Below are positions 1 to 64,000 of a stretch of 64,000 nucleotides of DNA, in pieces. The number at the start of each line of letters is the position of its first letter. Position 1 is the stretch's first letter. Source of the DNA: Nageia nagi (lineage: Eukaryota > Plantae > Pinophyta). The position numbers and the translations under genes are program-made. The notes beneath the pieces were generated by a model. The model saw only the letters and a program-made list of their open reading frames with translations. It had not been told where the DNA came from and made no database searches. The stretch covers positions 9,052,001 to 9,116,000 of the forward strand of contig JBITNC010000002.1 of NCBI GenBank assembly GCA_050084985.1, given 5' to 3'.

Positions 1-873
1 TATACATAACTCTCACATTTGATATTTTCATATACATTCACCAATACACTTCATGCCTAAGGCATGGAATTCCTACCAAAAGGAACTTCCAATACATTCT
101 CCTTAACATCCTTTTATAACATCAAGGGTTTACATATTGAGGAGAATTGATTACAATATTTGAAATATTCTCTCCAACCTATTTTATCTCAATTTTCCAA
201 CTTGTAATCTGACTATAACCCTTTTTTTAAGAACCATTTTAGTTTTGGTCAACAATAGTAAGTAAATATTGTTATTGTTGTACCACTATTATGGCTAAAT
301 AATATCCAATTTGCTATTTTAAAAGCTTAATAAATAAATACCTTAAAATATGGGAGGACAACTTTTGGAGGTGCTACTTATCACAACTCATATCAAATAG
401 GGGAAGTCAAATCCCATGTTGAACGATGCTTAATGTGGAACTGATGGGTTTTAAAATAATTATATAATCTCCTCTAGGTATTATGCCACATCTACATGTC
501 ATCGTACCATATCAGGCTCCTCTCAGATGGGTGTCTAATCTCCACACACATTAGTTTATCAAACTTAGGGCTAGTGGATGTTGACATCAACCTTTTCTCC
601 CCACACACTTTTCTTTTGCTACACATAATTTGGAGTTCTAACACTACACTCTTTTATATTGCATCGTGTATATGTCAATAAGGTGAACTATGTGTTAGAG
701 TCTGTTGTATTAGATGTGTTTTTTATTCCAAAAAAGATGGGTAGACACACTTATGATAGAAATTATAAAACCTTCCCACCCCAACCTATTTTCTCTTCTA
801 AAAGGATTTTTTATTAGTTTGATCCTTTGAGATCCCATGGCTTCCAAGAAGGTGATAAACCCACTCAAATCGA

Positions 874-1833
874 TGTAGGTCCCTACTACACCAAATTAAA
901 TTATGTATAAAATACAAAAGTATGCCTACAATGCTTGATCATGTGCCTATATGAATGATTATAATTATATATGATCTTTTAATTAGAATGATTATGATAG
1001 CAATGATAATGAAAAATGACCTATGATATGATCTAAAGATGTTATTCAAGAACCCTTAATAACATATCAAGAAAGCAATCCTAAGCATGTAATATAACTA
1101 ACTCAAATGCCCATAAAGTGATATGCCAAGATAATGTTAATAAATACTAAAGGGTATATTTACAATTTTGAATATGCAAATCTAACATGAATTTTTAATG
1201 AATTTAGCCTAAATGCACGTTATATGTAAACATGAATTTTAAAATACCTCAAAGAGAGGTTCAATGGTTACAAAGTGCTCCAAGAGAGCCTCCAAATGAT
1301 GTGATGATTGCTTGAAACTCCAACAATATTCAAGGACCTACAATAACCCTTCCAAGACTTTCAATGATTAGGAAACATATGTTATGCAATAATCATGTAC
1401 CAAAGAGACCAATGGTGTAGGCTTAGCTAGCTTTGTTTGATTCTTGATATGATCGACCAATTCTTTTGAATGCTTGTAGATGAAAGAATGCTCGAATCAT
1501 AGTTCTTCAATGCTTAAGATTTTTAGAATGCCAAAGTGTAAAAGTAACAAGAGATTATTTGAAATAATCTTGCAAACTTGCTTTTATAAATGATAATTCT
1601 TGATTGGTATCTCGACTATGAAAGTTAACCAATCAATCGGTTATCCCACTAATTGAATGATTGATCTAATAATAATTTTGATTTATTTCAACTTATGATC
1701 ATTTCATGGTTTGACTTGAGATATGGACCAGATTACTTATAAAACATGATAATATAATAATATATGATAATTGGCTATATTTATGAATGATTGATGTATT
1801 TTATCGATACGATGCAATTTTGAGGTGTCTACA
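874..1833 (-). mobile_element. Probable degenerate LTR of an old retroelement
   Basis: Begins TGTAGG and ends GTCTACA (TGTAG/CTACA termini). Followed by a pyrimidine tract (reverse-strand PPT-like) and then short tandem repeats. Confidence 0.35.
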
Positions 1834-2136
1834 TTTTCTCCTTTTTGAGCTAATTTTTGATATAAGAAAAACTTAGCAAAAAAATAAGTGTGATAATGAT
1901 TCGATGTCGGATATGTGATAATGATAAAATTGACTATATTTATGATATTTGATTTTCTTCAAACAATGATATTATAGGTTCATAGACCTACCAAATGTTG
2001 AGGAGTAAGTATAATATCCTTAAATAATGATCAACATAAGATGCCCCAATCCATAGTGACATGTTTGACTTTTTGACTTGATATTTTTATCCTCATGCCA
2101 TATTATGCTATGATATGATTAAATTGGCTTTTTTCC

Positions 2137-2370
2137 CCATATAATATGCTACCAAAAGTTGTTATTGTACATTAAAGGCATCATTTCAAAATAAATGATT
2201 AATTGACTAAAATATGATATATTTTTATTTCCATATGATATGTTACCAATATTTGTTACAACACGATAAAGGCATTATTTCAAAATAACTGATATAATAA
2301 TCTATTTGAATTAATTTTTTTTCATATAATGTGCTACCAAAAGATACTATTGCACGCTAAAGGCATCATT
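2137..2370. repeat. Three degenerate ~93-bp tandem repeats
   Basis: Core CATATRATRTGYTACCAA...TAAAGGCATYATT recurs at ~2137, ~2231 and ~2323. Confidence 0.75.
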
Positions 2371-2519
2371 GATATGTTGGTAAGGCTAACTATGTCTTAG
2401 AGTCTGCTATATTAGAAGAAATCCTTAATTATGATAAAACTATACAGTTAGGATTTTGCCAAAAATCCTTCTTCCAAACTAATTAAAATAATAAGATTAT
2501 TGATTTTATTATAGAGAAT

Positions 2520-2800
2520 ATTATAGCTAGGTTTGTTGTCGCATCTCAAATTTCCATGGATAATGGGACAAACCTACTAGCTAATGAAGTAAGGGAATTT
2601 TATAAAAAGTTTCATATTGATAAAAAGTTCTCTACTCCAAATATTATCCTCAAGGTAATGAATAAGCAAAAGCCACAACAAAATAATTGAGTATCTTCAA
2701 TAAATAGTTAAAAAGCATGGAAATTAGGATTGCCACACTCAAGTCACTTATGCTCTTTAGGTATAGAGGACGAGTGAAAGATAAGCTATATGTGATACTC
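2520..2800 (+). pseudogene. Decayed Ty3/Gypsy integrase fragment
   Basis: Broken frames give DNGTN, YYPQGNE*AKAT and an ALxxYRTS-like stretch, typical of the rve core. Confidence 0.55.
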
Positions 2801-5350
2801 CTTTTTTCTTATGTGTTTTTTTACTACTATATGTTTGGTTAGGCTTGTCATTATTCAATGTTGCAATAGATTTTTGTTGTAAGGTTTGTTTCTCAAGTTC
2901 TTCGACACTGATAGTAATTTTTAACCTAGCGTTATTGCTAGTCCTTAGAGACCTACTACATCAATACTTCACACATAAGGTCTTGATGATCAGAAAAGCT
3001 TATATCGATGTATATAATCAATTTTACAGGTAAGCTAACATTTATTGTATCTCCAATCTCAATCTTGATAGGCATAGATTTGGTACAATAGTTGGAATAC
3101 TTAATCATATAAGCCATATAATTGGTTATTCCTAATTATTGAATTATCTTTATAATTAAATTATTGCATGCATTATATTTTTATTATTTAATTTATTGCT
3201 TGTCAGATATTTAGTATAAATTAGTTTATAGGACCAATTTTAAATATCTACACATGCGTATATGAAAATATATGTTTAGATCTAGCTAATTTAAATATTT
3301 AAATATAAATAATCAATGATAATGATAAAAGACTTAAATGATTAAATACTTTATGCTTGACCTTTTACCTATCAATGTATCATGAATAATGATATCTTTC
3401 TTTGCACCTTTTGAACTTATGATCTAAAAATAATTGGACAAAATGATTGGTAGTATCTTTTATTAATTTACTTATTTGATCAAAATAATTGCTTGCTTGT
3501 AATGGCTCCAATATAACTACATTGGTTATCTTATAATTGTTGGCTAAGGTCATTAATATATGATTGATATTATAAAGGTCTTGACACTGGAACCTAAGAA
3601 GTAATGCTAGTAAGTTAGTATATATAGGTTTAGTTTTGATCATTAGTTCATTATCAAATAACATATTTCTTATTTGAACTATTTAGGTACATATTTGAAA
3701 ACTATGCCCTTTTGAAGTGGCCTTAGGAGATTCTACCCTCTTCAAGTATTCACCCTCTAAATTTAAGTGGCTTGGTTTCTTATTTTCTTTATTGGATAAT
3801 CATTTTGGATCTTTCATTTTTTTCTTTTGCTAATAGGTAGATTATATTAACAAAAAAATAATGGGTTTTAGCTGGGTCCTAAAAACCAGTCAAAATGGTC
3901 TCAAAATGAAATTGACTACCCAACTATCTGTAAGTAGCATCAGTACAATAGAACTTCATCAAAACACTACTAAAAAGCCACTTTTCTTTTGGATCTTTCA
4001 TTGTTATTTTAGAGTACATTATTTATTTTTATTGGTTGATTCATTACAATTGCTAATGTTATGAGTTGGTGGATCTTTCATTCCAAGTGGTATTAGAGCA
4101 ATGTCGATCTTGATCACAAGGATGAAAAAAATTCAAACACAAATCCTACAAATCTACATCACTCCTAGATGTATTATTGTAATTTTGGTTAAAGTTTTTA
4201 TTATTAGAGAATTTTTTGAAAATCAATTGAAGGAATTAGTGCTTCTTATAAGATCTAGGACAGATTTTACAAGTTGGGGATCTACACCATCCTCAATTGT
4301 AAGTGAGATCTAAGGCTCCTATAGAATAAATCGAGGCTTCCTTTTGTCTCATACGATTGAAGTGATATCTTGTTGTCTTATGAGGTTTTGGGACTCTCTG
4401 GTCCTCATTTCCATTCAGATGTACTAAGGCCTTCACCTGCTCTCTCGTTTTATCTCTACACTTCTTCCCATTAATGTTTTCCTCACGATTATCTTCCATC
4501 TGATCTCCAAATCTTACTCCAAGTATCCCCTTTCATATCTCCTTGTGCTTATCGTGTTCTCCTCTTTATTTGTTTATCTTTATAAGACTTATTGTACGAG
4601 CTCCTAAACACACACAAATATATATTTCCTTTAAAATATTATTTAAATAATTTTAAAATTAAAATAACCACTATCACTCCTAACCTAAACTTATATCCTC
4701 ATACTGTTAAAACTATATCTATTAAATTTTAACCACTCCACGATAAAACCTTAACTTTTTATCCTCCTCTCTAACCTTCCTTTTCACAACTCTTTTTAAA
4801 CGTTAAATTATTTGTAAAATTTTAATTCAAAATTCACATTATGAGACACGTCCTAAATATCAGTCCCTTAAATTTCAATTATTACCCTCCTTTCACTTGA
4901 TATGATGTTTAAACAAAAAAAATATTACATAGAACTAAATTTTAATTTCTCAAACTAAAAAATAATGATATGAATAATTATAATTAAACATAAAATTAAA
5001 TTTTAGTACTAATAAATATCTTAAATATTTATCTACAAAACGTTGAGAAGTATCATTCTCGAAGCATCTATCTTAAATGTCTTTATATCTTATATAAAAT
5101 ATTTTTAAATAAAAATGCAATAAATATCTCACATTATTTATAAAAGAAATAAATATCCTATTACAATAATTAAATATGAAACAAAAAGTAAATTAAAAAA
5201 ATGTGGATTAATTTCTTAATGTAGGTTCATTATTATTATTATTATTTTTAAATGTGTAATTGTTTATGTAAATGTTTTAATTATTCCAATTATGTCTTTA
5301 AGTTAATAAATCAATTAAATTAGTTTTAAAAAAGTTTGACAATCTAAAGA

Positions 5351-5595
5351 TGTGAGGGGAGTTGGAGAGGGGTGGAACTCTCAAGTTGTTAACGAGAGGT
5401 TCCAAGTTCAAATATCTCCCCTCTCACATCATGTGGATATGCTAAAGTTCAATCGATGGATGATCATGCTGGTGTGAATGGGGTTGGGTGTGACTCCCGA
5501 GTGACGAGTGACTTTGGTGAAAGAGTGGAAGAGAACCTCAAACATGAAATCTAATTCCAAGAAATTGGCCTCAAAAGTATAGTTTCAATGAAAAA
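5351..5595 (+). mobile_element. tRNA-derived SINE
   Basis: 5' TGTGAGGGGA pairs with TCCCCTCTCACA. A-box-like TGGAGAGGGGTGG and B-box-like AGTTCAAAT, A-rich tail. Degenerate TSD (TTTGACAATCTAAAGA / TTCGACAACTAAACA). Confidence 0.65.
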
Positions 5596-5819
5596 ATAAT
5601 TCGACAACTAAACATTTGAATCCTTGTCCTCTCCCTTATCTACCATTGTAAAGTACCTCTTGACGTAAATATTGTAACATACCTCATCCATGCGATAGAC
5701 TACTACATCAATTCTTGAAGTAACTTGCTAATTGATTTGTATAATATATGAACCGTACACTCGTAAACAGATATATTATTACAATCAATTTTTTATTATA
5801 AACAAATTTTAAAAAGAAG

Positions 5820-6045
5820 CCTGTTGGCCAATCTGGTAATCTACGGAAGATTTTGCATGGCCAATTTAATGTTGTATATGCTATTGGCAATAGGGCTTAA
5901 AAGACAGGAAAAGACAACGGACTTGTGAGTCCGTGACGTTTAAACAAAAAAATCAACCGTCAAATTTCTCTAAACGTTAATGATATTTAATAAAAATGTC
6001 CTTACGGTTATCCCGCTCAATCAGCATTCAAATTTTTGAAAACAA
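5820..6045 (+). promoter_or_regulatory. Cell-cycle-type promoter of the UVI4-like gene
   Basis: CCAAT at 5828 and 5861, ATTGG at 5883, MSA-like CAACGG at 5915, E2F-like TTATCCCGC at ~6008, TTCAAA/TTTGAA (CHR-like) at 6027 and 6035. Confidence 0.5.
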
Positions 6046-6323
6046 GAGGGACAGATTGTGGATTCCAAGAGACCATGAAATGAAACAGGATGGGATCTTT
6101 GGGGTTTGTGGGTTACGATTTCAGGGTATATTATGAAATGGGTCAGGATTTCAGCGTATCGGATTCGAAACTGTGGGGTGTATGAAGGTTTTAGGCAAAT
6201 TTGTAAGGTGGAATGGGGTTTGAAGTTTTGCAGCAGAAGAGTTGAGATTGATCAAGCGAGCAAAGCAAAGAAGAGAATTCAGCAAGTCAAAGCGTGCTTC
6301 AAGAATCACTTTGCCTTTCTGAG

Positions 6324-6517
6324 GTAAGTAGTTTTCTTTTTCTTTATTGGTTTACATTTTGAAAGGAAATCTCAAAAGTTTTAGTCCTCTTGATTAGAGC
6401 AACAAGATTCTCAAAAGGAAAACCCTCAAGAATTCATAGCTCTTCTATTTTGATTGTGAGATGTAGCCCAGTTTGGCTTACTTTGGGTTTTAAGATATTG
6501 TTTTCACAATTTTGCAG
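6324..6517 (+). other. 5' UTR intron of UVI4-like gene
   Basis: GAG|GTAAGT donor and TTTTGCAG| acceptor ~30 nt upstream of ATG 6549. Confidence 0.75.
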
Positions 6518-6548
6518 GTTAGGATTGAGGGAGGGAAGATTTGGAACA

Positions 6549-6875
6549 ATGCCGGAGGAGACTCGTACTCTGGGTGCAAGGCAGGCCTCAAATGTGGGGC
6601 TGGGTGAAGGGTTGGATCGGCAAGTTCCACAGGGTACTGTTGGAAATTCAAATTTGGGAGAATCTGCACGAAGAGATCCACACATGAGGTCACCTGAGAT
6701 TGTGGCAAGAGCTATGCTGAGGGCACGGGAGAGGGCCCAGAACAAAGAGAATATTCCTCCAGAGAAGCCCAGTAGCAGAAGGCGAAGCCAGAGAAGAGGG
6801 TTGCATAGTTCAAGGAGCCCTTTGCCCTCTGATTATCCCCGTGCTCCTTTACAAGACATCACATCGTACATACAG
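6549..6875 (+). CDS. UVI4: UVI4/POLYCHOME/OSD1(GIG1)-family APC/C inhibitor, coding exon 1
   Basis: Starts MPEE. Contains KEN box (NKENIPP) and LPSDYPRAPLQDIT, matching the family motif LPSWYPRTPLRDIT with D-box RxxL. Phase-0 donor CAG|GTAGGG at 6876. Confidence 0.88.
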
Positions 6876-7687
6876 GTAGGGTGCTTCTATTTTTCAAGTT
6901 TTACTATGTATTTCTAACTTAGACACCATTTGATCGTTTAAATTGTGTCGGGGGTTATTCACATTAATGTGGAAAGCCTAATCTCTTATATTGCATACCT
7001 TACCGAATCATATGTTTACACTTAGTGTTATCTCAATCTGATCTAATAATGTTCTGTCCATCTTCGTAGTTTCACAAAAATGCACCTGCATTCGTGATAA
7101 GAACGATTAGTTAGGATTGAATCAATGCATGATGTGTTTCTATTCAATTAAACGCTTCTCTCATTTAAAATTACAAGGAAGTCATCATATGATGACTGCT
7201 TTTCAGGTCATATGGTGTTTGGAGGATATTTACTTGAATGTGATTGAACTCTTGCATTTAGCTTTCTGTCTACCCTGTCAAATTGATTTTGATTCAATTC
7301 AATTGTCTGGAAGTTGAACTATTCTGAATGATTCTTAAAAATTTAGGCATGTTGTAAGATCTTTGGAATTTACTCATTGTATTATTTAGTGACTAGTGAA
7401 GTCTAAGATGTATTATGTAGTAAGTGTTGTTCCCTCATTTTAAGGAAATTCACTATTCAGTCAGAGTCTCCTATCATTCAATGTGGTTGGCTTATTGTTA
7501 TGAGTATTATGTCCTTCCACAATCCATATTTGTTTGTTGAATTGAATCTAGGCATTTGATGTTGTGCACTCCTATTTATCCATTATTGTTCAGTCCAGTC
7601 CTAGTTCGAAATTTACTTAAAAGCGTCATCGTTTTGTTCATAAAATGTTGTTTATCACATGTAGTAATCCGTTTATGATGTGTACAG

Positions 7688-8035
7688 GTTCTACAAAGGA
7701 GTAGAGCAAGGGTGAGAACCAGGATGCAGATACATGGGATAACTCCTCTAAGACAACTTCTTGTTCATAACAGCCTTGCACAAGTAATACATGCGCCAGT
7801 AATCTCACCGCAAGAAATAGGCAATGCCGCGATGAATCAAATGCCAGTTTCAGAAGCTCCCTTGCAAGAAACCGAGACCACCATAACAATTCAAGGCCCC
7901 CTTCTTGAAACAGAGACCACAGTAATGCAATCAGCAGTGGTTCCTAAGCAAGAAACCCAAGCAATGGGCATTCGAGGTGATCATCCCCGAGCAAAGAGGA
8001 AATCATCTTTGAAGCCGTTGATGATGATGAGGTGA
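7688..8035 (+). CDS. UVI4: UVI4/OSD1-family protein, coding exon 2 (total ~224 aa)
   Basis: Phase-0 acceptor TGTACAG| gives DITSYIQ-VLQRSRAR (family: DITxxVRAIERRR). Ends LKPLMMMR*, the C-terminal MR tail. Confidence 0.88.
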   Translation, partial: VLQRSRARVRTRMQIHGITPLRQLLVHNSLAQVIHAPVISPQEIGNAAMNQMPVSEAPLQETETTITIQGPLLETETTVMQSAVVPKQETQAMGIRGDHPRAKRKSSLKPLMMMR

Positions 8036-8468
8036 AACAATTCGTTTCACTCATGATTTACCGCAGATGTAGCTAGCTGGGCCTTGTAGTTTGGTGGAAT
8101 TTTTGAATCTACAAAGTGCAGATCTGACAAAAAATTGCAATCATGCAGTAATTTTGATTCAGAGGAAAGCTAATGCATGGTTGGATTTTTAGTAGTTTCG
8201 CATCAGCTGTGAAATCCCATTGGCTCTATCTCAACGCCATTTAAGACTTTGTAATCCTTTTGATTATTGTTTCAATCGTAAGGGAACCTGGTTATTCAAG
8301 GAAGATTGCATTGTAATTACTAATAATCAATTGTAGATTTCTCACCATCTTGTACAAAACATCTTCTCATTTTAACATTAATATAATCACCAATGTTAGC
8401 AAAGTTGTTAAATTGATTGCCAGCCTATTTAGCAAAATATTTTTGAAATTATCCTTCATGCTTTGATT

Positions 8469-8937
8469 TCAAAATTTAATGGCGAAGTCTCCAATACATG
8501 TGCGACTTTCCCCTGGTAAATCTGTGCTAAAAAATCCATCGGTATAAGCAATTTTTAGGAGCTGACCTTCCGTGGGCAAATGCGATGGGGCAAGTTTTTC
8601 TGTCCTGACCTTGCTTGGCGGAGGAGGACCCTGATGGGCCAGTTCCATTGCTGTTTGATCATATTCTCGAGTCTTTTCTTGTGTAATGCAAGCATTCAAG
8701 GGTAAAGGTTTCTGCACAGAACTAATACTAGCTTTATATCTACTGGATGAACAGGACAGTTTTCATATATTCCCCCGTCTGTAAGCACCTTACCTTCAAA
8801 ACATTCTGTTTATGTTCTGGAGGTTTGTCTCCTAATTGTCTACCATGGATTTTAATTCGTTTTATTGAAAAGCAGTGAATAGGACTTTCAATTGTTGAGG
8901 ATCTTCTGTCTGGCAGCAATGTTGTATCTTCACTCAT
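8469..8937 (-). pseudogene. Candidate two-exon ORF (~128 aa), possibly a truncated gene fragment
   Basis: Phase-0 donor AAG|GTAAGG (8793) and acceptor TGTGCAG| (8712) join two ORFs in frame over an 82-bp intron. Weak resemblance of EGQLLKIAY to arogenate dehydratase xLRVAYQG. Confidence 0.3.
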
Positions 8938-9269
8938 GTGAGTAAGTAAACGGAGTGCTATATCAACTATTTGATTTTTTGTTTTCTTATAACTATCACA
9001 ACCAATAAACTCATCAACCAAGAGTGGAACAATATTCGGGTACTTATAAGTTGATAACAACAATAGTGATTAATATGCAATAAGTTGGTAACACTCTTTT
9101 GACCTTTGGAAAATTCCTTTCTATCGTTAATGCATGGAAAGAGGAAGAGATAGTGTTCAGCCTGTTTGACAGTTGATCACCTATGTGTGTAAGATACATC
9201 GGATTCACTAGAAATATAGTTTGTAAATTATGTAAATAATAATACAAACACAAAATATGTGTACAAAAG

Positions 9270-10794
9270 ATGATACTTATTTAAATATAACGATAAATAA
9301 ATGAAAAGTATGCATCTGATTATGATAAGATAATCTTCAAGGTATGGCAATGGTATACAGAGCATTGGATCAGATTATGATAAGACAATCCTCAAGATAT
9401 GGTAATGGTATACAAAGGATTGGATTGGATTTGAGACAAACTCGATGATGATGTTGTATTGTGTAGATTAACATTTGTCATCTCTTTTATCTATAGCTAT
9501 GGATCGAAAAGAATCACAATGTGGGCAGTGTGCGAACTTTACAACGTTAACGCTCTAAAACATGCAGAATCAAGTTGCACACAAAACATAGCATGTAATA
9601 GAAGCTTAGAGCATAACATATCCTCGAATAGGTGGCATCTAGAGACAACTTAAGTGTAATATGATCGATGTATGGATAACCACCTATCAAAGAGATTTGA
9701 TAAACATGTCAACCTCCAACTTCTTCATTTGTAACCTTCAAGGACATATAAATAAGTGAAAATCAACTTATAACAATAATATAATCTTTGTGATATTTAA
9801 GATACTTTAAAATATAAACCATGGTAAATGATATTGTATTTAATATAACACATGGTATTGCATTGTGATATCAACTTTATTTTGACATATGTAATATTGC
9901 TTTTAATCTTTAAGGAAGTCTAAAATATGATTTATTAAATAAATAATAAATCATTTTTAGGTGTCTAAACTTTGCATCCTCTAGTGTTTGAATATACTTT
10001 AGGCATTGTGCGTATCCTTGGATCCATAGGATCTAAGGAGCTTTAAGGTTCTTTGTTGAAAACAAATTTTGAATTGTCTTAAAGACTTGAAGTCTTAATT
10101 GTGGTTTAAGTACTCAAAAGTGTTGATTAGATCCATTCAAATTGTTGTTAAATTGCTCAATCTTATATGAATTATGAATAAGCATTTGCACATTACATCT
10201 AAGGCATGATTACATTCTTTCCCTCTATTGATTTGGGGGTAGGGGGCTCATATTACCTTCTGGAGTGAGGCAACTCACACCAAGCTAGTTTGGGTGCCTT
10301 AAGGGGCTCAAATTAGAAGTCCCCCCTACATTGTTAGTTACATTTAGGTTTGATCTAACATTTTCACATGGTTTGAAAACATAATACTTGAAGGTTTATA
10401 TCACATCTTTACCTAATATTTATACCTCATTTAAAGTTTGAAAAATATGTTATGTAGATTTCAATATTCTTGCATGTATTAATTCATTTATGTGTTTTGG
10501 TGCACCCATAGTAAGAACTTTGGTCCACAACTTGCATAACAATTTTCTAGATCATTAGAGCTTCATTAGACTTCAACATGTTCTTCACATCATCAGAGCC
10601 TTACATGTGGCCATGATTTTCTAGCAATTATTGGAGCTTTTCAAATCCTTTAGCTACTTTACTGAAGGTTGGTATCAAAGCTGATTTGTCATGCTTCTCA
10701 CCTATTCTTCAACATGGTGACCTTAGAATTGTGTACCTGATATCAAAGTGAAGGAGAGTTTCACCATTGTGACCCTTCATTTCTAACATGAAGT
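9270..10794. mobile_element. Degenerate retroelement relic upstream of the Copia insertion site
   Basis: 55-bp tandem duplication at ~9318-9428, PBS-like TGGTATCAAAGC at ~10670, no intact ORFs. Confidence 0.3.
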
Positions 10795-11298
10795 TGTGAG
10801 AATTAGCACTACTCTAATTCCCAAAGGTCCAAGACTATGGAAAGCTCAATCACATTCAACATGCAACATCTACAAGCTACTAACACATTCACACAATATG
10901 ACACCAATATAATGTGGTTCCTCCCTCCTTGGGAGTACATCCACAACTAGTTCTCTATTCTCAATCTATGCCTCTCTTACAACTATACTCTTGCTCTCTC
11001 CTACACAACCAAGTAGAGTAATCTTACTCCAAAACTTAGATGTGTTTACAAGAGGAGAGGCCCTCTATTTATAGCTTGAGAGCACCTCCCTAACCTCCCT
11101 TTAACCCAAGGGTTAGGTTAGGGTTACAATAAATGTGTGACCTAACTTTAACCTACCAACTAACCCCATGGTTAGGTCAAAGTCCACACATAATAAAGAA
11201 TTCAATTAATCCCTTAAGGTATCTACATATCCTTTAAGTGATTAATTGAACTTACAAGGAGTTTAGATATTCACAATATTTCATTACAAATTCTAACA
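10795..11298 (-). repeat. 3' LTR of Copia copy 1
   Basis: Near-identical to 19510-20013. TATA box CTATAAATAG on - strand at 11065-11074. Confidence 0.97.
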
Positions 11299-11770
11299 CT
11301 CCCCCTTAATGCAATATTGGGATAGAGCGTAGAAGAGAGAAGAGAGAGAGTAAGAGAGAGTTCTCCTCCATAGAGATACAAGTGGAGATGAGAACATTTA
11401 CATATTTGAGAATCTTTTTGAGAACTAGTATGAGACTCACTACATTACCATTTGACAAAATGGTTTACAATACAATCATTAACCACAACTGGTTTCACTG
11501 TACATAGTAGTTGATCAACTTTAAGCTGACATGTGAGTCTCTATGAGCTTGCTTTCATAAGGTGAGTAACCTGCATTTCTGAAGAAGATCCTGCATGCTA
11601 CAAGCAACTCATGAACAAAATCAGTTAGATGCATCGTATATTCAAATAAGAGAATCAAGTAATGCTATCTTATAAATAACTGATTAATGGTGCACTATAA
11701 GTCATCACGGAGATGCCAAGCCATCACTCATAGTCACCTGTTGTATATAGACATGTGTTGATTATTAATA

Positions 11771-12215
11771 GAGCATAAAAATTGTACAACGAGTTTCTCA
11801 CGCAGAGCAAACTCACCACGGAGGTATAGAATGTACAACAAGTTCGTCATGCAGAGCGAACTTACCATGGAGGTATATTAATTATATGCTCAAATATTGT
11901 ACAACAAGTTTCTCACGCAGAGCAAACTCACCACGGAGGTATAGAGCATGAAAATTGTACAACGAGTTTCTCACGCAGAGCAAACTCACCACGGAGGTAT
12001 AGAATGTACAACGAGTTTCTCACGCAGAGCAAACTCACCACGGAGGTATATTAATTATATGCTCAAAAATTGTACAACAAGTTTGTCACGCAGAGCAAAC
12101 TCACCACGGAGGTATAAAATGTACAACAAGTTTGTCACGCAGAGCAAACTTACCACGGAGGTATAAAAATGTACAACAAGTTTGTCACGCAGAGCAAACT
12201 TACCACGGAGGTATA
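11771..12215. repeat. Tandem array of 8 x 46-bp hairpin-containing units in the Copia 3' UTR
   Basis: Unit TGTACAACRAGTTTSTCACGCAGAGCAAACTYACCACGGAGGTATA, separated by short recurring linkers. Confidence 0.95.
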
Positions 12216-12286
12216 TCATAATCAACACATGCTATACAACAACAAAAGAGCCTCTTAGAGGTGAAGTTGTCATCATTAACAAAGGT

Positions 12287-15200
12287 TCAAACTTCACTCC
12301 CCCTTGAGGGCAACTTCACCAACCCGAGAGAATCCCTAAGCTTGCTGAATTGAGCTTCAGGAAGGGGCTTGGTGAATAGATTAGCAGAGTTTTCAGTAGA
12401 TGGATAATACTCCAAGTGTATGATGTCATCTAGAACCTTCTCCCTGATAAAATGGGCTTGGATTTCCACATGTTTGGTTCACTGATGGAACACAGGATTC
12501 TTAGCCAAAGAGATAGTCGATTGATTATCTGAAGAAATAAGAGATGGGCCATTTTGCTTATACCCAATTTCGTTCAGAAGATGCCTCAGCCAAATAGCTT
12601 CTTGGGCGGCAACAGACATGGCTCGATATTCAGCTTCGGTGGTAGAAAGAGTCACAGTTGGTTGCTTCTTGGAAGCCCAAGAGATAGCACCTGAACCAAT
12701 GCTGAACACATATGCAGAGGTTGATTTTCTGTCATCTCTATCTCCCCCATAATCAGAATCTGAGAACCCTGAGAGAACAATTGAGGGCACTTTGGAATAC
12801 TTAAGAGCAAGATCCTTTGTCCCTGCCACATACCTCAAGATTTGCTTCACAGCATTGAGGTGTTCAACATATGGTTTTTGCATGAATCGTGCCATCAGAT
12901 TCACTGCAAAGGCAATATCAGGACGAGAGATAGTCAGATACAGAAGACTACCGATCAATTGCCTATAAGCTGTAGCATCGACCAACTGAGAATCTGAGCT
13001 CAGTGATACAACGATTCCAGGAGAAATAGGTATTGCAACATATCTACACTCCTCCATTCCAAACTTTTGCAAGATGTCTGATATATACTTAGATTGACTA
13101 AGATAAGTACAATCTTTGTGTTGGTATACTTGCATTCCAAGATAGTAATGCAATAGACCTAAATCAGTCATTTCAAATGTTGCCTTCAGTTTGGATATGC
13201 ACTCTTGGATGATTTCAATATTGTTGCCTGTTATGAGAAGATCATCCACATAAAGGAGAATTAAGACCACGTCTTTTCCTTGATTGAGTACATAGAGATC
13301 TGAGTCGGAGAAGCACTTGGAAAAACCAATATCTGCAAAGAATCCTGAAATTTTCTTGTACCATGCTCTAGGTGCTTGTTTAAGTCCATACAAAGACTTC
13401 TTTAGCTTGCACACAAGAGACTCTTTTCCTTCTGGAATAAATCCTTCTGGTTGATTCATGTAGATTTCAACATCCAAGTCACCATTGAGAAATGCACTCT
13501 TGACATCAAGTTGGAAAACTTTCCATCCCTAAGCTGCAGAAAGAGCAAGGATTATCCTAACAGTAGGCATTTTGGCCATAGGAGCAAAGGTTTCCTCATA
13601 ATCAATACCATATTTCTGAGCGAACCCTTTGGCCACTAACCTTGCTTTGTATTTTTCAACTTCTCCATCAGAATTGTACTTGACCTTGTAAATCCATTTA
13701 TTTCCAATCACATTTTTCTGATTGGGATAAGGAACCAAATCCCAAGTTTCATTTTCCATGAGTGCCTCGTACTCAACTTTCATAGCTTCCATCCAACACT
13801 CTTGCTTGGAAGCTTCTTTGAATGTTGATGGCTCATTCATATTATCAATTTTGGCAAATAAGGATTTATTCAAGGTCATACTTCTTGTAATTCTCTGAGC
13901 TGGAGAATTTTGTTCTTGTGGTGACTTTCCTACATGATCATCCAACCAGTTAGGTGCAGGCATAGAACCTTCTGAATCAGACACCTCAGCATGAGAAGTC
14001 GTATCCTCAGGAAGTTCATTGAACTTGACATCCCTAGAAATAAAGACTGTTTTATGGGATGAGGAGTAGAGCCTGTAACCTCTATGCTGATTATCATACC
14101 CCACAAAGATGCATTTTTTCTGATCTTTTGTCTAGCTTCTTTCTTTTCTCTGAGGTAATGTAGGCAAATGCATCACATCCAAAGACCCTGAAGTGTGAGA
14201 TGTTAGGTTTCTTTCCTGTCCATGCTTCATATGGAGTTTTTCCTTCAACTGCTTTAGTAGGACACCTATTTAGGGTGTGAATAGCAGTGTGAACAGCTTC
14301 TCCCCATAAGAAATTAGGAAGGTTACCCAACATGCATCTTACCATTTCCATAATGGTGCGATTCTTTCTTTCAGCAACTCCATTTTGCTGAGGGGTGTAA
14401 GGGATTATGAATTATCGCTTGATCCCATGTTTAACATAATAATCGTTAAACTCATTGCTATTATATTCACCCCCATTGTCAGATCTCAACATTTTGATCT
14501 TAAAATCAGTTTGATTTTCAACATGTGCCTTGAAGTCTTTAAATCGATCAAAAGTTTGATCCTTGTGCTCAAGTAGATAACCAAATGTCATCCTACTGAA
14601 GTCATCAATGAAGGTCAGAACATAAGAAGCTCCCCCTAGAGACTTAGTCTGAAATGGACCCATCAAATCTGAATGCACAAGCTGAAGAGGACGAGTAGCC
14701 CTGGTTGCCTTATCCTTTTCAAACTTTTGCCTATTCATCTTTCCAAGAATGAACCTTTCACAAAGACCAATTGTGGGTGAAATATTAGGTAAACCTTCCA
14801 TAAGTTCTTGATTTTTCATATCTTGAATACTCTTGTGGTTAAGGTGCCCTAATCGTTGATGCCAAAGATTACCTTTTGAACACACATTTGTAGCAAGACA
14901 AATCTTTGAAGGTACTTGATCCACAATATAAAGGTCATTCTTTACTGATCCTTTCATCAAAGTGGCAAGTCCTTTCTTAACACACCAGGAGTGTGAGGTA
15001 AACTCAAATGAGCATCTTGTTCTTGTAATCTGAATTACTGAGATAAGATTCATCCTTAGCTTAGGCACATAAAAGACATTATCAAGTGCCTTTCCATGAA
15101 TCTTCACATTCCCTATTCCTTGAACATCAAGGACTGTATTATCACCTATCACAACTGTATCCTTGTTGTACTTATGAAAATTTTCAAACTTATCCTTTTC

Positions 15201-16096
15201 ATAACACATGTGATTAGTGCATCCTGAATCAATAATCCAATCATTTGAAATAGTTTGAGTCATTGAGTAGTAGGCAACAGAAGCAGCATGCTTGTTCTTC
15301 TTTTTATTATTGAAATTTCTCACATTTGCATTTCCCTTTCCTTTTTGAGCAAATTTCTTTTTGTGACAATCATACTCTTTGTGCCCAAAGATGCCACAGA
15401 AGTTACAATTCCCATCAAACTTTTTCTGCAATGTTGGTTTGCTTGATCTAGCTTTGTCATTCCTTTGCTTGAAGTTGCTGTGCTTCCTGATGGTAGATGA
15501 GGATTTGTTGTCTTTGAATTTATAATGTTTGAACGTCTTCTTGAAAGGAGTTTTGGTTGCTCCTAGAGCAATGCTATTATCCTTTGGAGAAATGTTCAAC
15601 ATTTTCTTGTTCAAAGTTTCCTCATGCTTCAGAAGGAGTCTAGAAAGATTATCAAGGGAGATAACATCTTCTTCATCATCGAGCCTAGTCTCCATAACAT
15701 CTTCTTCATCATCTTCTTCATTTTGTTCAAGTAGATTGAGGCACTTTCATCTTCTCCTTGACGATACTGCAACAACTTTTGTAGAATGGTGAACCTTCTT
15801 GAAAATTTGGACCCAAGGTAAATTTTCTTTAGTCTGTCCCAAGCTTCTTTTGTTGATGTTGAGGAAGAAATCATGAGAAGGATGTCATCTGAAACTGCAC
15901 GATAGATCATTGAGGTTGCTAACTCATTCTTTGAGTTGTAAATTTCAAGGGCCTTCTCATCTATAGGAGCAACTAGATCTTCATTTACTGTCTGCCACAG
16001 CTTCCTTGCCTGTAACTCAGCTCTCATACGAGGTTCCCATATGCCGTAGTTGGAACCGTCGAGTATGTGCTTGGGTATGAAGGTCTCAAATATTAT
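12287..16096 (-). pseudogene. Copia gag-pol polyprotein (disrupted)
   Basis: LDGSNYGIW gag start, CNFCGIFGHKEYDC zinc knuckle, WIIDSGC protease, LWHQRLGH/RSDNGGEY integrase, YVDDL RT, SDSDYGGD RNase H. Stops at ~14412, ~13529 and ~12479; frameshifts at ~15720 and ~14110. Confidence 0.95.
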
Positions 16097-16224
16097 CTGT
16101 ACAAAAAATAAATATGCAATAAGAATGCAAATTTTACAAGTTTCCATCTATACAAATCAAACATAAGTAAACATGTCCCACATGTGCAAACTTATAACCA
16201 CGATCCGTAGATGAATAATGTTGG

Positions 16225-16700
16225 GGTTGTTTTCTTATGTAGAATTAGGCCTTCACCTAGATGCCCGCAAGGTGGAGCCCAGGTACTACCAGTCCTCAAC
16301 CAGTTCACCTTGGTCAGTGATATACTCTCACAAGGAGAAGTACCTACTATTTTCCAAGGATCCGACGTATCTTGGACTGGCCATTTTAATTATCTTGATT
16401 AAGGTTTTTAGTTTTCCTCCTAGGTTATCAGGATAATCCCTGAATGGACGTGCGAACATGTGGTATCACTACACACATGCCTATCCACCTAATAGAGTTA
16501 TGTCCAATCCAACAGAGGTCTTAGGGGCAATTAAGATGGACTTACCACCACTCGGTTCTTCGGACTAAAAGGGCTCCAGTCTGCCCTGTCCTCACCTTGT
16601 GGCTCCCCAAACAAGTCATGTTGTGGAAGAATACGTGCGGATGTGTTCATTTTAGGGGTTACTTTTCAATATTTGTGTTTTTGCAAGTATAAGCAAATTG
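16225..16700 (-). promoter_or_regulatory. Conserved non-coding leader block of the Copia family (putative cis-acting RNA)
   Basis: Aligns colinearly with 43830-44300 in copy 2 while flanking leader sequence does not. No conserved ORF. Confidence 0.6.
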
Positions 16701-16979
16701 TGCAAAAATATAAGGTAAAGTAAAATTGCATCATCCACATGAGCTTTGAAAAACCTAAAAAAGTCCAATGGGTTTTGTACTAACCCCTAAAGGACTTTTA
16801 CATTTTGTATATTTTGCTCAATATATTCAAGTACTTAATGAATTAAAAAAGAACTAAGTCCTACTTAGCATTTAATTCATAACATGCATTGTTCCATGAC
16901 TTAAAAAAAAATTTAAGTAATCATGCATTAAAAATTTAAGTCCTAAGCATGTTTTATTCTTCAAACAAGATAAAAATAC

Positions 16980-17125
16980 TTGCATCATAAGTCTAGCATG
17001 CAATATCTAGATAAGGTTTATAAGAGACATGCATCACATTTTTAAGATAAAGAGACATGCATCACAAGTCTAGCATGCAATATCTAGATAAGGTTTATGC
17101 ATCACAAGTCTAGCATCTAGATAAA
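16980..17125. repeat. Short tandem repeats in Copia leader
   Basis: GCATCACAAGTCTAGCATGCAATATCTAGATAAGGTTTA in ~3 copies. Confidence 0.8.
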
Positions 17126-18039
17126 ATTTAAGTAAAAATTATACCAATTCCCTCCTTTTCACTTAAAGTGTTATCCCTTGAAAAAGTGTATGCTAAGACT
17201 TGTCTTATAAGTATGCATGTTAAGTAAAAAATTTCCCTTATTTACTTAAAAAATAGCATGCTTAGGCTAAAGTACTATGCTTAAAAAAATGCTAAGAGGT
17301 TAGCATTAAAAATTGCATGTGCACTTTTAGTAATTTAATCATGCAATTAGAAATATTCTAAGTACTCCTAAGTGCATTTAATGGGAGCAATTTGACTTGT
17401 AAGCAAGTAAGTAAAAAAAATTAAATGCCTAAGAGGTATATGTGTGCAAGTTGTAATAGGAGACCCATACCCCTACTTCATGCACTTTAATGTTTCTCCC
17501 ACCTTAAGCACTAAAAAATAAAAAATACTCCTAATTCAAAAAATAATTAAATGCTTTTTAGTTGTAAAAATATGACCCCCCCTTTTTCTTCCACCAAGAA
17601 AAGCATACGTTGCTTTTGGAAGAGCAAAAATGCAAGTAGTCCACTTAATGCATTTAAGTGCATTAAAGTGACTAAGAAGTCTTGCAAGAAGTTGGCAGCC
17701 ATCAACCTTGACCATGGGAAGGAGGAAGACCTTTATGGAGGCACTATAGGATAGCCTATGGAGGTGATGGTGACCATGCTTGGAAGAGTAGATGGTTTAT
17801 CAATTTTTGTTCCTTTTGTAGCCATTTTTTTTTCAAGCGAGTATGAGGAGGAGACTCTACTTTTGACCGCTTCTTGTTATTGTTAATCTCACATATAGTT
17901 TCCAGCATAAACTCCATCCTTTTGCCGATGAGGGAGGAGGCACAGCTGACGCGCACGCTGTTGTGAAGGATTCGAGTGGGGGTTATCTGCCGATGAGGGA
18001 GGAGGCGTAGCTCGTGCGCGAGGAGGATGGGAGACACAG

Positions 18040-19010
18040 TTTTTGTTTGAGCCAAACATGAAGCCTGTTCCAAATCTCCCAGTTTTGCACATGCTTTGAT
18101 GACGATGGAAAAGGAGAAATGATCTGGTTGGACTACTGCTGGTGTTTGTTGCATTTGGCGAAACAGTGTCATTGCCTATCGCAGTCAGTTGGCGAAGGAG
18201 GAGGTCGTGTGAAACATGTTGAAGGAATGGCGGCAAAGGTTACAAAGTTTGGCTTTACGTGTGATAATTGCATATGTTTAAAAGTCTCTCTATCCTTTTC
18301 AGGAAATCCATTTTGTGCATATCCTGCGATCATTGCATTCCATGAAACTGTGTCTGCAGTCAAACAACTCGCGTGACTGCTCTACACTTCCACATTTTGC
18401 ATGCATGTCTACCATGGCATTCACAACTACAACACATGATCGAATTCTGGTTTTAAAGAGTTTTCCTACACGCAACGACATTCTTGGGGGATCGAACATC
18501 CAACTAAGGGCTTGACATACTATATATATACACACGATTTGGCTGAAATGCCAAAGAAATTTCCTACGTGAATTCGAAGAAAAATCTACGAAGCAGTGTC
18601 TAATTGTACCATTTTGGGCATATCCTATGATCAATGAACGAGATTGTAGCTTAAGGAGGAAACAATGCGCAGGTCCTGCCATTTTGTGCATAATGGATGA
18701 GGCAGTTTGTCAGACAATGGTCACGGGTAGCTATTTTGTACATCTCCTGCGATCATTGCAGTCCGTGAAGCGTAGTCTGCATCTGTTCATGGATGCATGC
18801 GAGCAGGCCACGGAGAGGAAGCATGAGCGGGAGCAGTCCATGGGAGGAGGTCGCTGGTTGGACTACTGTCGCTGTTTGTATTTAAACAGTGTCAATGCCT
18901 ATCGAGGAAAGCCATGTTTTTGGTAACCTAAGATCCACGAGAAGGCTCACGTCATTTTGTCAAACAGTTCCCAGACCCTTTCAATGTATTCAATTTGTGC
19001 ATATCCCTTT
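18040..19010 (-). pseudogene. Captured mosaic of PLS-class PPR gene fragments inside Copia leader
   Basis: Fragments translate as LFRQMQQTPAVVQPDHFSFSIVIKACAKLGDLEQ, VSWNAMIAGYAQNGFPEK..VKPNFVTFAAI and VVVNAMVDMHAKCGSVEQSRELFD. Confidence 0.92.
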
Positions 19011-19509
19011 TTTTTTAATTTATGCACAAATTTAAAAATCCTCCTTATAAAAAATACTATGTAAGTATTTCAAAAACTTGTAAATAAAGTAAAGTCCTCC
19101 TTTATTCTTTTGAGTAGAAAAAAAAATTTGTAATATTTCTCAAATGTTGTATACTAACCCTTTTAAAAAAAAAAAAAAAATGTAGCAATTTAAGCAATTT
19201 GTAAAAATTGCAAGTAAAAAAAAAGGTTAGTATAAGCAATAACAACAAACAAGGAACATCATATTACAATTTTGTTAGCCATGTATTGCCCAAACAAAAA
19301 AAATGAGCTCAACACATAGCAAATAATGTTAGTATCATTAGTGCATAAGCCAAAAATTAAAAAAATGAAGGAGATTATATGAAGGAGGTTATACCTTCTC
19401 TTGAATTTACCTCACCAAGAAGATTAGGATTAAGATCTCCAAATTTGAGAAGGATGAAGAACCTCCAAGATGTAAAAGAAGAGCTTCCACACCAAGCTCT
19501 GATACCAAT

Positions 19510-20013
19510 TGTGAGAATTAGCACTACTCTAATTCCCAAAGGTCCAAGACTATGGAAAGCTCAATCACATTCAACATGCAACATCTACAAGCTACTAACA
19601 CATTCACACAATATGACACCAATATAATGTGGTTCCTCCCTCCTTGGGAGTACATCCATAACTAGTTCTCTATTCTCAATCTATGCCTCTCTTACAACTA
19701 TACTCTTGCTCTCTCCTACACAACCAAGTAGAGTAATCTTACTCCAAAACTTAGATGTGTTTACAAGAGGAGAGGCCCTCTATTTATAGCTTGAGAGCAC
19801 CTCCCTAACCTCCCTTTAACCCAAGGGTTAGGTTAGGGTTACAATAAATGTGTGACCTAACTTTAACCTACCAACTAACCCCATGGTTAGGTCAAAGTCC
19901 ACACATAATAAAGAATTCAATTAATCCCTTAAGGTATCTACATATCCTTTAAGTGATTAATTGAACTTACAAGGAGTTTAGATATTCACAATATTTCATT
20001 ACAAATTCTAACA
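19510..20013 (-). repeat. 5' LTR of Copia copy 1
   Basis: Adjacent to PBS; followed by TSD GAAGT (20014-20018). TATA at 19780-19789. Confidence 0.97.
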
Positions 20014-20132
20014 GAAGTTAGATACTATTTGATTCTTAATGGATTGCACTTACTTATTCATCAACAATCATAGGTTGCACTACTACATTTTAGCGATTTT
20101 GAGTCATACTATGTGTCATAAAATTGTATTTT

Positions 20133-20621
20133 TGAAGGATTTGAACTAGATCTAAACAAATCCTCTAGGACCTTAGACTAGGAAACTCATGTGTACACAA
20201 GATAACACAATCACTCAAGATAACACATCAATATAATGTGGTTCCTCCCTCCTTGGGAGTACATCCACAACTAGTTCTCTTATTCTCAAATCTATATCTC
20301 TCTTACAACTATTCTCTAGCTCTCTCCTACACAACCAAGTAGAGTAATCTTACTCAAAACTTAGATATGTTTACATGAGGAGAGGCCCTCTATTTATAGG
20401 TTGAGAGCACCTCCCTAACCTTCCTTTAACCCAAGGGTAAGGTTAGGGTTACATTAAATGTACCACCAAACTTCAACCTACCAACTAACTCCTTTGGTAA
20501 AGTCAAAGTCTATACATTAAAGAATTCTATTAATCACTTAAGGTATCTACATACCCTTAAGTGATTAATTGAATTTACAAGGAGTCTAGATATTCACAAT
20601 ATTTCATTACAAATTCTAACA
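20133..20621 (-). mobile_element. Solo LTR related to Copia copy 1, nested in the CACTA
   Basis: TG..CA ends, TSD ATTTT. Right ~400 bp closely similar to the copy 1 LTR. Confidence 0.9.
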
Positions 20622-21036
20622 ATTTTGATGTCATGACTCAAGATGCATCATTATTTGGCATCTCTACATTAATCTATATAAAATCAATTTTTTGATGCAT
20701 TAGTTGACTCATTGGTTCACGTATTTTAGTGCATCAAACAATCAATCAAGTGATACATGGAATAAAAAAAGGTACGGATCATGCACATTGATCATGGCAT
20801 GATTCGCTATCAACCGTTGATGCATTCCCTTGATCGACGATGGATTTTTAGTGGCACGTATAATACCTTTGATGAGCAAATAAAGGAGCTTTCTCTTTAT
20901 AAAGGCATTTCTAGGTTTGCATTTTTAGTGATATAGGTCTAAAAGAGTTGAAGACATACTGAAGAACATAGATAGTAGTGTGTATCTGTATTTTGTAGTA
21001 AGTAAAATGTGCATTGCATGCTTTAGCCACCCATGA

Positions 21037-21410
21037 AGCTTGGTAGAGGCCCTCAAAGTTTGGTGGATACCCATGATGTTTTTGACTGTATGTTCAAATG
21101 ATACATCTTCTCATGGAATATGATAATTTCAAGTTACCAAAGACATGGTTTTCCTCAAAAGGCATTGAAATTGTTTCACCAAATACAATAAACACCAATA
21201 GTAATCCAACCAAATGAATTCACCTTTCCCAGCATCCTTAAAGCATGCACCAAATTGAGAGATTTGCAAATGAGTTTATAAATATATCAAAGACTCTTTA
21301 AAATGAAATTTTTATCGAATGTTATAGTTGTGAGTACCCTGTTAGATATATATGCAAAATACAAAAGAGTAGAGAAGATAGACAAATTATTTGACAAGAT
21401 GCATGATTGA
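21037..21410 (+). pseudogene. PLS-class PPR fragment carried by the CACTA
   Basis: Single frame from 21057: SLVDTHDVFDCMFK*YIFSWNMIISSYQRHGFPQKALKLFHQIQ*TPIVIQPNEFTFPSILKACTKLRDLQ...VVSTLLDIYAKYKRVEKIDKLFDKMHD. Confidence 0.9.
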
Positions 21411-22869
21411 AACCTTCATTCCCGTATTTTTGATGCTATAAATGATGCTTTATACATCATGTATAGTGTCAATTATTTGACGCTCAGAATTTGATATATG
21501 ATGTAAGAAATGACTCTATAGTTGATGCTACAAATGATGCTTTGTTTGATAGTACCCTTAGGGTCAATTAATGTGTCATGATTTTTGTGATTTTTTTTTT
21601 AAAATAAAATACTATGGATTGATGCTTTGTGTGATGCAAAATTGCTTAACTGTAGTAGTGTTGGCAAACCTTTAAATTCTATCATCGTGTTAAAGCTTGA
21701 ACTTAATGACTCGCTTATTTCCAACATCTGGTAGCAGAACAAGTTGCTCGCCAACATGTCCAATTTAATGACATATACATTTCTAACAAAAGGATGGAGG
21801 ATAATGGCATGAGAATTATGAGGTTGGTAGGATTTTTTTAGATTTATATATTTGGAGTGGACATGTAGAATGGTGATGTGGCTTTTGATTTTTTTTTTTT
21901 AAATGCTTAACCTTTTATGGCTACCATTTGGGGTTAAATGCAAGCATGTGAATAATATGAGTTGAGATGAGTAATTTTAATGTTAGGCTAGGGTGATAAG
22001 TTAAGGTAATGGATAAATTAGGGGCATATATTTTCAACGTTTATAATAGTTTATCAATTATTTGTACTTGCATTACATTTAATAAATTCTTATGAACTTA
22101 TAATATTCAAGAGCTCGTATCATGGTACAAATGAAGTGAATATCGACTAAGCTTAAAATTTAACAATCAAATACCTATCATTATTATTTTTTATTACCAA
22201 ATAACAAGCTCTTATAACATTAAAGTAAGAATATATATAGAGTTTGAAATTCAATGTTCTAATAACCATCATTTTTTTATGTCAAATAATATGTTGAATA
22301 ATTTCTTGCTTTTTAACCAACACATGCATTATTATATACATTGAAAATTTTAATATTTTAAAATTATTTTTCAACAATTTTATTATATATATATAATTTA
22401 GCAACTACGAAAGAATATAAATAAAATGTTATTTTAAATTATAATTATAATAATTTAAATTATTATATATTGTATTTAATGATGTTCCGTAACAATATAA
22501 AATATTAATTTTAAAATAAAAACTACTTTTTAAAATATCATATAAAAATAAAAATTATTTTTTAAAATATCACAAGAAATTTGTTTCAAGGTAAACATTA
22601 AATTTCAATCTTATACCAATCACCATTCTTTACCAAAAGATATAACGATGAAGAGAAATAGTAAGAGCATACTTATAAACCAAAATTACATAAAATACAA
22701 TTTAAATTCAATAATTCAATCTGAACAATATAATTATTATAAAATTTTAGATAACAAAATGACAAAATTCAAACACAATAATATTAAGTAAATATATCTA
22801 CCTAATCCTTATTTTATTTATTCATACGTATATATATTCAATCAAAACCCCGTTCAAAACCCTCACTCC

Positions 22870-23040
22870 AAAATTTTAAGTGTGTGGAGTTTTAGCAAGC
22901 ATACAGATCATGTCTATGAATTCTTATCTACTCTGGAATTCGTCCCTGTAAGATTTGTCTAATGCGATTTTAGCTAACCCTGAATTCAGCATGGTGATTG
23001 TGGCCTGCTTTAGAAGGCGCTCTTAGCACTACTCTTACAG
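22870..23040 (+). other. Probable first (non-coding) exon of the TAF1B-like gene
   Basis: Transition from very AT-rich DNA to mixed sequence, ending in strong donor CAG|GTAAGA at 23041 followed by T-rich intron-like sequence. Confidence 0.45.
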
Positions 23041-26000
23041 GTAAGAAATAGAAACATAGTGTTTGGTTTTTCTGTATCTTGGCTATTGCTTTTCGTTGCT
23101 AAAATTGCTTTTTGTTTTTTGGGTTCTGGGTCACATGTGCAATGCCAATTTAGATCCCAAATGCTGATCAAGTCTCTATCATAATGAGAAACCTGCAGTT
23201 AGTCCTCAGTTGTCTCTGAATTTTAGAAAACATTCTCATGTGTATCGAGATGCATTTGAATTATTTGTTGTTCATTATAGTTGAAAGAGAGAACATAATT
23301 AATAGATCACTCCACCTGTATTCTTTCTGGTATTGGGGAACTGTGTCACAAAATAACCAGCTCATTATTAAATTCAAGTGTTTCACGAAGTAGCCTGCTC
23401 AAAACCATCAAATCCTTTAATCATGTTAGAAGGTTTATTGGAGCTTCTATTATTTGCTTCCAGTATTGTTGAATGCAGGGACTTAATATAGCACTTGACC
23501 TCATGATAAATATTACAGTATTCAAAGCTGGGTCAAATAAACCATGAAGTGATTCTCTTAATAGAAGCTCAAATGTTCAGAAGAAAAATCAATATTGACA
23601 CTCTCAATGCTGTTTGCATCTCAATTTTTTTTTTTTTTTTTTAACTATAAGTTATTTCTACTGTCTTCCTGCTTTGGGTTATCTGTTCTATTTAGCATCA
23701 TAGGTTTTCTTTTGCTGAATAATATTTCGAACTCGACTGTTGCTGCTGTCTAATGACCCTTGAAGGACATGAATAAACCTATACTCATTTTTTGAAAATA
23801 TACCTCCATATTTTTGAAAAAAAAAACATGAATAAAGGGTAAACCGTAAAACTACGCACATGATAACATTACTTGTCATAACACATCAATTATATATGAT
23901 AATCAAGAATTATTTCATTTACATATTTTCATAGATGTTCATAATACACCTGATTACAATATTGAGAGTACTACATTTTTTTTCCAACTTCAACTCAATT
24001 CGCCTTCCTCAAACATGTGGTCTTTGGTTCTTCCAATTGGCGTAGAGAAAACTAAGAGAGTGGTAGCATTCGTTGATAATTCTATACTAAATTTAACTTG
24101 AAACATATGTAAGTGATAGGTCTATAAATACGCAAGACTTAATAACTTCATAATGCATTCTCATATATTAGTTCTTATAGATCTAAATGCACAACTTCCC
24201 AAATACTTTATCACACAACCATACATAATACATTTGCATTCTCAATGCATCATGGATCCTTATTCATGACATTTCCATGCCCATTGCATCTTCTTGCAAA
24301 CTAGCTAATTTAGAACATGTACTTCAATTTTCAAGCCATAGTATACTAGAGTGAAACAGTTATCAAACTTCTAAGTTCTAATTGCTTTTCACATGCATTC
24401 ATTTGCACAATATGCATCCTTGATACTGTTTGTGACAGATGCATCTGATTGCATTGACAACATATTAGATATTATTTATACACGTTTAAATGACATTTCA
24501 TAATACAGAATGCATCACTGATAACGTCTGTGATAAATGCACATTAGTTATCATCTAATTACATCCTTCTACACATTATGCATTGTCATTTCATATAATT
24601 ATTGCATTACTAATTCTTAGCAATACCGAATCCTGTTTATATGCAGAATGTAAAACAAGTACTGTCTATATATATATTGCGTATCAATGTAAATTCATGC
24701 AAAAAGTCATTAGAGTTGTTTTTAATACAAGCATGCAGATTCTTGCTTCAAATTACCCAGCTATGCACCCAGGTTCATTTAAGGACTTCTATATCATGAC
24801 ATAGTGCATTCCTTTAACACATTAAATCAACATAAATTTACTCACTTGTAATTAACATCTACATTATCTTTTAAATTGTGTCATTACTCTTTTCTGCATG
24901 TACTCAGGTGATAAAATCCTATGATCAATAAAGCACCTTTAGGATATGAACTTCCTCATTAAACCAGCGATTACTCCTAACCTTTTTCCTATGCGAATTT
25001 GAGTTCATGTCATTTTTTCCTGGAAGTATTACTTATATTTCATTCTTTCTCCAACTAAATGAGTCTCTTATTGACACTTAGTAGTTCCTACGTTTCAAAC
25101 CTGCATTCAAGCATTTGATTCCTACTGTAGGTATTTTACAGGGTTACCATATTAACTGCAAATTTGGTTGTTTTATTTTCTTTCTATCAAGCAAGTCCTA
25201 CTATGATATAGGTGTAAGAGTTAATGGACAACACAACTATTGTGGCAGCTCGGGTGACTCCGAGTTTGTTTAAATTTTGGTTCAAATTGCCTAGTATAGA
25301 TCATCTACTATTTTCACCACAGGTATGCTTTTCTATCGGAGAGTTATTTCTAGTTTTTCTAAGTTCAAAATATAGTTTTCAAATTCCTTATGGAAAAGAT
25401 AGTGCATAGTTTAAGAAACCTAAATTCCTTTCACCTACGTAATTCTAGAATGTATTACTGAGGAAAGTACAGGAAATAGACTCACTGTTTGACAGTGTGA
25501 ACTCTACACTCTTTTTCTCTCTATCTCCTTGCACTGCACCTTCCTTTATCTTGACCTCAAAATCACCCACTTCCCCTTGCTCACTGCATATTTGATATAT
25601 TATGGTGCAAGTAGTGGATCTTGGAGCTTCCAGGGGTGCCATTTCTGCCACATCTGAAAACTTGCTTCTTCATTTACTTCTTTGCATGGTGGCAATTGTG
25701 CCATATGGTCACTAAAGGAGTTTTTCAGCATGCTAATTAAAATGGTTTGAAAGGACGACACAAGATTTATTTTGCACAAAACCATTTTGTGAGCGAACAG
25801 GTGGCTTTCCATTATTTTTATTTATTCAGTTTTTAATGCTTTGCATGGGTATGGACATAAACATTTCATATTGCTTGACAGATATTTGCATTGCTTTGGT
25901 AATGGAACTTTAATGTTACAAAAAATGAATCAAAGCCTTTTTAAAAATTCTATTTAACCATTGACACTTAATATGCCTTGGTTATTCAAATTCAACTTAG

Positions 26001-27316
26001 CTTATTTGGTATACGCATTTCTTATTTTGCATATATATTGCATATCCTAATATACTCATATTTTCCCTTATTAAGTATTTAGATATTAGAGTCAATTTTC
26101 CTAAATTTGAATGTTTACTTATATGCTTCTATAAAGTTTTTAAGCTTTTCTTTTAGCTATTCTTCCAATTTTAATACAACATTGGAATAAATCACAAGTA
26201 CCTTAATCATGATACAATAAAATGAAACAATAAATGCAGCTAATGCAAACTTAACCAAACATTCATATGTGTATACTTATACACAATTTTCTAATTCAAT
26301 ATTCATTGCCATCCTTTCTAGCTGCAAACAGGATTTCTTTCACAAGGAACCATCATCCCTTCTATACTGTCCAATCTCTTTCCATTCATCTGTGTAGGTC
26401 TCTTTACCTACATCTGTCTTACAACTCATGCATGTCCTGAAAATCACACAAAAGATAGACAATAGTATCCACAAATGCAACAGGTAATCATGAAATGCAT
26501 TTAGGTATAAAATTTGCAATCCCAATACATCAAAGTTAATGACATCCATATCTATCAATATAAGATCCATCAAATGTCTTCACAATAAACAAATAGTCTA
26601 GCAAAGAGCTCAAGGGTGGAGTTGTGACATGTTAGATCACAGGCAGGCCTGTAAAATCTGTTGTGGTTTTCTGTTTTCTTATTTATTGATGCTTACTTTT
26701 GATTTGGAGGAGAGTAGCATAGCGTTAGCCAATGCCCATTCCCTTATAGGAGTAAAAGATTGAACAACACACTAACATCAAATGATCAGCAAAATAAACA
26801 CAATTGTCTATGAGAATAACTGTTTATCCTGTTCCCAAAACCTATGCTTTTTATATGATTAGATTTTACAGACGGAAAGCCTTACATAACAGTATAATAA
26901 ATTTGTATGAATTGTAAATTTTGTGTTGCATGGCTCTGTTTCATTCTTGAATGCATATGTCCTGTGGGTATGATGTCTGTGCCTTTGATTCTTGGCAGTG
27001 TTTTCATGTAGATTGTATGTTTTCTTCCCTGTAGTATGAAAATTATGGTGGCTGCCTTTGTGAGGCAACATATTTTGACGTTTTTCTTAATCTTTTGATT
27101 CTTTTATTTTCATATCATATATTGTGCAGTGTAAAATTGTAAATATCATCTCCAATTGTAAGTGGGTAGTTATGTTGTTGCATGCTTGTCAAGAGACAAA
27201 CAGCATAGTGATTTTTAATTGATTTTTGTTCCTGCAATTAATAGAAAATATCAACTAATGTCCAAGAAGGGGAAAATACAGTACAAATTATCAGAAACTT
27301 ATGGGATATCAGTAGA

Positions 27317-27955
27317 AACTACAGTATACAGTTTTTTGTACTTTTTTGGTTGGTTTTGGAGTTTGACAAATAATCCCAATTTCTCTGTTTATCTTTATCC
27401 TTGACAGGTAATAAGTTGAAATTTGGAGCATGCAAATGTCATCTTATAGTACTCCATCGTAGTTGTTGAAAAATGCATCCATGAAAAAATTCTAAATCAG
27501 GAGTTACCTAGCTCAAAATTGAAGAATGCTTTCTTGGCTCACTTGAATCTTATCAGAGTATGCTCAGAGCATAAAGATATGATTGACGATTGCATTTATT
27601 TGACTCACTGAACTATAATCTTATCAGAGTATGTTCAGTTGTTGAGAGTATACTGAACTACAGTATACAGTTTTTTTCACTTTTTTGGTTGGTTTTGGAG
27701 TTTGACAAATAATCACAATTTCGCTGTTTATCTTTATCGTTGACAGGTAATAAGTTGAAATTTGGAGCATGCAAATGTCATCTTATAGTACTCCATCGTA
27801 ATTGTTGAAAAGTGCATCAATGATGAAATTCTAAATCAGGAATTACCTAGCTCAAAATTGAAGAATGCTTTCTTGGCTCACTTGACTCTTATCAGATTAT
27901 GCTTAGAACATAAAGATATGATTGACGATTGCAATTATTGGACCCACTGAACCAT
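27317..27955 (+). repeat. ~339-bp tandem duplication spanning splice acceptor and 5' UTR of TAF1B
   Basis: AACTACAGTATACAG...TTGACAGGTAATAAG...GATTGACGATTGCA repeats at ~27317 and ~27656. Confidence 0.92.
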
Positions 27956-27970
27956 AAAGCCATTTTATCA

Positions 27971-28565
27971 ATGGAGAGCACTATGTGCATGAGATGTGGA
28001 TGTATTGGAATGTGTAGTGGAGGGGATGGGTTCTATTACTGTCGGTCATGTGCTACACAATCTCAGGACCTCATAGAGCAGGCAATAGAGAATGATGAGC
28101 TTGTCTTTCAAGGAATTTACAATCGTTCTTTTAGGAGAACAGTACATGCCCCAGTTCAGTCCCAAGCTGAGGTTGATATGCAAACCCAAGTTGACGTGTT
28201 TACAAAATTGCAGAAAGTTAATATGACTGGAGATCAAAGTTGTGCACAAACGGGTGCTGCAATTGACTTAGACGATGATGTACCATTGCAAGATTTTGGG
28301 TCCCAACCGACTTTTTCTGTATTGGATTTTGAGACTTTAGCTTCTGAAATAAGAGAAAGGTATTTGGAGGGTTTGCAAATAATGATTCAGATGCAATGTG
28401 AGTCTTTAGTGGAGAAAATGGGAGTAAGTCCTTTAATTTGTGGGGTGATTGGACCAATATGGTTGCGTTTTGTAGCATCAACTCATGTATTAGAACAAGG
28501 ATGGGCCACTGAAGTGCTCCAGGCTGCAGATGCACTTTATCAAAATCACAGATCGAAAGATGAAG
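27971..28565 (+). CDS. TAF1B: TATA-binding-protein-associated factor, RNA polymerase I subunit B (TAF1B/RRN7, MEE12-like), first coding exon
   Basis: N-terminal zinc ribbon CMRC..DGFYYCRSC and IRERYLEGLQIMIQMQCESLVEK..LICGVIGPIWLRFV. Phase-1 donor G|GTAAGA at 28566. Confidence 0.88.
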
Positions 28566-29912
28566 GTAAGATGAATGGCTGTTAATCCTTTTTCAGTATT
28601 ATAGAAGAATATTCTAACTGAGTTTGTACTTTGTAGCTTACATGTTTGAATGCTAGATATGGTTTTATTATTGGAACCTGATAGGATCTGGAAATCCAGA
28701 TAAATAGATATCCTACTTTGACCATTACTTGTAAACATGTGGTATGGAAGTGTAACTTAAAATTTTCCCCACAGCTGCTCTTGTCTTCCTAATTGCATAT
28801 TGTCTTGATTGAAGTCATACTAATTTTCTGAATTTCTTTAGCAGACTGCTAATCCATCTCTTCTGAATGTTTTGTCTGATGTGATCATTCTTTTAATCTA
28901 GCATATCCGTGTATACATCAAATCCACAAATTCTTCTAATTTTTTGATTATAGTGTGGATTGTAACTTCACTTTTTGCATAAGGTGCTACTGTGCCATGT
29001 AATTTGTTTCTCATAGCTGAGAGGGTGGAAACAGTTGCGTTTTTTTTTAAATATTTTTTTTAAGCAGTTTCCATGAAATGTGAAGATATACTCAAGAGTC
29101 CATGTTCATTTAAACTTAATATAATCTTTATAGATCTACATCTATTAGATAGCAGCAGAATCAAGCGACCAGCTCTAATCAATGTTATGATTAACAAGAT
29201 ATAAGTATAATTAATAAAAAAAATGGAGAAAATTGCAGAAACTGTTATTCAAAAGTTTGAAGTACTTACACACAGAAGAGAATATTACCTTGCAGCATAT
29301 TTCAGATAATCCACAAATGTCCATAAAATTGAGCACCAAACTTAAAGAAACATCCGTTTATATCCTTTCTGTGAAATCCATATACAGTAATACCATATTA
29401 TGACTATAAAGTATGAATGCCTTTGTTTATATTACGCCTATGCAAACTAATGCATATAGATTTATGCAGATGCTTAGTTTGAGAAGTTGAAGAGTCACTT
29501 AATAACTGTCTTAAGTAGCTAAGGCAGTAAGTGGATAGAGTTATATTCAAAACAGAAGTGTATCTTAAGGGAACTGACATGAAAAATATGCAGAATTGGA
29601 AAACAAAATTTGTTGAATTTATTTAAGCCACAGTCAGGATTGTCCACGTCAAGGAACCGCAGTTTTTGTTCTCACAAATCATGAGTAGAAATTAGTGAAA
29701 AATGGACCAAATACTGAATTTTTCTGGCATAATTTATTGAAGAGCTCCCTGAAGCTGTGTTTCAAGCTAGAAAGGTCAATGGAATTTATAAACCTAGGAC
29801 TTTAATAGAATTGGATTAACATACAACTGTGCAATGTAGTCAAACGTGCCAAACAATTTTGAAAGGGAAGATAAATTATATATTAGTATATCAAATTTGT
29901 TATAATATTTTT

Positions 29913-30062
29913 CTAGATGAAAATGTATTTAGAAAACATGCTTACAAATTTTAGACCTTCCGAATTGTACTTGGGAAAAGGAAGAGAAATTATACATTAC
30001 AAACAAATAATTTATCTAGATGAAACTGTATTTAGAAACCATGCTTACAAATTTCAGACCTT
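29913..30062. repeat. ~48-bp direct repeat pair
   Basis: TCTAGATGAAAMTGTATTTAGAAAMCATGCTTACAAATTTYAGACCTT twice, ~103 bp apart. Confidence 0.85.
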
Positions 30063-32289
30063 TCAAGTTTTACCTAGCTGCAGAGTATGCCTGATCCTTA
30101 ATTTCCCCCCCTCTTTCATCTAGAGAAGCAACAACCTAGATGTTGATTAACCTAATGCAATGGTTCGAAAAATATTCAAGTGCCTTTGACTAAAGTGTAT
30201 ATTTGAAGAACTGGAGCAATTTTTAGTTCAAGTTTTGGAGACTGCTGACTTCTTATAAGCTTAAGAGAGAGAAAAGAGATAAAGAAACCAAAAAACCACA
30301 GATTCCTGCGCGGGCAAAAATCTCGATAACAACCATAGATTCAACTAAACAAAGCAAGAAACCATCACAAAACATCACCAAAAATGCAATCATAGCCAAC
30401 CAAGGAAAGTAGTGTAAATGCAAATATTAGCAACATACACATAAATTCATCAACGATAAGCCTATCTGACCCTTCTGATTGGGAGAAGTCAAATGACTTT
30501 ATATTTGTTTTGGGAAAATTGGAGTAAAACTTACAAAAGGGCAAAATTATGACATTATCAAATCCGTTGTTCAATGACCTTAATCTCCTTTTATAGTATC
30601 TTATCTACTCCAAGAAAAATAGAACTAATGCTAATCAAAGCACAATGTACGCACATGCAAAATTCATGGTGGAGGAAAACTACGATACAAAATAATTTGA
30701 AAGCTTTCTGTGTGATCTTGCAATTTTGTTTTTATCTTGTGATGATAATGTGGTAGTTGATCTTTAGTGATCATTATGTTTGGGATGGGCATGCTTATGC
30801 ATGGCTAGATGGTTTCAGAGCTTTTGGGTGCTTGGACTTGCTTCAAGTTTATTTCAGGTTCGATCGAACGTTCTCAGTAGTTTGACAGTCCGTAGGATGA
30901 AATTTTCAAGGAAGGATGTTGACATCGACTTTTAAAAAGTTTTGACTCCTTCATTTTGCTTATTGCTCCCAGGCCTTAGGCTCCTTTCTTGCTGACATAT
31001 TCTTGAAAATACTCCTGATTGCTGTCTGCTTATTTTAACTTTGTTTTTCTTGTGATTCCGTTCATGACAAACTTAATTATACCATACTTTTGACGTGGCT
31101 GTACTTTCGTCATATCTTTCAAAATGTTCAATCATCCAACCACAATGGAGGAAAACAAAGTGAATGGCTAAGTTATTTCTTACAACATTAGAGTATACGT
31201 TAGGATATCTGGTCTTGTTTGTATGAGCATCCCTGTCCTTGACTACACCTGATATCAGATGTAGCTTACTTCATTCTATATCCTTCTTAGATCTAAAAAC
31301 AATAATTAAATCTTAAATTAGATTGATGAATTATCTCCTCGTCATCTTTTATGATTAGCAAATCAGAAGATATCTTTTATTCATCTAACAATAGAAGCAA
31401 TTTTGATGATATTTCTACCTCATCTTGTAGCTTAAGCAACCCGGAAGATGTCTTTTCTTTATTTTATACAAAAAGAAATTGTAAAATTTCTTCTTTATCT
31501 TATAGCAAAAACAACTTTAAAGATGTTTCTTCTTATCTTACAAAAGACACAGCTATGAATATGTCAATTCTTAGCCTACAACAAAATCAATCTTGAAGAT
31601 ATCTCTTCTTATCTTGCAATAAAAACCATAGTAGATAACCTCGGACTCAATGGGCACCTGACAAGGTTGAATTGAGATTTAGACTCGAACTCGACAAAAC
31701 AAATCAAAGAAAATGCAAATTTTTTGTTGGGAAAAAGTTTTTATCATGCATATCACAATTAATTAATACATTACAATCCAAAATTAATATTGTAAGTCAT
31801 ACATCTTTAAGCTACACATTAAAGTGATAAAACACATTTCAATTAAAGAAACTTCAATGCCTTCAAAATTCAAGTATTCTTGTGTTTTTTTTGTTATTAG
31901 TCCTAGAGGATTCTGGCCCTCAAACCTTGACAAAATTAGACCATCAGCCAATCTGTATAAGCAAAATCAGTTGCATATCTACCTATTACAATTAATTGGC
32001 TACTAGCATAGTTCACAACAAAAACAACACCAAACCACGACTCAAAACATACAACACTAAATCACATCTCAAAACATATATCCTAGTTGTTCTTTTTTCC
32101 GATGCCCTTCCACGATTCACCTTTTTCTACCTCATCAGCTTGCATATTCATGCAAGTCATAGTAGTCTGCAGCATTCGAGACAGATCCACCATCAACTTG
32201 TGAATAATTCTGACTATGTCAACCGCCATCTTCCATGCTCCCTCTGCTGGCTCTTCTTCTTTTCCAACATCAGCCCTTGGCGGAGTGGG

Positions 32290-33600
32290 GATTCAGTTTA
32301 CTGCCTCCTCAGCTATGTCTTGGGGATTTGCTGCCTCTTCAGAAGTTGCTACCTCCCCTGCCTCCTCTACATTATGCCCTTTAGTTGCGTTCTCCTTTGC
32401 CTTTGGCACACCTACTATCTCTTTCTCCTTTGAAGCTATTTTACTCTCAGCCTTCTTCTTGGATATAGGTTCCGCCATGTTTGACTCTTCTACTTCCGAT
32501 TCATCACTGTAGTCAACAATCTTCTTCCTATTCCCTTTATTAAGCTGAGAAGATCTTCGAGATTCTTTAGAAGGACCCTTCCTTCAGTAAAGGAAACATT
32601 CCTTCGCTTATAGAGAGAGATATTGTCTTCCTCATCTTTTGATTCCTAAACTTCTTTAATCAACGACTCTTTCCCTTTTACTATTTTATTCCCTTTCTTC
32701 CTGGCATCTAGTAGCAACTGTTTTCGAGCCACAGGAAACCCACTCTTCCTGGGGCTTCCACCTGTTTTTCTACTGTGTTCTTTTTCCAACATGAGACCTA
32801 CTACCATTTTAATTAGCCCTTGGTGTAGAGGCAACTTCCTTTCTGCCATTTTAACCTCTTTAATTGACTTTTCCAAATCATGGAATAACAAGGCTGGGAA
32901 ATTTACCTGTTCATTATGACAAATCGTGCTCAGAATTGCGACTTGATACCCAAAAATACTTTGAAATTTCCCATCCAATGTGATGTACTTCATTACTACT
33001 CTAGCTACCCTACCCCAAGGCTTGGGTAGGGACTTGTTGCCAATCCTTGATTGCAACCAGCTGAAGGTCTCTTCTCCTTCCAGGAATTTCGCTAGCTGCT
33101 CTACCTGCTTCATTTTCTTTCGGTGAATAACTTCTCCCATCTTAGGTAATCCCGTAACTTCAGCTAGTCGATGAGGGGAGAAGACGAAACATAACCCTTC
33201 CACCTCCACTTGTCCTTGGTTTCAAGAATTGCAGACCTGCCTTGTTATCCCTTCATCAAAGTCATTGAATTTCTTGAAAAATTGTAGTAGCTCAGAGGGC
33301 TCATATAGAGGTGGGCTATGTCCCCTTCAATTGTGAACACAATCGGTTCTGTCTGCACTAGCTCACCACCCATTCTTACTAATTGCGTAGTAGAATTTCG
33401 AGGAAGCACTGAATTTCCAATCCATTTGCCTTCTCTTAAGTGATACACTACCATCGCCATAGCCATTTGGACTTTGGCCCTTATACCTCCACTTCTATCT
33501 TGCATGAGTGAGATATTGGCTCGCAATCTTCCCAACCATGCATTGTGATGAATACCCATGACTTTTCATTATTAACTACTCCCCGATCTTGACAATTATT
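32290..33600 (-). pseudogene. Retroelement accessory-ORF-like fragment (plant transposon protein type)
   Basis: VEGLCFVFSPHRLAEVTGLPKMGE..LPKPW..VMKYITLDG..PLHQGLIK followed by a K/E-rich tail; frameshifted. Family assignment is inference. Confidence 0.5.
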
Positions 33601-35999
33601 ACCTGAATTGGGGTTGGATCGAATTCATGCTGTCGGACAAGTATTCTTATATTGCTTATGATATAAAAAGGTATTAAGTGTGTCAAATGACTCAATAGGC
33701 CCACTATCTAGTGTCTTGTAGTGCCTTTTACCTTGTGCTTTAGTTGAAGCTCTTATCCTCTCTCCTTCTGTCCATCCCAATGCATCTTCCTATGTCTTTG
33801 CTGTTAGCTCCTCCTTTATACTTTCAAAATTATCTACTGAAAAAAGAGGCTCTTGCTGTTGCTTCTTTGGCCATGTGATCCATTTAGATGATGGATCAAT
33901 CTCATCTAAATAATTGACTTAATAATTTGTTCTTGTAATTTTTTGTTGTGGAAGCAAAGGTTGTGATGAACAAACACAAGATCATTCATCTCTTGCTATG
34001 TGAGTCTACTCCACATCTTGGAATGAATGTGCTCAAACATACTCCAATGGCACTCACAACCTAAAGTGTTGCATGGTTGATATAAAACTTTTATAGTGAA
34101 ATTTTGAAAATTGAATGTATATGCATCAAAGTCCTTCCAGCATCAATCTAAAAAGGGGCCAAGAAACAAGAAATTTAATAATTTGTGCAAAGTCATATAT
34201 TGAGATTATTTTTAAAAACAAGAAAGAGAAAATCAATAATAATTTGATCCATAAAGGTTACCTAGTCTTAAACTTGCCCTTGAGTGCACTATGGCGAGGC
34301 CAAAAAGCAGCCCTCACATCTCATGTAATCCTGTAACTTATTCTATATCAAATTGTGGGTGTGCTCATTTGGCACCATGTGGGTAAGGGATTGTTGAAGG
34401 CCTGACATCACCTCATTGTTGGCTTCAAATTTATTATCATAAAAGACTTTTGAGCTATGATAGTATCTTGTTGTATGTAATTTGCTATGGAGTTGATAAG
34501 TCCATAATTGGTTAGGCTTGGAAAAATTATAAAATGAGGCAATTGCATTGTAGGACCTGTCTGTGGCCTCATATACATATCCCATTGGTGATTTTTCTCT
34601 ATTAGCAAGACAAAGAACCCTCATCAAAGGCTTTGACATCTAAAGTCAAATGAGATATTTTAGTTATTGTTAGCAACTTAGCTATTTGAAATTTGGATTA
34701 ATGAACTTAGTCTTGTACCTTGATTGCCTCTTGCATAACTGTCTATAAGAGTTCCTTAAACAAATAATTGTAGACCTTCTAGCCCTCATTGAAGAGTCGA
34801 TATCTAACAACATCTTTTGCAATCTCCTTTTCATCAAAGAGGCTTTGCAATGTAATGAAGTTTGTGGTGAATTGTGTAACTCTAAGTCGCATAAGCTATA
34901 ATGTCCCCATTTTTAATTTAGTTTTGTAAATATTATTTAGGTGTGTTTTATGTTGTTTAGAAGGTGTGTTATGTTTTATTTTTTATAAACTGAATAAGGT
35001 GTTAGAAATAAAGTCAATAAGATGTTAGAATTTAGCATGTGCTTAAATAGCCTTTTTAAGTCATTGTGGGTCATTCAAATAGGAATCCAAGGGAGGAGAT
35101 TAATCCTCCAATATGAAGCGTTGGATTAGAAGAGATTATTGTAACCCTAATTCTCTTCTATTTGAGGAAAAAGCACATAATTTTGGAATATGCTGGATGT
35201 TTGTTGAACTTAACTTCTGTGGAGAATTGCTGGAGAAGCAAATCTTCAATTTCCTCTTGTAGAAGGTCAGCTACAAGAGTGAGACTAGAGAAAGGTCAGC
35301 CTCTAGTATTTTCAGCCTTGAGTTTGAGCATTGCATGTGATGATTTTACTGCCAGATCTGAAGTATTGTGCCCTAGACAGGTTCATCCCATTTGGGGAGG
35401 GACTAATTTGCAATTTTGAGGGTTTTCTCTCACCCTTGGAGGATTGCCCTATTTTGGAAGTGTTTGGAGTTGGATTTATCAGTCTTTTAGGGTTTGCATG
35501 TGAGCATTGAGCAGTTGGAGTTGGATCTATCTGATTGCAAGGGTTTAGAGTGAAGATATTACATATTTTGAGCTTCAGCAGCCTAGAGAACAGGTCACCC
35601 AATTTTGGGCACTTTGGCAGCCGTTCTGTGCTCTAGATAGTGATGTCCAGCCTTGGGAAGATACTTTTGCAGGTTTGAAGCCTCATTTGAATATATTTGA
35701 TTTTCTAGAATGTATCTGCACTTTTATTAATTTTTTATAAAATTTATAGAAGTGAGATTTGGGTTGGTTGATGCTAATTTCTGAGTATTTCTGGACTATA
35801 CTTGTTCAATATATTTATTACTGATGTTGTGCATCAAATCAGAATTTTGATCGTGTATTTGCCCTAGTTTTCATTGTAAATTTCAGATCTGAGTTGTAGG
35901 GTTTACTTGGTGAAAATCTGGTATTTTGTTATAATTTTCTATTTTCTTAGTGGGTTCCATACGGTGATATCAGAGGTGGTTTTTCCGCCAGACTGTGGA

Positions 36000-37529
36000 G
36001 AGTTGGTTAATGCCCATAGTTACAATTTGAGAAGCAGTAAATATAAAAATATAGCAGACAGAAATTCAGAGGGTAGTTGTGGAAATGAACAAAGGAGAGA
36101 GGAAAGAGAGCTCTCATTGGAGAAGAGAAGAATCAAAAGATTGGAAGATTTATTTGAGGCTTTTCAGAGAACTCAAATGACCATGTGTAATGTATTGACT
36201 AGGATGGAGAGGTCACTCAACCTTTTAGGGCCTCAACAACCACAACCCAATGATGTTCCTATAGTCCAAGCAAATCTTGGAGAGAATTCTGCTACAGCCA
36301 ACCAAGGGGCATGAACTAGGGTTGCCAGCATTCGTACTACACCTCTTCCTAGGCCCACTAGGCCTATGTTTTTACAAAGGCAGGAGGCTGATTCAGGAAA
36401 TGTAACTGCTCAAGAAATTGATGACCTATTTCTCGAATATCAAGCAAAATGTGAAGCTTTTCAAAATGCAATTGCTTTTGATAGCTATTTGGAAATTTTG
36501 GAAAAAAGAGTTTCTGGAAATAGACATCAAGTTAATAGAAATGATGATAGAAAAGACCTGCAAAATAAAATCATTAGAATGCAAATTCCTTTGTTCAATG
36601 GAGAAGGAGGAATTTCAACTAGGGCTTGGTTGCATAAATTACAAATTTGCTTTACTCTTAGCCCTATGTTTGAGCAAGATGTACAATTTGCATCCCTTCA
36701 TTTTGCGGGAGTTTTACATGATTGGTGATATCATGGCCGTGTCATGCAAGGTCATGACCTCATTTTCTCCCTTGATGAATTTAGCCACATAGTGTTAGAT
36801 CGTTTATGGAATTAGCATCTATCAGCCAGAAGAACACAATAGAGAATTATGTTACAAAATTTGAAAGGGTTTTAGTTATGGCTCCTGATGTTTTTGAGGA
36901 GAGAATCATTTTCCTCTTCAGTGAGGGACTTTTTGAGTCTCCTAAAGGTTTTGTAAAAGCCTTTAAACCAGCCACTTTGCAAGAAGATATTAGGAGATCA
37001 TTGAATTTGGAGCCTTCCATGAGTAGATCAAGGGTTTCAACGCCAAAATTTGGACAGTAGTCATCTTTTGGACAACCATTAAATCTTGTTCATTCCAGCC
37101 TAAGTTTGAACAACAACCAATTTTTGGGCAACATGGAAACAAGCCACAAAATAATCAATTTAAGAAAAATCCACAATCAAATGCTGCAAGTAAAATGGAT
37201 GATAACACACGTAGGAAGTTGAGGAAGAAAGGTTTATGTTTTTCATGTAAAAAACCATGGGAATCGGGCCATCGTTGCCTTGGCAAAGGGCAACTTCAGT
37301 TAGTTGAGATAATACAAGATGGTGATGAATCTGAAACTGAATCCGAGTATGCTGAGCAGCTGATTACGCTGAATTTGTGATAGATCAGCCATCACAAGAG
37401 CATCCCAATGACTTAAACGATGATGAGAATCCCACCTTGGCCACTGTGACAGGTGCATCCAAGTACATGACTAAAAGTCAAGAGTAAAATAGTAGAAAAT
37501 GATGTAATTGTGCTCATTGATGGGGGAGC
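36000..37529 (+). pseudogene. Gypsy A gag and protease N-terminus
   Basis: RMQIPLFNG..AWL, KGLCFSCKKPWESGHRC zinc knuckle, VLIDGGA (interrupted). Confidence 0.88.
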
Positions 37530-39738
37530 TGTAATATTTCAAATTATAAAAATTAGGAATTGTCACAAATTGTATTGAGAAATGCAAAATATGCCAAATA
37601 TGGATGCCAAAAATCAGCTCTAATATTATTGATGCTCAAGAGATAAATGGCTCAACGTCTAGCTTACTGGCTAGGTCTAGTGCTCCAACTCCTCCATAAG
37701 GTTGACGTCACACTTATGGGCTGATGATCTTCCAAATTTGAATGTTGAAGGTCTTCTCACAAGGTGTTTGGAGCTTAATGAGGCTTCAAGAATGATAAGA
37801 GCTTGATGAGGCTCCATCGTGTTGCGCTCGCACAACACACCCCAAGATGTAGCATTTTGGTGACCCAATTTTCGCAAATTTGGCAATCTAGGATGGACAT
37901 GGCTCACAAATTGAAATGGTCTAGATGACTTAAGAGATAGTTCTAAGACATTATCAAGGAATGATATCATGGATTGATATGAGGCAATTTTTCAACGAAG
38001 GCTCATTGGAGAATTCAAGGCGCTTATGCACTAGACCAGGGCTCGCCCAGAAGGATCAAGTGACCAAGCAAATGCCTCCAGTGATGAATAGATAGCATAA
38101 CTTCAGGGTAATTGACAGTTTGATGACTCAGAGTGATGAAGAATCTAGTTTGAGACACGTTTGGGTTTGGAACTTTTCAGTTCCAGCCGAAGGAGCTCCC
38201 TAGGGATGAAATGAAGAGTTAGACTTGCAAAATGATCAAGGTTTAGACTTGGAAAATTTGAAAAATAGGCAATATTGTGCACATGAGAGCTAGGTGCACA
38301 TTTACCATGTTTTCTAACTTTTGTCAAGCATGAGCAAACATGGAAAACCAACGCCTAAGTTTTGGGAGGCTTAAATTGACTCAATCAAAAAAATTGAGCT
38401 TGAGAGCATAGAGGATGAAATTCTACATAGGATTGGTCTTCCAACTTTGCAAATTTGACAAATTTTGCTCACTCAAAAATGAAAAAATAGAAATATAAGA
38501 AAAGAGGAGTTGAGGGCAGCCAATGAGAATACTTGAAAATTTTCTCAAATCTAAGAGAAAGGTGTGATGGCGATCATTAAATTATGCATTTTTGCTCTTG
38601 GAAATGTTGGAAAAACTCAAAAATTGCTCCTCCCATGCATAGGCGTAGGTTTACTAGTTTTCCACCTCTTAGCCATTTTTTTCCAAACTTGCCAAGCATG
38701 GAAAACCAAACCCTCAAAATTTGCCAAAATTGAAATTTTTGACCTCAATGGGGCATAGAATTTGATTCCACACATTATTGAATTTATAATTTTTTAAAAA
38801 CAAAATGGGATCTACTCCTCCAAAATCATGAAAAAATGGACAACTAGTGGTAGTGCTTGAAAATTTTCTCAAAATTTTCAAATTTGTAGAATCAAAATTG
38901 GAGAGATAGGTAGGGTGGGTTTCATGAAATTGAGCATCTTTGCTCTTGAAACCATTGAAAAATCATCAAAATGACCCCCCACCCCCCTAAATGGGCCGCG
39001 CATATTTTCCTTGTTTACTATTTTTTCTAGACTTTTCCAAGCATGCCAAGAATTAGAAAACCTGCGCCTAGCATTCTAGGCCCCTAAAATTCGTTGAAAT
39101 TGTAGTTTTTGGCCTTCATAGGGTCGGTAGTGTGATTTTACACCATTTTGGTCATCCAAGTGTGCAATTTGGACAAGAAAAACTCCTTCAAACCATGGAT
39201 TTATCCTTAAAAATGAAGAAAAAATGAAAAAGATCGTGTTTGACTGTTTTTCTTCAAAATAGTTCAATTTTTCAAATCAAAATGTGAGACATGGGTATCG
39301 AGGGGCATGCAAAATCCTCCAAATTTGCTTCTTTGAGCATGCAAAATAACCCAATCCTCCTCCTCCTATGGCTAGGTGCTGATTTAGTATATTTTCCATG
39401 CCTTGGACAAATTTCCAATGTTCGCATTAAGGAGAAAACTTCAAAATAGCAAAAAAGGGTTGTCTAGGGTTAGTATGGTGATGACATGTGGCATATTTTG
39501 GCCCTGAAATATTTAAATACATTCTCATCCCTCCATAATCCTCCACAATATTCCAATAACCATCCTCAATCCATGCGTTGTAACCGTGAGCAGCGAACAA
39601 GGTGATAAGAAGATGACCTCACATTTCTTCCTAACCGCCTTCACACAGAGTGAACTAACCACGAAGTTGTACACAAAGATCAACACTATACAACAAAAAT
39701 ATCCTTTTAGTGATGAAGTTGTCATCACAAACATGAAT

Positions 39739-42700
39739 TCAACCTTCACTCCCCTTTGAGGGCAACTTCACCAACCTAATAGATTCCCTAAGCTTGCATA
39801 ATTGGGCTTCAAGAAGGGGCTTGGTGAACAAATAAGCAGAATTTAGGACTAATGGACAATACTGCAATTGTAGGATACCATTTAGGATTTCTTTGATAAA
39901 GTGGGCTTGGATTTTGACATGCTTTGTTCTCTGATGGAAAACAAGGTTCTTTGCCAAAGCAATAGTTGATTGATTATCTGAAGAAATTTGAGATGGATGA
40001 GTTTGCTCATACCCAATTTCTTTCAAAAGATGTCTTAACCAAATAGCTTCCTAGGTCATGATTGACATTGCTCGATATTCTACCTCTAGCCCAAAAGATA
40101 GCACTTGGACCAATGCTAAACACATAAGCAAAGGTTGATTTCTTGTCAACTCTATCTCTTCAATAGTTAGAATTTGAGAACTCTAAGAGAACAAATGAGG
40201 GCAACTTAGAATACTTAAGAGCAAGATCCTTAGTTCCTGCAATATACCTCAAAATTTGCTTAACAATATTGAAGTGCTCAACATATGGTTTCTACATAAA
40301 CCGTGCCATAAGATTTATTGCAAAGACAATATCTGGCTTGGAGATCGTCAAATAAAGAAGATTGCCAATTAATTGCCTATAAACCATAACATCCGCCAAC
40401 TGAGAGTTGGAGCTAAGAGACAGAGTAATTTCAGGAAAGACTGGGATTGCAACATGTTTACACTCCTCCTTTCCAAACATTTGCAATATATTTGAGATAT
40501 ACTTGGATTGATTAAGGTAAGTACAATCTTTGTATTGGTACACTTGCATACCAAGGTAGTAGTGGAAGAGACCAAGATCGGTCATTTCAAAAGTTGCCTT
40601 GAGTTTGGATATGCATTCTTGGATGATTTCGACATTATTTTCTGTGATCTACAGAAAAATCCACATAGAAAAGAATCAAGACCAAGTCTTGTCCTTGATT
40701 GAGCACATAAAGATTAGTATCAAAGAAAAACTTAGAAAACCCAATGTCCTCAAAATATCCTAAAATCTTTTTGTACTAGGCTCTAGGTGCTTGCTTAAGT
40801 CCATACAAAGACTTCTTTAGCTTGCACACAAAGGAGTCTTTGCCTTCCACAACAAACCCTTCTGGTTGGTTCATGTAGATTTCCATATCTAAATCACCAT
40901 TGAGAAAAACATTCTTGATATCAAGTTGAAAAACTTTCCATCCCTAAGCTACTAAAAGAGTAAGAATTAATTTGACTGTGGGCATCTTTGCCATTGTAGC
41001 AAAGGTTTCCTCATAATCAACTCCGTATTTCTGAGTGAAACCCTTGACTATTAACCTTGCCTTGTATTTCTCAATTTCTCCAACTGAATTATATTTGACC
41101 TTGTAAATCCATTTATTGCCAATCCCATTTCGTTCATTGGAAGAGAGAACTAAATCCCAAGTTTGATTTTTCATTAGAGCCTCATACTCTACTTTCATCG
41201 CTTCCATCTAGCACTTATGCTTCGAAGCTTCCTCGAAGGATGAGGGCTTATTCTTACTATCGATTTTGGCAAATAAGAATTTATTTAAGGTCATACCTCT
41301 TGTTATCCTTTGTGTTGGAGAATTTTGCTCTTGAGGTGACTTATCTACACTGATATCGATCCAGTTAGTTGCAACAAAAGAGTCATCCAGATCATCACAA
41401 GAAGCAGATTCCTCAATAAGTTCATTGAACTTTACATCCTTCAAGATGAACATTGCTCTGAAGGAAGGAGACTAGAGCTTGTAGCCTTTATGCTGATTGT
41501 CATAGCCCACAAAGATGCACTTTTTGGATCTCTTATCCATCTTCTTTCTTTTCTCAAGAAGGCATAAGCATCACAACCAAAAACCCTAAAGTGAGAGATT
41601 TTGGGTTTCTTTCCCGTCCATGCTTTATATAGAGTTTTGCCTTCAAATGCTTTCGTAGGACACCTAATCAGAGTGTAGATTACAATACTCATGAGTTCAC
41701 CCCATAAGAAGCTCGGAAGATTTCCCAACATGCACCTTGCCATTTTTTGAATGCTCCTATTCTTTCTTTTGGCGACACCATTTTGTGGAGGGGTTTAAGG
41801 GATCATAAACTATCTCTTGATCCCGTATTTGCCACAATAGTCACTGAACTCATTACTATTATACTCACCCTCATTGTCAAATCTCAGCATCTTGATTTTG
41901 AAGCTAGATTGATTTTCAACTAAGGCTTTAAATTTTTTGAACCTATCAAAAGTTTGATTCTTGTTATCTAGAAAGTAACCAAATGTCATCTTGCTGAAGT
42001 CATTGATGAAGGTCAAGACATAAGATGCTCCCCTAAGTGACTTAGTTGGAAATGGACCCATCAAATCTAAATGCATAAGCTGAAGAGGTTGTGTTGCCTT
42101 TGTTGCCTTATCTTTCTCAAATTTTTGCCTATTTATCTTGCCTAGGATGCAATTCTCACAAAGGCCAATTGTGGTTGATATTGTAGGCAAACCTTCCACA
42201 AGTTCTTGATCATTCATAATTTGAATACTCTTATGGTTTATGTGGCCTAATCGATGGTGCCAAATAATGCCTCTAGAGCAAACATTTGTAGCAAGACACA
42301 TCTTTGTTGGAGCTTGATCCATAATGTAGAAATCATTTTTCACTGATCCTTTCACCAAAGTAACAAGTCCCTTCTTCATACACTAGAAGTGTGAGTTGAA
42401 CTCGAAAAAATATCTTTTCCTAGCAACTTGAATTACGGAAGGAAGGTTCATGGTGAGTTAAGGCACAAAGAGCACATTTTCAAGAACCTCTCCTTGCAAT
42501 AACACACTTCCAATACCTTGGACTTCAAGGACTGAATTATCACCTATCACAATTGCATCTTTTTTGTACTTATGAAAATTTTCAAGCTTAGCCTTTTCAA
42601 AACACATGTGATTAAGGCACCTAGAGTCAACAATCCAATCATTTGAGAAGGTGTGAGACTTGGAGTAAAAAGAACAAACATAAGCAAAATTCTTGTTCTT

Positions 42701-43571
42701 CTTCTTCCCATTAAAGTTGTTTGATTTTTCAGATCCTTTGGCACCTTGTTCTTTCTTTTTATTGTAGCAATCAGATTCCCTATGACCATAGATGCCACAT
42801 AAATTACAATTTCCATCAAACTTGGTTTTGGATTTTCTTGACTTGCCGTGCATATTCTGCTGTTTGTTTCCATTTTTCTTGGAATCCCTTTTCAGAGCAT
42901 TGGAAAACTTCTTTTGGTTATTGAACTTCTTTTTGAAGTGAGTCTTCATTGGTCCTAGTGCCATAGAATGTTCTTTAGGAGAGGGGATCAACAACTTTTT
43001 ATTAAGTGTTTCCTCGTGTTTCAAGAAAAGTCTAGAAAGATTTTCCAAGGAGAATACTTCTTGTTCATCATTGAACTTTGTCTCAATAACTGTCACAAAG
43101 TGACTAAATTTAGTAGAGGCTTTGAAGGATGAACACCATAAACTCATTGTTGATCCGATTACAACCCCATCCCACAAGTTGGGTCCTAAGGTCAATAATC
43201 TTGTTCAAGTATATAACCACACTTTCATTTTCCTCTTGACGTGATTGTAATCATTTTTGGAGAAAAGTAAACTTTTTGGAAAATTTGGTTCCAAGGTAGA
43301 TCTTCATCAGCCTGTCCCAAGCTTCCTTTGAAGTGTTTGAAGATGAGATCATGAGAAGAACTTCGTTTGAAACTGCATGAAAGATCATGGAGGTATCTAA
43401 CTCATTCTTTGTGTTGTAAGCCTCGAGTGCCTTCTCATTTATTGGAGCAACTTGGTTTTCATTTACGATTCGCCACAATTTCCATGCTTGGAGCTTTGTT
43501 TTCATCATAGGTTTCCAAATGCCATAGTTGGAACCGTCTAGGATGTGCTTGGGTGAAAAAGAGTCTTCCAT
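39739..43571 (-). pseudogene. Copia copy 2 gag-pol (disrupted)
   Basis: MEDSFSPKHILDGSNYGIW, CNLCGIYGHRESDC, WIVDS, IWHHRLGH, KYKARL, MTDLG, RTKHVKIQAHFI. Confidence 0.93.
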
Positions 43572-46222
43572 TTGCTACAAAAGAAGGTGAAAGTGTTAAC
43601 CAATGTAAGCATGTTAAATTTATCAATCATCAATCATACATGTTGATTATACATGTTGAATTAATCAACTATACTTGTTGAATTTAATCAAAGGTAATTT
43701 ATAAGGCATGCTTAAATTGTTAACCAATTTCACATATGTAAAAGGTTTCAATCTCATCAAATCATATATCCCATACATCCAACATTTTGTCATAACCAAG
43801 TAATATAGTAAAAAAAGTGTAAAGTTGAGGCTTGTTTTCTTGTTTGAATTAGGCTTTCACTTGGATGTCCGCAAGGTGGAGCCTAGGTCCTCCCAATCCT
43901 CAATCAGTTTGCCTTGGTTAGCAATATACTCTCACAAGGAGTACTAGCTATTATCCAAGGTGGTGACATATGTTGGATCGGCGAAATTATTATCTTAATT
44001 AGGTTTTCAGTTGTCCTCTTTGGTTATCAGGATAATCCTTGAATGGACAGGCAAACATGTGGTATCATTACACACATGCTTGTCCACTTATATGGAGTTA
44101 TGTCCATACCAACAGAGGATTTAGAGGTAATTAAGAAGTACAAACTTTTCATCACTTGGATTGATAAACTAAAATGCTCCAATCTACCTTGTCCTCACCT
44201 TGTGGCTCCTCAAACAAGTCATGGTGCAGAATAAAACGTGCGGATGTGTTCATTTTAGAGGAAGCACTTTCAATGTTTGCGATTTTGCAAAAATAAAGCA
44301 AAGGTGCGTAAAGTAAAGTGCTTAAAATGAAACATCATTCAAAAACTTAAAACCTAAGAATCTACATGATACATCATCCAAAAATCTAAGAGTGTTCAAT
44401 GGGTTTTGTCTCAACCCCAAGAGAACCTCTTTACAAAAAAATGCATAAGTCTTTAAGTAACAAAAACAAAGGAGTTCCCCTCGTTTTTACTTAAAATATG
44501 AACTTATCAAAAAAAGAATTTCATGCCTAAAACATACATTTAGCAAGATTTCATGCTTAAAGCCATACACTTAGCAAGATTCCAAGCTTAAAATATACTT
44601 TGCAAAAAACTTCTCTCAAAAAATTAACTTAAAGAATTGATACCTTCTGTCCCTTAATTTTTGAGAAAACAAATGCTTAAATTCCCTTCAAAAATTTACT
44701 TAAGTTAAAATTGCCTTTTTCAAAAAAATAGTTCCCCTTTTTTTTCAAAAATAAATTAACTTAAGTCAAAGACTCCAAAAAATTTGCCCTTTTCAAAATA
44801 ACTCCCATTTGAAAAAAAAATATACAAAAAGAATTTTCCTCCACTTAAAAATTAATTAAGCTCTCAAAACAAATTAAATAACTCCCCTCATAATATCCTC
44901 ATAAATTACTCCCCATTTTAAAAATAATATCCTCATAAACAACTCCTTTCTTTAAAATAATTACCTCCCTTTTTTTAATATATAGCTCCCCACATGTCAA
45001 AAAAAAGAAAAAAATATATAAACAAACTTCAAGAAAAAATTGACAAGTCTTTTTCTACTTCCACTTGCAAATGCAATTAATGCTTTGCATTTGCAATTGC
45101 AATTAATGCATTGTGTAGAAACAATTTCTCTATTTTTGCATTAGTCTCTTCTTAAAAAATGCAGAGAAAAATTTCACCAAAATAGAAAAAAGTCATCTTC
45201 TTAAAAAATGCAGAGAAAAATTTCACCAAAATAGAAAAAAGTTTCTTGAGCCTTCATTTCTTTCAAGAAATGTCAAGAGGGATTACTTACAAAAGACTAT
45301 ATAAAAAAAATTAATTATGGAGCTGAAGAAGCCATATTAGTTGCCTAAGAGAGGATGTAATGGAGGTGTGCAAGTAAAAGGTCGGACGGGCGTTTCATAT
45401 GCAGGGTAGGCGGTGTGTGGGCGATGAGCGGGCGAGTGGTTAGAGGCGGAGTGCTTGGTGAGTGGGGAGAGCGAGGAGGAAAGGGGGGGTGCGTAGAGTG
45501 CACAGCTTTCAGGCGCTGTGTGCGCAAAGTGTGAGATGTTGGGGCGAGTTGGGTAGGCAGAGTGGCGCCACTGTGTGACGTAGTGTGGTGGTCTTTCGCA
45601 TGGCGTGTGGCGTGTTCAACATTGTGTGAGAGGGGGTGCCCTTGGTAGAGTAGAAGGGGGTGTCCTGTTAGGGAGGCGCAACATGTGGTGGGTGCTAGAT
45701 TTTGTGGGTGCTCTCGGTGGCATTGGAAGTGTGTAGGAGAGAGCGGGGGCGAGGGGTATACAGTGATGTGATGGGCCTCAGGGTGGGGTGGTGGTCGAGG
45801 TGGTGCACTAGTTGGAATTGCTGTTGTGGTGTGTAGCGCCAGGCGTACGGTACGAGGAGCGTGGTGGGTGCATAGGTTTCAAAGTGCAGAGTAGCACGTG
45901 GGATGCACTGAGGTGGCGTGTTGACCACCAGTCAGTTGGGTGGAGGCGCTAGCTAGTGGTGTAGCTTGTGAGGAAAAAAATGTTTTTTTTTTTTTTTGTG
46001 CGGGTTGAGGGAAGGGGTGGCGCTAAGATCTGTCGCAGGTTCGGGGCGACCTAGAGGTAGGGGGAGGTGGGTGGCTAGTTTGCTGCCAAGTCTGCATTAG
46101 GGTGGGGGGAGCAACTTGCTGTGGGTGCAGTGTGCGGGCTAGGACCCTTCATAGGTTAAAAAAAATTCTATCTATTCTTTAAATAAACATTCTCAACCAC
46201 TCATTGATGGTGGCACATAGTC

Positions 46223-46225
<3 letters not shown>

Positions 46226-46274
<49 letters not shown>
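46226..46274. repeat. (TA)n microsatellite
   Basis: Uninterrupted TA run of ~24 units. Confidence 0.97.
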
Positions 46275-46277
<3 letters not shown>

Positions 46278-47639
46278 AAAAAATGTTAACATTATAAAAT
46301 AAATGTTTTCTTTTATTTTAAAGACTTAATGTTTTTTTTTGTAAAAAATATATATTGCAAAAAAATAATTCTTTTCTTATTTTTGCATAAAAAATAATTT
46401 CACATATATATTGCAATAATAACACTTTTGAAAAGTTGTAAAACTAAAAAAAATTGCAACTTTTTAAACATTTTTACACACAATATTAGTGTAAAAAAGA
46501 TTGCAAATTTTTCAATATTTCAAAAAAAATTGCAAATTTAAACAATAGCAAATATTGCAACACATTATTACTATACTTTAAATATGTTAGTATCAAAAAA
46601 TAATCCAAAAGAATAAAAGAGAGAGGTTATACCTTAAAATTGATTTTACCTGACCAATGAAGTAGGGAGAAGAAGTAAGAATAACCTCCAAACTATTGAA
46701 GATGAGCCTTCAAGGATGGGTCTAGATACCACTTGAGAGAAACTAATCCTAAATGACTATATTTCTCTACAACCAAGATCACAAGAAAGCTCACACAACT
46801 TCAACATAATAGCATAACACAATAGCCAATCTCACAAACTTAACACCAATGTAAAGTGGTTCCTCCAACCATGAGAGTACATCCATGAATCTAAGATTTT
46901 TGTTCTCAAGATGCACTCTCTTACAACAATTCTTCCCATTTCTCCTAACAACTCTAAAGCATAACAATACTACAAACTTGAGTGAGTAATCTCAAGGAGA
47001 GGGCCCTCTATTTATAGGGCAAAATCCTTCCTTGGATAACTCTTTTAACCATTGTACAAAGTCATGACATGCAACACCTTTTAACCCAAGGGGCATATCC
47101 ATGAGATGGAGTGTAGGGCAAGTTACATTATTTTATTCACAAATACTTAAAAGGTATCTAGTGATACTTTTAAGTATTAATGAATTTACATTACCTTATT
47201 CACTAAATACGTAAGTATCCAGGATACCTTCAAGTATTAGTGAATTTACATTAAGAGACCTTACAATAATGCATTATACATTCCAATAGTACCTCCTTCA
47301 AGGATCCCAGACGTGATAGCCCCATGCAGCCACAAGACTATAGGCCACCACATTATGGCATATTTCTCCTTATATACCCAAAAGATTGCCTTGATCATCT
47401 TACAAAAAGAAATATTAGCATCAACAATAAAAGTGGAGAATGATTCCCAATACTTGAACAATATTGCAACAGTGAGGGTCATCCATAATGTCATCTTGAG
47501 CTTCATGGAGAGTGTAGCCCAAGCTTTTTGGAGAGGTTGCTCCTCCTCATCCCTAGATGTCCCACGTTGCACAGTCTCTTCCTCATGCATGCTTCTTCCT
47601 GCGTCCATCCACTCCAACTGATGTGAAGATATTTGAGGG

Positions 47640-49637
47640 ACGTTTTCCTTGATCCCCCTTAGTGTGATCTCCTTGCCACTTGACTAGAACCTCATCTCTA
47701 ACGTTTGGTAATTAGAGTAGATTTCTCCCAAAGAGGACAACCATTGGACTCCAAGAATCATTTGAGGAGTCCCTCCAATGGGATAAACATATAAGTCTTC
47801 TCTTACCACATGATCTTCAATTCTCACACCTAATTTCTTCACAACTATATCGCAAATGGTGATTACTCCATTTGCATTTGCCACCTTGAATTCTTCAAAT
47901 CCTTCTATCTGGAGCTTCTTCTTGGCCACAAATTGTTCATCTATGTAATAATGTGTAGCTCCATCATCAATCAACACAAGTACTTATTCCCCTATGACCT
48001 CCCCACGCACTTTGATAGTCAAGAATTTCAAGATACTTCCCAAAATTGTGGCCAGTGAGCCCTTATACGAACTGGGGTGTAGACATCTTGGTTTTGCTTG
48101 CCTTGAATCTAGATCTTCAAGCTCCAACTCTAGATCTAAGTCCTCATCCGAAATCACTTCAATCAAGTGAACTGACTTGTCTTCCTGCAATTGATGCATA
48201 GATTTTTCCTCCTTAACTCATCTTGAGTGTCCTCGTCAAGGGTTATGGATCTTTGGCTCTTCACTACTTGAGAGATGTATTCTTGTCCACACTTGATCCT
48301 CCCTTCTATGATGGTCTCAACATGCTAGCCTGGATCTAGATGAAAATGTGGACCTCCCAATAGACGGATCCAAGGTTAATGACCTTTTGATGACATTCGG
48401 GAGTGATGTAGGGCGAAATGCTTTAACCATCCCCTTCAATAGCTCCTCTAGTCCTTCCATGGACATGAACGTCACCCTTTTATCTAAAACGCTAGGCACC
48501 ATAACTACTATTCCTTGGAACTTAACAATATACGACTCCACATTCCCCTTTTACTTTAGTGTGGCCATATCTCGAAAGTATTAATCTTCATCCTTATGAT
48601 CAAATCGATTGACGAGTCTCCTACCAAATTCATTGAAAGATTTGATTGAGCCATGGCCTTGTGTGGTTAAACCATGGTACCATAATCGTGTGCTACACCA
48701 TCCAAGTGTAGTGTGGCGAATTGAATCGCATCTTCCTCAAACATAGGGCTAAGGGTGAAGTATATTTGCAATTTTTGCAACCATGACCTAGCCATCATCT
48801 TCTCTCCTCCATTGTATGAGGGGACATGCATTCTACTTAGTCTCTGCTGCAGATCTCTCCTTCATAGCCCCCTCCCTATGGGCGTCCATCATCCATATTC
48901 TTTCCTTTCATCCGTAGGAAACTCTCAAAATCCATTGTCAATTTGAATTCTGGATCCATAGCTTGGTACTGGCAAAAAAGTATATTTAACTCCACAAAAT
49001 TCACATAATTCGGATCTCCCCCTTTTCTTTCTTGCTGTTGGATGAACATGGGTCTAGACGATTTTGGTAACTGGTGGTGGATCCAACTCTTTAGGCAGCT
49101 CATGAGTGGTGCCACCTTGCGCAATCCATGGGGCACTCTTGGAGTCTCTTTCCCTTGAAAAATTCATGAACCTAGACTATGCTTGCGTGGTATGAACCTG
49201 CGTAAGGGGTGGGGAGCTCCATTCTCCTCTTAGATGCAATCAATCCCCTAATTCATCCTCATTCCTTGGATCTTTTTCTCTTGCAGATTTGGAGGCTTCT
49301 TTTCTTGCCTAACTTCCCTTATTGAGCCAAATCTCCGAAGGAAAGGTGTTCTCTCTTCCAATTCTGGTGAGGGTTCTCGAGCTCTTCTCTCCCTAGGCAT
49401 TTGAGAAGCATTTTGAGATACCAATTGTGTCAATAGATCAATAAGCAAATCAAACCTCTCTTTACTTTCTTTCGAATCTAGGTTGAGGCATCTTCTTCTA
49501 ATTGGTGGTGTTTTCTGCCTCTCTTCTTGTGTCGCATCTTCCTCCCAAGGGTTATTTCCTCCCTCTACGTGCCCAACCATCTCTTCGTAAATCTCCTCCG
49601 TATTCTCCTCTTGATGGGTGTTGGATTCTGTATCCAT
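47640..49637 (-). pseudogene. Gypsy B gag-protease (disrupted)
   Basis: LIDDGATHYYID..MILGVQWL protease and gag fragments (YIVKFQ..FRPTSL), paralogous to element A. Confidence 0.85.
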
Positions 49638-50527
49638 CCTCTCTCTTATGAGGAAATATTTATTGTTGAAGCGAGGTGTCTTCTCAGGCTAGCCAGTTCT
49701 TGGCTTTGGTACCATTTGTAATATTCCATATTATAAAAATTAGGAATTGTCACAAATTATATTGAGAAACGCAAAATAGGCCAAATATGGATGCCGAAAA
49801 TCAAATATGATACTATTGATGCTCAAGAGACAAATACAAATATCCAAAATGGCCTCTAGGGCTGGACATCACACTACAATGCTCAAAATGTAGCTACAAG
49901 GGCCCAAGGGCTCAATGTTTGGATTACTGGCTAGGTCTTGTGCTCCAACTCCTCCCAAAGACTGACGTCACACTCTTGGGCTGATGATCTCCCAAATCTG
50001 AATTGCTTAAGGTCTTCACAAGGTGTCCAGAGCTTGATGAGGTTCCAAGAATGGCACGAGCTTGATGAGGCTTCGCCAAGGGCACGAAAGCTTGATGAGG
50101 CTTCTGATCCTGAGAACAAGGGTGGCGTTGGCCAATTAGCAAGTAGAATGATCAAATGTGCAAAGATGTCCTCCAACCATGCATCCACTTCTCCTTATAC
50201 CCAAAAGTCACACCTAGAGGCTAGACGTCCACCTTGGGATCCCAACATTGCTTTGAATCTTGCATGCTTGGACGTTGGGTATGATTGTACCTCGAAGTCA
50301 TGAAAATCACTCCAAGATGTCCTAAATACATTATTCTCCTCAAGGAAGGCAAACGTCCTTCTTAGGGATCACAATTACCCTTAAGATCTAAAATAAATAA
50401 TAAATTAGCCTACTCTTACTAAAGAGGGGCGTTTACAAATTAAAATACAAAATCACTCCTAATTAATAAATATGATTTTGATATTTATTCAATTATGTAA
50501 TTTCCAATTATGGAATATTACAGGAGC

Positions 50528-53500
50528 AACCTTCAATTTCATTGATGTTGGTTTTGTGGCTAAAGAAAAAAAACAAATAAATTTGCAGGTTTTAGAATGA
50601 CTAATGCTAATGGACAGATTTCAGTTTGTGACCATGTATTTAATCAAGTGAAGGTTAATTTTGGTGATTATGAAGTCATTTGATGATTTTTATGTGTACC
50701 CCATGGGTGGGATTCCTCATGCAGTTTTAGGAGTACAATGGCTGTAGTCTTTGGGTGAAATTCGCACAAATTACAAAACACTTGAATTCAAGTTCAAGTT
50801 CAATGGGCATGATGTGCTGCTAAGAGGTATGAAAGATCCTTATCCTCAACAAGTTTCAGCTAACAGAATGGAAAATAGTTTCAGAAAAAAAGACATAATT
50901 TGGGCAGCTTGTATCTTCATGTTTAAAGGTATGTCATATTCATCTAGTAAGCATGTTTCTTATCATCCAGAAATTCAGATTGTGTTAGATAAGCATAGTA
51001 AGGTTTTTGAGGATATACCAAGAGGTTTGCCACTCAAAAAAGGATTTCAATATGTTAATTAGAGCCAGGTACAAAACCAGTAATGATCACTCCCTATAGG
51101 CATCCAAGAGTATACAAGGATGAAATAGAGAAAACAATAAAAAAACTCTTAGATATGGGACATATTCGTCCAAGCACTAGCCCATTTGTATCATCAATAG
51201 TGTTGGTTAAAAAGAAAGATGGAATGTTGAGGATGTGCATAGATTATAGACTTCTTAATAACTATAAATAATAGGTACCCAATTCTTAGGGTGGATGAGC
51301 TCATAGATGAATTGCATGGAGCTATGTACTTGTCTAAGATTGATTTGAGATCTGGTTACCATCAGATTAGAATGAGAGATGAGGATGTTCATAAGACAAC
51401 TTTTAAGTGCCATTTTGAATATTTGGTGATGCTTTTTGGTTTGACAAATGCTTCTGCCACATTTCAAGCAGCTACGAATCAAATTTTTAGAGAGCATTTA
51501 AGAGTTTTTGTGCTTGTATTCTTTGATGACATACTTATTTACAGCAGTTCATTGGAGGAACACCTTAAACACTTGGATTGTGTTTTGAATTTTTTGGAAG
51601 AACAACAGTTTTATGCTAAAAAATTCAAATGTGAATTTGGTATGACAGAGATTTTGTATTTGGGACACATAATCAGCTATAAGGGAGTACAAATGGACCC
51701 ACAAAAAGTTGTAGCAAAACAAAATTGGCCTATACCCACCACACTAACTCAAGTAAGGGGATTTTTTTGGGATTTGCAACTATTATAGAAGGTTTATTAA
51801 AAAGTTTTCAATATTGGCAGCTCCTTTGACATATTTGACCAAGAAGAGGGCATATACATGGAATGAAAGAGCTCAAAAAGCTTATGAGACTTTGAAGGGG
51901 CAATGACCACTTATCCACTACTTGCTATACCTGATTTTTCTTTGCTAGTTACCATTGATTGTGGTGCTTCAAGTGTGGGAATAAGGGTTGTACTTATGCA
52001 AAATGGAAAACCAATTGCCTTTGAAGGCAGGAAACTCACTCCTATTGAGAAGACTTTCAACATCTATGACAAATAAATGTTTGCCATCATGCACGCTTTG
52101 TCCGAATTCAAGCAGTATCTTGTTTGTGGTAAGGATTGACCATAATAGTCTTAAATATTTTTTGGGACATCGTGATCTTAATGAACAACAAAAATGGGTT
52201 ACTAAGTTGCAAGTATTTGACTTTGAGATTGAATTTATTAAAGAAAAAAAAAATACAGCAGCTGATGCATTGTCTAAGACACCCACATTTCACTCTGTTT
52301 CAATTATTACTGCTGATTGGAAGGTAAAAATCATGGCTGAATATGCAAAGGATGATTTCACATCTAACATTCTAGATGGTCAATTGAAGGAAGACAGGTA
52401 CAACATGAAGGAAGGATTGATTTGCTATAAAAACAAAAAATTTATTGTACCAAATTCAAAGCTTAAAGAGGAATTAATGGCAACCATGCATAATACACCT
52501 ACTGCTGGTAATCCGGGTTTTTTTAAGACTTGTTGACAGCTGCGAGAGAGATTTGCATGGAAAGGATTGAAGGAGGATGTTTTGAGGTATGTTAGAGAAT
52601 GTGTTATATGTCAACAAAATAAATTTGAGAATTCACTACCCTCTAGTTTATTACAGCCTATCTCAATTTCTGAGCAAAAATGATAAAGTATCTCCATGGA
52701 TTTCATTACTGGTCTTCCAAAACTTCAAGGTAAAGATTGTATTTATGTAGTGGTTGATAGATTAACTAAATTTGCACATTTCTTTGCAATTTCAACCACA
52801 TATTCAGCAGTTCAAATTGCTAATCAGTTTGTCAAAGTAGTTTTTAGGCTTCATGGCTTGCCCAAAACCATAGTAAGTGATAGGGAAAACAAATTTTCAA
52901 GCGTGTTTTGGCGAGAATTATTCAGGTTGTGTGGAACAGATTTAACTCCAAGCACTAGTTACCATCCACAAACAAACGGTCAAAGTGAAATAGTTAACAA
53001 TTGGGTGAAAGGTTACTTATGTAATTATGTTTTTGGACAACAATGTGTTTGGATTAAGTGACTGCATCTAGTTGAATTCTGTTACAACATTTCATATCAT
53101 ATGTCTATCAAAATGTCACCTTTTAAAGCTTTGTATGGATATGAGGCTCCTAACTTCAATATTTGTTGTTGAGTGATAGTAGAGTACCTATGACAAAGGA
53201 TTTTATACAAGAAAACCAGGATATAATGAAAACATTGAAAGATATTTACAGCATGCCCAAAATCAGCAAAGGAAATATGCTTATCAACAAAGCATTGAGC
53301 ACAGATTTCAAGTGGAGATATGGTGTATTTGAGGCTGCAACCATATAGATAGTCTACAATTAAAAAAATGAAGCAGAAAAATTAAAACCAAGATTTTATG
53401 GCCCTTAGTAGGCCATTTGCAAGGTGGGAGAAGTTGCATATGAATTAGACTTGCCGGCTAACAACAAGATTATTAATGTGTTTCATGTTTCCCACTTAAA

Positions 53501-53748
53501 GAAAGCTATTGGACAACACATAGTGCCATCTCAAGACTTGCCACCCTTTGATGAAGAAGGCAAACTAATTCTGATTCCTGAGGCACTTTTGGGAACAAGA
53601 GAGAAGAAGATAAGGAGCAAAGTTTTCAGTGAGTATTTAGTAAAATGGAAAGGTTTACTGGCTGAAGATGCTACTTGGGAAGGATCAAAGATCCTTCAAC
53701 ATTCATCCTTAAATTGCTTAGGGACAAGCAATTTGGGAGGGGAGGACT
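50528..53748 (+). pseudogene. Gypsy A pol: PR C-terminus, RT, RNase H, integrase, chromodomain (disrupted)
   Basis: PYRHP, LVKKKDG..RMCIDYR, IDLRSGYHQIR, FFDDILIYS, VVVDRLTKFAHF, STSYHPQTNGQSE, VFHVSHLKK. Confidence 0.93.
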
Positions 53749-54213
53749 TGTAATGTCCCCATTTTGAATTTAGTTTTGTAAATATTATTTAGGTGTGTTT
53801 TATGTTGTTTAGAAGGTGTGTTATGTTTTATGTTTATAAAGTGAATATGTAGAAATAAAGTCACTAAGATGTTAGAATTTTATGACTGTACTTGTTGAAT
53901 ATATTTATTACTACTGTTGTGCATCAAAACAGAATTTTGAGTGTGTATTTGCCCTAGATTTCGTTGCAAATTTCAGATCTGAGTTGTAGGGTTTACTTGG
54001 TGAAAATCTGGTATTTTGCTATAATTTTCTATCTTCCTAGTGGGTTCTTTATGTAAGCTCCCTTCCATTAGTGAATTTCCTATTTAGCTGGAGGATCCAT
54101 TTGTAGTTTTGGATGAATTTGGTAATACATTTGGTCTTATGTACAACCTCAAATACCCGAGGTAATATTCCAATGTCTTTGAGAAGCAAATCAAGACAAT
54201 GGGCTGCACATAG

Positions 54214-54822
54214 TGATATGGAATTTTATATGGAATTGAAAATTCCATATTGGTTTTCGCTGATCGAAAAGCCCTTTAAATAGGCACAATATGTGTTACA
54301 AATAGAACCAATGAATCAGCTAACAAGGGAGCTGATTTAGTAAAGTAGCTAACAAACTAACTACTAACTTAGAATAGGTTTAACAACTTTGACTAATGTA
54401 TAATAGGACAAATAACTAGGACTACATAGGATTTATAATAACAATTAAATCCTAAAAAAGCTAATATTAAATTATTAAATCCCTAGTCTAGATCCTTATC
54501 ATTCATTCCAACAACAAAAGCTTTGGACTCCAAAGATTAGGAGTAGAGGGAGAAGAAATCCCCAGATCAAGGATCGGAAATGGTAACCTAACCCATTGAT
54601 CGAACATAAGGAAATTTTGTACACTCTAGGACTTGACAGACTCGGAAAGAAAGTTGCATAGGTGAATGCTGGTGCAAACGCCATAGCTTAAAGGCATGAT
54701 AGAAAGCCTAAACAGGAGAGAGGGTTAGAGAGGCAGGAATGCCATCATAGGGCATAATTGCTTAAGCTTTGATACCAATGATATGGAACTGAAAATTCCA
54801 AATTGGTTTTCATTGGTTGACA
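54214..54822 (-). mobile_element. Short TRIM-like or internally deleted LTR element
   Basis: TGATATGG..CCTTATCA repeat (54214-54501), ~280-bp internal region, PBS TGGTATCAAAAGC, then a second copy of the LTR start at 54779 that is interrupted. Confidence 0.55.
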
Positions 54823-56122
54823 TGTTGAAAAATGGTCTAAAACAGAGAAGCGAAAAAGATAAACATGTTGTAAATGACTAGTATAGACCTCTTTAGAAAA
54901 AAATACAACTGAAACAAGCATGACAACTAACAAAACCCAGAGTGTGGGTGGTTTGGAAGAGCAGGTCCAAAGTGCAGATGGTTTGGAAAAGTTCCCAGAA
55001 TTTGACGAGAAAGGTGGGGTTGGATTCTTTGAAAAAAAGGTATCCAAAAGAATAAATTATACAGAAAAACACTCTGTAAATAAAATGTTATGAGCTCTGA
55101 AAATTTTCAGTGGAATGTTAAAAATATGAACAGCAAACACAGCTAGAAAACACAGATAGCAGAATAATACATCAGATTATACCTCGTGCAGAGGTTTACA
55201 CAAGAGGAACAAAAATATACAGTAAGTTTGGAGCTTTTCAAAGAATATTTATATTAATATTATTGTACATCGAATGTAGGTGTGTGAGGAGGAGCACAAC
55301 GTACACACAAATACAACAATGAAGCTATTCTTACACTAACATACATTCTGGGTAAATGATTCTTCATGTTCCAAGTGCTTGTTCAACTTCAATAACATTT
55401 TGTAACTCCCATGTCTCTTTGTTTCCAAACATTCGATACATCTTTTCAACATCAATATTTCCAACACTCTCCCTTGATGTTGAGAGATCACTCAAAACTC
55501 CTGTACTTCCTTTTGATCAAAGATTACATCCTGTGCTTGGTCATACTCTCAACCAACTTTCCTTTGAACATGGAACCAACTCCCAAATCTGATTCCATGT
55601 CAAAGACAACATACTCACTCTTCATCTGTTGCATAACGGAGTCTAAGGATTCCCAAAAAATATCTTACCTCTGCCACTAAGATATCAAAGCTCCATTGGA
55701 AGACTGAATGCAACCGACTAGTTTACAAAGCATCCCTAAAATGAGTAATAGGCCAATTCTGTTGATAATGAGCTAAAACACATACTGATCATGATGAGAA
55801 TCTCCAATCCCATCATCCAAACAAACAAACATTATCTTAAAAAAAATAGCATTTTCATCTTCTCCAAAAACAAAGAAGCATCAACACAATCATAGGAACT
55901 AGCTCGCGTTCAAATTCCTTATGAGTCAAATGCTCATTTACGGTGTTCAGAAACAAACTTCTCCAAACTATTAGAGACTTGTGTACCAAAACCTTTAAAT
56001 CCAATGCTTTTCCACATAGCATACTTCACATACAAACCAACATTCAAACTCAAAATGAAAGAGTTTTATTTCATACCTTCTTGTTGTCACAAACTGTCAT
56101 AAGATGCCATACATCTCATAAC

Positions 56123-56876
56123 CAAGGTTCCACAAGGTAGGGGATATAAGGGAACATGTATCTGGGAACAGGGGAGTAGGGAGGGTCATTTAGGGGAATA
56201 TCCTGGGAATGAGAAGTTATAATACTAGTAAAACTTCTCAGATTTTTTGAGATTTCATTGTTGCAAATTCATTCTTATTATCAATTCAATCATGTATGAA
56301 TCAGAATATCAAAATCAAGTATGAGCATTGAGCCATAATCAATTATCATAAAACATAATATCATTACGTTTGAATAAGTCTAGTACATAATGATAGATCA
56401 ATGATCATAGGTCAGTCTAGTAAAATTGTAATGGTGTAAACAATAAAACTAAAACTAAATACATAGAATAGAAGTAGATTTTGACATGTAGTTATGTTTG
56501 GAACTTTCTCTTATCAAAATTGCATAAAATGAAATGTGGTTATGTTTGGAACTTTGCATACATTTATTAGTTGATATTAGCTTTTTTTGGGGGGAGAGGG
56601 GTGGCGACAATGGTGGGTCCCACTCCATTAAAATTTAGTCTTTTTTTATTAAAAAAAAAATTTAACTGTTTTTTTTTTCTGTTTTTAACTTAAGTTGGCT
56701 GCCCAAAGCGTTCTCAATGGAGGCATTGGGGGGAACTATTCCCCTCTTTCCCGGGGTGTTCCTAGGAATGTTTGGGCCATTCCCCAAAAACTAAGGGAAT
56801 ACCCAAAAAATGTTTCCCCTAATGTTCTGTTGGAAACGCCTCCTTCGAGGGGGCAACATGTTCTTGTGTAACCTTG
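56123..56876. mobile_element. Non-autonomous hAT-type MITE
   Basis: 14-bp TIR CAAGGTTMCACAAG; 8-bp TSD CTCATAAC/CTCATAAT. Confidence 0.85.
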
Positions 56877-57024
56877 CTCATAATTCTTTCAGAAAGTCTA
56901 TCCACAAGACTCCATCTTATGTTGTATTCACTTATCAGTTATCACATAATTTCAGGTGTATGTAGCTTTCCAATACACACCAACTTTTGCCAAGCTTCTC
57001 TACTTAGCATACTTTTGATCCAAC

Positions 57025-60000
57025 CATAGAATAAAAAAATGCCGTTTTTTCCATTAAAAAAAAATCCTTATTTTCCTCCAAAAAAAGGGTAAAACTGGCT
57101 TTTTTCTACCCAAAAATGACCATTTAAATGGCATGAAAAAAGCCTAAAAATGCTTAAAAAACGTACAAAAGACGTCAATTTGAACAAAAAGGTAAAAATG
57201 AAAAAAACACGTATTTTAACCCAAAAAACGTCGGAAAATGGCAAAAAGTCCAGAAAACGTGATTTGAAATGAACTTAGTCCTAAAAATACATGTGCCATC
57301 TTTTGCGTTTTTCCCTCCAAAAGGCGTCGTTTAAACAACCAAAACATGCCAAAAATGCCTCGAAGACACTACGTAATAGAGGCAGAAAGATTGTCAGTGA
57401 AGAAAAAACACGTTTTTCTTGTTGTGGGTGTCTAAATGGCGATTAGACAGGAAAAAACTCCAAATATGTTGCGAAAACGTGTGTTTGGGCTGGGTGGCTG
57501 GCAAAGGAGAAATAAAGGGAAAAAGGGGGGGAGCATTGTTGGAGGTTGTTGAAATTTGGGATTTTTACTTTTTCATTTGCAAAATGCCTAAGGAGTTGGG
57601 ACAAATTTTGGCAATATGTGACTCCATTAGAGGGCATTCGAGGCAGTTCTTAGTATTTGAAGTGTAATCTTTGTGACAAGCCTATTCGAGGAACAATTAC
57701 AAGGTTCAAACGACATCTTTCTGGAAGACAAAGGAGTGATGTGGAGAGTTACCCAAATGAAACTCAAGATCTTGCCTTGGATGCAATTAGAGGCTTGGAT
57801 TCTATTGTTGAGTGAAGAGAAATGAAACAAGAATTTCGAATGGAGCTAGAAGGGATGACCTCTTTTGCTTCAAGTGGAAATATTTCAAGTCCAAGTGTAG
57901 GTGCAAGTGCAAGTGCAAGTAAACCTAGTGGAAGTGGATGCCCTGGGGGGGTTGGAATCCATTCCTACTTTCAGCCACAGACAATTCTTGGAGCCCAACC
58001 ATATATTATTAGTATGTTGAAGAAGATCGACAAGAAAGAAGCTGATTTGATGTTGGCAATATTGATTTATTATGAAGGAATTCCGATCCACATTACCAAG
58101 AGCGTATTTTAGCAATCAATGATTTGTGCAATGGTTGCAGTTGGGCCTAGATATGTGGGGCCCACTCATGTAGAAATGCAAGGGTCTCTCATGAGGGATC
58201 TCAAGCAGGAAGTTTGTGAAAGGTATGTAAACACTAAACAATAATATCAATATGTATTAAATTTTAGTTATTAATTTTTTTTAATATATCTTTAGAGTTT
58301 AGTGTTTACAAATTACACTTGTAGTTTTTTTAAAAAAAGTTTTTAAATATTTTTTTTATTTAGTTGTTTTATTTTAGTTTTGTTTTATTTTTTTCAGAAT
58401 GGTTGATATTGAAGAATCATGGAAGATATTGGGTTGCATCATATTATCTGATGGGTGGTCGGATTATAAGAGTAGAAGCCTAATTAATTTTATGGTATAC
58501 TCTAAATGTGGCACAATATTCAAGAAATCCATAGATGCATTCGATAGGGCAAAAGATACAAGCTTGTTATGTGACTTATTAGATCAGTTTGTGAAGGTGG
58601 GGGGGTGGAGTATGTTGTCTAGGTGGTCACGGACAACGATTCTAGTTATGTTTCAGCAAGTAACAAGCTCATGAATATTTATCCCACCTTGTATTGGACT
58701 CCATATGCTTGTCATTTCATTGATCTTCTTTTGGAGGACATAGGCAAAATGCCTTGGGTGAGAGAGGTGGTTGACCAAGCAAGGACAATCACGAGGTACA
58801 TTTATCTTATCTTATTATATATTTTCTTATCTTATATTCTTAAAAGACTTATCTTATCTTACCAAGTACATTTATAATAAAACCATTGTTCTTAGCATGA
58901 TGAGGAGGTACACCAACGACAAGGACTTGTTGTGCCTAGGAGTTACACGTTTTGCCTCCAATTTCATCAGCCTTTAGTTGATATTCAGAAACATGCATGA
59001 GCTACATTCAATGTTTGTTTTTAGAGAGTGGAGTGATACTGCCATGAGCATGAGGCCAGAGGGCATGGTCGTGCCTTCTTTGATATTCAGGGATGACTTT
59101 TGGACGATGCTCAAAGAGATTTGTAGTGTGACTATGCCACTTGTATGTGTCCTTCGTTTGATTCATAGTGATAGGCCCACTATGGGTTATTTGTATGAAG
59201 CCATGGCTAGGGCCAAGGAGGCCATAATTCATTATTATATTGACCACCTTGATGAGGATAATGAGTTTGGTAACAAGCACATGGAGTTTTGGGCTCTCAT
59301 TAATGAATGGTGGTGAAATATGTTGTATCGCCCTATTCATGGAGTAGGGGCCATCTTGAACCCTATCTTATTTTTTGCACCAAACTCTAAATACAAGATT
59401 GATTCTAATGCTAACTTGGGGCTTACAAAATGTGTAGCTGGTATGGTTTAGGATCCCACCACTCAATCCAAAATCTTCAAGGAGCTTGAGTCATACAAGC
59501 ACTCAAGAGGCCTCTTTGGTTATCAGTATGCTAGAGAGGCACGTTTCACAATCTCTCTAGATGAGAAAAGTTCAAAGTTCATTATTTACAATTTTTTTAT
59601 AGTTTAAAGTTTTGATTTTATATTTGTAATTTTAAATTTTTAAGTTTATATTTCTGATTTTTCTTCGTTACTTGAATTTTTAGAGTTGTGGTGGATGAAT
59701 TTTGGGGCTGAAACACTTGAGTTGCAAAGATTTGCCATCCGCATCCTTAGTCAAACATGTAGCGATTCAGGATGCGAGTGCAATTGGAGTGCATTTGAAA
59801 AAATTCACTCCAAGAAGTGAAATAGGTTAGCAATTTGATTCATTTCAACTTTCAAAATTCAATGGACACTTCTTAATTCTTAGTCTCAATTCTCATTATG
59901 ACAAAATTTATTTTATGTTATTAGGTTGACAACATAACGCTTGAATGATATCGTGTACAATTATGTCAACTTGCGATTGTATGTGAGGAAATTGTAACAG

Positions 60001-61192
60001 AAGGATGAGGATGAGCCCATTAACTTGACTGCCATTGATCCCTTATATAGGTTTTCTTCATTCTACTCCTACCCCCTACATGTGATTTTTAAAAACTCTT
60101 GATAGGTTTTATTAAATTATAAATGTTGACTTTTGTTTTTGCTTTTTTTACAGTGATGCATCTCCAATGGATGTAGTGGCAAATCCATAGGAGGAGTTAC
60201 ACGAAGCATTTCGAGAAGAATGGCTTGACATGGAGTAGGAGATAGATTAACTTGCAAATGAGGGCAAGGAGGAGAAGCATCAATGTTTTGATCCATTTCC
60301 GCTTATTTTGGAGTTTGATCATGTTGTTGGATCTCAACAAGTTTATAAGCGTTAGGTTTACTGAGACATTGAGAGTGAGCTTGACAATGATGAACCACTT
60401 GTTCGGTACCTGAGACAAAGGTAGAGACCCCGCAAGAGTGTTGGTGGTGGTTCTAGCAGTTTAGGATTGCCTCCTCATAGTTCTCCTATCTCTACGAGAG
60501 CACCATCTTAGTCTCCTACTACACCTATTAGTGGAGCATGTGGTGGTGGTGGTAGTAGTGGCAGCCGATTGATTAGTGAAAGGGCTAGAGCCTTGGACCG
60601 CACACATTGATGAGTCCTGAGTCATGAGACATTGTATTTAGTTATTTAGTATTATTTGTACTTTGTTGACGCTTGGCACTTAGTGGCATTATGAGTGTAT
60701 GAGATAGTAGTAGTAGACTTATGACTTATGATTTTATGAGTAGACATCTTGAACTGATATACATTTTGTAGATGATTTTTATTTTCATATATCGATGTTA
60801 TGATTTATGAATGTTTTGGTAGATGATATGGTCGTTTATGAGAATGATTTAATCATTTATGACAGTTAGATAAGCATATTCTATAGAAAAAGTTAAAAAA
60901 AAATTGCATGTTTTTTTATTTTTCAACGGACCACGTATTTTTCCTGAATTTGACGTTTTTTTTCCCATCTTTTGTCCAATTTTTCACTGAATTTTCCTTT
61001 TTTTGTCATGTACTTTTCCCATATTTTTTGTTTCTTTACCATTTTTTGTCCTTTTTTTGCCGTATTTTCCGTATTTACAAATTTTTAAATCGATGAATTT
61101 TTGCCGTATTCACCATACTTTGACCATTTATTGACTGTTTTTATGTATTTTGCCCTGGCCATATTTTCAAAAAACCATTTTTTTATTCTATG
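57025..61192 (+). mobile_element. hAT DNA transposon with decayed intron-containing transposase
   Basis: Perfect 17-bp TIR CATAGAATAAAAAAATG and perfect 8-bp TSD GATCCAAC. BED finger (~57590-57770), DUF659-type GCIILSDGWSD and ACHFIDLLLEDIG, PTMGYLYEAM, and a C-terminal WWMNFG..LQRFAIRILSQTCS dimerisation domain. Confidence 0.95.
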
Positions 61193-62866
61193 GATCCAAC
61201 CACATAATGATTTGGTAGAAAACTATGCTCATGCACAATTGTATGCACCTCATACAATTAGTACCAACAGCAAATACCAAGTCTTGTATCCAACATTTAA
61301 TACACATTCCAGGTACATGAACTTTCTTGTTTCAGATGCTTAGTAATCTTCAATGATGTTTTGTAACTCCCATGTTTCTTTGTCTTCAAAGATTCCTAAG
61401 AGATTTTTCTCAATATTAATATTTCCAACATTACAAAGCTCAGAACAGCTAAAGATGCTGTTGTTGCCCTTTGTTCGAGGTTGAGGAGGAGGAGGAGCTA
61501 TGGCATTGTTTGTTCTCTGTTTTAGTTCTTTCTTATCATTATAATCTGTTAGGAGGGCATTGTGTTTCTTCAACCGTAGGCTCTGCCTTTGGAGATGGCT
61601 TGCCACCATGGGCAGATAACCTCACCAAATGGTATCTGAATTTTCTCCCATAAAAATTACAGTACATCTTCCCTTTCTTGCTCCATTCTTCGCATATTTC
61701 CAAGGTGTCTCTTTTTCGTGTCTGATTAACTAAGAAGAGTTTGGATTTAGGATGCAAATGAGTGTTTTAGTTGGTCTTATTTCACCTTAATTCTGCTCTC
61801 TTTGCAAGTGGGAAGAACAAAAATGAGGGTAATTTGGAAAAAAAAGAAGAAAAGAATTTATGCCGTTTTTCTGTGACTGCATTGCATCAACCGAACTTTT
61901 TATTTTCATGAACATGGTGAGTTTGTTTTACTTTTTATTCAAGAAAAAAAAAAAAAAAACTTTCAAGCCCAAAAAAACTTGCCAAGTCGAGCCCCAAAAA
62001 TTTGGGAGTGCCAACTGATTTTTTTCAGAAAACTGGTAAAAAAATCGAAATTAATTGGCAAAAAATCAGTAAAATTCAGAAAATTAACCCAAATCACATA
62101 AAAGAATTGGGATTAATTGCTGAATTGACCCATTTTGACAACTATGATTCTGAACAACACTTCATATCCATTACAAAGTGATTCTGAAAAATACTTCACT
62201 ACCTATTACAAAGTAATTCTAAATAATATTTATATGTTCAGAAATTCCCATTCCTTATTGAAGTTTTTCTTCTCAGTTTTTAGTTTTTGGTTTAACTTCA
62301 TTTTCTATGAGAGAATATAATAGACCCCATTCCTTTTTCCTTTTATCATCCTTTCATCTTTCATATTAAAAAATGATATTTATTATTAATTTATTTATTT
62401 AGGTTATATATTTATTATTAAGATTATCAATTGTATGTGAATATTTCAAATATATTTATGAGCACCCTTTTGATCCTTCAACTCTTATGATGAATTTTTC
62501 CCCTTCTTTTTACTTACAAGATTTAATTGATGACCATTAACATATCAAATATTATTTTTAGATAAAAAGGAATAAACTTAACATTCAAATGCTATATTTT
62601 TTGAGGCTGTAACAAAGAGGCATTATGCCTACCTCCTCCTTTCAATCCATCATAAAACGATGGTAAACTCAAAAAGAAACTATTTCCTATTGTTTTTGAA
62701 AGAAAGCATCTTGTATTCCCGCCAAAGAAATAAGAAAGTTACATGAAGGGTCTTCTATATTTATTTGGGTTCCCATCAGGGTTTTAGTCTTCTATGTTTA
62801 TTTCCAGAGTACATGAAGGTGTTCTCTTCTATAGCTATACTTATGTTCTAAATTCATTCTTTGCAG

Positions 62867-63769
62867 GTTCCGAGTATAACAAGTCATTCAATTCTCAATA
62901 TTGCAGAAGTGCAAAATTCAATGCAGAGCCTCGTTCTAGCTTATATAGGCAGAAGGCACGGATTGTTTGGATAAGATCTTTGAAGGATCGACTTCCAGTG
63001 GCCATATCTTTAGCTGTTTTGTTCTTGGCTTGCCATATTGCTAGGGAAGCTATTCTACCAACGGACATAATAAAATGGGTGCTGGAAGGAAAAATTCCTT
63101 ATTTGGCTGCTTTTGTTGACATTGAAAAATTGTTCAGTTCAACTTCAAAAGCATGTCCAGTGGGTATAAAATTCATGTTTAGGCCTAGCCGTGTTCTTGG
63201 AGCACGACAACTGGAGTTAATGTCTGGATGTCTTGCTAAACGTATTTGTCTACAGCTTCCTCCTGTAAATTTTCATTCAATTTCCTGCCGATTTGTCAAA
63301 CAATTAGGCCTACCAGCAGATAAGTTTTTTCCTGCTTTATCACGCATGCATGAATGGTCATTGCCTCCTGGTTTATGGTTGTCAGCAGATAATAATACCT
63401 TACCAACTCGTTTGTATGTAATGAGTATGTTGGTTGTAGTTATAAGGATATTATATAACATTCATGGCCAAGGTTACTACGAAAAGAGCATGTCAACGGT
63501 CACATTTGCTTCTAGCTGTTCCACTGAAGTCTGTAATGAGGAACTCTCAAAGTGTAAGCTGGATAAACCATGCAGATTATCTGCCCCTTGTGTGAATAAT
63601 GGCAATATTGAAAATAGTTGTTTTTCCATACATTCAATTGCAAATTCATCTGGAGATATTCTTTCTAGTTCAACTGGGAGCATGACAGAATTTCAGGAAC
63701 ATGAGCTTGATGCTGCAGCTATGTTGCAGAAACTTGAATCCTGGCACCAAACTAATAATGATCAATTTG
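62867..63769 (+). CDS. TAF1B: TAF1B/RRN7 second coding exon (gene continues beyond window)
   Basis: WIRSLKDRLPVAISLAVLFLACHIAREAILPTDIIKWVLEGKIPYLAAF..LQLPPVNF..LPTRLYVMSMLVVVIRILYNIHGQG. Probable donor G|GTGGGT at 63770. Confidence 0.88.
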
Positions 63770-64000
63770 GTGGGTGCTTATAGTTCTATTGCTTTATCTC
63801 TTTTGTTAAGATCCTCAATTTCGTTCTGTGATTCCTCCAAGGACCTGGAGTATAAAACTATTGCACATACTTCGTACCATTTTTAATGTTGTAATAGTCA
63901 TGTTGGGCCTGTAAAACATTATTGCAGATAAGGAAGTGTGTGTATCCGTGAATAAGATTGTTGGTTTGGAAATATAGTAGTTGCTGTACTGTGCTTTTAG

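What the first reader, a model, noticed from the sequence alone, without database searches (positions are those of the whole stretch)
16097..19410. Copia family with a ~3.2 kb leader 'cargo intron': conserved splice sites enclosing a swappable payload
Seen: both family members have an unusually long PBS-to-gag leader. Just after the PBS both show the same tandem donor pair (copy 1 GAG|GTAAAT 19410 and AAG|GTATAA 19394; copy 2 CAG|GTAAAA 46649 and AAG|GTATAA 46632). Directly before gag both show a pyrimidine-tract acceptor (TTTTTTGTACAG| 16097; TTCTTTTGTAG|CAAATG 43575). Between them is the same layout: AT-rich spacer, GC-richer foreign block, AT-rich spacer, conserved block. The foreign block differs (PPR mosaic vs an unrelated GC-rich segment). 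Inference: splicing would remove the cargo from the gag-pol mRNA while unspliced genomic RNA carries it, making a gene-capture vector that costs nothing in translation.
Basis: partly seen in the sequence, partly recalled or inferred. Interest (0 to 1): 0.85.

Follow-up and report, generated by a model that had tools for sequence, protein, structure and literature searches.

The report
Copia retrotransposon with a leader intron
A family of plant Ty1/copia retrotransposons carries a 2-3.6 kb intron-like stretch between its primer-binding site and the gag start codon. The splice signals are conserved, the middle is hypervariable, and one relative has lost exactly this stretch, so the element probably splices its leader, although no RNA evidence could be obtained.

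Summary
Copy 1 is a young, complete minus-strand Ty1/copia insertion (10795-20013): 5-bp duplication GAAGT, 505-bp LTRs with one mismatch, tRNA-Met primer site, broken gag-pol. Its leader is 3.4 kb.

I fetched about 25 distinct relatives from metagenome contigs.
- The second donor (xAG|GTATAA) is kept in 9 of 9 leaders.
- The acceptor (pyrimidine tract plus TAG/CAG, 2-3 nt before the gag ATG) is kept in 20 of 24 main-family copies.
- A conserved branch-point-like ATGCTTAC lies 25-35 nt upstream of the acceptor.
- All eight full leaders share one layout: short exon, AT-rich spacer, GC-rich block, AT-rich spacer, conserved ~600-nt non-coding block.
- The GC-rich blocks are mutually unrelated. 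Only copy 1's block is recognisably host-derived (PPR repeats).

One relative, L015, is nested inside the long-leader clade. It joins the exon end at donor 2 directly to CAA-ATG, which is the signature of a retrotransposed spliced RNA.

No spliced junction appeared in the four runs laid, which are contigs and may be DNA. A leader intron is therefore well supported comparatively but unproven at RNA level. 'Gene-capture vector' is only partly supported.

Other first-stage notes of this scan flagged the same leader intron and cargo slot on other DNA of this genome.

The parts
10790..10794 (.). Target-site duplication GAAGT (left copy)
   Evidence: GAAGT at 10790-10794 and at 20014-20018
10795..11298 (-). 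3' LTR of copy 1 (TG...CA)
   Evidence: 10794-11298 vs 19509-20013, 505 bp, 99.8% identical; ends read
11299..11307 (-). Polypurine tract AAGGGGGAG next to the 3' LTR
12185..16096 (-). gag-pol of copy 1, broken into at least 4 ORFs. The position of the family's ATG (16093-16091) reads ATA.
   Evidence: Family N-terminus MGE(S/T)FLPKHILDGSNYGIWEP.
16097..16108 (-). Putative 3' splice site of copy 1: TTTTTTGTACAG|, AG ending at 16097
   Evidence: Homologous Y-tract+TAG in 20/24 main-family copies.
16216..16800 (-). Conserved non-coding block inside the putative intron (candidate structured cis element)
   Evidence: Present in nearly all relatives at 75-90% identity. Column identity 0.8-0.94, as high as gag. 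Consensus fold with 93 pairs and modest covariation.
16801..17589 (-). AT-rich spacer B, with short tandem repeats
   Evidence: Deeper than gag in run X1.
17590..18987 (-). GC-richer central block of copy 1: mosaic with PPR-repeat fragments and C-rich stretches
   Evidence: Pfam PPR_2 2.3e-8, PPR, PPR_3. Internal duplications. Very high depth at 18258-18455 from the PPR gene family.
18988..19393 (-). AT-rich spacer A. Its first ~100 nt are conserved and include a TACTAAC motif.
19394..19399 (-). Donor 2 of copy 1, AAG|GTATAA (intron base 1 = 19394); the family-constant donor
   Evidence: 9/9 leaders
19405..19410 (-). Donor 1 of copy 1, GAG|GTAAAT (intron base 1 = 19410); variable in the family
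   Evidence: 7/9 leaders
19395..19507 (-). Leader exon 1, including the primer-binding site TGGTATCAGAGC (19507-19496)
19510..20013 (-). 5' LTR of copy 1, with TATA box CTATAAATA
20014..20018 (.). Target-site duplication GAAGT (right copy)
43569..43585 (-). Copy 2 acceptor TTCTTTTGTAG| (AG ends at 43575), followed by CAA and the gag ATG (43571-43569)
43820..44302 (-). Copy 2 conserved block
   Evidence: (79% identity to 16216-16697)
45332..46171 (-). Copy 2 central block: C-rich on the sense strand (42% C, 14% G), no homologue found
46627..46649 (-). Copy 2 donor pair: CAG|GTAAAA (46649) and AAG|GTATAA (46632)
46719..46731 (-). Copy 2 degenerate primer-binding site TGGTATCTAGACC

Best explanation
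This is a lineage of plant Ty1/copia LTR retrotransposons whose 5' leader holds a 2.2-3.6 kb U2-type (GT-AG) intron. The intron starts about 100 nt after the tRNA-Met primer-binding site, at a constant weak donor xAG|GTATAA. A second donor, GTAAA, often lies 16-18 nt upstream. The intron ends at a pyrimidine tract plus TAG/CAG, 2-3 nt before the gag ATG.

Shown:
- The unspliced RNA is the replication template. Genomic copies keep the whole leader, and copy 1 is a TSD-flanked insertion with near-identical LTRs.

Inferred:
- Spliced RNA, with a short leader and the ATG in a good context, is the gag-pol mRNA.
- The conserved, probably structured ~600-nt block inside the intron acts only on unspliced RNA, for example in packaging, dimerisation or export. 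This would be like a retroviral packaging signal placed after the major splice donor.
- The weak donor lets part of the RNA escape splicing.

Between the conserved 5' ~200 nt and the conserved 3' ~0.8-1 kb lies a free interval. It always contains a GC-rich island between AT-rich spacers, and its sequence is replaced between subfamilies. In copy 1 it has picked up PPR gene fragments. That is most simply explained as tolerated non-homologous recombination or template switching in a region with no coding or cis function.
For: Structure of copy 1:
- LTRs, TSD, PBS and PPT.
- Copia domain order.

Splice signals across the family (53 loci, about 25 distinct family copies):
- Donor 2 is present in 9/9 leaders.
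- The acceptor is present in 20/24 main-family copies, always 2-3 nt before the ATG; further divergent relatives at about 60-70% gag identity (L033, L035, L038) read the same TAG|AA-ATG.
- A conserved ATGCTTAC lies 25-35 nt upstream of the AG.
- The intron is 33-40% U and 29-37% GC. By comparison, gag is 27-30% U and exon 1 is 34-45% GC.

The intron-less copy L015:
- The PBS lies 111 nt before the ATG.
- An ungapped alignment to L006/7 puts the exon end exactly at donor 2, followed directly by CAA-ATG.
- L015 is sister to L021 (support 0.98, 89.6% identity over 1.1 kb). It is nested under five further nodes of long-leader copies, so the loss is derived.

Variable core:
- There is no homology between any two GC blocks.
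- Homology ends abruptly between relatives whose flanks are 75-79% identical.
- PPR repeats are present in copy 1.

Conserved block:
- It is as conserved as gag and has no conserved ORF.
- 94% of cells are paired, with 29 double-change cells against 18.6 +/- 3.6 in shuffles (1/500).
Against: - No RNA evidence. The single read-laying run showed no joint 19394/19410 -> 16097.
- Contigs cross both the donors (X1 19254-19420, X2 19186-19414) and the acceptor (X1 16032-16375, X2 16037-16192) unspliced.
- The conserved block is as deep as gag in those runs. If they were RNA, that would argue against efficient splicing. The runs are only guessed to be RNA, and their depth pattern looks like DNA.
- L015 is a single old copy with a truncated LTR, and its last exon bases differ from those of relatives.
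- The donor lacks G at +5, so it is weak.
- Four of the 24 main-family copies (L016, L039 and two others) lack the AG.
- The R-U5 of copy 1 itself holds six ATGs. Splicing would therefore not give an ATG-free leader.
- The conserved TACTAAC about 50 nt after donor 2 hints at a more complex splicing pattern.
Confidence: 0.65

Rival explanations
1. The long leader is never spliced. The conserved ~600-nt structured block, together with the pyrimidine tract and AG just before the AUG, is an internal ribosome entry or shunt-landing element of the Yn-Xm-AUG type. It lets gag be translated from the full-length RNA despite 60-95 upstream ATGs. L015 is a deletion derivative.
For: - A conserved, probably structured block ends 120-200 nt before the ATG.
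- A pyrimidine tract is fixed next to the ATG.
- No spliced joint was seen.
- The U5 of copy 1 already carries ATGs.
Against: - It does not explain the constant GT donor just after the PBS.
- It does not explain the branch-point-like motif at the canonical distance.
- A random deletion in about 3 kb would not be expected to have both ends within 1 nt of the predicted GT and AG.
Confidence: 0.13
2. The leader is a mosaic of several introns and non-coding exons. The GC-rich island and/or the conserved block are retained as exons in some isoforms, because plants define exons by GC contrast. Complete removal, as in L015, is only one isoform.
For: - GC-rich islands are flanked by 14-28% GC spacers in every leader.
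- A conserved TACTAAC lies 45-55 nt after donor 2.
- Donor-like CAAG|GTGAGG lies inside the conserved block in many copies (W1, W2, L002), and GTGGTG|GTAAGT in copy 1 only.
Against: - No conserved AG/GT pairs were found at the edges of the GC blocks.
- The internal GTAAGT is not kept in copy 2 or most relatives.
- L015 shows whole-interval removal.
Confidence: 0.15
3. The leader is simply inflated by independent nested insertions and decay. The GT and AG motifs are chance matches with no function.
For: - The middle of each leader is unrelated between subfamilies.
- AGGTATAA occurs 8 times in the window on both strands.
Against: - The same layout and the same motifs occur at aligned positions in 9 and 20/24 independent copies, spanning about 60-90% gag identity.
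- Copy 1 transposed recently with the whole leader.
- The L015 junction coincides with the predicted sites.
Confidence: 0.04

Closest known systems
Retroviral leader with a major splice donor after the PBS and the packaging signal between donor and gag (e.g. MLV, HIV-1; my own knowledge)
   Same: The donor lies about 100 nt downstream of the primer-binding site. A conserved, probably structured element lies between the donor and gag, so it would be present only on unspliced RNA. The unspliced RNA is the replicated form.
   Different: In retroviruses gag-pol is translated from the unspliced RNA, and the acceptor lies far downstream, before env or accessory genes. Here the acceptor lies 2-3 nt before the gag ATG, so the spliced RNA would itself be the gag-pol mRNA. 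The intron is 2-3.6 kb and non-coding.
Spliced Ty1/copia elements: Drosophila copia, barley BARE1, Arabidopsis EVADE (shGAG) (PMC3735527, PMC5580714, PMC12786077)
   Same: Same superfamily. A host spliceosome is used to make two RNA species with different roles.
   Different: Those introns lie inside or after gag, in pol, and yield a gag-only subgenomic RNA that sets the Gag:Pol ratio. Here the intron lies wholly upstream of gag and removes no coding sequence.
Ogre (Ty3/gypsy, Tat lineage) intron (Steinbauerova et al. 2008, cited in PMC3735527 and PMC12786077)
   Same: A plant LTR retrotransposon family with a conserved spliceosomal intron that is retained in genomic copies.
   Different: The Ogre intron interrupts the polyprotein coding region, and its removal restores the frame. 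It is a different superfamily, and no variable cargo has been reported for it.
Gene-fragment capture by LTR retrotransposons (maize Bs1 from my own knowledge; large-scale capture in gymnosperm and maize genomes, PMC13477047)
   Same: Copy 1 carries host PPR gene fragments inside a transposition-competent LTR element.
   Different: Known captures are scattered and usually replace internal sequence. Here the foreign or variable material sits at one fixed interval, bounded by conserved splice signals, in every subfamily.
Plant pararetrovirus leaders (CaMV, RTBV): long leaders rich in short ORFs, with shunting and leader splice donors (PMC5902531)
   Same: A long leader loaded with ATGs, holding a structured element and splice donors, in a plant reverse-transcribing element.
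   Different: Those are episomal viruses with 0.6-0.7 kb leaders. Their splicing serves downstream ORFs, not the first one.

Membership tests
Ty1/copia LTR retrotransposon | Direct LTRs ending TG...CA, flanked by a 5-bp target-site duplication | tested here: met
   505-bp LTRs 99.8% identical; TSD GAAGT on both sides
Ty1/copia LTR retrotransposon | Primer-binding site for initiator tRNA-Met next to the 5' LTR, and a polypurine tract next to the 3' LTR | tested here: met
   TGGTATCAGAGC at 19507-19496; AAGGGGGAG at 11307-11299
Ty1/copia LTR retrotransposon | Domain order gag - protease - integrase - reverse transcriptase | tested here: met
   Retrotran_gag_2, Pol_BBD, gag_pre-integrs, rve, RVT_2 in that order on the minus strand
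U2-type spliceosomal (GT-AG) intron | GT at the 5' end at a homologous position in relatives | tested here: met
   xAG|GTATA(A/T) in 9/9 distinct leaders
U2-type spliceosomal (GT-AG) intron | Pyrimidine tract plus AG at the 3' end, with a branch-point-like motif 18-40 nt upstream | tested here: met
   Y-tract plus TAG/CAG in 20/24 main-family copies; ATGCTTAC at least 90% conserved about 22-35 nt upstream
U2-type spliceosomal (GT-AG) intron | U-rich and GC-poor relative to the flanking exons (a plant intron property, PMC3735527) | tested here: met
   Intron U 33-40% against gag 27-30%. Intron GC 29-37% against exon 1 34-45%. The contrast is weakest in copy 1 because of its cargo.
U2-type spliceosomal (GT-AG) intron | Exon-exon junction observed in RNA | tested here: inconclusive
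   No such joint in contigs of 4 runs, and contigs cross both sites unspliced.
U2-type spliceosomal (GT-AG) intron | Precise intron-less retrocopy in the genome | tested here: met
   L015: exon 1 is joined at donor 2 to CAA-ATG, and this state is derived on the gag tree. It is a single case.
gag-only subgenomic splicing of copia / BARE1 / EVADE type | Intron lies within or downstream of gag, so the spliced RNA encodes Gag alone | tested here: not met
   The candidate intron ends 2-3 nt upstream of the gag ATG
Ogre-type intron | Intron interrupts the polyprotein reading frame | tested here: not met
   The interval is entirely in the 5' leader
Gene-capturing LTR retrotransposon | Recognisable host gene fragment inside the element | tested here: met
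   Met for copy 1 only: PPR_2 2.3e-8, PPR 1.2e-5. In the seven other GC blocks the one longest ORF tested per block has no Pfam hit, and the L007 ORF has no homologue.
Retrovirus-like packaging signal downstream of the splice donor | Conserved structured RNA between donor and gag that is needed for packaging | tested here: inconclusive
   Conservation equals that of gag, and covariation is modest. The packaging function is not testable with these tools.

The most novel reading that the evidence does not exclude
The leader intron is a built-in division of labour plus a cargo slot. Splicing yields the gag-pol mRNA. Only unspliced RNA carries the intronic packaging element and is replicated. Any sequence dropped into the middle of the intron is then transduced at no cost to translation. 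This would make the lineage a natural retroviral-vector-like carrier that repeatedly picks up and spreads host sequence, such as PPR fragments that could seed siRNAs against a large gene family.
Probability: 0.25. Interest if true: 0.85.

Novelty: new variant of a known kind. Interest (0 to 1): 0.62.

Why it matters
A December 2025 review states that plant LTR retrotransposons generally lack introns, with Ogre and EVADE as exceptions (PMC12786077). The known Copia cases splice inside or after gag to set the Gag:Pol ratio.

A kilobase-sized intron lying wholly in the leader and ending at the gag ATG would be a different answer to an old question: how one transcript serves both translation and replication. 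Because a conserved block sits inside the intron, the question becomes directly testable.

It would also give a structural reason why this lineage tolerates, and can spread, foreign sequence at one fixed place. That bears on gene-fragment capture in large plant genomes.

Copy 1 is very young, with one LTR mismatch. The family is probably still expressed, so it can be tested.

Tried and rejected
- **Rfam.** A scan of 10-48 kb at E <= 1 found nothing.
- **RNA evidence.** The single sequencing-run run gave 8 runs, none on record as RNA. The single read-laying run gave only short contigs with no donor-to-acceptor joint. Depth over spacer B exceeds gag in X1, so I treat these runs as probably DNA and the result as uninformative rather than negative.
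- **The look-up of encoding contigs.** The ENA and Logan contigs behind the gag hits could not be inspected for spliced cDNA.
- **The listing of cluster members.** It returned no names or accessions.
- **Coding reading of the conserved block.** Rejected: the ATGs and frames are not conserved.
- **Common descent of the C-rich blocks.** No alignment score exceeded shuffles (z < 3).
- **Host-gene origin of the other GC blocks.** For each of the seven other blocks I tested only the single longest open frame (one frame, one strand). None has a Pfam hit, and the L007 antisense 129-aa ORF has no homologue.
- **Upstream-ATG argument.** Exon 1 is ATG-poor (2 in 810 nt against about 2.6 per 100 nt in the intron), but the U5 of copy 1 has six ATGs. 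I do not count this as support.
- **Copy 2 3' LTR.** Not found.
- **Literature.** Four searches for a Copia leader intron found none.
- **Joined exon sequence.** The exons were handled by reference only.
Full report
**What is in the window**

A self-comparison shows two 505-bp direct repeats, 10794-11298 and 19509-20013, that are 99.8% identical. Read on the minus strand they are LTRs (TG...CA) flanked by a perfect 5-bp duplication, GAAGT. The initiator-tRNA-Met primer-binding site TGGTATCAGAGC lies 2 nt after the 5' LTR, at 19507-19496. The polypurine tract AAGGGGGAG lies next to the 3' LTR.

The internal ORFs give Retrotran_gag_2, Pol_BBD, gag_pre-integrs, rve and RVT_2 in that order, which is the Ty1/copia order. 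Gag-pol is broken into at least four ORFs. Copy 1 is therefore a very young, complete but protein-defective insertion.

Copy 2 (about 39641-47100, minus strand) is 77-79% identical over gag-pol and over a block upstream of gag. It is heavily decayed and has no detectable 3' LTR.

**Check of the observation**

The distance from PBS to gag is 3.4 kb in copy 1 and 3.2 kb in copy 2. In both copies the AG of the candidate acceptor lies exactly seven codons before the conserved Pro-Lys of gag.

Copy 2 has CAA ATG after the AG. Copy 1 has ATA ATA. The family's gag N-terminus is MGE(S/T)FLPKHILDGSNYGIWEP, so copy 1 reads ATA at the start-codon position.

**Family comparison**

A gag search found 39 relatives. 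A scan of JGI metagenome contigs with a gag alignment returned 53 loci, of which L001-L041 belong to this family or lineage. After removing duplicates, about 25 distinct copies remain, nine of them with the 5' end of the leader.

Donors:
- Donor 2 (xAG|GTATA[A/T]) is present in 9/9 leaders: W1, W2, L001, L006/7, L018, L021, L027, L030 and L041.
- Donor 1 (GTAAA) is present in 7/9. It is lost in L021 and L030.
- The surrounding exon 1 is only 68-75% identical and has indels.

Acceptor:
- 20 of the 24 main-family copies have a pyrimidine tract followed by TAG (CAG in copy 1), 2-3 nt before the ATG. Further divergent relatives at about 60-70% gag identity (L033, L035, L038) show the same TAG|AA-ATG.
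- The exceptions read TAA (L016/18/19) or TAT (L039).
- An ATGCTTAC motif, at least 90% conserved, lies about 22-35 nt upstream of the AG. That is the canonical branch-point distance.

Composition:
- The interval is 33-40% U and 29-37% GC.
- Gag is 27-30% U, and exon 1 is 34-45% GC.
- This is the direction expected for plant introns (PMC3735527).

**The intron-less relative**

In L015 the PBS lies only 111 nt before the gag ATG. An ungapped comparison with L006/7 shows the same 37 nt from GGTTTAC to the end of exon 1 at donor 2. In L015 this is followed directly by CAA ATG, exactly what follows the acceptor AG in most relatives.

On a 1.1-kb gag tree, L015 is sister to L021 (support 0.98, 89.6% identity). 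It sits under five further nodes (support 0.89-0.999) whose other members all have the long leader. The short leader is therefore a derived loss of precisely the donor-2-to-acceptor interval.

The simplest cause is reverse transcription of a spliced RNA. There are caveats. It is one old copy. Only the last ~125 nt of its LTR survive. Its last few exon bases differ from those of relatives.

**Layout and the 'cargo'**

All eight full-length leaders have the same plan:
1. Exon 1, about 100 nt and about 40% GC.
2. About 500 nt at 14-28% GC.
3. A GC-rich island, 45-80% GC and 0.2-1.4 kb.
4. 1-1.5 kb of AT-rich sequence.
5. A conserved block at about 40-46% GC.
6. 120-200 nt of AT-rich sequence, then the acceptor.

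Only the first ~100-250 nt and the last ~0.6-1.4 kb are alignable between subfamilies. The GC islands share no similarity by BLAST or by local alignment against shuffles (all z < 3).

Homology stops abruptly even between close relatives. L027 and L030 are 75% identical over positions 1-375 and 79% over the last ~900 nt, but are unrelated over the ~1 kb between. L001 and L007 behave likewise. That points to replacement rather than slow decay.

Content of the islands:
- Copy 1 has real PPR repeats (PF13041, 2.3e-8; also PF01535 and PF13812) mixed with C-rich stretches and internal duplications.
- Five of the eight islands are C-rich on the sense strand (33-42% C, 14-18% G).
- Two (L018, L027) are CpG-rich, minisatellite-like repeats.
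- For each other island I tested only its single longest open frame; none has a Pfam hit. The longest antisense ORF, in L007, has no homologue.

'Variable slot' is therefore shown. 'Gene capture' is shown for copy 1 only.

**The conserved block**

The block at 16216-16800 is as conserved as gag, with column identity 0.8-0.94. It is present in nearly all relatives and has no conserved ORF.

RNAalifold gives 93 pairs. On counting, 94.2% of cells pair (0/500 shuffles reach this). Double-sided changes number 29 against 18.6 +/- 3.6 (1/500). One hairpin pair switches C-G to U-A in 7 of 16 sequences. This is modest support for a structured RNA element. Its role in packaging, dimerisation, export or translation is inference.

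**RNA evidence**

None was obtained. 
- No donor-to-acceptor joint is listed.
- Contigs cross the donors and the acceptor unspliced.
- The LTR, gag and the conserved block are equally deep, while copy-1-specific spacers are near zero in X3 and X5.
- In X1, spacer B is deeper than gag.

This pattern fits genomic DNA, so I treat it as uninformative about splicing. It does show two things. The copy-1 cargo is rare relative to the family. The family occurs under more than one organism label.

**Mechanism proposed**

Shown:
- The full leader is carried through retrotransposition (copy 1).
- The splice-like signals are conserved.
- The interval can be lost precisely.
- The middle of the interval is replaceable.

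Inferred:
- A weak donor allows two RNA pools: spliced RNA as the gag-pol mRNA and unspliced RNA as the genome.
- The intronic block acts on unspliced RNA only.
- Because the block is missing from spliced RNA, spliced copies are rarely replicated. That fits one intron-less copy among about 25.
- The free middle accumulates foreign or repetitive sequence.

**Rivals**

- An IRES or shunt element with a Yn-Xm-AUG motif explains the block and the tract, but not the donor or L015.
- A multi-exon leader is possible, given the GC islands and the conserved TACTAAC after donor 2.
- Chance or nested insertions are contradicted by the family data.

**Comparison with the known**

A December 2025 review lists Ogre and EVADE as the exceptions to intron-less plant LTR retrotransposons (PMC12786077). 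The BARE1 paper names copia and BARE1 as the spliced Copia cases (PMC3735527). All of these introns lie within or after gag.

Gene-fragment capture by LTR elements is well known (PMC13477047). I found no paper describing a Copia leader intron.

The arrangement works most like a retroviral leader with its donor after the PBS and a packaging signal before gag. The difference is that the acceptor is at gag itself.

Other first-stage notes of this scan independently flagged a 2.8-kb leader intron ending 2 nt before the gag ATG, and a leader cargo slot, on other DNA of the same genome. These are unverified and are not counted as evidence.

**Verdict**

The intron reading is likely (0.65) but lacks RNA proof. 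The gene-capture-vector reading is possible (about 0.25). It is a new variant of a known kind.

Noticed in passing
window 20203-20621: A third LTR copy, 90-91% identical to positions 88-505 of copy 1's LTR, lies in the same orientation 190 bp beyond the 5' LTR. It is probably a solo or truncated LTR of the same family. It overlaps the stretch another note reads as a Pack-CACTA.
   Followed up: partly
window 11768-12228: Tandem array of ~173-bp units (94% between the first two) in the 3' untranslated region of copy 1, between the end of pol and the polypurine tract.
   Followed up: no
window ~19335 (copy 1), ~46590 (copy 2); L007, L018, L021, L027: A conserved (T/C)GATACTAACAT motif lies 45-55 nt downstream of donor 2 in most leaders. 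It matches the branch-point consensus but sits at the 5' end of the interval. It may mark a small first intron or another cis element.
   Followed up: no
window 16147-16145: An in-frame ATG inside the putative intron of copy 1 opens a 172-aa gag ORF with a 17-residue N-terminal extension. It could start gag on unspliced RNA, since the normal start position reads ATA.
   Followed up: no
window 16872-17663: Spacer B of copy 1 is deeper than gag in run X1 (83-240 against 11-39) but near zero in X3 and X5. It seems to be a repeat in its own right and contains short tandem units.
   Followed up: no
L018 7867-8091; L027 4138-4337: The GC islands of these two leaders are CpG-rich, minisatellite-like repeats (units such as GGCCAGC..CCCGCGGCC and GCGCAGTCCCCAAGGGGG) flanked by A/T homopolymer runs.
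   Followed up: no
window 62794-63783 (+) and 27929-28585 (+): ORFs with weak, sub-threshold Pfam matches to Rrn7/TAF1B cyclin domains and to the RRN7 zinc ribbon. They may be pieces or copies of an RNA polymerase I TFIIB-like gene.
   Followed up: no
window 51291-51788 (+): RVT_1 reverse transcriptase (E = 8.8e-26), so another, non-copia retroelement lies here. Repeat pairs at 34899-35957/53751-54047 and 37530-37813/49717-50072 suggest a second large element or duplication.
   Followed up: no
L021/L022 1241-2202 and L030 4305-4561: PPR-like sequence, 70-92% identical to the copy-1 cargo, lies just outside the related copia copies in their flanks. PPR genes or fragments are frequent neighbours of this family.
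   Followed up: no
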